From NCBI GenBank assembly GCA_964573245.1, contig CAZNJA010000006.1:1-42909 (forward strand): 42,909 nt of DNA, read 5' to 3'. The notes below the pieces were generated by a model that saw only the letters and a list, made by a program, of their open reading frames with translations, had not been told where the DNA came from and ran no database searches. Both the position numbers and the translations under genes were made by a program. This document shows positions 1 to 42,909 of the stretch, one piece after another. The stretch's first letter is position 1. Every line of letters begins with the position of its first letter. Source of the DNA: an uncultured bacterium (GTDB taxonomy: Bacteria; CAIJMQ01).

Positions 1-1466
1 TTATTTTGCTTATTGACTTTTTCCCTTTTTAGTGGAGCAATAATACATACATCTGTTTCATCGGGTCTTTTTACTATCCAATCAGGTTGCCCGCCTTGAT
101 GAACTGTATTCGGCGAGGCAGGCTTGCCCTGAAGAACTTTATAAATATCTTTTCTTGAATATACATTTTTTGAACCCACCAATTTGAGTATTATCTTTTC
201 TAAATTCTTTGGTTTTTCAATATTGAATTTCTTTCCAGTTAAAGAAGCTTTTTTACTCATTGGCTTATACACCGGCGCTTCAGTAATTAAACTGGCAGGT
301 ATATCAGAATACACCATATTTTTATCTCTCATAATAAATCTATCTTCTTTGATTACCTTTCCTATTACAGCGGCTTTGCCTCCATGTTTTTTGAATGCTT
401 TATCCTTTTGAAAAATGCCCAGAATAATTTTCGTGGCTTTTTCCGATGCTATAATCATATTCCTTTCTTGATCTTCACCAACCGCCAAAGCCAGAGGGGC
501 CACTTGTAGTCCCTTCGGTATAGGAACCTTGTTCGTATATATTTCAATACCATACCCTCTCACAGCAACCTGTTCTACGGTGGAACAGGTTAGACCGGCG
601 GCTCCCATATCCTTCAATGATATATCGGAGAATAGCTTTTTTCTCCTCAGCTCTTTTTTTACTTTTTCCCAAATATTAAATGTGGCTTTTTCCAATAAAG
701 GGTTTGAACCGAACTCAATTTCTTTGCTCTTGCCTTCTTCAAATGCTTGGGAAGCGAATGAAGCCCCGCCGACAGCAGCGCCTGCAGTCGGCTTTCCAAT
801 ATAAATAAGATTATAGCCGACAGCACTCTTTGCAACAATATTGGGTATAATCTCATCTTTTTTCACTATACCTAAAGCTGTTACATTCATAAGACAATTA
901 TGTTTAAAAGAATCATCAAAATATGTATCAAGAGCTATCAAAGGTAGTCCCATAACATCACAATATTCCGAAGCTCCTTTCATTGAATCTTCCAGAATAT
1001 CTTTTGAATTAGGTTTTTCTTTGGGGCCATATCTTAGAGAAGCACCAACGCCCAGATTGACCGCGCCCATTGCAAATATATCTCTTATAACCCCACCTAC
1101 ACCGGTAGCGGCTCCATCAAAAGGGTTTATCAGAGTCGGGTGGTTGTGGGACTCTATCTTGAAAATTGCACAGTAACCACTATCCGGAATTTTAACAGCG
1201 CCCGCATCACTTTTTTCGCTCCTGAACACATATTTGCTTTCTCTAATAAGCTCCTTCAGTTTGTTTTTCGAATGTTTGTATGAACAATGGTCAGACCAGA
1301 GACTATCTAATATATACGCCTCTGTTATACTCAATGGCTTCTTTGCTCTCTTTTGAGCTCCTCTAAACTCAGCAATCGTAAGACCCCACCCATTTTCTTT
1401 TTTAATCTTTTTGAATTCAGAATCAGGCATTCCCAAGAAATCAAAATTTTTGTGATCATTTAACAT
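1..1466 (-). CDS. purL: Phosphoribosylformylglycinamidine synthase subunit PurL (5' part; runs off the window edge)
   Basis: Not in the ORF track. Manual translation from ATG 1466 gives MLNDHKNFDFLGMPDSEF...LWSDHCSYKHSK...SDAGAVK...FKIESHNHPTLINPFDGAATGVGGVIRDIFAMGA...DMGAAG, which are PurL hallmark motifs. A purine-rich RBS (GGGGGTAG) lies upstream. Confidence 0.93.
   Translation of the reverse strand, partial: MLNDHKNFDFLGMPDSEFKKIKKENGWGLTIAEFRGAQKRAKKPLSITEAYILDSLWSDHCSYKHSKNKLKELIRESKYVFRSEKSDAGAVKIPDSGYCAIFKIESHNHPTLINPFDGAATGVGGVIRDIFAMGAVNLGVGASLRYGPKEKPNSKDILEDSMKGASEYCDVMGLPLIALDTYFDDSFKHNCLMNVTALGIVKKDEIIPNIVAKSAVGYNLIYIGKPTAGAAVGGASFASQAFEEGKSKEIEFGSNPLLEKATFNIWEKVKKELRRKKLFSDISLKDMGAAGLTCSTVEQVAVRGYGIEIYTNKVPIPKGLQVAPLALAVGEDQERNMIIASEKATKIILGIFQKDKAFKKHGGKAAVIGKVIKEDRFIMRDKNMVYSDIPASLITEAPVYKPMSKKASLTGKKFNIEKPKNLEKIILKLVGSKNVYSRKDIYKVLQGKPASPNTVHQGGQPDWIVKRPDETDVCIIAPLKREKVNKQN
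87..122 (-). repeat. In-frame palindromic insertion in purL (PASPNTVHQGGQ)
   Basis: Minus strand reads cctgcctcgccg-aatacagttcatcaa-ggcgggcaa (36 nt). Its ends match the CCTGCC...GGCGGGCA family. Confidence 0.6.
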
Positions 1467-1553
1467 ATCTACCCCCTTTTTTGCATTTTGAAATTCCTAT
1501 GCCTCAAAAAACTCTTCTGCTTTTTTAAAATGGAACCCATAATTTAAAAGTGC

Positions 1554-1583
1554 ATTATATCCTTAAACCATGGTTAAAAGCAA
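1554..1583 (-). promoter_or_regulatory. Putative sigma70 promoter of purL
   Basis: TTGCTT-N18-TATAAT on the minus strand; perfect palindrome AACCATGGTT (1566-1575) lies in the spacer. Confidence 0.5.
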
Positions 1584-1593
1584 CGCAGCAGGA

Positions 1594-1622
1594 TTGCATT
1601 TTCATGTTTTTTGTGATAATCT
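1594..1622 (+). promoter_or_regulatory. Putative sigma70 promoter of the nusA operon
   Basis: TTGCAT-N17-TAATCT with a TG extension. Confidence 0.4.
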
Positions 1623-1712
1623 TTCAGATTTGGGGCATAAGTAAGTTAGTTAGGAACCGGAAGCTCCGATTAGAGATCTAATTCCCAATTAAATTACTAA
1701 ACAGATAAGAAA

Positions 1713-2942
1713 ATGAAAAGTGAATTTTTAGCGATTCTTGAATCCTTAGGGAAAGAAAAGGGGTTAAATAAAGAAATCCTTATAGATGCGGTGAAAGACG
1801 CTGTGCTTTCTGCTGCAAAGAAGAAATTTGGCGAATCAAAGGATATTTCCGTAATATTTAAGCAGGATACAGGAGATATCAGAATTGTTATCGATGGCCA
1901 AGACAAACCATTAGGAGATTTGGGAAGAATCGCTGCACAGAGCGCCAAACATATTATTACAAAGGAAATCCGCCAACATGTAAGCGAGAAGGTCTATGCC
2001 ACTTATCAATCCTATATTGGACAAATTCTAACAGGCAGGGTAGAAGCGATGGACGGCCGTGACTTTATTGTTGAATTGGGAGAAATTGACGGATTATTAC
2101 CAAGGCAGGAATGCCTCCCGCAAGACAATTTCAGAATTGGAGATAATGTCAAAGCATACTTATTTGAGATAAAGAGGGAAAGGAATTTTGCGCCTTTACT
2201 ATTTTCACGCACTCATCCGCGTTTTTTGGAACAATTATTTAGGATTGAAGTCCCTGAAATCAAGGAAGGTACAATCTCAATAAAAGCGATAGTGAGAGAA
2301 GCAGGTCATAGAGCAAAGATTGCTGTAGAAAGTCACATGAAAGACGTTGACCCTGTAGGCACTTGCATCGGGCTAAAAGGCGAAAGAGTCAGGTCTATAA
2401 CCCAAGAACTTAATGGCGAAAAAATAGATATTATCCCCTATGACAAGGATATAAAAGTATTTATCACTCGAGCGATGGCTCCAGCGAAAGTTTTGGATAT
2501 ACAGATTTTCGAAGAAGATAAACCTGCCCGTCTTACAACAAGCAGGCAACCATTTGGTAGGGTGCGTATTATAGTGGAAGACGACCAGCTCTCCCTGGCC
2601 ATAGGTAAAAAGGGCCAAAACGTCAGATTGGCAGCAAAATTAACAGGATGGAAACTGGATATAAGAAGTAAGACGCAAGCAGAGAAAGAAAAGAAGTTCA
2701 CGCCTAAGGAAATAGAGAAAGAACTTACCCAACTTCCCAGTGTGGGGATAAAAATGGCTAATTATTTAGGAAAAGCCGGTTTTATCACGATAGAGGACAT
2801 AGCCAAGTCTAAAATAGAAGATTTATTAAATATTCCGGGTATGGGAGAAGTAAAAGCGGCCCAGATAATAAGTAAATCCAAAGAAATTGTCGGAAATAAG
2901 CCCTCCGGAAACAAAGACGCTACAGCGGAGAAGACCAAATGA
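1713..2942 (+). CDS. nusA: Transcription termination/antitermination factor NusA
   Basis: GRIAAQ motif, S1 domain, REAGHRAKIAV, DPVGTCIG, LSLAIGKKGQNVRLAAKLTGWKLDI, and a C-terminal HhH-like region. Confidence 0.98.
   Translation: MKSEFLAILESLGKEKGLNKEILIDAVKDAVLSAAKKKFGESKDISVIFKQDTGDIRIVIDGQDKPLGDLGRIAAQSAKHIITKEIRQHVSEKVYATYQSYIGQILTGRVEAMDGRDFIVELGEIDGLLPRQECLPQDNFRIGDNVKAYLFEIKRERNFAPLLFSRTHPRFLEQLFRIEVPEIKEGTISIKAIVREAGHRAKIAVESHMKDVDPVGTCIGLKGERVRSITQELNGEKIDIIPYDKDIKVFITRAMAPAKVLDIQIFEEDKPARLTTSRQPFGRVRIIVEDDQLSLAIGKKGQNVRLAAKLTGWKLDIRSKTQAEKEKKFTPKEIEKELTQLPSVGIKMANYLGKAGFITIEDIAKSKIEDLLNIPGMGEVKAAQIISKSKEIVGNKPSGNKDATAEKTK
2523..2561 (+). repeat. In-frame degenerate palindromic insertion in nusA (PARLTTSRQPFG)
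   Basis: cctgcccgtcttacaacaagcaggcaaccatttggtagg has the same layout as the copy at 20775-20802 and adds about 12 aa to a KH-domain loop. Confidence 0.6.
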
Positions 2943-4894
2943 AAAGACCCCTTTATGAACTTGCCAAAGAACTCGGTTTACCTTCAAAAAAACTCATCGA
3001 AGAAATAAAAGGGTTAGGTATTGCTGCAAAGAGCCACATGAGCACATTAAGCGAGGAAGAGTATGAACTCGTGAAAAATCTTTTTCTTGAAGAAAAGGGA
3101 AAACCTTCAAGCCCTGTTGTTTCAAAAACAAGCAAAAAGAAGATTCCTAAGATTTGTGAGGGGATAACTGTAAGCAAGCTTTCGGAACAAATCGGGCTAA
3201 GTTCCGCTGAATTAATAAAAAAACTGATTAAAATCGGGATTATGGCTAATCTTAACCAGCCTTTGACGAGGTCTGAAATAGAAATTACAAGTAAAAATTT
3301 GAATTTAAATATAGAAATTGTCGGAGAAGAAGTTATTCCCAAAAGTAAAGGGAAAGCCAAAGCGGTGCAGGATAGCAAAGGCAAAAAAATACGACGCCCT
3401 CCGGTTGTTGTTGTTTTAGGTCATGTTGACCACGGAAAAACAACGCTTCTTGATACCATAAGCAAAAAAAGGGTAGCGGAAAAAGAAAAGGGTAAAATCA
3501 CACAACATATTGGGGCTTCAACCGTCAATTTAAGTGATGGAAACAAAATAATCTTTCTTGATACTCCCGGACATGAAGCTTTTACCAGTTTAAGAGCCCG
3601 TGGTTCTCAAATAACCGACATAGCCATTTTAGTAGTTGCCGCAGACGACGGTGTCCAACCCCAAACCAAAGAAGCCATTGACCACGCAAAAGCCGCCAAA
3701 ATACCGATAATTGTGGCGATAAATAAGATAGACAAAAAAACTGTAAACCCCGAAAAAGTAAAAACACAGTTGCAATCTTTGGGGCTTGTTCCCGAAGAAA
3801 TGGGAGGAACAACTCAATTTGTCTATGTTTCAGCCTTACAGAACGTCGGGATTGACAAACTTTTGGAAGCAGTTCTTTTAGAATATGAGATGTTGGAATC
3901 TTTTACCGATGTCGAAGGACATGCCAAAGGCTATATTATCGAAAATAGAATGGACAAGGGCAAAGGTCCTGTAGGGACTTTATTGATAGAATCGGGAATT
4001 CTTAAGGTCGGCGATTGTTTTGTGTCTGGCAATACTTTCGGCAAAGTCAGAGCGATGATTGACGACTATGGCAAAAGTTTAATAGAAGCGTTGCCTTCTT
4101 CAATAGTAGAAGTGGCAGGCTTTTCTTCTCTTCCCACTTCAGGAGACGATTTCCAAGTAGTGAATAATGAAAAAGAGGCAAGGGAAATCGTGAGCAGGAA
4201 AAATATTCAACAGCAAAATGCCAAAACAAAAGAAAAGGCTGTCTTTACGCTTGAAGGTTTGCAAGAACAATTGGGGAAACAAAAAACGATTGAACTGCGA
4301 TGTATTATTAAAAGCGATGTTCAAGGTTCTCATGAAGCGTTGAAACAGGTTTTGGAGCGACTTAGCAGCCAAGAGGTGAATTTAAGCATAATTCATCAGA
4401 GTGTAGGTAGCATCAATAGTTCCGACGTGCTTCTTGCAGGAGCTTCCCGAGCGATTATCATCGGGTTTAATATCGGCGTGCAGAGTTCCGTACAAAAATT
4501 GGCTATGGAAAAAGGAGTTGAGATACGGTTATATGATATTATTTACGACGCGATAGACGATATCAAAAAAGCTATGGAAGGAATGCTTGGACCTAAGATA
4601 GAGGAAATTCTTATAGGCAAGGCAGAAATAAAACAGGTTTTTTCCAATTCAAAAGGCAGGGTTGTGGCAGGAGCACAGGTAACAGACGGGAAAATTACAA
4701 TTAAGGGTGCAAAAATACGCGTTTTGAGGAATAAGGAAGAACTCTATAAAGGCAGATTGGATTCCCTGCGCAGATTCAAAGACAATGTCTCAGAAGTGAA
4801 GCAGGGATATGAATGCGGATTGAGCATTGCGGATTTTAAAGACTTGCAGCCGGGGGATATTGTTGAAGTTTACACTCTACAGAAACTTAAATAA
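2939..4894 (+). CDS. infB: Translation initiation factor IF-2
   Basis: GHVDHGKTT, DTPGHEAF and NKID GTPase motifs; C-terminal SLRRFKDNVSEV..GYECG. Confidence 0.99.
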   Translation: MKRPLYELAKELGLPSKKLIEEIKGLGIAAKSHMSTLSEEEYELVKNLFLEEKGKPSSPVVSKTSKKKIPKICEGITVSKLSEQIGLSSAELIKKLIKIGIMANLNQPLTRSEIEITSKNLNLNIEIVGEEVIPKSKGKAKAVQDSKGKKIRRPPVVVVLGHVDHGKTTLLDTISKKRVAEKEKGKITQHIGASTVNLSDGNKIIFLDTPGHEAFTSLRARGSQITDIAILVVAADDGVQPQTKEAIDHAKAAKIPIIVAINKIDKKTVNPEKVKTQLQSLGLVPEEMGGTTQFVYVSALQNVGIDKLLEAVLLEYEMLESFTDVEGHAKGYIIENRMDKGKGPVGTLLIESGILKVGDCFVSGNTFGKVRAMIDDYGKSLIEALPSSIVEVAGFSSLPTSGDDFQVVNNEKEAREIVSRKNIQQQNAKTKEKAVFTLEGLQEQLGKQKTIELRCIIKSDVQGSHEALKQVLERLSSQEVNLSIIHQSVGSINSSDVLLAGASRAIIIGFNIGVQSSVQKLAMEKGVEIRLYDIIYDAIDDIKKAMEGMLGPKIEEILIGKAEIKQVFSNSKGRVVAGAQVTDGKITIKGAKIRVLRNKEELYKGRLDSLRRFKDNVSEVKQGYECGLSIADFKDLQPGDIVEVYTLQKLK

Positions 4895-4981
4895 ACAGAT
4901 AACAGGTGAAGGGTTTTCAATTATATTTCTATCTTGTTTCTGACATTTGAATTACGACTCCTGTCATCTGATTCCAAACCA

Positions 4982-5290
4982 ATGGTAGTAAGCATTCTAC
5001 TTATTCATCCCCGCCTGCTAATCTTTGGCGGGCAGGTTTATTCGCCCAATAGCGATTCTTTGAAATCAAAAAGACAGATTATATTAAGCCTCAAAGCCCG
5101 AGTAAAAAATACATTTAATATCTCTATTTCAGAAATAGACCTTTTAGATTCTTTGAAAGAATCACACTTAGGGGTTAGTTGCATAAGCAATAGTGGTAAA
5201 CACATAGACAGGAAACTGTCCTATATTGTAAAGAAAGTAAATTCTTATCCAAATGTCAAGATCATAAATTACTCCACCGAAAAAATATAA
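4982..5290 (+). CDS. DUF503 (YlxP-like) protein
   Basis: MVVSILLI...SLKSKRQII.SLK.RVKN.FNISISEID; conserved position between infB and rbfA. Start revised to ATG 4982. Confidence 0.85.
   Translation: MVVSILLIHPRLLIFGGQVYSPNSDSLKSKRQIILSLKARVKNTFNISISEIDLLDSLKESHLGVSCISNSGKHIDRKLSYIVKKVNSYPNVKIINYSTEKI
5010..5036 (+). repeat. 27-bp in-frame palindromic insertion in the DUF503 gene
   Basis: cccgcc-tgctaatcttt-ggcggg-cagg. Removing it restores MVVSILLIHLYSPNSDSLKSKR. Nearly identical to the reverse complement of 20775-20802. Confidence 0.8.
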
Positions 5291-5294
5291 AAAA

Positions 5295-5648
5295 ATGAAA
5301 ACCAGACGTTCTTGTCGAATATCCGAAGCAATACGAAGGGAAATTTCCACTATGCTTCAAAGAAAGGAAATAAAAGACCCAAGAATAGGCTTTATAACAA
5401 TTGTCGGTGTTGACGTTTCCAATGATTTAAAAGAAGTTGAAGTATATGTGACTCATTATGGCAGTAAATCTGACAGGGAAAAAAGCCTTGCAGGTTTAAA
5501 AAGTGCAACAGTTTTTATTGAAGGTGAAATAGGCAGAAGACTTCGCCTGCGATTTGTTCCGAATATAAAGTTTTCTTATGATGAAAAAGTAGAAAAGACA
5601 ATAAATGTCCTGAAAATTATAGATTCATTTCATGAAGACGAAAAATAG
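5295..5648 (+). CDS. rbfA: Ribosome-binding factor A
   Basis: IKDPRIGFITI..VDVSNDL, LKSA..FI, LRLRFVPNIKF.YD; located downstream of infB. Confidence 0.97.
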   Translation: MKTRRSCRISEAIRREISTMLQRKEIKDPRIGFITIVGVDVSNDLKEVEVYVTHYGSKSDREKSLAGLKSATVFIEGEIGRRLRLRFVPNIKFSYDEKVEKTINVLKIIDSFHEDEK

Positions 5649-6789
5649 CAATACAGACACAGATATTATTGAAAAAGGCGGTAAATGCTATTGGTATTTT
5701 TGGCATATGGGAAACGAAGGGGCAAGAGGTATATTAGAAAATGTTTTACTTTTTGTTTTGAAAGGTTTATCCCCTATTTATTACGCGGGTTTTTTAATCA
5801 GTCGCATTTTAAGAAAAAAAAGTAAATGTTCGAAATATCCTGTTATAAGTGTAGGCAATTTAACATTGGGCGGGGCAGGGAAAACGCCTTGTGTGGAATT
5901 TCTTATTAAAAAACTTTTGGATAAAAAAAGGAAAGTCGGATTGCTGACTAAAGGATACGCGAGAGAAGATAAAGGGGACAAAAAGATTATTTCTTCAAAA
6001 ACAAAAGAAGCTTTTGCAGCTAAGGATATTGGGGACGAACCGTATCTTTTCTTTAAACATTTCCCGTCGGTCCCTATTTTTATTTCTCAAAACAGGGCAA
6101 AAAGTTTATCGGATGCCGAAAAAAAACAAGAATGCGACGTATTTATAATGGATGACGGATTTCAGTATCCTTATCTCGGAAAAGATTTAGAAATCCTTCT
6201 TATAAATAAAAGAAACCCTTTCGGCAACGGCTCACTTTTTCCTGCCGGTTTTTTACGGGAGCCGATTGGTTCGGTTAAAAGGGCTGACTTGATAATATTG
6301 ACTCATGCCGATGAACAAGCTGATGAAGACGCAAATACGAGAAAGACATTTTCTATGCTATTTAAAAAAGCGCCGCAAATTCCGGTCTTAGAAAGCATTC
6401 ATAGGCCACTATATCTTAAGGATTACACAAAGGACAAGAAATATCTGCCCAAAGAGTTTTCAAGCAAAAGATTTCTGTCGCTTTGTTCTTTGGCTGACCC
6501 GCTTTCTTTTGAAGAATCTCTGAAAAAAATAAACCTTAAACCTGTCAAAAAAGTGCGTTTTCCCGACCATTACATCTACAAAAGCAAAGATATTGAGTGG
6601 TTATCTTTCCTTGCTCAAAAAGATAATGTTGAGTTCATTTTAACCACTGAAAAGGATTGGGTAAGATTTCCCAAGGGATTTAAAACATTGGTTCCTACTC
6701 TGTGTTTAATTATGGATTTTAAAATAAACACTGGGGAAGATATAATTGACAATCTTATCGGAAAAATCCTAAAAAGGTATAACACATGA
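5632..6789 (+). CDS. lpxK: Tetraacyldisaccharide 4'-kinase
   Basis: PVISVGNLTLGGAGKTP, GDEP, DDGFQ, PAGFLREP, FPDH and LTTEKD motifs. Start uncertain. Confidence 0.96.
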   Translation: MKTKNSNTDTDIIEKGGKCYWYFWHMGNEGARGILENVLLFVLKGLSPIYYAGFLISRILRKKSKCSKYPVISVGNLTLGGAGKTPCVEFLIKKLLDKKRKVGLLTKGYAREDKGDKKIISSKTKEAFAAKDIGDEPYLFFKHFPSVPIFISQNRAKSLSDAEKKQECDVFIMDDGFQYPYLGKDLEILLINKRNPFGNGSLFPAGFLREPIGSVKRADLIILTHADEQADEDANTRKTFSMLFKKAPQIPVLESIHRPLYLKDYTKDKKYLPKEFSSKRFLSLCSLADPLSFEESLKKINLKPVKKVRFPDHYIYKSKDIEWLSFLAQKDNVEFILTTEKDWVRFPKGFKTLVPTLCLIMDFKINTGEDIIDNLIGKILKRYNT

Positions 6790-7406
6790 AAAAACAAGGC
6801 TTTTTTATAACATTTGAGGGAGGAGAAGGTTCAGGCAAATCCACACATGCCGATTTACTAAAAGATTATCTTCAAAAAAGAGGATTTGAAGTTGTCCTTC
6901 TTCGCGAACCGGGTGGAACAGGCACTGGTGAAAAATTGCGAGAAATACTACTTAGTAAAAGTAATAACATCTCTCCTATTACAGAACTTTTGCTTTTTCT
7001 TGCCTCGCGCAGAGAACTTGTGAAGGAAGTTATTCTCCCTTCTTTGGAAGATGGCAAAATAGTTATATGTGATAGATTCATGGATTCTACAACAGCTTAT
7101 CAAGGATATGGGCGGGGAATAGACCTGAAGTTAGTCTTAAAATTAAATAAATTAGCTGTGGAAGAAGCATATCCCACCCTTACATTCGTTTTGGATACCG
7201 ATAATCTTTTGGGATTTAAGTTAAAAGGGGACGATAGAATTGAAATAGAAGACAATTCTTTTCATAGAAAGGTAAGAAAAGGGTATTTGGAAATAGCCAA
7301 AAAAGAACCCCAAAGAGTGAAAATAATAAAATCAAAAGGTGAAATACCCGAAATTCAGGAACAAATTAGAACATTAATAGATAAATACCTGAAGAAAAAT
7401 TTTTGA
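6786..7406 (+). CDS. tmk: Thymidylate kinase
   Basis: FITFEGGEGSGKST, REPGGT, CDRFMDSTTAYQGYGRG. Confidence 0.98.
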   Translation: MKKQGFFITFEGGEGSGKSTHADLLKDYLQKRGFEVVLLREPGGTGTGEKLREILLSKSNNISPITELLLFLASRRELVKEVILPSLEDGKIVICDRFMDSTTAYQGYGRGIDLKLVLKLNKLAVEEAYPTLTFVLDTDNLLGFKLKGDDRIEIEDNSFHRKVRKGYLEIAKKEPQRVKIIKSKGEIPEIQEQIRTLIDKYLKKNF

Positions 7407-7546
7407 ATTTTGATTTGCCCCGTGGAATTTAAAGAATTCCAGGGATTAAGTCCCCGCAATCTTTCAGATTGCAGGGGATATATTTGATTTTTGATATGTA
7501 TTTTTAATATTTTAACGAAAACCGAACACCGATAACCGAAAACCGA
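7401..7546. repeat. Composite intergenic repeat: two palindromes embedded in heptamer arrays
   Basis: ccccgtggaatt..aattccaggg (7418-7444); tccccgcaatct-ttc-agattgcagggga (7451-7478); TTTTGAT-like 7-mers; then accgaac/accgata/accgaaa/accgag (7514-7546). Confidence 0.7.
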
Positions 7547-7555
7547 GTGTAAAAA

Positions 7556-8671
7556 ATGTCTTTCAACGATATTATTAATCAGGAAATAGCTAAAACAGTC
7601 TTGAAGTCCGCAATAAGAGAAAATAAAATTCATCACTCTTATCTTTTCTTTGGACCCGACGGCTCCGGCAAAAGAAACACTGCTTTGGAATTTGCAAAAG
7701 CATTGAATTGTCTTGCTCAAAAAGACAGCGAGCCGTGTGACAGTTGTTCTTCTTGCAGGAAAATTGTAAAAAACACTCATCCTGATGTCATGTGGGTATC
7801 TGCCTCAGGAGCAAAACAAATAATTGGAATAGATGCGATAAGAGAAGTGGAGCACTTTACACAACTTAAATCCCTTGAAACCAAATATAAAGTTGTTTTA
7901 ATAGAAAGGCCTGAAAAGTTGACAAAAGAAGCAGGAAATTGCTTTTTGAAAACGTTAGAAGAACCGCCTCGCGACGTTGTTACAATTCTCTTAACCGCTT
8001 TCCCCAATAAAATTCTTCCCACTATTGTTTCTCGCTGTCAAAAAATTAAATTTTTTGCTTTGAATCTGTCAGAGGGGTTAGAAATAGTCAAAAAGAAATT
8101 TAACATAGAAGAAAATGAAGCACATATCCTATATTTTGTTTGTTCTGGCAAGTTTAAATGGATACAGTTGTGGGTAGAAACAGAACTTTGGGCTTTAAGA
8201 GAGAAAATTTTCAACGTTTTCATAAAACAAGAGGAAAAAGATTATAATATGCCTTTGAAGTTGGCCGAATACATAATGGAAATAATTTCAAATTTTGCAG
8301 ACAAGGTCAAAAAAGAAAAACAGGATAGGATTGATGAATTCGGGAAAGATTTGTCTTCCTCGCAAATTAAAAATATCAAGGCTTTAAAGCAAGCGGAGAC
8401 AGAAGGATTGAAAAAGGAATTGATAAAAATAATTTTTTCCATTGCAAAAAGTTTCTATGCAGATATTTTTTCTATCAATTACGATGCAGGCTTTATAATA
8501 AACAAGGATAAAGAAACTTTTCTTCGTAAGAAAGCAAAGGATTTTTCGCATTCCTATTTGAATAACGCAATAAAGAGAATTGAAAACGGCGATGCTTGTT
8601 TGAATTTGGGCGCAAATTTGCAACTTGTTTTTCAGGTTATGTGCATCAACTTGTTTTGCAGCGAGAGATAA
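7556..8671 (+). CDS. holB: DNA polymerase III delta' subunit
   Basis: HSYLFFGPDGSGK, C..C.SC zinc module, HPDV, LKTLEEPP, LPTIVSRCQ; tmk-holB-PSP1 synteny. Confidence 0.95.
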   Translation: MSFNDIINQEIAKTVLKSAIRENKIHHSYLFFGPDGSGKRNTALEFAKALNCLAQKDSEPCDSCSSCRKIVKNTHPDVMWVSASGAKQIIGIDAIREVEHFTQLKSLETKYKVVLIERPEKLTKEAGNCFLKTLEEPPRDVVTILLTAFPNKILPTIVSRCQKIKFFALNLSEGLEIVKKKFNIEENEAHILYFVCSGKFKWIQLWVETELWALREKIFNVFIKQEEKDYNMPLKLAEYIMEIISNFADKVKKEKQDRIDEFGKDLSSSQIKNIKALKQAETEGLKKELIKIIFSIAKSFYADIFSINYDAGFIINKDKETFLRKKAKDFSHSYLNNAIKRIENGDACLNLGANLQLVFQVMCINLFCSER

Positions 8672-8698
8672 TATAAATTAAGATAACCTTTAACGGAA

Positions 8699-8707
8699 TG
8701 CTATACT
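8699..8707 (+). promoter_or_regulatory. Extended -10 promoter upstream of the PSP1 gene
   Basis: TGcTATACT, 26 nt upstream of ATG 8734. Confidence 0.4.
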
Positions 8708-8733
8708 ATTAAGCGTAATAGCGGGGTAGAGAA

Positions 8734-9396
8734 ATGTTGAAGTTAGTTCACTTACAGTTTGACCAAGGAGAAGGCAATAGTTGGTTTAGGTCTTCTTTAT
8801 CCGAACACCATATGGGACAGTTATGTGTAGTTGATACAAGAGACGGGCTTGCGGTTGGAAAAGTCGATGCGGTTTCCAAAGTTACGGACAGCAAAATAGC
8901 AAGCAAAGTAAAACCTATTTTAAGAGAAGCCACAAAAGACGATGTCAAAAAGATGCAAGCAAACATAAGGAAAGAAAGACATGCCGTTTCGGTTTTTCAA
9001 AACAGAATTCAGAAATATAAACTCCCCATGAAATTAGTAGGCGTACGTTCCCATTTTTTAGCAAAAAAGATTACTTTTTACTTTACTTCTCAGGAAAGAG
9101 TTGATTTCGCCGCTTTGGTTAAAGATTTGGCACGAGCTTTCAAATGCCGCATTGAACTTAGGCAGATAGGTGATAGAGAAAAAAGCAAAAGGATTGGAGG
9201 GCTGGGGCCTTGCGGTAACCCACTGTGCTGCCAAAGCTTCCTTAAAAATTTTGAGCCGGTAACAATGAAGATGGCAAAAGAGCAGGAACTCCCACTTGAT
9301 TCATCTAAACTGGGCGGTATGTGCGGCAAACTACTTTGCTGTTTAAGATATGAATTGCCTCTTTATAAGGAAAAGAAGAAAAAAGCCAATAATTAA
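8734..9396 (+). CDS. ricT: PSP1 domain protein (RicT/YaaT family)
   Basis: RVDF..LVKDLA..FKCRIELRQIG.R, GGLGPCG..LCC, MAKEQ.L, GMCGKLLCCL.YE. Confidence 0.9.
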   Translation: MLKLVHLQFDQGEGNSWFRSSLSEHHMGQLCVVDTRDGLAVGKVDAVSKVTDSKIASKVKPILREATKDDVKKMQANIRKERHAVSVFQNRIQKYKLPMKLVGVRSHFLAKKITFYFTSQERVDFAALVKDLARAFKCRIELRQIGDREKSKRIGGLGPCGNPLCCQSFLKNFEPVTMKMAKEQELPLDSSKLGGMCGKLLCCLRYELPLYKEKKKKANN

Positions 9397-9498
9397 CTTT
9401 TATAGATGTCTGGTTTTATAAACAACCAATCTTCAGCATTCCTTAGTAGATAAATCATGCTGTATCAAGAATTACATATTTGATTTGAGGGTTCCGTT

Positions 9499-9864
9499 TT
9501 AAATCGTTTCCCCCTCTTCCTGCAAAGGCACCTCTTGTTTTGTGGTTTTACATATTAATCTACTGCCGACAATTTCGTATTTTATCTCTTCAAGATCAAA
9601 GTTATCCGGCAAAAGTGTAATAGACCTTATTTCTTTTACTGGAATGAGCATCTCTTTGGTTTCTTCCTGAACAGTCTCGGCAGTTTTTCTCGGCTGGTCG
9701 ACATAAAAATTCTTTCCATCTACAAAAAAGAAATTGTTTTTTATGGATTCCGGGAAAAACTTATCGGAGGGAAATGGTTTTATTTCTCCGATAATAATTC
9801 TTCGATATGCTGCGATTGCCTTTTGGCGCTTCTCGTCTATTTTAAGCCTTATTTTTGCTTTCAT
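9499..9864 (-). CDS. Hypothetical protein
   Basis: 121-aa ORF with a strong AGGAGGT RBS. Confidence 0.75.
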   Translation of the reverse strand: MKAKIRLKIDEKRQKAIAAYRRIIIGEIKPFPSDKFFPESIKNNFFFVDGKNFYVDQPRKTAETVQEETKEMLIPVKEIRSITLLPDNFDLEEIKYEIVGSRLICKTTKQEVPLQEEGETI

Positions 9865-9914
9865 TGCTTAATTGACCACCTCCTTTATTATTATTGTGCG
9901 CCTGCAAAAGTTTT

Positions 9915-10385
9915 TTATTTCTTTTCTTCTACTTTTGGTTCTTCTACGGGCTTTTTCTCTTCTTTAGTTTCTTCTTTTTTAGGCTCTTCCGCTTTTTCCT
10001 CTTTTTTTACTTCTACCTTTGCTTCTTCAACTGCTTTTACTTCTTCTTTTTTGGGTTCCTCTTCTTTTTTGGGTTCTTTTGCCTTATTGTCTTCTTTAGG
10101 CTTTTCTTCTTTCTTTTCTTCTTTTACGGGTTCCGCCTTTTTTACGGGTTCCGCCTTTTTGTCTTTTTTCTTCTTTGCCTGCCCGCCTGCCAATATCGCA
10201 TCCAATTTCTGCTTTTTCGCGAGCATTTTTTTCCATTTTCGGCGCATTTTTTTCAGTTGTTTCCTCAATTTCCTCAAGGCTTTTTTGCCTTCTTCATTAA
10301 CCGTTTTTCCCTTTTTGAGTTTTTGGACTTCTTTTTTTGTTGTTTGAATCTGCTTTTTCAGCTCTTCCATTACCTGTTCCTTCAT
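9915..10385 (-). CDS. Lys/Glu-rich low-complexity protein (basic coiled-coil N-terminus, KEEP-repeat tail)
   Basis: AAGGAGG RBS; start overlaps the def stop; 18-bp tandem repeat at 10123-10158 encoding KAEPVK twice. Confidence 0.75.
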   Translation of the reverse strand: MKEQVMEELKKQIQTTKKEVQKLKKGKTVNEEGKKALRKLRKQLKKMRRKWKKMLAKKQKLDAILAGGQAKKKKDKKAEPVKKAEPVKEEKKEEKPKEDNKAKEPKKEEEPKKEEVKAVEEAKVEVKKEEKAEEPKKEETKEEKKPVEEPKVEEKK

Positions 10386-10885
10386 TATAACCTCCTTAAC
10401 TTTTTTAACTGTGTTTTTATCGACACTTCGCTTACAGGCGAAGCATAATCTATTATCAATACGCCGTTTAAATGGTCTATTTCATGTTGAAGTACCCTTG
10501 CCGTCAGTCCTTTAGCTTCAATTATAACATCTTCCCACTTTTCGTTCCTGCCTTTTACCGAAATCTGCGCGGCCCTTTTTACGTCTACATATATATCGGG
10601 CAAAGAAAGACAACCTTCTTTTGCTTCTTCTTTCCCTTCCTTTTCAAGGACCACGGGGTTTATTAATTTAATTATTTCTTTATTGTTTCTTGCCACGATT
10701 ATTTGTTTGCCGATGCCTACTTGGGGGGCTGCCAATCCTATGCCTTCGTTTGCAAACATCGCATCAACCATTTGTTCTATTATTAAAAGGTCGGCTTCGC
10801 CCATCTTCTCAATTTCGCAAGCTTTTTCTCTTAATATGGGTTCCCCGTATATCTTAATCGGTAAATTTTCGTTTTTATTTTCCAT
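10385..10885 (-). CDS. def: Peptide deformylase
   Basis: GIGLAAPQVG, EGCLS and QHEIDHLNG motifs. Confidence 0.98.
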   Translation of the reverse strand: MENKNENLPIKIYGEPILREKACEIEKMGEADLLIIEQMVDAMFANEGIGLAAPQVGIGKQIIVARNNKEIIKLINPVVLEKEGKEEAKEGCLSLPDIYVDVKRAAQISVKGRNEKWEDVIIEAKGLTARVLQHEIDHLNGVLIIDYASPVSEVSIKTQLKKLRRL

Positions 10886-12164
10886 GTTTCTTGGATTTTA
10901 CTTTTTTACTATTTGAGGGCTTAAACCAGTCCGCAACCATTTTAATAGCACAGTATTTTCCGCACATAGTGCAAACACCTTCTTCCGATGCGGGTTTGCT
11001 TTCGCCTCTTATTCTTTTCGCCGTAACCGGGTCTATGGACAAGCGTATCTGCTGCTGCCAATTTCTTTTTTTTCTGTGTTTGGACATCTCATTGTCCCAG
11101 TCTCTTGCGCCTTCTATTCCTTTGGCTATATCACCTGCGTGTGCGGCTATACGCGCGCCGAGCACCCCCAGCTTCACATCTTCCAAAGTTGGAAGTCTTA
11201 AATGCTCTGCAGGAGTGACATAACATATAAAATCCACGCCGTAACTTGATGCCACGGCAGAGCCGATACTCGCTGAAATATGGTCGTATCCCATTCCTAT
11301 ATCCGTCACGAGAGGCCCCAAAACATAAAAAGGCGCATTATGGCAAATCTTTTTTTCAAGTATGACGTTAGCTTCTATTTCGTTTAAAGGCATATGTCCG
11401 GGGCCCTCTATCATCACTTGCACGCCTTCATCTCTTGCTCTTTGAGTCAGTTCTCCCAGCGTCAAGAGTTCTTGTATCTGCGCCCTATCTGTTGAATCCG
11501 CTATACTTCCGGGGCGCAATCCGTCGCCCAGCGAAAGAACAGCGTCGTATTTTTTTGCCAATTTCAAAAGTCTATCGAAATTTTCGTATAAAGGGTTTTC
11601 TTTGTTGTTTGCAATCATCCATGTCGCGTGAAACGCTCCGCCGCGGGAAACTATATCCAATGTTCTGCCTTCTTCTTTTAAACAATTAAGCACTTTTTGC
11701 GTTACGCCGCAATGGACCGTTAAGAAATCAACTCCGTCCTTTAGCTGTTTTTCTATAACTTCGAAAATTTTATCTTCGTCCATTTTGACGAGCCCACCCT
11801 TTTCTTTTATGGTTTCGACGACTGCCTGATAGATTGGCACCGTTCCCAGAGGAATATTGCATTTTTTGATGATTTGCCTTCTTATCAAGTCCAAATTGCC
11901 GGCGGTTGATAAATCCATTACGGTATCAGTGCCTGTTTCTACTGCCACTTTCAACTTTTTCAGTTCAAAATTCAGATCGTTTCTTTCGGGCGAAGTGCCA
12001 ATATTTGCGTTGACTTTTGTCTTTAATCCTTTTCCTATGCCCAAAGCAACGACGTTTTTCCGTTGATTGTTTTTTAGGACTATTATTTCACCCTTTTCAA
12101 ACCTTTCCGTGAGGATTTTAAGGTCGACTTTTTCTGTTTTTGAGATATTTTTCAGTGTTTCCAT
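10875..12164 (-). CDS. thiC: Phosphomethylpyrimidine synthase ThiC
   Basis: KVNANIGTS, MDLST, GTVPIYQA, SRGG, LGDGLRPG, EGPGH, YVTPAEHL and CTMCGKYC. Start revised to ATG 12164. Confidence 0.97.
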   Translation of the reverse strand: METLKNISKTEKVDLKILTERFEKGEIIVLKNNQRKNVVALGIGKGLKTKVNANIGTSPERNDLNFELKKLKVAVETGTDTVMDLSTAGNLDLIRRQIIKKCNIPLGTVPIYQAVVETIKEKGGLVKMDEDKIFEVIEKQLKDGVDFLTVHCGVTQKVLNCLKEEGRTLDIVSRGGAFHATWMIANNKENPLYENFDRLLKLAKKYDAVLSLGDGLRPGSIADSTDRAQIQELLTLGELTQRARDEGVQVMIEGPGHMPLNEIEANVILEKKICHNAPFYVLGPLVTDIGMGYDHISASIGSAVASSYGVDFICYVTPAEHLRLPTLEDVKLGVLGARIAAHAGDIAKGIEGARDWDNEMSKHRKKRNWQQQIRLSIDPVTAKRIRGESKPASEEGVCTMCGKYCAIKMVADWFKPSNSKKVKSKKHGK

Positions 12165-12172
12165 AACGGGAA

Positions 12173-12201
12173 ATCGTATCACAATACAAGGTTGTTTTCA
12201 A
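12173..12201 (-). promoter_or_regulatory. Putative sigma70 promoter giving a (near-)leaderless thiC transcript
   Basis: TTGAAA-N17-TACGAT with a TG extension; only 8 nt to ATG 12164; no SD sequence. Confidence 0.55.
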
Positions 12202-12236
12202 TAAAACCGCGTGAGGTTAAAAGGGCAAGGTAGAAC

Positions 12237-13109
12237 CTATGCGAATTTATAACTCAATAATTTATAGACAAGTTTTGCCGCAAGAAAATCGGGGGCTTTG
12301 TTGTCGGACGGGCATAATTCAACAACATCAGCTCCCACAATGTTTTTCTTGTCTGATACTGCTTTTAGTAAGTCCGTTACCTGTTCCCATGTAAGCCCGC
12401 CGGGTTCAGGAGTACCTGTTGAAGGCATTATGCCCGGGTCAAATACATCCAAATCCAGAGTTATGTACACATTGTTAGATAATTTATTTATTACTTTGTT
12501 AACCCAATTTTTAGATTTGAAAATCTCTGAAGCATAAAAAATTTTATCTTTGTTTATGTTTTTTAATTCTGAAGAATCCATACTTCTTATACCCACAGAA
12601 ACAATTTTTGTTGTCATTTCTCTTGCTCTTGCCATAACGCATGCATGGCTATACTTATTCCCTTCGTATTCATTCCTCATATCGGTATGCGCATCAAGAT
12701 GCAATATGGACATATCGGGGGAAAATTCAGAGTGCGCTCTGATGGGAGCCGTTGAAATTGAGTGTTCTCCTCCTACTGTTACTACGAATTTTTTATCTTT
12801 CAGCAAATCGCGAACTTTTTTATGAACCTGATTTATCATGGAAACCGAATCTTTGGCAATAATCGCTTTTTCGGTGAAAATACCTTTTTTATATACCTGT
12901 GAATCGGTTTCGATGTCGTAAAGTTCCATGTTTTTGGAAGCTTCAATTATGGCTTCAGGTCCCTTATCCGAACCTTTAAGCCAAGAAGTTGTTTTATCGA
13001 ACGGGACGGGCAAGATAACTATTTTTGATTTCTCGTAACTTGAAAATTCTTTTGAGAGCCCGCAAAAATTATTAGGGATTTTTGTTTTGATGGTGCGGTT
13101 TTTACTCAT
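12237..13109 (-). CDS. speB: Agmatinase
   Basis: GGEHS, HLDAHTD, SHAC and DLDVFDP..MPSTGTPEPGG ureohydrolase motifs; adjacent to arginine decarboxylase. Confidence 0.95.
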   Translation of the reverse strand: MSKNRTIKTKIPNNFCGLSKEFSSYEKSKIVILPVPFDKTTSWLKGSDKGPEAIIEASKNMELYDIETDSQVYKKGIFTEKAIIAKDSVSMINQVHKKVRDLLKDKKFVVTVGGEHSISTAPIRAHSEFSPDMSILHLDAHTDMRNEYEGNKYSHACVMARAREMTTKIVSVGIRSMDSSELKNINKDKIFYASEIFKSKNWVNKVINKLSNNVYITLDLDVFDPGIMPSTGTPEPGGLTWEQVTDLLKAVSDKKNIVGADVVELCPSDNKAPDFLAAKLVYKLLSYKFA

Positions 13110-13118
13110 TTATTTAAA

Positions 13119-13673
13119 TCATTCGGGAATAAATACCGCTGCTGAAAGCACCGTAGTCCATAATCCGTCTTTATTAGCTTCAGCAGATTGGCAGATATGT
13201 GTTGTTTTAAATATGTGTCCGCTTGCCTTGTATATCTGTTCTCTCTCTTCCCATGCCTGGTCAGGGTCAAAAGGAATACCAAGTGTTGTAGCCAACATTG
13301 TTGCTGCTAAATCTTCAGCATATTCGCCCGATTTTTGAGCTATTTCCCCAAATGCGTGATGTTCAGATAAGTAGCCGTAGCTGTCATCACCTTTAGGTAT
13401 AGCAACGCCGATTGCAGCAGAGATTAACCGGTTAGGTTCATTAGTTTCATTTCTTGCCATCACGCAGTAGGTTATTTGCCCGGGTTTTAAGTATGTTAAA
13501 CCTTCTTCTTTCGGTATCATCTTGCAAGTGGGTGGTAAGATGCTGGATACGAGAACAAGATTAAATTTTTCTATACCTGCACTTCTCAAAGCAAGCTCAA
13601 ATGAACCCAGCTTATCCTTATGAATTCCTACCCCTTTAGTCAAGAATACTTTTGCCGGAACTACAGCACTCAT
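13119..13673 (-). CDS. pdaD: Pyruvoyl-dependent arginine decarboxylase
   Basis: [25 protein letters not shown] (Ser-Ser autocleavage site) and YGYLSEHH. Confidence 0.95.
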
Positions 13674-13734
13674 TTTTTACTATCTCCTTTTAATTGTTAT
13701 CTCTTAGTCAATTCAATTTCTTTACTAATCTGCA

Positions 13735-13763
13735 TTTATAACTAATCTGTCTTTAAATTTCAA
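13735..13763 (-). promoter_or_regulatory. Putative sigma70 promoter of pdaD-speB
   Basis: TTGAAA-N17-TATAAA on the minus strand; direct repeat ACTAATCTG at 13724 and 13741 brackets the -10. Confidence 0.45.
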
Positions 13764-13789
13764 GTTCCCCATAAACTTATTTTAAGCAG

Positions 13790-14449
13790 TTATAGAACAA
13801 ATTCTATAAGTTCATTAAAAACTTTAGGATTTAAGTGTTTAAATTTGTCTACGATTATGTCCGCATTTTTAAGGGAATCTCTTTTATGAGTGGATGTTAT
13901 TGCGATACATTTCATTCCAGCGCCTTTTGCCCCTTGTACGCCCGCAGGTGCATCTTCAACAACGATACATTTTTCCGGCGAAATACCTAATTTTTTGCTT
14001 GCCAAAAGAAATATTTCCGGGTCGGGCTTGCTGTGCAAAACTTCGCTTCCGTTGGTAAGAGCTGAAAAAAAAGGCGTCAAATTACATTCTTTAATTAGCA
14101 TCTCCACATTTTCGGGAGTGCCGCTGCTTGCAACAGCCATTTTAAATCCGTCTTCTTTCAATAGATTCAATAAATCTATCAAACCTTCCGAAGGCTTTAA
14201 TTTACCTTTCGCTAATTCTCTAAACATAGATTCCTTTTTATTATCTATATCTACGATTTTTTCTTTGCTGAATTCTTTTCTGAAAACTTTGGGAATAATC
14301 AGGTCGTTTCTCATTCCGAAAGAACTGGCGAATTCTTCCCACGAAAAATCGTTTCTGATTCCTTTCAAAATTTTCTGCCAGGATTGATAATGGAAATGTG
14401 TCGTATCAACCAGAACGCCGTCCATGTCCCAGATTATGCCTTTTGTCAT
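13790..14449 (-). CDS. HAD-family phosphatase (beta-phosphoglucomutase-like)
   Basis: WDMDGVLVDT, ASS, KPDPEIF, VEDAPAGVQGA. Confidence 0.92.
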   Translation of the reverse strand: MTKGIIWDMDGVLVDTTHFHYQSWQKILKGIRNDFSWEEFASSFGMRNDLIIPKVFRKEFSKEKIVDIDNKKESMFRELAKGKLKPSEGLIDLLNLLKEDGFKMAVASSGTPENVEMLIKECNLTPFFSALTNGSEVLHSKPDPEIFLLASKKLGISPEKCIVVEDAPAGVQGAKGAGMKCIAITSTHKRDSLKNADIIVDKFKHLNPKVFNELIEFVL

Positions 14450-14455
14450 TTTTGA

Positions 14456-15085
14456 TTAATTTCGCTCCCTTCGTTCTATTCCGGCTAAAAGGATCCCTGC
14501 CGCAACGAGTAATCTGGGGTCAATAACTGACTGGGGAACTATTATTTTCATACTGTAACGTAATATGAAAGGATTAAAGTGCCGTTTAATATCCGCTATT
14601 TCCTGCATCCCAACTCCTGCCACTACCATATATGTCTGCGGAATCAAGTTGCTAAGAAATCGGCTTGCAAGAGCTCTCAACCAACCCCTTTCAATTAGTG
14701 TTCCTATTTCTTTGCCGTCGGGAGAGAAGAATGTCCACTCATCTTTAAGAATCGACTTTAAAGCTCTTCGCTTGATACTACCCACATTTTCGCCTGTAGT
14801 AGGGTCTTGTATGTTATAAGTAGCCCAGATATCAAGAATGTGCGGAGTTTTAATTGTTAAAATTTCCTGTTTCATACTTTCATCGGAATAAACCCTGAAA
14901 TCTTCTCTGATTCTAAAAGCTTTTTGCCGGGAATAAAAAACGACATTTTTATTTTCGTCATATACGTGGAAGGCAGCTCCCAAAAGAGTGAATACTTTTC
15001 TGCGGAATAAGTATTCTCTATGCTGAAAAGCCGCGCTGAATTTATTTTTGTTTGGACTAAATCCGCTATTCATTTTTTCTTCCAT
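14456..15085 (-). CDS. LURP-one/scramblase-like protein
   Basis: RRKVF.LLGAAFHVYD, QKAFRIREDFRVYSD, DIWATYNI.D and DPRL patterns. Confidence 0.7.
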   Translation of the reverse strand: MEEKMNSGFSPNKNKFSAAFQHREYLFRRKVFTLLGAAFHVYDENKNVVFYSRQKAFRIREDFRVYSDESMKQEILTIKTPHILDIWATYNIQDPTTGENVGSIKRRALKSILKDEWTFFSPDGKEIGTLIERGWLRALASRFLSNLIPQTYMVVAGVGMQEIADIKRHFNPFILRYSMKIIVPQSVIDPRLLVAAGILLAGIERRERN

Positions 15086-15164
15086 ATCCTCTCTCCCTTA
15101 AAAAATCGGTTCAATTATAGAAAGATAAGTGGTAATATGTCAAAATTCTAATCAAAATAAACTT

Positions 15165-16598
15165 ATGAAAATCATTTATTGGTTAATTAATCGGTGGCGC
15201 TGTGAAAACGGCTATCGCGATATTTTAGTGGTGGCTGTTCCGCTAATCTTGAGCACCAGTGCCTGGGCGGTTCAGCATTTCGTTGACAGGATGTTCCTTA
15301 CATGGTATTCGCCCGAAACAATAGCGGCGGCAATGCCTGCAGGTATGCTTAATTTCACGATAATGAGCTTGTTTATAGGCACTGCAAGTTATGCTGGCAC
15401 TTTTGTCGCGCAATATTACGGCGCGGGAATATACAAAAAAATAGGACCTTCCGTATGGCAGGGAATATATATTGCATTTGTCGGCGGAATAATTCATCTC
15501 TTACTTATTCCTTTGGCGCGTCCCGCTTTTGCTCTAATCGGACATGACCCTTTAGTCCAAACCAACGAAATAATTTATTTTCAGGTGCTATGTCTGGGCG
15601 CGGCGCCGGGCATTGCTTCCTCTGCTATGGCGGGCTTTTTCTCCGGACGCGGAAAAACATGGCCCATTATGTGGATAAACTTCTCTGCAACTTTTGTGAA
15701 CTTAATTCTTGATTATGCTTTGATATTCGGCAACTGGGGATTTCCGGAACTGGGAATGAAAGGCGCGGCAATAGCAACAATTATTTCAGGATACTTTGCT
15801 TTCTTTATATATCTTATTTTGTTCTGCAAGCGTTCTTATAATGAAAAATATCATACTCTAAAAGGATTCCGTATAAACACGAAACTCTTCAAACGGCTTA
15901 TGCATTTCGGTCTGCCAAGCGGGATACAATTTTCTTTAGATATGGTGGGATTTAGCATATTTATACTTCTTGCCGGACGTCTGGGAACGATAAATCTCGC
16001 CGCAACAAATATCGCTTTTAACATAAACACGCTCGCTTTTATGCCTATGATTGGAATTGGTATAGCCGTTTCCATTCTTGTTGGGCAATCTCTCGGAAAA
16101 AACAGGCCTGACCTTGCCGAGCGAAGCACATATTCAGGCTTTCATATGACAATTATTTATACCGTGATTATCGCTTTTTTCTATATGATAACACCCGATA
16201 TCTTTTTAAAACCTTTTGCTGCGCAGGCAAATATGGAAACTTTTGAATTAATTAGGCAAATCGCGCGGGTGCTTCTGAGGTTCGTAGCTATATATGCGAT
16301 ATTTGATACATTGAACATAATTTTTGCCTCCGCCATCAAAGGCGCGGGCGATACGCGTTTTGTCCTGAAAATGATTATTATTTTGTCGCTTTTTTTACTC
16401 GTGATTCCCTCTTATATCGCGCTGGTAATTTTCAATAAAGGCGTCTATATCGCCTGGACTATTTTCACCTTTTACGTCATTGCTCTGGGATTTGCATTCC
16501 TGATTCGTTTTCTGCAGGGCAAATGGAAATCGATGCGCGTAATCGAAGAGATCCCGCCCATTCCTACGATAGTATCGGAAACGCCGTTAGTGGAATAA
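15165..16598 (+). CDS. MATE family efflux transporter
   Basis: About 12 hydrophobic segments; VDRMFL, N.ILDY.LIFG.WGFPELG..GAAIAT, GAGDT. Start revised to ATG 15165. Confidence 0.93.
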   Translation: MKIIYWLINRWRCENGYRDILVVAVPLILSTSAWAVQHFVDRMFLTWYSPETIAAAMPAGMLNFTIMSLFIGTASYAGTFVAQYYGAGIYKKIGPSVWQGIYIAFVGGIIHLLLIPLARPAFALIGHDPLVQTNEIIYFQVLCLGAAPGIASSAMAGFFSGRGKTWPIMWINFSATFVNLILDYALIFGNWGFPELGMKGAAIATIISGYFAFFIYLILFCKRSYNEKYHTLKGFRINTKLFKRLMHFGLPSGIQFSLDMVGFSIFILLAGRLGTINLAATNIAFNINTLAFMPMIGIGIAVSILVGQSLGKNRPDLAERSTYSGFHMTIIYTVIIAFFYMITPDIFLKPFAAQANMETFELIRQIARVLLRFVAIYAIFDTLNIIFASAIKGAGDTRFVLKMIIILSLFLLVIPSYIALVIFNKGVYIAWTIFTFYVIALGFAFLIRFLQGKWKSMRVIEEIPPIPTIVSETPLVE

Positions 16599-16604
16599 AA
16601 GATG

Positions 16605-16850
16605 TTATCGCTCTTCTGAATTTTTTCGCGGGGACTCAAGACCTTTTAAAATCTCTTTTACTTCTTCCACTTCATCTTTCTTAACCATAAGCCGCAAAGG
16701 CGTAGCAATTGCTCCATATCCCACATGAGCGAAATTCTCTCCTTGAACGAAATAAATTATACCTTCCGCACCTAATATAGATTTTATCACCGCCATTTTG
16801 CTGAAGTCGGAAGTCACTAAAACCTCTTTGTAATCAATGAATTCGGGCAT
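16605..16850 (-). CDS. DUF2007-like small protein (paralog 2)
   Basis: IKSILGAEGIIYFVQGE, LRLMV...EEVKEIL. Confidence 0.8.
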   Translation of the reverse strand: MPEFIDYKEVLVTSDFSKMAVIKSILGAEGIIYFVQGENFAHVGYGAIATPLRLMVKKDEVEEVKEILKGLESPRKNSEER

Positions 16851-16924
16851 GATGTGGGCCTCTATTTATTTTTTTTCTTCACCAACATACCAGTCCCAAC
16901 ATATTGTCGGAACAATACAGAGTT

Positions 16925-17203
16925 TCATTTCTCTTCTGGATTTTTGTCGTCTTTTTCTGAATTCTTTCCTAAACTTATCATATTAAAAGAAAGCTTCATG
17001 TCTTTTAATATTTCTTTTACTTCTTCAACCTGGTCGCTTCTAACCATAAGTCTTGTGGGTGTAATATACGGTTTTAAAGATACAAAATGCTCCCCTTGGA
17101 AGAAGTAAGTGATATTTGCGCTATCCAATACGGATTTTATAAATGCTATATCGCCCAAATTTCTAGTCGCCAAAACTTCTTTATAATCAATGAATTCTGT
17201 CAT
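16925..17203 (-). CDS. DUF2007-like small protein (paralog 1)
   Basis: IKSVLDSANITYFFQGE, TRLMV..DQVEEVKEIL; shares EFIDYKEVL with its neighbour. Confidence 0.8.
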   Translation of the reverse strand: MTEFIDYKEVLATRNLGDIAFIKSVLDSANITYFFQGEHFVSLKPYITPTRLMVRSDQVEEVKEILKDMKLSFNMISLGKNSEKDDKNPEEK

Positions 17204-17214
17204 TGCGTATTCTT

Positions 17215-17583
17215 TTAACTTTTCTGTTTTATTTTTTTAATAAGTTTAGAAAAATCATCTCGCCACTCCAGTAACATAGAAATTAATGCAGCTAAAGATG
17301 CTAGAAAATATCCCCAAGCAGCATTGCGGTTAGCTTTATGGGATGATTGATTTTGTTTTTCAAGGTATGAATTGAATTCATTCGTAAAATCCTTGAGAGG
17401 TTTATCTAATTCAGTACCTTTAATTGTAATCGTAGCATGAATAGATGAACTAGGTTTATCCATTTCACGTTGCGTAAGCTCAAATGGTGGTATGATGTTT
17501 TGGGATTCAATCCAATGCGATTTACCAAGGAGCAGAAACAAAATAGTGAAGATAAGCCAAATAACTGAAAGAGTGTATTTCAT
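17215..17583 (-). CDS. Hypothetical two-TM membrane protein
   Basis: N- and C-terminal hydrophobic segments; AAGGAG RBS. Confidence 0.7.
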   Translation of the reverse strand: MKYTLSVIWLIFTILFLLLGKSHWIESQNIIPPFELTQREMDKPSSSIHATITIKGTELDKPLKDFTNEFNSYLEKQNQSSHKANRNAAWGYFLASLAALISMLLEWRDDFSKLIKKIKQKS

Positions 17584-17616
17584 TTTTAAAGTCTCCTTTT
17601 TCAGAGAACCTGTATT

Positions 17617-18534
17617 TTAATTAGATAATATTTTCATCACTGCCAAAATTAATCTAGGATCTTGTGTAATTCCTCCTTGTTGAGAATGTGTTGCTAATGC
17701 CATTGGTTGGTATTTAATTATTTTATTTGTAGAAATACCATCAGTTCTTATTCTCCAGCATCCTTGAGGAACAACAAAATCTCTTGCTCCACCAAACTCA
17801 TGCAATTCATTAATGCGATTTATCAATTTCTTTCTTATTTTTGGTGTATTGATTTTGGTTATAAACTCACGTTTAGCATCCATATTTATACCTTGTGCTT
17901 GTATATAGACTGAGTTATTGAAAAGCAATTTAGCTATTACGCTTTCAGCTGCTTTAGCTCTTGGTGAACCTTGATGCGGCGTTGCTACTGTTATTAGTTT
18001 ATTGACACCTTTTAGATAAGGTGATTTGATAAAATCGTTGTCATCATCTTCTTTGTCCAGTGCAATTGCTGCAACTGCATCAAGCCCCCCCATGCTATGG
18101 CATACCAAATCACATTGTTTATCTCCACACGTTTCTTTTATTTTCTTTTTTAAAAGTTCTGCAAATTGATAGAAACATATGTAATAATAGGTTTTATCTC
18201 CATCGGTATCTATTTTTGTATGTCCACGTTTCTTAAATCGGGTTATTTTGTTTTCATCCACAACTAATTTAATAAAATGCATTTTATCCTTGTTTACGAC
18301 ATTCTTTTCCAGCCATCCTTTAATATGATATTGCCAGTTAGCCTCTCTATTTGGACCTACTTCCATATATGGCTCTGTCCAGCAAACATTAGCTTCATCC
18401 CCCCATCCATGAACAAAGAAAACATCACGCTTCAATTCAAATTTCTCTAATTTTGTTAGTTTATCACGAGCTCGTTTCCTTTCTTGCGTTACCAGTGCTC
18501 TTTGCTTGGGTTTGGTTGTTTTAAACATAAACAC
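17617..18534 (-). CDS. Alpha/beta-hydrolase, lipase/PGAP1-like
   Basis: FFVHGW, DLVCHSMGG nucleophile elbow, LITVATPHQGS, DFVVP and a C-terminal His. Confidence 0.8.
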   Translation of the reverse strand: MFMFKTTKPKQRALVTQERKRARDKLTKLEKFELKRDVFFVHGWGDEANVCWTEPYMEVGPNREANWQYHIKGWLEKNVVNKDKMHFIKLVVDENKITRFKKRGHTKIDTDGDKTYYYICFYQFAELLKKKIKETCGDKQCDLVCHSMGGLDAVAAIALDKEDDDNDFIKSPYLKGVNKLITVATPHQGSPRAKAAESVIAKLLFNNSVYIQAQGINMDAKREFITKINTPKIRKKLINRINELHEFGGARDFVVPQGCWRIRTDGISTNKIIKYQPMALATHSQQGGITQDPRLILAVMKILSN

Positions 18535-18575
18535 CTCCTAGTTTAATTTAAGTAGCTTCTCCCTATACCTCTCCC

Positions 18576-19841
18576 TCAATATTCTATTTGAATGACGATG
18601 AATTTATCTATGTCTTCACGCATTTTAGTTTGTGCTGTTTCCCCCGGTTCTGGCAAAACAAAATAACTACCCATGATTGTGATGGTCTCTTCTGAAACAA
18701 CCATATCAACAGGATTAAATATTCCCTTGAGTGACAAAATGGTATCTGAAATAGATTCCCCTTGTATATTTAGCTTGGTGATTGAAACTCCCTTTTCTTT
18801 TCCACCTACAATTAGCAATGATCCATCTGGTGTTGTGGCAACCAAGGAGGTTCCAAAACTCGTGGTAGGTTTAAGTTCTTTTTGCCACAGCAGTTGCATT
18901 TTATTGTCAAAACAAGCAATCACCGTATTGAAACTTGGGCCTTTATTGTAGGGAGCCTGAGCGATTGAAGGAAGTTGTGAATTTGTATAAGATACTACAA
19001 AGCCATTGCCACAATTTGTAATGTATTTTCTTCCAGCTGGTTGGATTCTGGCGTCAGGGATAAATATCTCGGCAATCTTATTCCCCGTGGAATCACACCG
19101 TATAAGCCACAGTCCTGAGGAACCTTGACCAAATTTATTATATTTACCACTTGTAATAGCAAGAAAACATCCCCCGTCATTGGTCATAGTTAATGCATAA
19201 GTAAATTCATCTTGTCCGTGGTCGAAGCTCTTCTGCCAAATAATTTTACCTTCGGAGTCTATCCGGGATAACCACGCATCACAGTGAGGTTTCCTGTCAA
19301 TCCAATTGGTTAGTGTTCCTCCAATGAGAAATTGATTATTGTTACTTGGGACAATTACATAAGGCATAATTTCCATACCTTTCTCGCCCAATCTATTCGA
19401 ATAAACTAAGGTTCCTGTAGCATCAACTTTGGCAATCCATCCCAATATTCCCCCAATAGCGAACAGGTTATCTCCAATGTTAATAGCGTCTTTAATTTCG
19501 TTTTGATTTGACTTGGTTGGAAATTCAAGTAATTTATCCTGGTCGCCTAATTGATTAATATCAAGAATCAACCATTCAGATTTCCAACTCTTGTTATTAT
19601 TGGGGTCTTCTTGCCAACCTGTACGACCAACGACACGATAACCTTTGTCTGGAAGTGGCAATAATGCCGAAGTTGTACAAAATCCACGAACATTATGCAC
19701 ACGTTGCCAAATTATATTATTTTTTGATGTTTGCTCCTCTCCCCCCACTTTTACCAATGGTGTCAGGCTTAAGATAATACTCAGTAAGACAGTATTGATT
19801 AAAATACTTCTGCTTAATTGCCATTTTCGCTTTTTATACAT
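18576..19841 (-). CDS. Secreted repeat (beta-propeller-like) protein
   Basis: Signal peptide; repeated W[LI]..[ID]D..G....W/Y blades such as DAWLSRIDSEGKIIWQKSFD. Confidence 0.7.
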   Translation of the reverse strand: MYKKRKWQLSRSILINTVLLSIILSLTPLVKVGGEEQTSKNNIIWQRVHNVRGFCTTSALLPLPDKGYRVVGRTGWQEDPNNNKSWKSEWLILDINQLGDQDKLLEFPTKSNQNEIKDAINIGDNLFAIGGILGWIAKVDATGTLVYSNRLGEKGMEIMPYVIVPSNNNQFLIGGTLTNWIDRKPHCDAWLSRIDSEGKIIWQKSFDHGQDEFTYALTMTNDGGCFLAITSGKYNKFGQGSSGLWLIRCDSTGNKIAEIFIPDARIQPAGRKYITNCGNGFVVSYTNSQLPSIAQAPYNKGPSFNTVIACFDNKMQLLWQKELKPTTSFGTSLVATTPDGSLLIVGGKEKGVSITKLNIQGESISDTILSLKGIFNPVDMVVSEETITIMGSYFVLPEPGETAQTKMREDIDKFIVIQIEY

Positions 19842-19877
19842 TTTCCCCTCTCATTTTAGTCAAATTCCTTACTTCTA

Positions 19878-20714
19878 TTATTTCTCCACTATCATTTCTC
19901 TGTATTTCTTCCTCAATATTACCGCATATTGCCCAATGCTGCCGTTATTGATTAAGGTATCATCCACTTTCACGATCGGCATTACTTCAATAAGTGATGA
20001 AGTGAGAAAGATTTCGTCGCAGGATTTTAAAAAATCTAAATTTACGAGTTTTTCTTCTACTTTTAAACCGACAGCGGGAGCTATTTCTAAAATTTTTGCT
20101 CTTGTTATGCCGGGGAGTATCCCTGAATTAATTGGCGGAGTGATGAGTGTATTACCCTTTACCATAAAGATATTTCTTGTTGTGCCTTCAAGGACGAAAC
20201 CGTCGGTATTTAGGAGTATTGCTTCATCCGTGCCTTTTTGGCTTGCTTCTTTTTTGGCGAGTATATGCGGAAGGAACGAAAGTGTTTTGTGCGCGTTTAC
20301 AGATAGCGATGAATCTATTCTTATTGAAGAGATTATTGCAGTATATCCTTTTTTATAATTGCTTTCTTTGTAACGGATTTCGTCTTTTACGACGATTATG
20401 AAATTAGTTTTCTTTTTTTCTTCATCGGTTGCGGTTAAATAAATGTTCAGGACACCATTTCCCAGTGATGAATTGCGTAATAATTTTTCTGTGATTTTGG
20501 AAACTTGCTGAAAATTAAGAGACAATTCTAAATTTAGCGCCTTGGCGGAATTTTTTAATCTTTCAAAATGTTCTTTCAGAAAAACCGCTTTTCCTTCTTG
20601 TATGCATACCGTCTCAAACAGCCCTTCTCCGTATCTAAAACCCCTATCAAGGATTGATACTTTTGCATCCTTGAGCGATATAAAATCGCCGTTGATATAA
20701 GCAATGCCTTTCAT
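19878..20714 (-). CDS. Class IV aminotransferase (aminodeoxychorismate lyase PabC / IlvE-like)
   Basis: DRGFRYGEGLFET, H..RL..SA, HKT, EGTTRNIF, ILPGITR, EIFLTSS. The track's N-terminal extension is translated repeat DNA, so the start is revised to 20714 (or 20720). Confidence 0.9.
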   Translation of the reverse strand: MKGIAYINGDFISLKDAKVSILDRGFRYGEGLFETVCIQEGKAVFLKEHFERLKNSAKALNLELSLNFQQVSKITEKLLRNSSLGNGVLNIYLTATDEEKKKTNFIIVVKDEIRYKESNYKKGYTAIISSIRIDSSLSVNAHKTLSFLPHILAKKEASQKGTDEAILLNTDGFVLEGTTRNIFMVKGNTLITPPINSGILPGITRAKILEIAPAVGLKVEEKLVNLDFLKSCDEIFLTSSLIEVMPIVKVDDTLINNGSIGQYAVILRKKYREMIVEK

Positions 20715-20726
20715 ATTCATCCAAAA

Positions 20727-20772
20727 CGGGTCTTCGGTTTTCGCTATTCGGTGTTCGGTGTTTGTTCCGATA
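20727..20772 (-). repeat. Heptamer array (AAACCGA-like)
   Basis: acaccga-acaccga-atagcga-aaaccga-agacccg on the minus strand; same consensus as 7514-7546. Confidence 0.7.
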
Positions 20773-20774
20773 AC

Positions 20775-20802
20775 CCTGCCCGACAAGATTTAGGCAGGCG
20801 GG
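20775..20802. repeat. Intergenic copy of the CCTGCCCG...GGCAGGCGGG palindromic element
   Basis: cctgcccgacaagatttaggcaggcggg; its reverse complement aligns nearly end to end with 5010-5036. Confidence 0.8.
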
Positions 20803-20836
20803 CAAAAACCGCTAACCGTCTTTTATTTTAGCGTGT

Positions 20837-21217
20837 TTAATATCCTCTATCTCTTGTTCCTCTTTCTCTTCTATTATCTCTTCTTTGTCCGCCTCTTTTG
20901 GAATTATATCCGCCTCTTGATGAACCGTAGCCACCACGTCCACCTGAACTATATCCACCTCTTGATGGGCCAAAACTTCTTGGTTTGGGAGGACGAGCTT
21001 CATCAATTCTTAATTTGCGCCCTTCAAATTCGGTTTCGTTTAATTCTGTTTTTGCTTTCTCGGCTGCTTCTGCGGTAGCCATTTCAATAAATCCGAAACC
21101 TTTACCCTGGATGATGTCAACTTTTACAACTTCACCGAACTTGGCAAACAACTCTTTTAACTGTTCATCTGTTACCGAATAATTCAGATTTCCTACATAT
21201 AGTCTACTGCCTTGCAT
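20837..21217 (-). CDS. RRM RNA-binding protein with a Gly/Arg-rich tail
   Basis: RNP2 LYVGNL, RNP1 KGFGFIEM, RGG tail; AAGGAG RBS before ATG 21217. Confidence 0.95.
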   Translation of the reverse strand: MQGSRLYVGNLNYSVTDEQLKELFAKFGEVVKVDIIQGKGFGFIEMATAEAAEKAKTELNETEFEGRKLRIDEARPPKPRSFGPSRGGYSSGGRGGYGSSRGGYNSKRGGQRRDNRRERGTRDRGY

Positions 21218-21297
21218 TCTAAATTCTCCTTTTCTGTTCTTTATTTTTTTATTTCTATACGCCCGATGATGTTTCCGTCTGTCTATTGTACTTCCCA

Positions 21298-21759
21298 TCA
21301 CCTCCCTTTAATTGACTTGCTTTTGATAACTGCATCAAGTTTTTGCGGTTCATCAGTCCCGATTCGGTATATTTTCCCATTGTTCATTACCAACTCAACA
21401 GCATCTAATCCGGAGATATTAAAAACCCAAAATTTATTGGGTATCCAATGAATCCCCCATCCATACCACCACTGATTTCTGACAACGGTGCAGGATTTAA
21501 TATCAATAAGTTTGAAACTCTTTCTAATTAGCCCTAAACTAAATTTTATATTGATAAAATCGTTATCTACAAGAACAGTTAGACTTAGAAATGACCATAA
21601 TATTACAAACGAGGCAATAAGAGCAACAAAGAAGGGAATAAAAAATTGTGAAATCCCTGCAACTAATCCAACCAAAATTAAAACAAAAATTGTCCCCACG
21701 TATGTTATCAATATCCACCATCCAACTTGAGTATGTTTATACATTTCTTTCGGAATCAT
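21298..21759 (-). CDS. Small membrane protein (two TM segments plus a WYGWGI domain)
   Basis: Two hydrophobic helices followed by WWYGWGIH..FNISG..AVEL..IGTDEP. Confidence 0.75.
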   Translation of the reverse strand: MIPKEMYKHTQVGWWILITYVGTIFVLILVGLVAGISQFFIPFFVALIASFVILWSFLSLTVLVDNDFINIKFSLGLIRKSFKLIDIKSCTVVRNQWWYGWGIHWIPNKFWVFNISGLDAVELVMNNGKIYRIGTDEPQKLDAVIKSKSIKGR

Positions 21760-21803
21760 GTCTATTCTCTTCTTAAATATTTTGTAACCAATATTAACTT
21801 TTG

Positions 21804-23273
21804 TTAACCTATTTTAACCTCTGTTAACTTAGTATTTCCTAAAAGCGACTGTGCCAATGCTTTTCCTTTATGTAATGTTTCTTCGTATTCCAGTTCCGGG
21901 TTGGAGTCTGCCACTATTCCGCCTCCGACCTGAAAATATGCTGTGTTACTATGTATTATGATTGTGCGGATGGCAATATTCAAGTCCATCCTTCTGTTAA
22001 ACGATATATAGCCGATTGCGCCGGTGTAAATATTTCTTCTTGTCGGCTCGAGTTCTTCTATTATTTCCATAGAGCGGATTTTCGGCGCGCCTGTTATCGA
22101 ACCGCCGGGAAAGCAATGTTTAACACAGTCAATTGGTGTTATCCCATCAACAACTTTTCCTTCGACATTACTTACCGTATGAAATACGGTCGGATTTGTT
22201 TCAAGCGCCACCAATTCTTTCACCCCGTTAGAAATAGTCCCGACGTTACGTCGGGACGTACAATTATCTAAAGGCGACCTATTTCTAACGGGGTGAACCC
22301 TAACACTCCCATAATAACAGAATTTGCCTAAGTCGTTTCTTTCAAGGTCGACAATCATAATAAGTTCAGCGCGGTCTTTTGCTGAATTTAATAATTCTTC
22401 TGCAAACTGTTTATCTTCTTCTTTGTTTTTGCCTCTTGGTCGTGTGCCTTTGATGGGGCGGGTGTGAATTTTATTTCTGTTTAAACAAAGGAACCGCTCC
22501 GGAGATGAACTTACCACCGATACTTCCGGAAAGTTTAAGAAAGCGGAAAACGGCGCGGGATTTATAAACGCAAGTTTTTCGAATAGTCCAAAAGGAGAAG
22601 CATTGTAAAGACAAGAAAAACGCTGTGATAAATTTACCTGAAAAATATCGCCTTGGCGTATGTATTCTTTTGCTTTTGCCACAGCGTTTAAATATTCCTC
22701 TTTTTTGAAATTGGATTTAAAACCGAATGAATTGACTCCAACGGATTCGTTGTTTGTTTTGGAATGAGAAGGCTTTTTTAACAGTTCTTTTATTTTGTTT
22801 CTTTTATCTTTAGCCGTATTTATCCACAGAATAAAACTTTCTTTTGTTTTGTGGTCCCAATATAAAACCCAGTCGTAGAAAGGCAGAATGCAGTCGGGAA
22901 GTTCTAAATCATCTATGGATTTTTTCGGAATATTTTCGAGCGTAAAACCCATATCATATCCGAAATAGCCGAGCATTCCGCCTGTGAAAGGAATTGAAGA
23001 GGGCAGGTTTTGTTTGCCGGAGTGTTCGGTGTAGAGTTGGCGAAGTATATTAAAAGGGTTGCCTTTTTTGTGTGTTTCCTGCCCATCCTGAATAAGCGTT
23101 GTGTTTCGCCTTTTTGATTTGAAAACCATATAAGGGAAAGTGGTCAGGAACGAATATCTACCCCAACGCGGATTTTTTATCCCGCTTAAAAGAAGCGCTG
23201 AATAGGGAATGTCTTTGAAATTTCTGAATACATCAAGAGGAGAATAAGAATAAGGAAAAGATTCTATAATCAT
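21804..23273 (-). CDS. pabB: Aminodeoxychorismate synthase component I
   Basis: GDIFQVNLSQ, SSPERFL, TRPIKGTRPRG, MIVDLERNDLG, FPGGSITGAPK (PabB-type) and E.EETLHK. Confidence 0.9.
   Translation of the reverse strand: MIIESFPYSYSPLDVFRNFKDIPYSALLLSGIKNPRWGRYSFLTTFPYMVFKSKRRNTTLIQDGQETHKKGNPFNILRQLYTEHSGKQNLPSSIPFTGGMLGYFGYDMGFTLENIPKKSIDDLELPDCILPFYDWVLYWDHKTKESFILWINTAKDKRNKIKELLKKPSHSKTNNESVGVNSFGFKSNFKKEEYLNAVAKAKEYIRQGDIFQVNLSQRFSCLYNASPFGLFEKLAFINPAPFSAFLNFPEVSVVSSSPERFLCLNRNKIHTRPIKGTRPRGKNKEEDKQFAEELLNSAKDRAELIMIVDLERNDLGKFCYYGSVRVHPVRNRSPLDNCTSRRNVGTISNGVKELVALETNPTVFHTVSNVEGKVVDGITPIDCVKHCFPGGSITGAPKIRSMEIIEELEPTRRNIYTGAIGYISFNRRMDLNIAIRTIIIHSNTAYFQVGGGIVADSNPELEYEETLHKGKALAQSLLGNTKLTEVKIG
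22221..22295. mobile_element. 75-bp MITE-like element inserted in frame in pabB
   Basis: Perfect terminal inverted repeats caccccgttagaaatag / ctatttctaacggggtg (17 bp; 19 bp with the flanking TT/AA). Nested palindrome gtcccgacgt-t-acgtcgggac (22237-22257). Adds 25 aa. Confidence 0.85.
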
Positions 23274-23292
23274 TAAATAAACTAATCGATTT

Positions 23293-23359
23293 TAGATGCT
23301 CGATTCTCATTGCTAGTTAAAAAATTTTTAGTATCAAGTATCTAGTATACAGCATCAAG
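23293..23359. repeat. Inverted heptamer arrays between dapB and pabB
   Basis: tagatgc-tcgattc-tcattgc-tagt ... tagtatc-aagtatc-tagtata-cagcatc-aag. Confidence 0.55.
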
Positions 23360-23362
23360 AAA

Positions 23363-24169
23363 TTACAGTTCCAGCACATCGTTCATCCCGTAAAATCCGC
23401 ACTTTTTGCCTGCAATCCACTGTGCGGCTTTCAATGCTCCATGCGCAAACGCGTCTCTGCTTTCTGCCCTGTGGACTATTTCGATATGTTCTCCGCTGCC
23501 CGCAAATATAACTTTATGTTCGCCGATAATATTTCCCGCTCTTACGGAATGAATACCAACTTCGCCTTTTTGTTTTAGCCCCGGGGTGTGCCTGCCAACG
23601 TTGATTATTTCGTCGTAATTTTTGTTATAAGCTTGGGCAATCACTTCTGCCAATTTTCTTGCGGTTCCTGACGGGACGTCTATTTTGGCTTTATGGTGTA
23701 TTTCCACGATTTCGGCGTCGTAATCTTCGTCCAGAGCTTGCGCTATTTTTCCAACGGCGTTGAACAGAACATTCATGCCCATGCTCATATTTGGCGCTTC
23801 AAGGCACGGGATTTTTTTTGCGTATTCTTTTATTTTGTTTTTCTGCTCTTTTGTAAAACCTGTTGTTCCGATTATAAAAGCTTTGTCGGGATAAGACGAG
23901 GTGATTTCCAAATGTTTAATTGTCGTTTCGGGAGAACTGAATTCTATGACCACGTCCGCGTTGTCTATTACATTTCTTAAATCGTCAAGAATCGTTACGC
24001 CGCTTAATTTTTGGGAAAGGATGCAGATATCCTGGTTTATTAAAGGATGTCCTTTCTTTTCTATTGTGCCGGTGAGAACGATATTTTCGTATAAGGGAAT
24101 AAGCCGAATAATCGCCATTCCCATTTTCCCTGCGGCTCCTGATACTGCTACTTTTATTTTTTTATCCAT
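23363..24169 (-). CDS. dapB: 4-hydroxy-tetrahydrodipicolinate reductase
   Basis: GAAGKMG, IGTTG, APNMSMG, EIHHKAKIDVPSGTA, R.G.IIGEH. Confidence 0.97.
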   Translation of the reverse strand: MDKKIKVAVSGAAGKMGMAIIRLIPLYENIVLTGTIEKKGHPLINQDICILSQKLSGVTILDDLRNVIDNADVVIEFSSPETTIKHLEITSSYPDKAFIIGTTGFTKEQKNKIKEYAKKIPCLEAPNMSMGMNVLFNAVGKIAQALDEDYDAEIVEIHHKAKIDVPSGTARKLAEVIAQAYNKNYDEIINVGRHTPGLKQKGEVGIHSVRAGNIIGEHKVIFAGSGEHIEIVHRAESRDAFAHGALKAAQWIAGKKCGFYGMNDVLEL

Positions 24170-24213
24170 TTTTATTTGACCTATTATAACAATATTTGCC
24201 TTTATGTTTCCGA

Positions 24214-25179
24214 TTAAATATCCATTAATTTTACGATTTCCAAGTTTTCCAAAGGTGGAGCTTTCTTATTGGAAATGACTTCTTTTAAAGGCACGTGCAC
24301 TATTTTGCCGTCTTTTGAGCCAACCATGCAGCCATGTTTGCCGTTGTATAGCATTCTTGCCGCTTCCAATCCGAATTTGGTGGCGAGATTTCTGGTGAAA
24401 GAAGTGGGTTTTCCTCCTCTTTGAATATAACCCAAAACCGATACTCTGATTTCTTTTTCCGGTAATTTCTCTTGTAAACGTTTTGCAACTTCGTGGGCTT
24501 TACCTGCGCCTTCGGCTAAAACTATAAGAGAACTTGTCTTTCCCTGTATTTTCTGACTTTCCAATTCTTCCAATATTTTATTCCAATCTATTCCAATCTC
24601 AGGGATCAGAATAATTTCCGCTCCGCAGGCAAGTCCCACCTCAAGCGCAAGATTTCCGTGTTCTCGTCCCATTACTTCAACTATAAATGTCCGTTCGTGG
24701 CTTGTTGCCGTATCTCTTATTCTGTCGATTGCATCAACTGCGGTATTTACGGCGGTATCGAATCCTATTGTTGAATCCGTTCCGTAAAGGTCATTATCGA
24801 TGGAAGCAGGAATTAAAACCACGGGGAAATTAAATTCCGAATACAAAAGTTCTGCGGCCCGCGCAGAACCGTCTCCGCCTATTACAGCAAGGGCTTCTAT
24901 CCTGTTGCCTCTTAAATTCTCATACGCTTTTTCTCTTACTTTTTTGTCGTGGAAGTCCTTGAATCTTATGCTTTTTAGAATCGTTCCTCCCAAATCTATA
25001 ATTCCGCTAACACTTCTTGAAGTCATCTGGAAAACATCGTTTTCATATAATCCCCTATAACCTTTTCTTATGCCGTAAACTTCTATGCTTAAACCTATTG
25101 CTGTTCTTACAACCGCTCTTATTGCGGGATTCATTCCCGGAGCGTCGCCACCCGAAGTTAAAACACCTATTCTTTTCAT
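24214..25179 (-). CDS. pfkA: ATP-dependent 6-phosphofructokinase
   Basis: TSGGDAPGMN, GGDGS, SIDND, GFDTA, VEVMGR and LGYIQRGG. Start revised to ATG 25179, which follows a GGAG RBS. Confidence 0.96.
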   Translation of the reverse strand: MKRIGVLTSGGDAPGMNPAIRAVVRTAIGLSIEVYGIRKGYRGLYENDVFQMTSRSVSGIIDLGGTILKSIRFKDFHDKKVREKAYENLRGNRIEALAVIGGDGSARAAELLYSEFNFPVVLIPASIDNDLYGTDSTIGFDTAVNTAVDAIDRIRDTATSHERTFIVEVMGREHGNLALEVGLACGAEIILIPEIGIDWNKILEELESQKIQGKTSSLIVLAEGAGKAHEVAKRLQEKLPEKEIRVSVLGYIQRGGKPTSFTRNLATKFGLEAARMLYNGKHGCMVGSKDGKIVHVPLKEVISNKKAPPLENLEIVKLMDI

Positions 25180-25200
25180 TTCTTTCTCCAAGTCACGCCA

Positions 25201-25229
25201 ATTATATAGCAGAAAAGATTAGTCATCAA
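25201..25229 (-). promoter_or_regulatory. Putative sigma70 promoter of pfkA
   Basis: TTGATG-N17-TATAAT. Confidence 0.55.
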
Positions 25230-25318
25230 ATGAGAGATTGAATATTTTCACTTAAGATTTTGAAACAAAACAGGTATAATTAGTTGTTTTTCGGAAAGAT
25301 CGGAAAGAATATAAAAGT

Positions 25319-25347
25319 GGAACCTTTTTAAATATAGCATTGTCTAA
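25319..25347 (+). promoter_or_regulatory. ECF (sigmaE-type) promoter upstream of the sigma gene
   Basis: GGAACCT-N17-TCTAA (…TTGTCTAAA); matches the copy at 26873. Confidence 0.65.
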
Positions 25348-25959
25348 ATGAATGAAGAAATAGATAAACAGGGAAAATTATTCGAAGACGATACCATATT
25401 GGTAAAAGCTTTTCAGTCGGGAGATAAAAAAGCTTTTGATAGGTTAGTGCTGGGACATATGAATAGAATTTTTAACTTATGCTATCGTTTTTTGGGTAAC
25501 CGCGAGGAAGCGAACGACAGCGCACAGGAAACCTTTATAAAGGCATACCGTTCTTTGAACGAATTTGAATTGCGCTCTTCTTTTTCGACATGGATTTATA
25601 AGATAGCAATCAATACGTGCAAAAACCGTGTAAAATCTGCGGAATACAGGAATGCGGAAAAAACCGTAAGCATAGACGAGAATGTGCGTTCAAACGAGGG
25701 AGGAGAACATAATGTTGAAATGGGGAATGAGGTATTATCTCCTGCTAATGTTTTGGATAGAAAAGAAACCTCAACACGGATTCAGTCAGCAATAGATTCT
25801 TTGCCCGACGAGCAGAGAGAGGTTGTTGTGCTACGTGATATAGAAGGATTGTCTTACGAGGAAATAGCGGAAATAACAGGTAATGAACTTGGAACTGTAA
25901 AATCTAAACTTGCCAGGGCAAGAGAAAAACTTAGAGAAAAATTAAAGGGGTTGATTTAA
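25348..25959 (+). CDS. ECF RNA polymerase sigma factor (RpoE/SigW-like)
   Basis: GDKKAF..LV, D..QETFIKAY, FSTWIYKIA.N, LSYEEIAEI....GTVKSKL.RAR. Confidence 0.96.
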   Translation: MNEEIDKQGKLFEDDTILVKAFQSGDKKAFDRLVLGHMNRIFNLCYRFLGNREEANDSAQETFIKAYRSLNEFELRSSFSTWIYKIAINTCKNRVKSAEYRNAEKTVSIDENVRSNEGGEHNVEMGNEVLSPANVLDRKETSTRIQSAIDSLPDEQREVVVLRDIEGLSYEEIAEITGNELGTVKSKLARAREKLREKLKGLI

Positions 25960-26865
25960 ATGAACTGCGAAAGAGTTAAAGAGCTATTGAATGAATACGT
26001 CGACGGGACTATTGATGCGCAACTGAAGGAATTGGTGGAAGAGCATCTTTCCGGTTGCAGTAATTGCGCACAAGAGCTTAATTCTTTAAAAGCATATCTG
26101 GAAACAGTCGGTTCGCTTGAGAAAGTAGATGCTCCTGAGAATTTCCTGAAGAGTGTAAACGAAAAACTGGAAAACGAAAATTCAAAGCTGCAGGAACAAC
26201 CTAATTTTGAAACGGAGCCGGAAATTAAAGATATAAAACAAAAAACCTTTATGCCTTTCGGGATAAAATTACCCTTACAAGCTTTGGGTGTGTTGGCGAT
26301 TGTTCTTTTTGTCGTCTTTCTTGTGAAAGTAATACAGCCAAACAAGGAAATGCCGATAGTCGCTCCTTTACTTAAGGAAGAACTAGTTGAGGATGAGATT
26401 TTGACGGCAGATGAGAAGGAGCCTTTAGCGTTAGCAATGCAAAAAGAAAAATTAGCTGTGTCGGTTGTTTCGGAAATCAAACCAGTTGAACTTGTGCTTT
26501 TAATAAAGCCTGAAGTGAAAACAAATACGCTTGATTATGAAGGGAAAGGCCTTTCTGAGCCGGTTGATGCATTGCGCGTAGGAGAAGTAACTGCCCAAAG
26601 AGCTGTAAGTAGTATGGATGTAGATTCCGCTTATGCGGTGTCGCCGGTGGAAAACCTCATAAAATCTTTAGGGGGGAATGTTCTATCTGTAAAGTACGAC
26701 GAAGCTGAAACTCAAATTATATCTGCGGAAATTTCCAAGGAAAAATACAGTAATTTATTAAAGAATTTGGACAACTTGCACGAATTTCAAAAACCTTCTC
26801 CTTCGTTTATCGGAACAGAAGGAGACTTTATCAAGATTCGCGTAAAGCTTACCCCTTCCAATTAA
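25960..26865 (+). CDS. Zinc-finger (HxxxCxxC) anti-sigma factor with one TM segment
   Basis: MNCE...EEHLSGCSNC ZAS motif, a single TM helix and an extracytoplasmic C-terminus; abuts the sigma gene. Confidence 0.9.
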   Translation: MNCERVKELLNEYVDGTIDAQLKELVEEHLSGCSNCAQELNSLKAYLETVGSLEKVDAPENFLKSVNEKLENENSKLQEQPNFETEPEIKDIKQKTFMPFGIKLPLQALGVLAIVLFVVFLVKVIQPNKEMPIVAPLLKEELVEDEILTADEKEPLALAMQKEKLAVSVVSEIKPVELVLLIKPEVKTNTLDYEGKGLSEPVDALRVGEVTAQRAVSSMDVDSAYAVSPVENLIKSLGGNVLSVKYDEAETQIISAEISKEKYSNLLKNLDNLHEFQKPSPSFIGTEGDFIKIRVKLTPSN

Positions 26866-26872
26866 ATCTTAT

Positions 26873-26900
26873 GGAACTTTTTGTTTCATTTGTTGTCTAA
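26873..26900 (+). promoter_or_regulatory. ECF (sigmaE-type) promoter upstream of the serpin gene
   Basis: GGAACTT-N16-TCTAA, close to the sigmaE consensus; AGGAG RBS lies downstream. Confidence 0.75.
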
Positions 26901-26942
26901 AAGAGTGGAATATCCATTAAAAATAAAAAAGGAGTAGTTAGT

Positions 26943-28169
26943 ATGAAAACCCTGAAATGTTTTTTTATACTGTTAGTTATAGCAGCAATTGCGGCGGGCT
27001 GTTCGGTAAAAAAGGAAGAGCAAGTTGTAATAGTTAAACCGGCCGCAACGGAAGACAACAGTAATCAGTTTGCTCTCGAGCTTTATGCAAAATTGCGGGA
27101 GGAACAGGGGAATATCTTTTTTTCTCCATACAGCATTTCTACGGCACTCGCTATGACCTATGCCGGTGCGCGGGGCGAAACGGAAAAGCAGATGGCTGAA
27201 GTTCTGCATTTCGCTTTGCCTCAAGAACTTCTTCATCCTGCGCTTTCTCGGCTCCAACGCAGCTTGAACGAGAGTGGCGAGCAAGGAGCATATGAATTGA
27301 CTGTTTCTAATGCGCTTTGGGGGCAAAAGGGATACGGATTTTTAAAAGAGTTTTTGGAGACTATAAAAATTAACTATGATGGTGGATTTAATGAAGTTGA
27401 TTTTGCAGGAGATTCGGAGTCCGCCCGCAAAACTATTAACGCATGGGTGGAAAAGGAAACCAATAACAAAATTAAAGACATTATTGGTCCAGGGGTTCTC
27501 AAAAATTTAACTCGGCTCGTTTTAACAAATGCTATTTATTTTAAAGGTAATTGGGCAAAGCAATTTAATAAAGATAAGACCAAAGAACGCCCTTTCACTC
27601 TATTAAATGGCGAAAAGATTGATGTTCCCATGATGAACCAAAGGGCGGAATTAAACTATATGGAAACCGAAGATTTTCAGGGACTTGAACTGCCTTATGT
27701 AGATAACGATCTATCTATGATTATTCTGCTTCCAAAGAAAATTGACGGGCTTAGTGAGTTGGAGAAATCATTTACTGTGGATAATCTTTCAATTTGGCTG
27801 GAGGAATTTCGTAAACATGAAATCATTGTTTCTATCCCAAAGTTTAAGATGACCAACCAGTTTAGTTTAAATAATATTTTAAAATCAATGGGAATGAATG
27901 ATGCCTTTGGGATGAAAGCAGATTTTTCAGGGATGGACGGTACGACATACCTTTTCATTTCAGCGGTGATTCATCAGGCATTTGTTGATGTGAACGAAGA
28001 GGGAACCGAAGCTGCAGCAGCAACTGTGGTAGTAATGCAACTAAAATCAGCGCTGATGAAGACGCCGGTTTTCCAAGCAGATCATCCATTTATGTTTTTA
28101 ATTCGCGATAATCATTCGGGGAGTATTTTGTTTATAGGTCGAGTGATGAATCCTAAAAAAGGAGGGTAA
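26943..28169 (+). CDS. Serpin family protease inhibitor, lipoprotein
   Basis: Lipobox AAGC (Cys20); NIFFSPYSI, NAIYFKGNW, EEGTEAAAAT hinge, FQADHPFMFLI..GSILFIGRV. Confidence 0.95.
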   Translation: MKTLKCFFILLVIAAIAAGCSVKKEEQVVIVKPAATEDNSNQFALELYAKLREEQGNIFFSPYSISTALAMTYAGARGETEKQMAEVLHFALPQELLHPALSRLQRSLNESGEQGAYELTVSNALWGQKGYGFLKEFLETIKINYDGGFNEVDFAGDSESARKTINAWVEKETNNKIKDIIGPGVLKNLTRLVLTNAIYFKGNWAKQFNKDKTKERPFTLLNGEKIDVPMMNQRAELNYMETEDFQGLELPYVDNDLSMIILLPKKIDGLSELEKSFTVDNLSIWLEEFRKHEIIVSIPKFKMTNQFSLNNILKSMGMNDAFGMKADFSGMDGTTYLFISAVIHQAFVDVNEEGTEAAAATVVVMQLKSALMKTPVFQADHPFMFLIRDNHSGSILFIGRVMNPKKGG

Positions 28170-28173
28170 GAAG

Positions 28174-29589
28174 ATGAAAAAAATAATACTTGGTCTGGTA
28201 GTAAGCTTACTTATAGTCTATTCAGGCTTTGCCGCAGAGCCAATGAAAAGCACGGTTGAGGACCAGAAGGATATATACGTTACTATATATAACAGCAATT
28301 TGGGATTGGTGAAGGATATACGTGAAATAGACTTGCCAAGAGGAATATCGGAACTGCAGTTTATGGGTGTTGCCGAGAGAATCAATCCGACAACCGTTAA
28401 TATAAAATCGCTAATTGAGCCGAACAGTCTGTCTATTTTGGAACAAAATTATGAATATGACCTGCTTAATCCCGGTAAACTTTTGGATAAATATGTGGGA
28501 CAGCAAATTAAACTTATAGATAAGAATTATTATACAGGTGAAGAGAAAATATATGATGCAACTCTTTTAAGCAATAACCAGGGAGCGATTTATAAAATTG
28601 ATAATGAGATTCATATAAATCCGGGCGGAAGGGTTATTCTACCCAAGATACCGGAGAACCTGATTGCCAAACCGACTCTGGTATGGATGCTCAATAATAC
28701 CTTAAGAAAAAAACAGAGAGTGGAAGCTTCGTATTTAACGGACGGCATCAACTGGAAGGCAGATTATGTAGCTACTCTTAACGAAGACGATACCAAGAGC
28801 GACCTGACCGGTTGGGTTACCATAGATAATAAAAGCGGTGCCGCATATAAGGATGCTACGATACAACTAATAGCAGGAGATGTAAATAGAGTACAACAAC
28901 CTCAAGTAATGCGTGAGGGTTTGTATGCGATGAGGGCAGTTGACGAACTAAAGATGGGATTTGAAGAAAAAGCATTTTTTGAATATCACATATATACTTT
29001 GGAAAGAAAATCCACAATAAAGGAAAATCAAACAAAACAAATAAGTTTACTTGAAGCATCCGATATTCCGATAAAGAAAAATTTGATTTTCTATGGCGCC
29101 GAGTATTACTATCGCAATCGTTATGGTGAACCGATTTCAAATCAAAAAATCGGAGTTTATATTGATATCGCAAATAAAAAAGAAAATAATCTGGGAATGC
29201 CTTTACCGAAAGGAATAGTAAGAGTTTACAAGGCGGACCATGAAGGCAGATTACAGTTTGTGGGGGAAGACAATATTGACCATACGCCTAAAGACGAAAC
29301 AATTAAGATAAAGATGGGCGAGGCATTTGATGTTGTGGGCGAAAGAACACAGACGGATTGGAAGAAAATCGCCCGCAATGTTTATGAGGCGGAGTGGGAA
29401 ATATCCCTGCGCAATCACAAGGAAGAAGACGTTGAAGTGCAGGTTATCGAACCGATTCCGGGTGACTGGACTGTTTTAAAAAGCTCTCACGAATACGAGA
29501 AAATAGAAGCCCATACTCTAAAATACACAGTCAAAGTTCCTAAGGATAAAGAAGAAAAAATAACTTACAGAGTTAGAATGACTTGGTAG
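28174..29589 (+). CDS. DUF4139/DUF4140-type secreted protein
   Basis: Signal peptide; VTIYN.NLGLVKD.R, ASYLT.GI.WKADY, LGMPLPKG.VRVY, GED.IDHTPKDE. Confidence 0.85.
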   Translation: MKKIILGLVVSLLIVYSGFAAEPMKSTVEDQKDIYVTIYNSNLGLVKDIREIDLPRGISELQFMGVAERINPTTVNIKSLIEPNSLSILEQNYEYDLLNPGKLLDKYVGQQIKLIDKNYYTGEEKIYDATLLSNNQGAIYKIDNEIHINPGGRVILPKIPENLIAKPTLVWMLNNTLRKKQRVEASYLTDGINWKADYVATLNEDDTKSDLTGWVTIDNKSGAAYKDATIQLIAGDVNRVQQPQVMREGLYAMRAVDELKMGFEEKAFFEYHIYTLERKSTIKENQTKQISLLEASDIPIKKNLIFYGAEYYYRNRYGEPISNQKIGVYIDIANKKENNLGMPLPKGIVRVYKADHEGRLQFVGEDNIDHTPKDETIKIKMGEAFDVVGERTQTDWKKIARNVYEAEWEISLRNHKEEDVEVQVIEPIPGDWTVLKSSHEYEKIEAHTLKYTVKVPKDKEEKITYRVRMTW

Positions 29590-29607
29590 TAAACTTGCTC
29601 TGAGTAT

Positions 29608-29652
29608 AAAACAAAGCCCTGTTAAAGAGAAATCTTTGACGGGGTTTGTTTT
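29608..29652. terminator. Bidirectional intrinsic terminator
   Basis: aaaacaaagccctgttaaaga-gaaa-tctttgacggggtttgtttt hairpin between convergent genes. Confidence 0.75.
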
Positions 29653-30488
29653 TAAAAATTATTTTCTTGCTCTAAACTAATTAATTTAGCAAAAGAGGAG
29701 ATTGAAGCCCAGTATTTCATTTCTGCTTTAGCTGATATGTAGTTATGATTTGCATCATCCAACCAGCAATTCATCTTTGGTTCCTTAGCTTTCCGGAAAA
29801 GTTTCTCGCCATGCCAAAAAGGAATTGTCTCATCGTCTTTGCCATGTATTACAAGTACCGGGCAGTTTACTTTGTCTATTAGATTAATATTAGGAAACTT
29901 ATCGAATGGAAATAAACGTATCCGCGTAATGACACGAAATGCAGTTACAAATGAGCTTTCTACGATTAATCCTGCGATATTGTATTTATAAGCAAGGTAA
30001 ACGGCTGGCCCTCCTCCTACAGACCTACCATGAACAATTATATGTTTTATGGGTATCCCCTTCTCTTCGATTAAGTATTTAAGCGCAGTGTCAGCATTTT
30101 TGCGGGCATTTTGGGTTGTTGGTTTGCCTTCACTTGTTCCGTACCCGTTGTAATCGTAGGAAAATACTGAAAATCCCTGGCTGTAATAGTGGTCAAGAAA
30201 TTCGCGGATATCTCCAAGGTCTACTGCGTTGGCATGGTTATATAACACAGTGTATCCAGCCACGGGATTAACTAAATATAAGGCGGATATTGATTTTTCA
30301 TCATTCAATTTTAACTTAATAATCTCCGGTGAATCGTTATAACTGGCTGGCTGCGGCAGGAAAATCTTATGGTCTGACCATATCACGGCAAATATAAGTA
30401 TACATACGTAAATGAAAATTATTGAACGAATGAGCCTACGGAGAGAAAATTCTCCAATTAAATATTTTCTAAGGGTTTTTTTATCCAT
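29652..30488 (-). CDS. Alpha/beta hydrolase (ABHD17-like) with an N-terminal TM segment
   Basis: YDYNGYG.SEG.P, HGRSVGGG, LVIHG.DDETIPFWHG and a C-terminal His. Confidence 0.9.
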   Translation of the reverse strand: MDKKTLRKYLIGEFSLRRLIRSIIFIYVCILIFAVIWSDHKIFLPQPASYNDSPEIIKLKLNDEKSISALYLVNPVAGYTVLYNHANAVDLGDIREFLDHYYSQGFSVFSYDYNGYGTSEGKPTTQNARKNADTALKYLIEEKGIPIKHIIVHGRSVGGGPAVYLAYKYNIAGLIVESSFVTAFRVITRIRLFPFDKFPNINLIDKVNCPVLVIHGKDDETIPFWHGEKLFRKAKEPKMNCWLDDANHNYISAKAEMKYWASISSFAKLISLEQENNF

Positions 30489-30530
30489 ATCATGATTTTT
30501 ACTAATAGAAGCAATTAATTGTTCACTTTA

Positions 30531-31256
30531 TTATATCTTATTGCATATATAGAGAAGCCGTCCTGAACGTTTCTTTGGGCGGTTGAAACTATTACCGTCA
30601 TGCTTCTTAAATGAAAAACCTGCTTTCTTTAACAGAGATTCAATCTCTTTGGCTCGATAGCCGCGCTCAATGTGTTCTTCTTGAAACTTACGATATAGTT
30701 TTCCTTCTCCAAGAAAGCCTGTTATAAGGCAACGACCAATGGCTTTCTTAGGGTTGAATGAAGTTTCTACGATTAAAGTCAAATCACTTTCGTAAGTTGT
30801 AGATATTCTGCACCATCCATCTTGCAATCCTTCAAATGTGTTCATATCAAAAACAAATAGGCCAGTTTTAGATAAATGGAATTTGACTCTATTAAAGACC
30901 TTAAGAAGGTCACGTTTGTTTTTTAGGTAGTTTAAGCTGTCAAACATACAGCTTATGACATCAAATTTTTGTGAAAAGGAAATATTACGAATGTCTTCAA
31001 CGTAAAAATTTGCACTGGGAGCATTATTGCGTGCATGTTTAATTTGATGTTCGGAAATATCTACTCCTGTCGCTGTGAATCCGTTCTTACAGACTGGTTT
31101 TAGCAGGGAACCAGTACCGCAACATAAATCTAACCAATTTTTAGCATTAAGGGCTTTTTTTGCGACAATACCAGAAAGGAAAGCCCACATCTTTGGCCCC
31201 CAAAAAGCCCACTTATCGTTATATACCTCTGCAAAATCTTTACCGTATAAAGTCAT
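30531..31256 (-). CDS. Class I SAM-dependent methyltransferase
   Basis: LDLCCGTG, GVDIS, FDVISC.FDSLNY, GLFVFD.NT. Start revised to ATG 31256. Confidence 0.92.
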   Translation of the reverse strand: MTLYGKDFAEVYNDKWAFWGPKMWAFLSGIVAKKALNAKNWLDLCCGTGSLLKPVCKNGFTATGVDISEHQIKHARNNAPSANFYVEDIRNISFSQKFDVISCMFDSLNYLKNKRDLLKVFNRVKFHLSKTGLFVFDMNTFEGLQDGWCRISTTYESDLTLIVETSFNPKKAIGRCLITGFLGEGKLYRKFQEEHIERGYRAKEIESLLKKAGFSFKKHDGNSFNRPKKRSGRLLYICNKI

Positions 31257-31320
31257 ATTCTTCACTCGCCTTCGACAATTTGGTTTATTTACTATATCAC
31301 ATAGATGGTACTTATAGATA

Positions 31321-31349
31321 AAGCTCGCCACTGTATCGGTGGCGAGTTT
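31321..31349. repeat. Intergenic hairpin (REP-like)
   Basis: aagctcgccactg-tat-cggtggcgagttt, located between divergent genes. Confidence 0.5.
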
Positions 31350-31471
31350 CTATCCTACAGCCAATAAGCCGTAAGACTCAGGTTGAAAAAATGGTCTCAG
31401 TCGTGTATATTCTAACTTCACAAAATTTTAATATAGCCCCGATGTTATATCAGGGGCAGGGAGGATAAACA

Positions 31472-32995
31472 ATGGCGTATTTGATGGGAATTGATGTTGC
31501 GACAACCGGAACAAAGTGCATAATTGCGGACAAAGACGGGAAAATAGTAAGTTCCGATTTTCATGAATATCCGCTTCTATCTCCGCGCCCCGGATGGGCG
31601 GAGCAAAATCCGGGCCAATGGTGGAAAGCGACTGTTGCTTCAATAAAAGGGGCTCTTGAAAAGAAAAATATAAAAGGCGAAGAAATAGAAGGCATAGGGC
31701 TTACAGGCCAAATGCATAGTTCTGTGTTTTTGGACGAAAAATCCGAAGTTATAAGGCCTGCGATACTTTGGTGCGATAACAGAACAGCAAAGCAGGTGGA
31801 TGAAGTTCATGCGCTTTTCGGTAAAGAAAATTTTATTCAACTGACTTGCAATCCGGTATTAACGGGATTCACGCTCCCGAAAATATTATGGCTTAAAGAA
31901 ACGGAACCGGCCAATTATAATCGTATAAAGAAAATCCTCGTTCCCAAGGACTATATAAGGTTTAAATTGACAGGTGAATTTGCAGGTGATGTGTCTGATG
32001 CTTCAGGGACTTCAATATTTGATGTGAAAGGGAGAAAGTGGTCAGATGAAGTATTAAATAAGTTGGGACTTGATAAGAATTTTTTCCCGAAGGTTTATGA
32101 ATCCTCTGAAATAACCGGCAAAATAAATAGCGAAGCGGCAAATCTGACGGGGCTTAAAGTTGGTATTCCTGTTGTTGCAGGCGCAGGCGACCAGGCGGCA
32201 AGCGCTATAAGTTGTGGCATATACGAAGAAGGCGTTATGTCAGCTACTTTGGGAACGTCGGGTGTGATATTTGCTTCAACTGATACTGCAAAGATAGCAC
32301 CTGAAGGCAAACTACATTCTTTCTGCCACTCTGTAAAAGGCAAATGGCATCTAATGGGGGTTGTGCTCTCCGCAGGCGGAAGTTTTAAATGGGTGTGTGA
32401 TACTCTTTGCGAAGCGGAAAAAGAAAATGCTAAAAAACAGGGCACAAGTTTTTATCGTTTAATAGACGATAAAGCCAAAGAAATTTCTATCGGAAGTGAT
32501 GGGTTGATTTTCCTGCCGTATCTTACTGGAGAAAGAACTCCGCATCAGGACCCTGATGCAAAAGGTGTGTTCTTCGGATTGAGCTTGAAGCATAATAAGT
32601 TCCATTTCGTCAGGTCGGTTATGGAAGGAGTAGGTTTTGCATTGAGAGATTCTTTGGAGCTCATGAGAGATTTAAATATCAAGATAGAAGAAGTGCGTTT
32701 TGTTGGAGGAGGCGCAAAGAGCCCGTTCTGGAGAGGAATGCTTGCAGATATATTCGAATCTCCGATCAGAACTCTTAAAGTAGAAGAAGGCGCGCCATAC
32801 GGGGCATTACTCTTGGCGGGCATAGGAGTAGGTGCGTATAAAGATGTGGCAGACGCTTGCAAGGTGATTGAGCTCGGAGCGGTTCAGGAACCCAACAAAG
32901 AAAACGCGGCTATATATAGAAACTTCTATGCGCTTTATAGAAACCTATACAAAAATCTCAAAAGTTCATATAAAGAGCTCAGCAAGATTATCTAG
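31472..32995 (+). CDS. xylB: Xylulokinase (FGGY kinase)
   Basis: GWAEQ.P..WW, GLTGQMH, ILWCD.R, GAGDQAA, LGTSGV, FLPYLTGERTPH. Confidence 0.92.
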   Translation: MAYLMGIDVATTGTKCIIADKDGKIVSSDFHEYPLLSPRPGWAEQNPGQWWKATVASIKGALEKKNIKGEEIEGIGLTGQMHSSVFLDEKSEVIRPAILWCDNRTAKQVDEVHALFGKENFIQLTCNPVLTGFTLPKILWLKETEPANYNRIKKILVPKDYIRFKLTGEFAGDVSDASGTSIFDVKGRKWSDEVLNKLGLDKNFFPKVYESSEITGKINSEAANLTGLKVGIPVVAGAGDQAASAISCGIYEEGVMSATLGTSGVIFASTDTAKIAPEGKLHSFCHSVKGKWHLMGVVLSAGGSFKWVCDTLCEAEKENAKKQGTSFYRLIDDKAKEISIGSDGLIFLPYLTGERTPHQDPDAKGVFFGLSLKHNKFHFVRSVMEGVGFALRDSLELMRDLNIKIEEVRFVGGGAKSPFWRGMLADIFESPIRTLKVEEGAPYGALLLAGIGVGAYKDVADACKVIELGAVQEPNKENAAIYRNFYALYRNLYKNLKSSYKELSKII

Positions 32996-33020
32996 CGTCG
33001 GAAATTAAGGAAAGCAGTTC

Positions 33021-33060
33021 CTCAACCCGTCGCAATTTACGTGGCGGGTTGAGTTTTTTT
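33021..33060 (+). terminator. Intrinsic terminator after xylB
   Basis: ctcaacccgtcgc-loop-gtggcgggttgag followed by a T run. Confidence 0.75.
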
Positions 33061-34606
33061 ATTTTTGTTCTTCTATGCCCAAACGCTTGCGTAGAGATGA
33101 AGCAATCGCTTCGGGCATGAGCGGCAGAGAAGATTCCAAGCTGGATTTTTGTAGAGCATCGAAAGTTGGAAAAAGTTTTTGAAAGCGCGAGATTTTTGCC
33201 GCCATTCTTGTATAAACAGAATTAGCCAAAGATTGTAATCCTGCATAACGTTCGTCTTCTCCTGTGGCAAGCGCCCAATAACTTTGATACATAATTCCGA
33301 AAAGAATTCCGGTTATCTGTGGTATGGACGCTTCGTCCAATCTTTCTGTGAATGTAGAGCTGACATAATCCGAAAAAGAGAGGTTAGCTGTTTCTCCAGG
33401 ATACTTATCTCTTAAGTAAATAAAATATTTTTGTGCAATAGGCAGGTTGTTCATTGTATATGCCATAACTACTACTTCACTTAAAAAGTTACTATGAGCA
33501 CTTTTTACTCCTCTTGTCATTTTTTCTTCTAATTTCTGTATAGTATCTTCATAATAACTGTTCAATACGGGAACGACGTTAAAATCAGGAGCAAGAATCA
33601 AAACCTCTTCCCCCCCTATTTTTTTTATATCAACATTTCCCCACTTCCATAAATGGCCAAGAGAGAAATAAACCATTCTGTGATAGTCTATATCTACCAT
33701 GTCACTGGTGTTACGTTTGCCTTTTTCTATCCAGTAAAGAGAATGCGCCGCGGATGATTTCCAGTTCAAGGGGAAATACTTTGCCTCCAGTTCCAGCATA
33801 AATTCCGGGTCCATTTTAAATTCTTCCCGAAGGGTTTTGCCCCTTAAATAAGCTTCCAACTTTCTAAAGGAAGATTTTTCAGTAATTTCTTTTAAGTTTT
33901 CAGGAAGTTCGGAAAAATTGTCTTTGGAAATTTTTCTCCAGTCTTTGACGATGTCTATCTGTTTATCCTTGAAAGACGAGATTATCTTTTCTATATTTTT
34001 GTCTTCAAGCAATGTTTCATAAGAAGAATTTGCAACCATTTCTTTTAAAGTTATATCACCAAAAACATCCTTCATCATTTTCGCCCACATTTTCTTATAA
34101 TATGCATTGAATTCATCTAAAGTCTCGGAAATTTTGTGATATTGTATCCATGAAAGTTCTTTGTAAATTTCTGCTGAATTAGGAGTATATTTCAATCCCT
34201 TATCTCTCAATAATTTAATTCCTTGATATATCCAGTTCCATCTTTCTTCCCCGGCAGGGAATTGAGCTGAAATATTGTAGGCAAGATTCCATGCGTTGAA
34301 TTTCCAAATTGCAGGCAAATCAGGTTGAAGTAATCCTATCCAATCGGAAAGTTGAACAAGTTCGAAATATTTTCCATCGTCTTGCAACTTTTGCGCTCTC
34401 AACCATAAAAAGTTCACGAGTATTCCTCTAAACCCGCCTAAAAAAACTGTCGTAAAAACCAGTTCAGGGGGGAGTTTCTTTAAAGTGGTTTCTTCAGGCA
34501 AAATGGAACTTAATCGATCGTGGACCTGAAAAAGCGGATAAGAACAAGCATAAAAAAATAGCAAGGAAATTATAAATATTGTAATACTTTTATTCTTTCT
34601 ATTCAT
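33059..34606 (-). CDS. Membrane-anchored helical-repeat protein associated with the ABC module
   Basis: N-terminal TM segment; LGGFRG..VNFLWLRA....D.GKYFEL.QL..WI..LQP....W.FNAWNLAYNIS motif; start overlaps the permease stop. Confidence 0.75.
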   Translation of the reverse strand: MNRKNKSITIFIISLLFFYACSYPLFQVHDRLSSILPEETTLKKLPPELVFTTVFLGGFRGILVNFLWLRAQKLQDDGKYFELVQLSDWIGLLQPDLPAIWKFNAWNLAYNISAQFPAGEERWNWIYQGIKLLRDKGLKYTPNSAEIYKELSWIQYHKISETLDEFNAYYKKMWAKMMKDVFGDITLKEMVANSSYETLLEDKNIEKIISSFKDKQIDIVKDWRKISKDNFSELPENLKEITEKSSFRKLEAYLRGKTLREEFKMDPEFMLELEAKYFPLNWKSSAAHSLYWIEKGKRNTSDMVDIDYHRMVYFSLGHLWKWGNVDIKKIGGEEVLILAPDFNVVPVLNSYYEDTIQKLEEKMTRGVKSAHSNFLSEVVVMAYTMNNLPIAQKYFIYLRDKYPGETANLSFSDYVSSTFTERLDEASIPQITGILFGIMYQSYWALATGEDERYAGLQSLANSVYTRMAAKISRFQKLFPTFDALQKSSLESSLPLMPEAIASSLRKRLGIEEQK

Positions 34607-35924
34607 TTGGGATTCCCAATTCTCTATGAGAAAGATAAATCATTGCTACAAATAACAAGGGTAAAACTCCTAAAACAATTATTCTTACAAAAATGGAGGT
34701 TAAATAATGAGTTGGTATTAGAATAGCACTGCCAATGTAAGAATGCGGCAACGCTTCGTTTAAAGGGGGAAGTATAGAAGAGATAAAATTTAATATGGGA
34801 TAAGAGATGCGTTGCACAATTTCAATCTCTTCTTGTGCTTGCACTTCTCTTAGAATAGAGCTAAGAGTTATATCAATAAACTCATGCAAATACGATGTAA
34901 ATATTAAAATGGATGTTGTCAAAACTGCCGTCAAATGCGAAACAATGCATGATAAACAAATACCCACCGAATAAATAAATGTCACAAGCATTAAAATATT
35001 TACAGAGCCCTTGACAAGATTTACCCAGTAATTCCCTTCGGGAGAGAGTATTTTCAATTCTTGGGCAGAGAACAAAACGCTAATATTTGCGGGGTCTATG
35101 TTTAAATAGGTAATATTCAATTCTCCGTTCTCACTTACTGCTTCTATAGGAATTGGCAGGCGATAAACCTTATCCTTCGGCTGATTTGTCCCAATTTCAA
35201 AAGGAGCAGACAGAGAAGGATTATCCACGAGCCAATATCCTAAAACATTTTGTTCTTCTTCTCCAGCCGTCCTAAAACGGTATGACAAATATAAATTATC
35301 TGAACTTTCCGGCGAATTTTGATGGATAGAAGTTCGGCGAATACCTTCAAAATTCCAAGTCATTTCTCCTTTTGCCGGGACAGAATAAATTCCTCTTCTA
35401 TTGTCTCTGCTAATATTTAAAAAGGACATGAACCCCAAAGAATTACCTTGATATGATTTGTTGGTTTGAGTAGGAAATAACTCCTTTTCCGTTGTAAATA
35501 TACTTTTATGTTCTGGAAAGTTTTCTGCCAAATGATGAGAAACAAACAGGGAAGAAAAAACCATTGAGAATAGAAAACAAGCTATAAGAACGATATTTAT
35601 AAACAACATCCCAAGCCATTTGCCTAAAATTATTTCCCAACGTCGGATAGGCTTAACATCCAGGGTTAACAAAGTTTTCTTTTTCCACTCTCCGCTTATT
35701 GAAGAGCAGGAGAAAGAAATATTTGCCAAGGTAAAAATGATAGAACTTATTATAAACGAGTAGGTAACAAAAACTTTAAATTTCCCTTCTGCCGTTCCGT
35801 CTCCCAATAAGTTTGAACATAAAAAAGGTATCAACAAAAATATTACAACTAGGACAACGGAAGTAGGAGTAAATAAATAATCTCGGAAAGTATTGTTAGC
35901 TACGGCTGTAATTCTTTTGTTCAT
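34599..35924 (-). CDS. ABC transporter permease with a large extracytoplasmic domain
   Basis: VA.NTFR, TLDVKPIRRWEIILGKWLG and C-terminal ..REL. Start revised to ATG 35924. Confidence 0.88.
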   Translation of the reverse strand: MNKRITAVANNTFRDYLFTPTSVVLVVIFLLIPFLCSNLLGDGTAEGKFKVFVTYSFIISSIIFTLANISFSCSSISGEWKKKTLLTLDVKPIRRWEIILGKWLGMLFINIVLIACFLFSMVFSSLFVSHHLAENFPEHKSIFTTEKELFPTQTNKSYQGNSLGFMSFLNISRDNRRGIYSVPAKGEMTWNFEGIRRTSIHQNSPESSDNLYLSYRFRTAGEEEQNVLGYWLVDNPSLSAPFEIGTNQPKDKVYRLPIPIEAVSENGELNITYLNIDPANISVLFSAQELKILSPEGNYWVNLVKGSVNILMLVTFIYSVGICLSCIVSHLTAVLTTSILIFTSYLHEFIDITLSSILREVQAQEEIEIVQRISYPILNFISSILPPLNEALPHSYIGSAILIPTHYLTSIFVRIIVLGVLPLLFVAMIYLSHRELGIPNE

Positions 35925-35993
35925 GCGTATGCATCCCACCAATAGTAAATTTTCGTAAACAAATTATAAAATTATCGTTTATTGACTAAATCC

Positions 35994-36860
35994 TCATTCT
36001 TTATGTAATAAATTCTGGAGAACTTCTTTATCCACCTCATCTGGCTTCTTCGGGGAGATTTTTTCTTTTTTTTCTCTTGAAGCCGCGGCTATTCTTTGTT
36101 TCTCTCTTTCATTTCTCTCTGCATATATTTTATCCAGGAAAAACTTTTCCAGGCGATGGCTTTCATTTTGATAAGGCAGCAACAATTTATCAACTTTGTC
36201 TATTGCTACGAACTCTCCTTGATAGAGAACCCCAACACGGTCGCATATATTTTCAATATCTGATAAAAGATGCGTGGAGATGAGCATTGTCTTGCCTCTT
36301 GATTTAAGTTCCAAAAATAGGTCTTTCATTTCTTTTATCCCTATTGGATCCATCCCGCTTGTAGGTTCATCAAGAATCAATAAGTCAGGGTCGTTTACCA
36401 TAGCCTGCGCGAGCCCGATTCTTCTTGCCATACCCTTTGAATATTCTCCCACACTTCGTCTTTGATATGCCTTTATTCCCAATAAATTTATAAGGAAATC
36501 TATCCTTTCTTTTCTCATTTTGGACGGCAGATTAAATATTTTCCCGTAAAAATCCAACGTTTCGCGCCCATTTAGATAAGAATATAGATAATCTTCTTCA
36601 GGCAAATAGCCTATAAACTGTTTAGCAACGTTATCTCCCGGATTTTTTCCAAAAACTGATATTCTGCCGCGGGTAGGATAAAGAAGACCAAGAATCAATT
36701 TAAGCGTGGTGGATTTGCCGCTTCCGTTGGGTCCAAGAAGCCCCAAAATTTCACCTTTTTCTACCGAAAACGACAAGTTTTTAATAGCTATCGCTTTTGG
36801 TTTTCCCCAAAAATCTTTAAAAGTTTTTGTAACACCTTGCACTTTAATTAATTCTTCCAT
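35994..36860 (-). CDS. ABC transporter ATP-binding protein
   Basis: GPNGSGKST, YSKGM signature, LLILDEPTSG, STH. Confidence 0.97.
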   Translation of the reverse strand: MEELIKVQGVTKTFKDFWGKPKAIAIKNLSFSVEKGEILGLLGPNGSGKSTTLKLILGLLYPTRGRISVFGKNPGDNVAKQFIGYLPEEDYLYSYLNGRETLDFYGKIFNLPSKMRKERIDFLINLLGIKAYQRRSVGEYSKGMARRIGLAQAMVNDPDLLILDEPTSGMDPIGIKEMKDLFLELKSRGKTMLISTHLLSDIENICDRVGVLYQGEFVAIDKVDKLLLPYQNESHRLEKFFLDKIYAERNEREKQRIAAASREKKEKISPKKPDEVDKEVLQNLLHKE

Positions 36861-36889
36861 ATTAAAACTCCTTCAATTTAAACTTTGGG

Positions 36890-38755
36890 CTATTCAAACT
36901 TTACTATTCTGGCGCTATTTAAAATAACCGCAAGTGAGCCAACCTCATGATAAAGGGCAGCTATGATCGGATTGACTATGCCCATTCCCGCGAGAGTCAT
37001 TCCAACAAGAACGAATGTTCCTCCCAATGCTATATTTTGATAAATTATACGGTGTGCAAGACGCGATAGGGAAAGGAAAAATGGGACCCTTCTTAAATCA
37101 TTAGACATCAAAGCAATTGAAGCACTATTAATTGCCACATCACTGCCCATGGCGCCCATTGCTATGCCTATATCTCCTGCTGCAAGAGCCGGAGCATCGT
37201 TAATCCCGTCTCCTATCACAATCACGCGATATCCTTTCTTTTGCAGGCTTTCCACGATTTCAAGTTTTGTTTCCGGCAGGCACTCGGCGACAACTTCTTC
37301 GAATCCGGATTCTTTTGCTATTCTTTCTGCAACTTCTTTTTTATCGCCTGTAAGCATTACGAGTTTTTTTATCCCGATTCTTCTTAATTGTTCGGTTGTT
37401 TCCTTTGCTTCAACCCGTGTTTGATCTGCTACTTGAATCCAGCCGTAATATTTTCCGTCCATAGCTATATGAAGTATGCTTCCCGAATCTTTTTCTTGGT
37501 CGGATATTCCTATTTTATTCTCCCTCAAAAAGGACTCTCTGCCTACTACAATTGTTTTCCCGTCTACAGTGCCTTTTACTCCCTTGCCACCTGTTTCTTT
37601 GAATTCCCCGGGTTCTGTCAGTTTTATATTTGCTTTTGCAGCAAGTTCTCTTATGGCTCTTGCAACAGGATGTAGAGAGTGTTTTTCCAATGTTGCCGCA
37701 TAATAAATCAGTTTGTCGGGAGTGATTTCACGCGTAGGATGAATAGATGTGACTCTTAATTCTCCCGTTGTCAATGTCCCTGTTTTATCGAAGACTACAG
37801 CATTTATTTCTGCCGTGGTTTCAATCTTTTTAGCTTCTTTTATCATTACTCCTTTTCGCGCTGCTACGGAAAGGACGGCTATGATAGCTGTGGGAGTTGC
37901 CAAAAGAAGCGCGCAGGGAACACCTACAATAATGGAAGAAATAGACCTTGAAGCGTCTCTTGTAAAGAAAAGGATTAAAGCCGAAATCATGAGTACAACA
38001 GGAATATACCAGTAAATATGTTTTTCTATCAGTGACATAATAGGAATGCGTGTTTTTTCTGCTTCTAATATCAACTGTTTTACTTTTCCGAGTGTTGTGT
38101 CTTCTCCTATTTTTTCCACTTCCGCCAGTATTACACCCGTTATATTGTTTGTTCCTTCGAATACGCGGTCGCCTTTTTTCCTATCGACCGGGAAGGATTC
38201 TCCTGTAATAGATGCTTCGTTAACAGATGTGTCTCCTTGAACTATTATAGAATCTGCGGGAATATTTTCTCCGGGCTTGATTCGTATTATATCTTCAGTT
38301 TTAAGTTCTTTTACCAAGACATCATTTTCTTCTTTGTCTTTCACAAGATGAGCCACAGGAGGAGTGAGCTTTAAGAGCGATTCTATCGCCTCTTGCGCGC
38401 CGAGCGCCGTTCTGTGCTCCAAAAGTTCTCCCAAAACAAGTATGAAAGCGACCACGCCTGCGGTTAGATAGTCTCCCAAAGCTATACATGCAAGAACTGC
38501 TATGCTTGCCAACTCGGTTAGCCTAAGCCCCCCAGTAAAAAATCCCCGGAATGATTTTATTATCATTGGAAGGCCCAACAGCAATGCGCCTGCCAAAGCG
38601 CTGAGTTCACTTATAGAAGGAGACCCAGGGAAAAGGTGTTTTGCTATAAAAGCATTAAAAATCAAAATTCCGCCTGTAAGAGTAATTAAAAGTCCTCGCA
38701 CCAAGTGATGTTCTTCTTCATGTGTGTGGACCGGGTGGTAAAGTTCGGCTTGCAT
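36890..38755 (-). CDS. P1B-type heavy-metal-translocating ATPase
   Basis: TGES, DKTGTLT, HP, MLTGD and GDGINDAPAL motifs; TM motif GVPC; late TM HEVGS; His-rich N-terminus. Start revised to 38755 (TAATG overlap). Confidence 0.95.
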   Translation of the reverse strand: MQAELYHPVHTHEEEHHLVRGLLITLTGGILIFNAFIAKHLFPGSPSISELSALAGALLLGLPMIIKSFRGFFTGGLRLTELASIAVLACIALGDYLTAGVVAFILVLGELLEHRTALGAQEAIESLLKLTPPVAHLVKDKEENDVLVKELKTEDIIRIKPGENIPADSIIVQGDTSVNEASITGESFPVDRKKGDRVFEGTNNITGVILAEVEKIGEDTTLGKVKQLILEAEKTRIPIMSLIEKHIYWYIPVVLMISALILFFTRDASRSISSIIVGVPCALLLATPTAIIAVLSVAARKGVMIKEAKKIETTAEINAVVFDKTGTLTTGELRVTSIHPTREITPDKLIYYAATLEKHSLHPVARAIRELAAKANIKLTEPGEFKETGGKGVKGTVDGKTIVVGRESFLRENKIGISDQEKDSGSILHIAMDGKYYGWIQVADQTRVEAKETTEQLRRIGIKKLVMLTGDKKEVAERIAKESGFEEVVAECLPETKLEIVESLQKKGYRVIVIGDGINDAPALAAGDIGIAMGAMGSDVAINSASIALMSNDLRRVPFFLSLSRLAHRIIYQNIALGGTFVLVGMTLAGMGIVNPIIAALYHEVGSLAVILNSARIVKFE

Positions 38756-39816
38756 TATCGGGCTCCCTCCCATTTTGTTTCTTTGCCAAGCAATATTCTA
38801 AGTTCGTTTTCCTTTTCTTTGGCTGGCAATTGAAGAATAAATTTGTCATCCAATCCGACAAGAAGTTCTTCCATTTTCTCTTGGTAAAAATAAGAAAGGT
38901 AAGTTTTTAATTCTTCGCTGCCTTCAGGGAATTCTTGAGTCAGTTCTTGTATGTAAGTTGCGTCCGCAAGAGTTTCGCTTACAACCGTGTTTCGGTATGT
39001 TTGAGCTTCTGCCAATATTACCGAAGCGTCGCCTCTGGCGCTGTTTATTACGCGGTTTTCATAAGTTCTGGCTTCGTTTATGTAGGCGCTCCTTATTTGT
39101 TCAGCTCTTATTACTCCGTTAAAAGCTTCGACTACGCGAAGCGGAGGAGTGGGGCGTTCAAGGTGGACGGTGCTTATAGTTATTCCCGAATCTATCGAAT
39201 CCAATATTTCTTGAGATTTATAACGTGTTAAACGGCTAATTCGTTCCAACTGTGTGCGCAAAGATTCTTCGACCGAAGAATTTCCAATAGTTTCTATCAC
39301 CGCATTGGAAATGACGGATTTAATCAGCTTTTCCTCATCTTTTACTTTTGTGAGGTAGGAAATAGGTTCTGTTATATTGTAAGAAACTCGCAGACGCATA
39401 TGGATTAAATTATTATCTCCTGTAATACAATAACCGTGAAGATAAGGTATCAAGAATTCAGGTGGGGACATTTGAGGGTTGTCCAAGTCGGCGCTCCAAA
39501 ATTCTCTTATTTCCAACGATTTTACTCTCCTTACCGGGATGCGGACTATTTTGTCTATGGGTTCGGGAAAAGACCAGTGAAAGCCCGGTTGTAAAACGCG
39601 TCCATCACCCACTCCCGCAATCTTTCCCCAACGCAATATGACGGCTACCTCATCCTGTTTTACGGTAAACAATCCCGAAAAAGCAATGTAATAGAGTACG
39701 AGGCCACCTACTATTATCTTCAATGCGTTGAAACTCAAACGCAAAGCTTTCGCAAGATATTCAAAAGCAGGTTGCTGTTTTTCCCTGTTTTCCGTCGGTT
39801 TTTCTTGTTTAATCAT
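38755..39816 (-). CDS. SPFH protein, HflK-like
   Basis: TM anchor, VILRWGK, PGFHWSFPEPID, ITGDNN, PP..V.EAF..V..AEQ, INEARTYEN.V...ARGDA. Confidence 0.9.
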   Translation of the reverse strand: MIKQEKPTENREKQQPAFEYLAKALRLSFNALKIIVGGLVLYYIAFSGLFTVKQDEVAVILRWGKIAGVGDGRVLQPGFHWSFPEPIDKIVRIPVRRVKSLEIREFWSADLDNPQMSPPEFLIPYLHGYCITGDNNLIHMRLRVSYNITEPISYLTKVKDEEKLIKSVISNAVIETIGNSSVEESLRTQLERISRLTRYKSQEILDSIDSGITISTVHLERPTPPLRVVEAFNGVIRAEQIRSAYINEARTYENRVINSARGDASVILAEAQTYRNTVVSETLADATYIQELTQEFPEGSEELKTYLSYFYQEKMEELLVGLDDKFILQLPAKEKENELRILLGKETKWEGAR

Positions 39817-40721
39817 TTGTTATCTTCTTCGAAATATTTTCCCAACAACAAATCATACGGCGGTGTGCGCTGGTCTAAAATTACCGTCGCATTTTTTTCC
39901 AAAGTGGTTTTTAACGATTCCAACTTTCTTAAGAAAATCGCAAGCTCTTCGTTTTCCGAAAAAACTTTATAATATTGAGCGGCTTCTGCGTCTCCTTCTC
40001 CTTTAATCCTTTTTGCTTCGGCTTTGGCTTGAGCAAGAATCTTTTCTCTTTCTGCATCAGCCCGCGCCCTTATATCGCTTGCTATTCCTTCACCTTCGGC
40101 CAAATATGTTTCCGCGATTCTTTCTCTCTCTCTTTGCATTCTTTCGAATACGTCGCGCGTAACCTCTTGGGGGAATTGCATCCTTTTGAACACTACATCA
40201 AGCACCTCTATGCCATATATGTCTTCCGCTTCTTGGGAGCATAATTCCCGAATTTTTCCCTGAATTTCGTCCAATTTCAGTTCTGTTTCATTAGTATTTA
40301 TAAGATTGGAAAGATTGTAAGTTCCTATTATGCCCTGCTCGTAGTTCCTTACTATAGATACCAATTTCCTTTGAGCTTCATCCGTGTATCCTACGGACCT
40401 AAAGAACTTCAACGGGTCTTTGATTTTCCAGAAAGTAGCGGTGATAAGGATTATGTTTTTTCCGTCACGCGTAAAGCTTTCTTCCATTTTACTTTCGAGA
40501 ACTTGTATCTTCGCGTCGAATCTATCCACTTTTTGAATCGGTGTGGGTGCCTTCCAATATAACCCGGGTTCTTCTATTACTCGTGTGGGCTTGCCAAAGG
40601 TCGTTACTACAGCCATCTCTCCCACATGAATCTGAAAAGCAATTAAATACAATATAAGCAGAATAAATATTACCAATCCCAAAGAAAAAGTGTAAGGGTT
40701 CCAATTTCTTTCTTTTTTCAT
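39813..40721 (-). CDS. SPFH protein, HflC-like
   Basis: VVTTFGKP..VI.EPGLYWK.P, TRDGKN, VFERMQRERERIA..Y.AEG, GEGDAEAA..Y, FLRKLE. Confidence 0.92.
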   Translation of the reverse strand: MKKERNWNPYTFSLGLVIFILLILYLIAFQIHVGEMAVVTTFGKPTRVIEEPGLYWKAPTPIQKVDRFDAKIQVLESKMEESFTRDGKNIILITATFWKIKDPLKFFRSVGYTDEAQRKLVSIVRNYEQGIIGTYNLSNLINTNETELKLDEIQGKIRELCSQEAEDIYGIEVLDVVFKRMQFPQEVTRDVFERMQRERERIAETYLAEGEGIASDIRARADAEREKILAQAKAEAKRIKGEGDAEAAQYYKVFSENEELAIFLRKLESLKTTLEKNATVILDQRTPPYDLLLGKYFEEDNK

Positions 40722-40740
40722 TTTCTAACCTCCTTAGTAT

Positions 40741-40769
40741 GCCTCGATTCGCCGTTTACGGCGAGGCGG
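40741..40769. repeat. Palindrome overlapping the stop codon of the 628-aa SPFH gene
   Basis: Minus strand ccgcctcgccg-taaa-cggcgaatcgaggc; shares GCCTCGCCG with the purL insert. Confidence 0.5.
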
Positions 40770-42642
40770 AGCTTCCTTCCCCCGCCTCCAAGCCGAGAGG
40801 GAAAATATCCGGCAGAGAACCTTTTTGCATGTCCATGATGATTACGTCTCTGTCGCTGTCAGGCGAAATTACTATGTATTTTTTGGGAGAAATCAAACTG
40901 TTATCGAGAGTTTTTAGATAGTATCGGTATTTGAAAATAAGAGGATTCTCGTTATAAGCTTCAAGTTTTTTCTTGAATTCTTCTCCTCTTGCCTCGGATT
41001 CCAAAGTTCTTATGATTTTATAGGATTTGGCATCTGTTTCAATGGTAGAGGCGGTATAGTCCGCGAGGGTAAGTTCTCTATTAGAATATGCTTCCGCCTC
41101 GAGAATTTTAGCTTCCTTTTTCTCCATAGCCCCTACGACTTTTTGAAAATGGGGGGCCACCTCAAGAGGAGGATGAATACTCTCAAAACTTACCGATATT
41201 ATTTCTACGCCAAGTTCTTTTTCGTTTGCCGCTTCTTGCACTTTTTCTTTTAGTATATTTGTCAAAGGAATCCTGTTTATATGTAAAATGTCGAAAAAAT
41301 CGATGTTCATCACCATTCTTGTGAACTGGTTGTATATAATTCCCTCAAGAACTTTTTCCGGCGCCGAATGTTTATATGCGTAATCGAATAGATTGTCGGG
41401 GTTGATTTTATAATAAACCCATATTGCTCCCGATAGAAAATTTATGGGAACAGTCCCCGTTCTTTCGGCTTCAGAGATGCCTTCCCTGCTTGCGATTATC
41501 CAGAAAAACTCTTCTGCATAATGTTTTTCCGTCCACAGGACCCTTTCACCTTCTACTCCTTCTACTCCCACACGGATCTTTTTGATTCTATCGACATCAT
41601 AAATCCTTGCTTTTCCGATAGGGAACGGAAACTTAAAATGCAGTCCGGCTTTAAATGATTCCGGCTCGCCTTGTTCGCTTTTTACAGGATTACCCAAAAA
41701 TTCCATAAAAGCTCTTTCTTGGGGCCGGATTATTACGATAGAAGTAAGAATATATAATAATAATGCCCACAGCATCAATAAAGGCACTATTCTATTTTTT
41801 ACAAATTGGTAAAACCATGTTTGAGTAATGTGGAAGCCGAATTGGACATCTACTATTTCCGAAAAAGCAGGTATGACTTCTTCTGGGGTTGCCAGAAAAT
41901 AATAAATTCTGGAATCAAAGAGTGCTCGTTTTTTAGCTCCCGCTGTTTGGTAAAACGAAACCAAAATATTAAGAAGATATTCCAGCCCGACAATCATGAG
42001 CAAGAAACATAAGGCATAAAATATAAACCATTCTATTCTTGTTATCCCGAAACTCCTTAACGCGATAGATAAAGCAATAAGCAGAGTGAATAGCGCATTG
42101 ACTCCGAGATATGTCCCTATGGCGCTTAAGTCATTTAATTGTTTTTCGCGGGACATCCCGAGGATATAACGAGAAAAAACAAAAATAGCGAAGGTCAGCC
42201 CTATAAGAGGAAAACAAATCGCCAGATTTGCTTTATATACAAGTGGTTCCCCGCGAAAATAATATATTGCCCTAAAAGACGCGTAAATCAGAACAGCCGA
42301 AACTAAGAAACCCAGTATCGGCACTGCCCATTTTTCCGTTTGGCGCAGGCGGGTGCGGGATATGAGAATGGTGCTTTCATCGTCTTGGAAAATCCTCCCT
42401 TCTCTTTTAGTAAGCTCTTCAACTTCCTCTTTCTCAAGCAATTCCCTGTATCTTTGATGGAAAACAAGCAGGAGAATGGCAAATACCGGTATTCCCATTA
42501 AGATATGGAAATTTTCCAACAGAACAAGAGGAGAACCTATTCTGGTATATAAAAAGTAAAAAATGAGAGATAGAATAAATTGGAATAAAGTTGCGGCTAA
42601 AGCTGTCTGGAATCCTCTCTTGAATTTGTTTTTATCTTCCAT
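40756..42642 (-). CDS. Polytopic membrane protein fused to an HflK-like SPFH domain
   Basis: About 7 TM segments in the N-terminal 300 aa, then AGLHFKFPFPI, SIHPP.EVA..FQ.VVGA, EAEAY.N. Confidence 0.88.
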   Translation of the reverse strand: MEDKNKFKRGFQTALAATLFQFILSLIFYFLYTRIGSPLVLLENFHILMGIPVFAILLLVFHQRYRELLEKEEVEELTKREGRIFQDDESTILISRTRLRQTEKWAVPILGFLVSAVLIYASFRAIYYFRGEPLVYKANLAICFPLIGLTFAIFVFSRYILGMSREKQLNDLSAIGTYLGVNALFTLLIALSIALRSFGITRIEWFIFYALCFLLMIVGLEYLLNILVSFYQTAGAKKRALFDSRIYYFLATPEEVIPAFSEIVDVQFGFHITQTWFYQFVKNRIVPLLMLWALLLYILTSIVIIRPQERAFMEFLGNPVKSEQGEPESFKAGLHFKFPFPIGKARIYDVDRIKKIRVGVEGVEGERVLWTEKHYAEEFFWIIASREGISEAERTGTVPINFLSGAIWVYYKINPDNLFDYAYKHSAPEKVLEGIIYNQFTRMVMNIDFFDILHINRIPLTNILKEKVQEAANEKELGVEIISVSFESIHPPLEVAPHFQKVVGAMEKKEAKILEAEAYSNRELTLADYTASTIETDAKSYKIIRTLESEARGEEFKKKLEAYNENPLIFKYRYYLKTLDNSLISPKKYIVISPDSDRDVIIMDMQKGSLPDIFPLGLEAGEGSSASP

Positions 42643-42689
42643 AACGATTAATTTTTATAAAAAGTGATTTTTTATCAGAGATTTTCTAT

Positions 42690-42908
42690 TTATCTTCTTC
42701 CTGATACTTCTCTGTTTTCCAAGATACTCCACGTTAGAAAAAGCATGCCTGCGCAATACAAAAACGTATATTGTAACACATTCCAAAAATAAGCAATGGG
42801 AATAGGTTCCCTTTTTGCCCAGAACTCTTCTATCCAAAAAATCTGAAAGTTAGGTATAGTCGAATAAAGAAGTCTTACTCCTGGATTTTGGAGAAAGTTT
42901 CCTAAAAG
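42690..42908 (-). CDS. ABC transporter permease, C-terminal part (truncated by the window edge)
   Basis: Not in the ORF track. Manual translation gives ..LLYSTIPNFQIFWIEE..PIPIAYFWNVLQYTFLYCAGMLFLTWSILENREVSGRR*, a typical permease tail. Confidence 0.75.
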   Translation of the reverse strand, partial: LLGNFLQNPGVRLLYSTIPNFQIFWIEEFWAKREPIPIAYFWNVLQYTFLYCAGMLFLTWSILENREVSGRR

Positions 42909-42909
42909 C

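Follow-up and report, generated by a model that had tools for sequence, protein, structure and literature searches.

FtsH protease is, to our knowledge, the single well-understood client of bacterial SPFH cages, and a locus that encodes three SPFH proteins beside a P1B-type metal pump raises the question of whether such cages can serve another client. The locus lies on a contig of 42,909 nt (the window) from an uncultured bacterium, where positions 33059-42909 of the minus strand hold eight co-oriented, tightly packed genes, mostly for membrane proteins (Table 1). The gene order read from the sequence in an earlier note, namely ABC-2 permease A, long HflK-like, HflC-like, short HflK-like, P1B ATPase, ABC ATPase, ABC-2 permease B, and the 515-aa protein, was confirmed by the minus-strand ORF list together with Pfam and NCBIfam. 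The start/stop overlaps that the note had reported were also found, with 4 nt at 39813-39816 and 8 nt at 34599-34606; the one at 38755 spans 19 nt when the gene is read from its first ATG and shrinks to 1 nt with a start at the second Met, the start used in the relative L006. The remaining intergenic gaps in the block are 29–51 nt, and no strong minus-strand terminator was found within it. On the minus strand, a strong terminator-like hairpin directly follows the stop codon of the 515-aa gene, where the cluster and an FGGY kinase gene converge, and is likely the end of the cluster's transcription unit. The promoter of the eight-gene block falls past the contig end.

Table 1. Features of the eight-gene block and its downstream flank.
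Feature	Coordinates	Strand	Evidence and remarks
ABC-2 permease A, 3' end (72 codons)	42690..42909	-	5'-open frame 42690-42908; remainder past contig end
Long HflK-like protein, 628 aa	40756..42642	-	Band_7 residues 304-518; AlphaFold model; fold matches ZnT3 and HflK; 'long' clade in tree
CDF/ZnT-like six-helix domain, residues 1-240 of long HflK-like protein	41923..42642	-	Structure matches to ZnT chains (predicted model)
HflC-like SPFH protein, 302 aa	39813..40721	-	TIGR01932 156.3 bits; PVC cassette-C clade
Short HflK-like SPFH protein, 353 aa	38755..39816	-	TIGR01933 159.0 bits; cassette-K clade
P1B-type transition-metal ATPase, 627 aa	36890..38773	-	TIGR01525 531 bits; alignments to CopA 3rfu and sCoaT 7qbz
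ABC ATPase, ABC-2 (DrrA/GldA-like) type, 288 aa	35994..36860	-	ABC_tran E 1.2e-31
ABC-2 permease B, 447 aa from first TTG	34599..35942	-	ABC2_membrane_2 E 5.5e-9
515-aa membrane-anchored helical-repeat protein, unnamed widespread family	33059..34606	-	No Pfam/NCBIfam match; all-helical model
Hairpin, 13-bp stem, 8 G-C	33021..33053		Terminator-like; T-run on + strand

The region is one operon-like block of two nested modules. Module 1, the SPFH-pump cassette, comprises the long HflK-like, HflC-like, short HflK-like, and P1B ATPase genes and is placed in the window between permease A and the ABC ATPase of module 2, which also includes permease B and the 515-aa protein. This arrangement is far beyond chance because the same gene order recurs in other phyla.

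Each of the three SPFH candidates has a Pfam Band_7 match (E 3.6e-11, 5e-28, and 1.3e-23). The 302-aa protein passed the HflC equivalog TIGR01932 (cut-off 134.4 bits), the 353-aa protein was marginally under the HflK equivalog TIGR01933 (cut-off 159.4, 0.4 bits short), and the 628-aa protein reached 99.6 bits against the same cut-off. A second hflK/hflC pair on contigs C17 and C28 of the same genome scored 219.6 bits on TIGR01933 (with the C-terminal part of HflK alone) and 270.7 bits on TIGR01932. A quick IQ-TREE phylogeny of 49 rows, with SH-aLRT support and no bootstrap, included the FtsH-associated HflK/HflC of E. coli and Ralstonia (hfq-hflX-hflK-hflC) in its canonical reference. It recovered a cassette long-K clade (11 of 12 rows, SH-aLRT 93), a cassette short-K clade (again 11 of 12 rows, SH-aLRT 93), and a PVC cassette-C clade (9 rows, SH-aLRT 97), and the window's three proteins fell apart from the canonical HflK and HflC of their own genome, genome G002, E. 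coli, Ralstonia, Alkaliphilus, and Chondrinema. The suggestion that the SPFH set differs from the canonical FtsH-associated pair thus held, given the better-scoring pair elsewhere and the separate clades. As the note had also stated, ftsH is absent from the window and sits on contig C24 of the same genome, and no HflX family turned up when the remaining 34 ORFs of the window were scanned with Pfam.

The comparison with E. coli HflK/HflC-FtsH (7vhp/7vhq) revealed the same superfamily and the same plan of anchor helix, SPFH domain, and long helix, with HflC-type and HflK-type subunits encoded side by side in both; the model of the long HflK-like protein matched the fold of HflK 7vhp_E with Z 15.2. 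Unlike the E. coli pair, the window encodes three paralogues rather than two, which belong to separate clades while a canonical pair is kept elsewhere in the genome, and the conserved neighbor of the cassette SPFH genes is the P1B pump, not FtsH or hflX.

The long HflK-like protein consists of an N-terminal six-helix CDF/ZnT-like membrane domain, a conserved linker (D-Y/V-QFGF), an anchor helix, the SPFH domain, and a long coiled-coil helix (AlphaFold model of residues 2-628, mean pLDDT 77, about 90 for the N-domain). In VIA-align comparisons, the N-domain of this predicted model matched ZnT3 (9jj1_A) with Z 15.5 and rmsd 3.9 over 199 aligned residues, followed by SLC30A10 (9kvx, Z 14.3), ZnT8 (6xpd, 10.3), ZnT4 (10.2), ZnT1 (10.1), and ZnT7 (9.1), and the next unrelated helical structures scored about 10. 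As modeled, the N-domain has the six-helix CDF membrane fold, similar to that of ZnT3, SLC30A10, ZnT8, and E. coli FieF/YiiP. Unlike in these CDFs, the anchor helix and SPFH domain replace the cytoplasmic C-terminal domain, and neither a Pfam match nor the conserved FieF site residues are present. PF01545 was absent from the 628-aa protein at E <= 0.01, and one distant family member scored 23.1 bits against a gathering score of 26.6. Profile comparison by hhalign with E. coli FieF gave a probability of 1% at first and of 30% with a deeper profile, collinear over FieF residues 11-195. In that low-confidence 30% alignment, the FieF site D45, D49, H153, and D157 falls on H46, G50, Y178, and N182; the transport-site residues are not kept, with F, G, Y/F, and N/G predominating in these columns among 37 family members.

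The 627-aa pump carries Pfam E1-E2_ATPase and Hydrolase and passes the heavy-metal P-type ATPase model TIGR01525 (cut-off 346 bits) as well as both subgroup models, TIGR01512 (454 vs 313.5) and TIGR01511 (405 vs 397). Full-length alignments with L. pneumophila CopA (3rfu, E 4.9e-88) and the PIB-4 pump sCoaT (7qbz, E 3.2e-85) showed that DKTGT, TGES, and GDGxNDxP are common to all three and that the Pro-Cys of the core helix aligns. The first core-motif position differs: the window pump has Val (V-P-C at 285-287, in the fourth core helix), CopA has Cys, and sCoaT has Ser. The Y-H-E-V-G-S of its last helix aligns with H-E-G-S-T of sCoaT, and the combination of V-P-C with H-E corresponds neither to the C-P-C of CopA nor to the S-P-C of sCoaT. 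Pfam detected no classical N-terminal ferredoxin-like metal-binding domain in the pump, which has a His-rich N-terminal tail; cassette pumps have N-terminal tails rich in His/Asp/Cys. Those of other phyla carry C-P-C plus H-N/V/T-x-G-S, and the metal chemistry of Ratteibacteria-type pumps may have shifted because they carry V/A-P-C in place of C-P-C. The substrate of the window pump would most likely be a divalent, zinc-type transition metal (Zn, perhaps Co, Ni, or Cu(II)). Besides the pump tails and the ZnT-like fold, the hints to the metal come from the rest of the genome, which is 93% complete: the sole other P-type ATPase found in it is copper-type (TIGR01511, 595 bits), and no CDF was found in this assembly. 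ZnuA was also not found in it; a partial ZIP-family gene for uptake and two Fur-family genes were detected.

The second module combines an ABC_tran ATPase with ABC2_membrane permeases, which by sequence family makes it an ABC-2 type transporter; its two permeases are unlike each other, and its partner protein is predicted to be membrane-anchored. Permease A is a paralogue of permease B; its full-length homologues in L006, L007, and L009 (about 314–336 aa) match ABC2_membrane_4 and are encoded immediately 5' to the long HflK-like gene. Permease B contains a large non-membrane insert and probably starts at an ATG six codons in, giving 441 aa. The ATPase scored best on GldA and DrrA models (best NCBIfam match GldA), and the permeases, like those of the gliding GldA/GldF and DrrA exporters, belong to ABC2_membrane families; the GldA and GldF equivalog cut-offs were nonetheless missed by far (198.9 vs 402.6 and 20.8 vs 288.5 bits). 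Unlike those exporters, the window has two unlike permeases, one with the large insert, and a helical partner that belongs to no named family. This 515-aa protein had no match in Pfam or NCBIfam, yet 458 relatives at E <= 0.001 were found among 8000 scored candidates, and at least 598 genome loci were confirmed. Its model is all-helical (pLDDT 89.5) with weak fold matches of TPR type, the best Foldseek match being Tom71 (E 1.3e-3, TM 0.16).

The long HflK-like protein occurs in eight of nine genomes of the window's phylum, and the full gene order was present in all four loci fetched there (4/4), one of them cut after the pump, with the nested order kept down to 33–49% protein identity. Among 48 informative loci from other phyla, each with at least 9 kb upstream of a 515-aa homologue, 25 displayed the full eight-gene order (Verrucomicrobiota, Planctomycetota, and relatives including Lentisphaerota), 7 more had the cassette and ABC genes with permease A undetected or with a cut at the locus edge, and 10 contained the ABC module without an adjacent cassette. 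In L034, L038, L040, and L043 the four ABC-module genes, from permease A through the ATPase and permease B to the 515-aa gene, follow one another with no cassette between them. Conversely, when plasmids were searched with the pump, the top-ranking of at least 5000 matches was the ATPase of a cassette (long-K, C, K, ATPase) carried by a Klebsiella aerogenes plasmid, and the same four-gene cassette was found between IS elements on a Burkholderia ubonensis plasmid. Both plasmid cassettes are without ABC genes and flanked by IS or Tn elements, and their annotated surroundings show no ftsH out to about 7 kb. In addition, 2 of 301 sampled Planctomycetota genomes encode a pump-SPFH fusion, a 987- or 995-aa ORF with E1-E2_ATPase, Hydrolase, and Band_7, followed by HflC-like and HflK-like genes; its pump part shares 35% identity with the window pump (E 4e-114), and the two fusions share 65% identity over 991 columns. 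An Aquibium plasmid carries an SPFH trio of separate origin beside a copper-type pump, PCuAC, and SCO, and the metal may therefore differ between versions of such neighborhoods.

Similar neighborhoods in PVC genomes, which the earlier note had mentioned, were borne out by the survey of 515-aa homologues, and the proposed link of the SPFH set to the P1B ATPase proved to be conserved across phyla and plasmids. The idea of a single eight-gene machine stood as to the conserved order but not as to indivisibility, given the plasmid cassettes without ABC genes and the ABC modules alone. The notion that SPFH proteins cage the pump and/or the ABC complex fared likewise: linkage and fusion speak for the pump, and what points to the ABC complex is the conserved nesting, since the modules also occur separately.

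The closest described case, by gene order as given in the papers, is the hmtA locus PA2439-PA2434 of P. aeruginosa, in which genes of the HflK family, HflC, and the HflC family adjoin the P1B ATPase HmtA (PMC4542158, Table 2). Three HflK/C-family genes thus stand beside a P1B ATPase (PA2439, PA2438, PA2437, PA2435), as in the K-long, C, K, P1B order of the window. The Pseudomonas locus also has PA2436 and PA2434, neither an ABC-2 module nor a 515-aa partner has been described for it, and the window pump carries V-P-C rather than C-P-C. With the Klebsiella plasmid pump as query, the best 120 matches were all from Enterobacteriaceae. Depletion of zinc is reported to induce the hmtA locus, whose promoter is bound by Zur (PMC4542158, PMC8531726 by EMSA, PMC11761036, PMC9431628), although one study describes no zinc repression of hmtA mRNA (PMC8531726). 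Its SPFH proteins are PaFlo5, PaFlo6, and PaFlo7, whose triple deletion reportedly led to only subtle phenotypes in the conditions tested (PMC13086221); hmtA is mentioned 0 times in PMC13086221. As to concept only, the cassette resembles PacL1-CtpC of M. tuberculosis, in which a P1B ATPase is stabilized in high-molecular-weight membrane assemblies by a small membrane scaffold encoded alongside it (PMC9374683); PacL1 is a DUF1490 protein rather than an SPFH protein, and its foci are described as independent of flotillin.

At the level of gene linkage, these results suggest a metal pump, in place of FtsH, as a possible client of bacterial scaffold "cages". The reading that we favor, with some reserve, is that the cassette encodes an HflK/HflC-type heteromeric SPFH ring with the metal pump as its client, beside a co-transcribed ABC-2 module. 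The long-K, HflC-like, and short-K proteins would form the ring, each anchored by one helix with its SPFH domain on the outer face as in HflK/C, and its dedicated client would be the P1B pump instead of FtsH. The degenerate CDF/ZnT-like domain of the long subunit would occupy the position where the pump is fused in the two Planctomycetota genomes, and since it does so, the pump would most likely be held at or inside the membrane fence of the ring. P1B pumps by default transport from the cytoplasm to the periplasm, and this direction would be expected here, the alternative being import as claimed for HmtA. Because the cassette sits between permease A and the ATPase in the window lineage and many PVC bacteria, both modules are probably co-transcribed and may cooperate.

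FtsH is a zinc-dependent protease, and the trio might instead provide alternative HflK/HflC subunits that still act on it, for example under metal stress, with the pump merely co-regulated. All three proteins do fall within the HflK/HflC superfamily, with one passing and another nearly reaching the equivalog cut-offs, the long one matches the HflK fold, the genome has ftsH, and PA2437-PA2439 were read by the P. aeruginosa authors as FtsH modulators (PMC9431628, PMC11761036). Against this, the genome already holds a better-scoring canonical pair and the cassette clades are separate, the cassette travels with the pump on plasmids where ftsH is not annotated nearby, two genomes encode the pump and the first SPFH protein as a single fused chain, and one subunit has a transporter-like domain, which together make an action on FtsH quite improbable. 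An uptake device of the HmtA kind, in which the pump would import zinc or copper during starvation and receive periplasmic metal captured or channeled by the SPFH ring with its CDF-like domain, appears unlikely, if less so. It would agree with the description of HmtA as a Cu and Zn importer and with its zinc-depletion-induced, Zur-bound locus (PMC8456098, PMC4542158, and PMC8531726), and with the failure to find ZnuA in the 93% complete genome; yet the likeness to HmtA is one of gene order alone, the import claim comes from the literature, the window pump keeps ordinary P1B catalytic motifs, and a partial ZIP-family uptake gene exists.

Somewhat easier to entertain, though still not the expected outcome, is that two functionally independent systems were brought together when a mobile cassette once landed inside an ABC operon and was then inherited. 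The plasmid cassettes flanked by IS or Tn elements and free of ABC genes, the contiguous ABC genes of four loci, and the 10 of 48 loci without a cassette are as such a history would have it. Over such distances, however, loss or relocation of a neutral insertion should be more frequent, whereas the nested order is kept at the low identities seen within the phylum and in 25 full and 7 partial loci elsewhere, with genes that overlap or nearly touch. Returning to the ring with the pump as its client, a fuller version can be offered only tentatively and is itself rather doubtful: a private compartment formed by the three SPFH paralogues around the P1B pump, with a retired zinc-transporter domain of one subunit as the dock, would be joined in PVC-type bacteria with a two-permease ABC-2 exporter and its helical partner into a single envelope machine, which would pass a divalent metal on to an acceptor, either exported or periplasmic. 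If this were true, a metal pump, not FtsH, would be an ancestral or parallel client of HflK/C-type cages.

The SPFH-trio/pump set is kept across several phyla, and by gene order the hmtA-type locus is its nearest known arrangement. As a partner that is dedicated to the trio, inherited widely, and in some genomes fused, the P1B pump is a concrete second candidate client for SPFH cages. Were it such a client, this would account for the HflK/C-like genes in the zinc-starvation hmtA locus of Pseudomonas. In uncultured Ratteibacteria with their 1.5-Mb genomes, the cassette may be the main route of divalent-metal handling, because its pump is the one P-type metal ATPase found that is not of the copper type, and the window genome yielded no CDF exporter.

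The minus-strand cluster consists of eight ORFs, seven of them complete and one cut, and reaches the end of the window, itself the whole 42.9-kb contig C6 of a 1.46-Mb source genome (93% complete, 110 contigs). By the names that its nearest protein relatives bear, the genome would belong to Candidatus Ratteibacteria. The earlier note had described this cluster, by inspection, as three SPFH proteins, a P1B metal ATPase, an ABC module and a 515-aa protein, and the ORFs together with Pfam and NCBIfam searches bore out both the gene list and the observation as a whole. The cut ORF at the contig end encodes the tail of another ABC-2 permease (permease A), which is complete at 314-336 aa in relatives. 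Neighboring genes overlap by 4, 8 or 1-19 nt or are otherwise separated by gaps of 29-51 nt. No strong minus-strand terminator was seen inside the cluster, a 13-bp hairpin follows its last stop codon, and promoter-like sites in the cluster showed no enrichment (18 observed versus 23.2 expected).

Features of the cluster, the rest of the window and the related loci
Feature	Position	Strand	Assignment
Whole cluster	33059-42909	minus
Three Band_7/SPFH proteins (628, 302 and 353 aa)	within the cluster	minus	Pfam/NCBIfam
Heavy-metal P-type ATPase	within the cluster	minus	TIGR01525, 531 bits
ABC ATPase	within the cluster	minus	Pfam/NCBIfam
ABC-2 permease (permease B)	within the cluster	minus	Pfam/NCBIfam
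515-aa protein without family	within the cluster	minus	Pfam/NCBIfam
ECF sigma factor, zf-HC2 anti-sigma protein, serpin and DUF4139 protein, in a row	25348-29589	plus	Serpin, E 3.3e-129
Pyruvoyl-dependent arginine decarboxylase and adjoining arginase-family (agmatinase-like) gene	12237-13673
ORFs of 122, 305, 421, 209 and 153 aa	17215-19841, 14456-15085, 21298-21759	minus	no Pfam family at E <= 1e-5
Canonical hflK, one part	start of contig C17 (locus L004, 2-448)	minus
Canonical hflK, other part	start of contig C28 (locus L003, 1-633)	plus
Long-HflK, HflC, HflK trio of Aquibium oceanicum with the genes that follow it	plasmid NZ_CP018172.1 (locus L091, 5361-14804)
Immediate upstream neighbor (about 850 aa) of the pump-SPFH fusion gene	locus L102, 8932-11496; locus L103, 2133-4670		weak Reg_prop (two-component-regulator propeller) match

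Elsewhere in the window, the serpin is a full-length bacterial protein of 408 aa in a neighborhood unusual for a serpin, and the arginine decarboxylase and its neighbor form a compact polyamine pathway.

The long HflK-like protein is present in 8/9 genomes of the window's phylum, and the order permease A, long HflK-like, HflC-like, short HflK-like, pump, ABC ATPase, permease B and 515-aa gene was found in all four fetched phylum loci, one of which is cut after the pump. Identities of the cluster proteins go down to 33-49% in the most distant genome of the phylum. The genes upstream vary (a UvrD-like helicase or a divergent CLP1_P gene), and the cluster boundary was therefore set there. For the 515-aa family, 458 relatives were obtained at E <= 0.001 among 8000 scored candidates, with at least 598 confirmed loci in species genomes, mostly from Verrucomicrobiota, Lentisphaerota, Kiritimatiellota and Planctomycetota among the matches listed. 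Neighborhoods were counted in the 48 loci, out of 80 kept, that had at least 9 kb upstream. The complete eight-gene order occurred in 25 of the 48, and seven more had the ABC genes after the SPFH-pump genes, with either no detected permease A or a stop at the locus edge. The ABC genes stood without the SPFH-pump genes in ten loci, in three of which permease A directly preceded the ATPase; permease B alone was found in three, the ABC ATPase alone in one, and nothing recognizable beside the 515-aa gene in two. The titles of the MAG records L046, L027, L048, L055 and L081, which hold a PVC-type cluster, say Klebsiella or Bifidobacterium and look like mislabeled bins.

The source genome has seven Band_7 matches, three of them the cluster's own. 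Its canonical pair is divided between the ends of contigs C17 and C28 and scored 219.6 bits on the HflK equivalog, for a C-terminal fragment, and 270.7 bits on the HflC equivalog, against 159.0 and 156.3 bits for the cluster proteins; ftsH lies on contig C24. With hflK broken across two contig ends, C17 probably adjoins C28 in the genome; on C28, hflC and then an MscS-like channel gene come after the hflK part. A maximum-likelihood tree of 49 sequences (quick search, support by SH-aLRT only) combined the three SPFH proteins of the window with the sets from eight further clusters and from three plasmid cassettes, six canonical pairs (E. coli and the Ralstonia hfq-hflX-hflK-hflC genes among them) and a stomatin-like outgroup. 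The long HflK-like proteins formed one clade (11/12 rows, support 93), the short HflK-like proteins a second (11/12 rows, 93) and the HflC-like proteins of the PVC cassettes a third (9 rows, 97), while the canonical proteins of the source genome grouped with Chondrinema HflK/HflC outside the cassette clades. Because the cassette proteins form these separate clades, the canonical placement that the earlier note had weighed against its own proposal was not found; the SPFH set, with a better-scoring pair elsewhere in the same genome, is not the canonical FtsH-associated HflK/C.

The two permeases are paralogues, and in loci L034, L038, L040 and L043 permease A, the ATPase, permease B and the 515-aa gene follow one another without interruption. 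The long HflK-like, HflC-like, HflK-like and P-type ATPase genes, in turn, form a stand-alone cassette whose starts overlap on two plasmids, one of Klebsiella aerogenes, the top-listed match to the window's pump among at least 5000 plasmid records, and one of Burkholderia ubonensis, where the four genes lie between IS elements; the SPFH proteins of both join the long and short cassette clades. The window's cluster thus appears as a mobile SPFH-pump cassette inside a split ABC operon. Of the partners proposed for the SPFH set, the metal pump held, but the tie to the ABC module is less secure given the ten loci with ABC genes and no cassette. The Aquibium oceanicum plasmid carries another trio, in which the two HflK-like genes are sister to each other within the canonical HflK group. 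It is followed by a peptidyl-prolyl isomerase, a 925-aa P-type ATPase, PCuAC and SCO. The trio may have arisen in parallel, in connection with copper, and its apparently separate origin beside copper delivery genes hints that the pairing of SPFH proteins with a pump arose more than once.

A search with the short HflK-like protein in 301 sampled Planctomycetota genomes matched 104 at E <= 1e-20, and two of the hits fell within ORFs about 1000 aa long. Both ORFs (987 and 995 aa; 65% identity across 991 columns) combine E1-E2_ATPase, Hydrolase and Band_7 domains; an HflC-like gene comes next and, in the fully fetched locus, an HflK-like gene after it. The pump part shares 35% identity with the pump of the window (E 4e-114) and retains C-P-C, DKTGT and a last-helix His, and the SPFH part matches both the long (E 4e-25) and the short (E 2e-30) HflK-like proteins of the window. 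The pump thus takes the position of the six-helix domain of the long HflK-like protein. The fusion is the strongest evidence here that scaffold and pump may act as one assembly. A complex prediction that paired the 627-aa pump with the first 300 residues of the long HflK-like protein, from 25-row alignments each, scored 0.00 and counts neither way.

The AlphaFold model of the long HflK-like protein (37-row alignment, residues 2-628) had pLDDT near 90 over the N-terminal helices. In a structural search against representatives, where unrelated four-helix bundles reach about Z 10, model residues 1-239 matched ZnT3 (9jj1_A; Z 15.5, rmsd 3.9, 199 residues), SLC30A10 (Z 14.3) and ZnT8, ZnT4, ZnT1 and ZnT7 (Z 9-10), and the rest was covered by HflK (7vhp_E, Z 15.2). 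The protein itself has no PF01545 match, one family member reached 23.1 bits, below the 26.6 cut-off, and comparison of the N-domain with E. coli FieF gave 1% probability for a 25-row profile and 30% for a 130-row profile, collinear over FieF 11-195. In that 30%-probability alignment the FieF site residues fall on H46, G50, Y178 and N182, family columns dominated by F, G, Y/F and N/G; the invariant polar residues of the domain are E70, E221 and Y231. We read the modeled domain as CDF-like and lacking the usual metal site, with sequence pointing weakly to a CDF origin. Its profile found 1127 representative clusters at E <= 0.001, and Band_7 was present in 19 of the 20 long ones scanned.

The confident model of the 515-aa protein (pLDDT 89.5, pTM 0.84) starts with one helix at the N-terminus and a second, hydrophobic and highly conserved one, after which come helical repeats with one beta-hairpin. 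Foldseek gave no PDB match at E <= 0.001 and only generic TPR or armadillo proteins beyond it (best E 1.3e-3, TM 0.16), and the ESM Atlas only unnamed PVC clusters. Invariant residues of the family cluster at 46-171 and include many Trp. The constant place after permease B and the 8-nt overlap suggest that the protein could be a subunit of the ABC module.

According to published reports, P. aeruginosa carries PA2439 (HflK family), PA2438 (HflC) and PA2437 (HflC family) beside hmtA (PA2435), these genes are induced on zinc depletion at the RNA and protein levels, and the PA2439 promoter has a weak Zur box and binds Zur (PMC4542158, PMC8531726, PMC11761036, PMC9431628). HmtA is called an importer of Cu and Zn in a review (PMC8456098). 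A 2026 paper names the three HflK/HflC-type proteins of this locus PaFlo5-7, describes them as patchily distributed with only subtle phenotypes in the triple deletion, and makes no mention of hmtA (PMC13086221). The likeness of the hmtA locus to the window's cassette is one of gene order, taken from the literature; a protein search from the Klebsiella plasmid pump returned only Enterobacteriaceae-type proteins among the best 120 of 3761. The PacL1-CtpC "metal efflux platforms" are alike in concept, although the scaffold there is not an SPFH protein (PMC9374683). Among the papers listed in the literature searches, none was found that treats the four SPFH-pump genes as one cassette, describes the eight-gene arrangement of PVC bacteria or gives a mechanism.

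The window's pump can be aligned over its full length to CopA (3rfu) and to the PIB-4 pump sCoaT (7qbz). In the window and its phylum-level relatives the core helix has V-P-C (A-P-C in the phylum relative L009) and the last helix Y-H-E-x-G-S, whereas the cassette pumps of other phyla have mostly C-P-C and H-N/V/T-x-G-S. The N-terminal tails of Verrucomicrobiota pumps are rich in His, Asp and Cys; that of the window's pump is shorter and His/Glu-rich. Two P-type ATPases were found in all in the source genome, the other being copper-type, beside a partial ZIP gene and two Fur-family genes. Neither CDF (PF01545; controls positive in 14/14 genomes) nor ZnuA (PF01297; controls positive in 11/14) was detected in this 93% complete genome. 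The specific additions in the window's lineage are a genome in which no CDF was detected and a pump of the V-P-C/H-E form.
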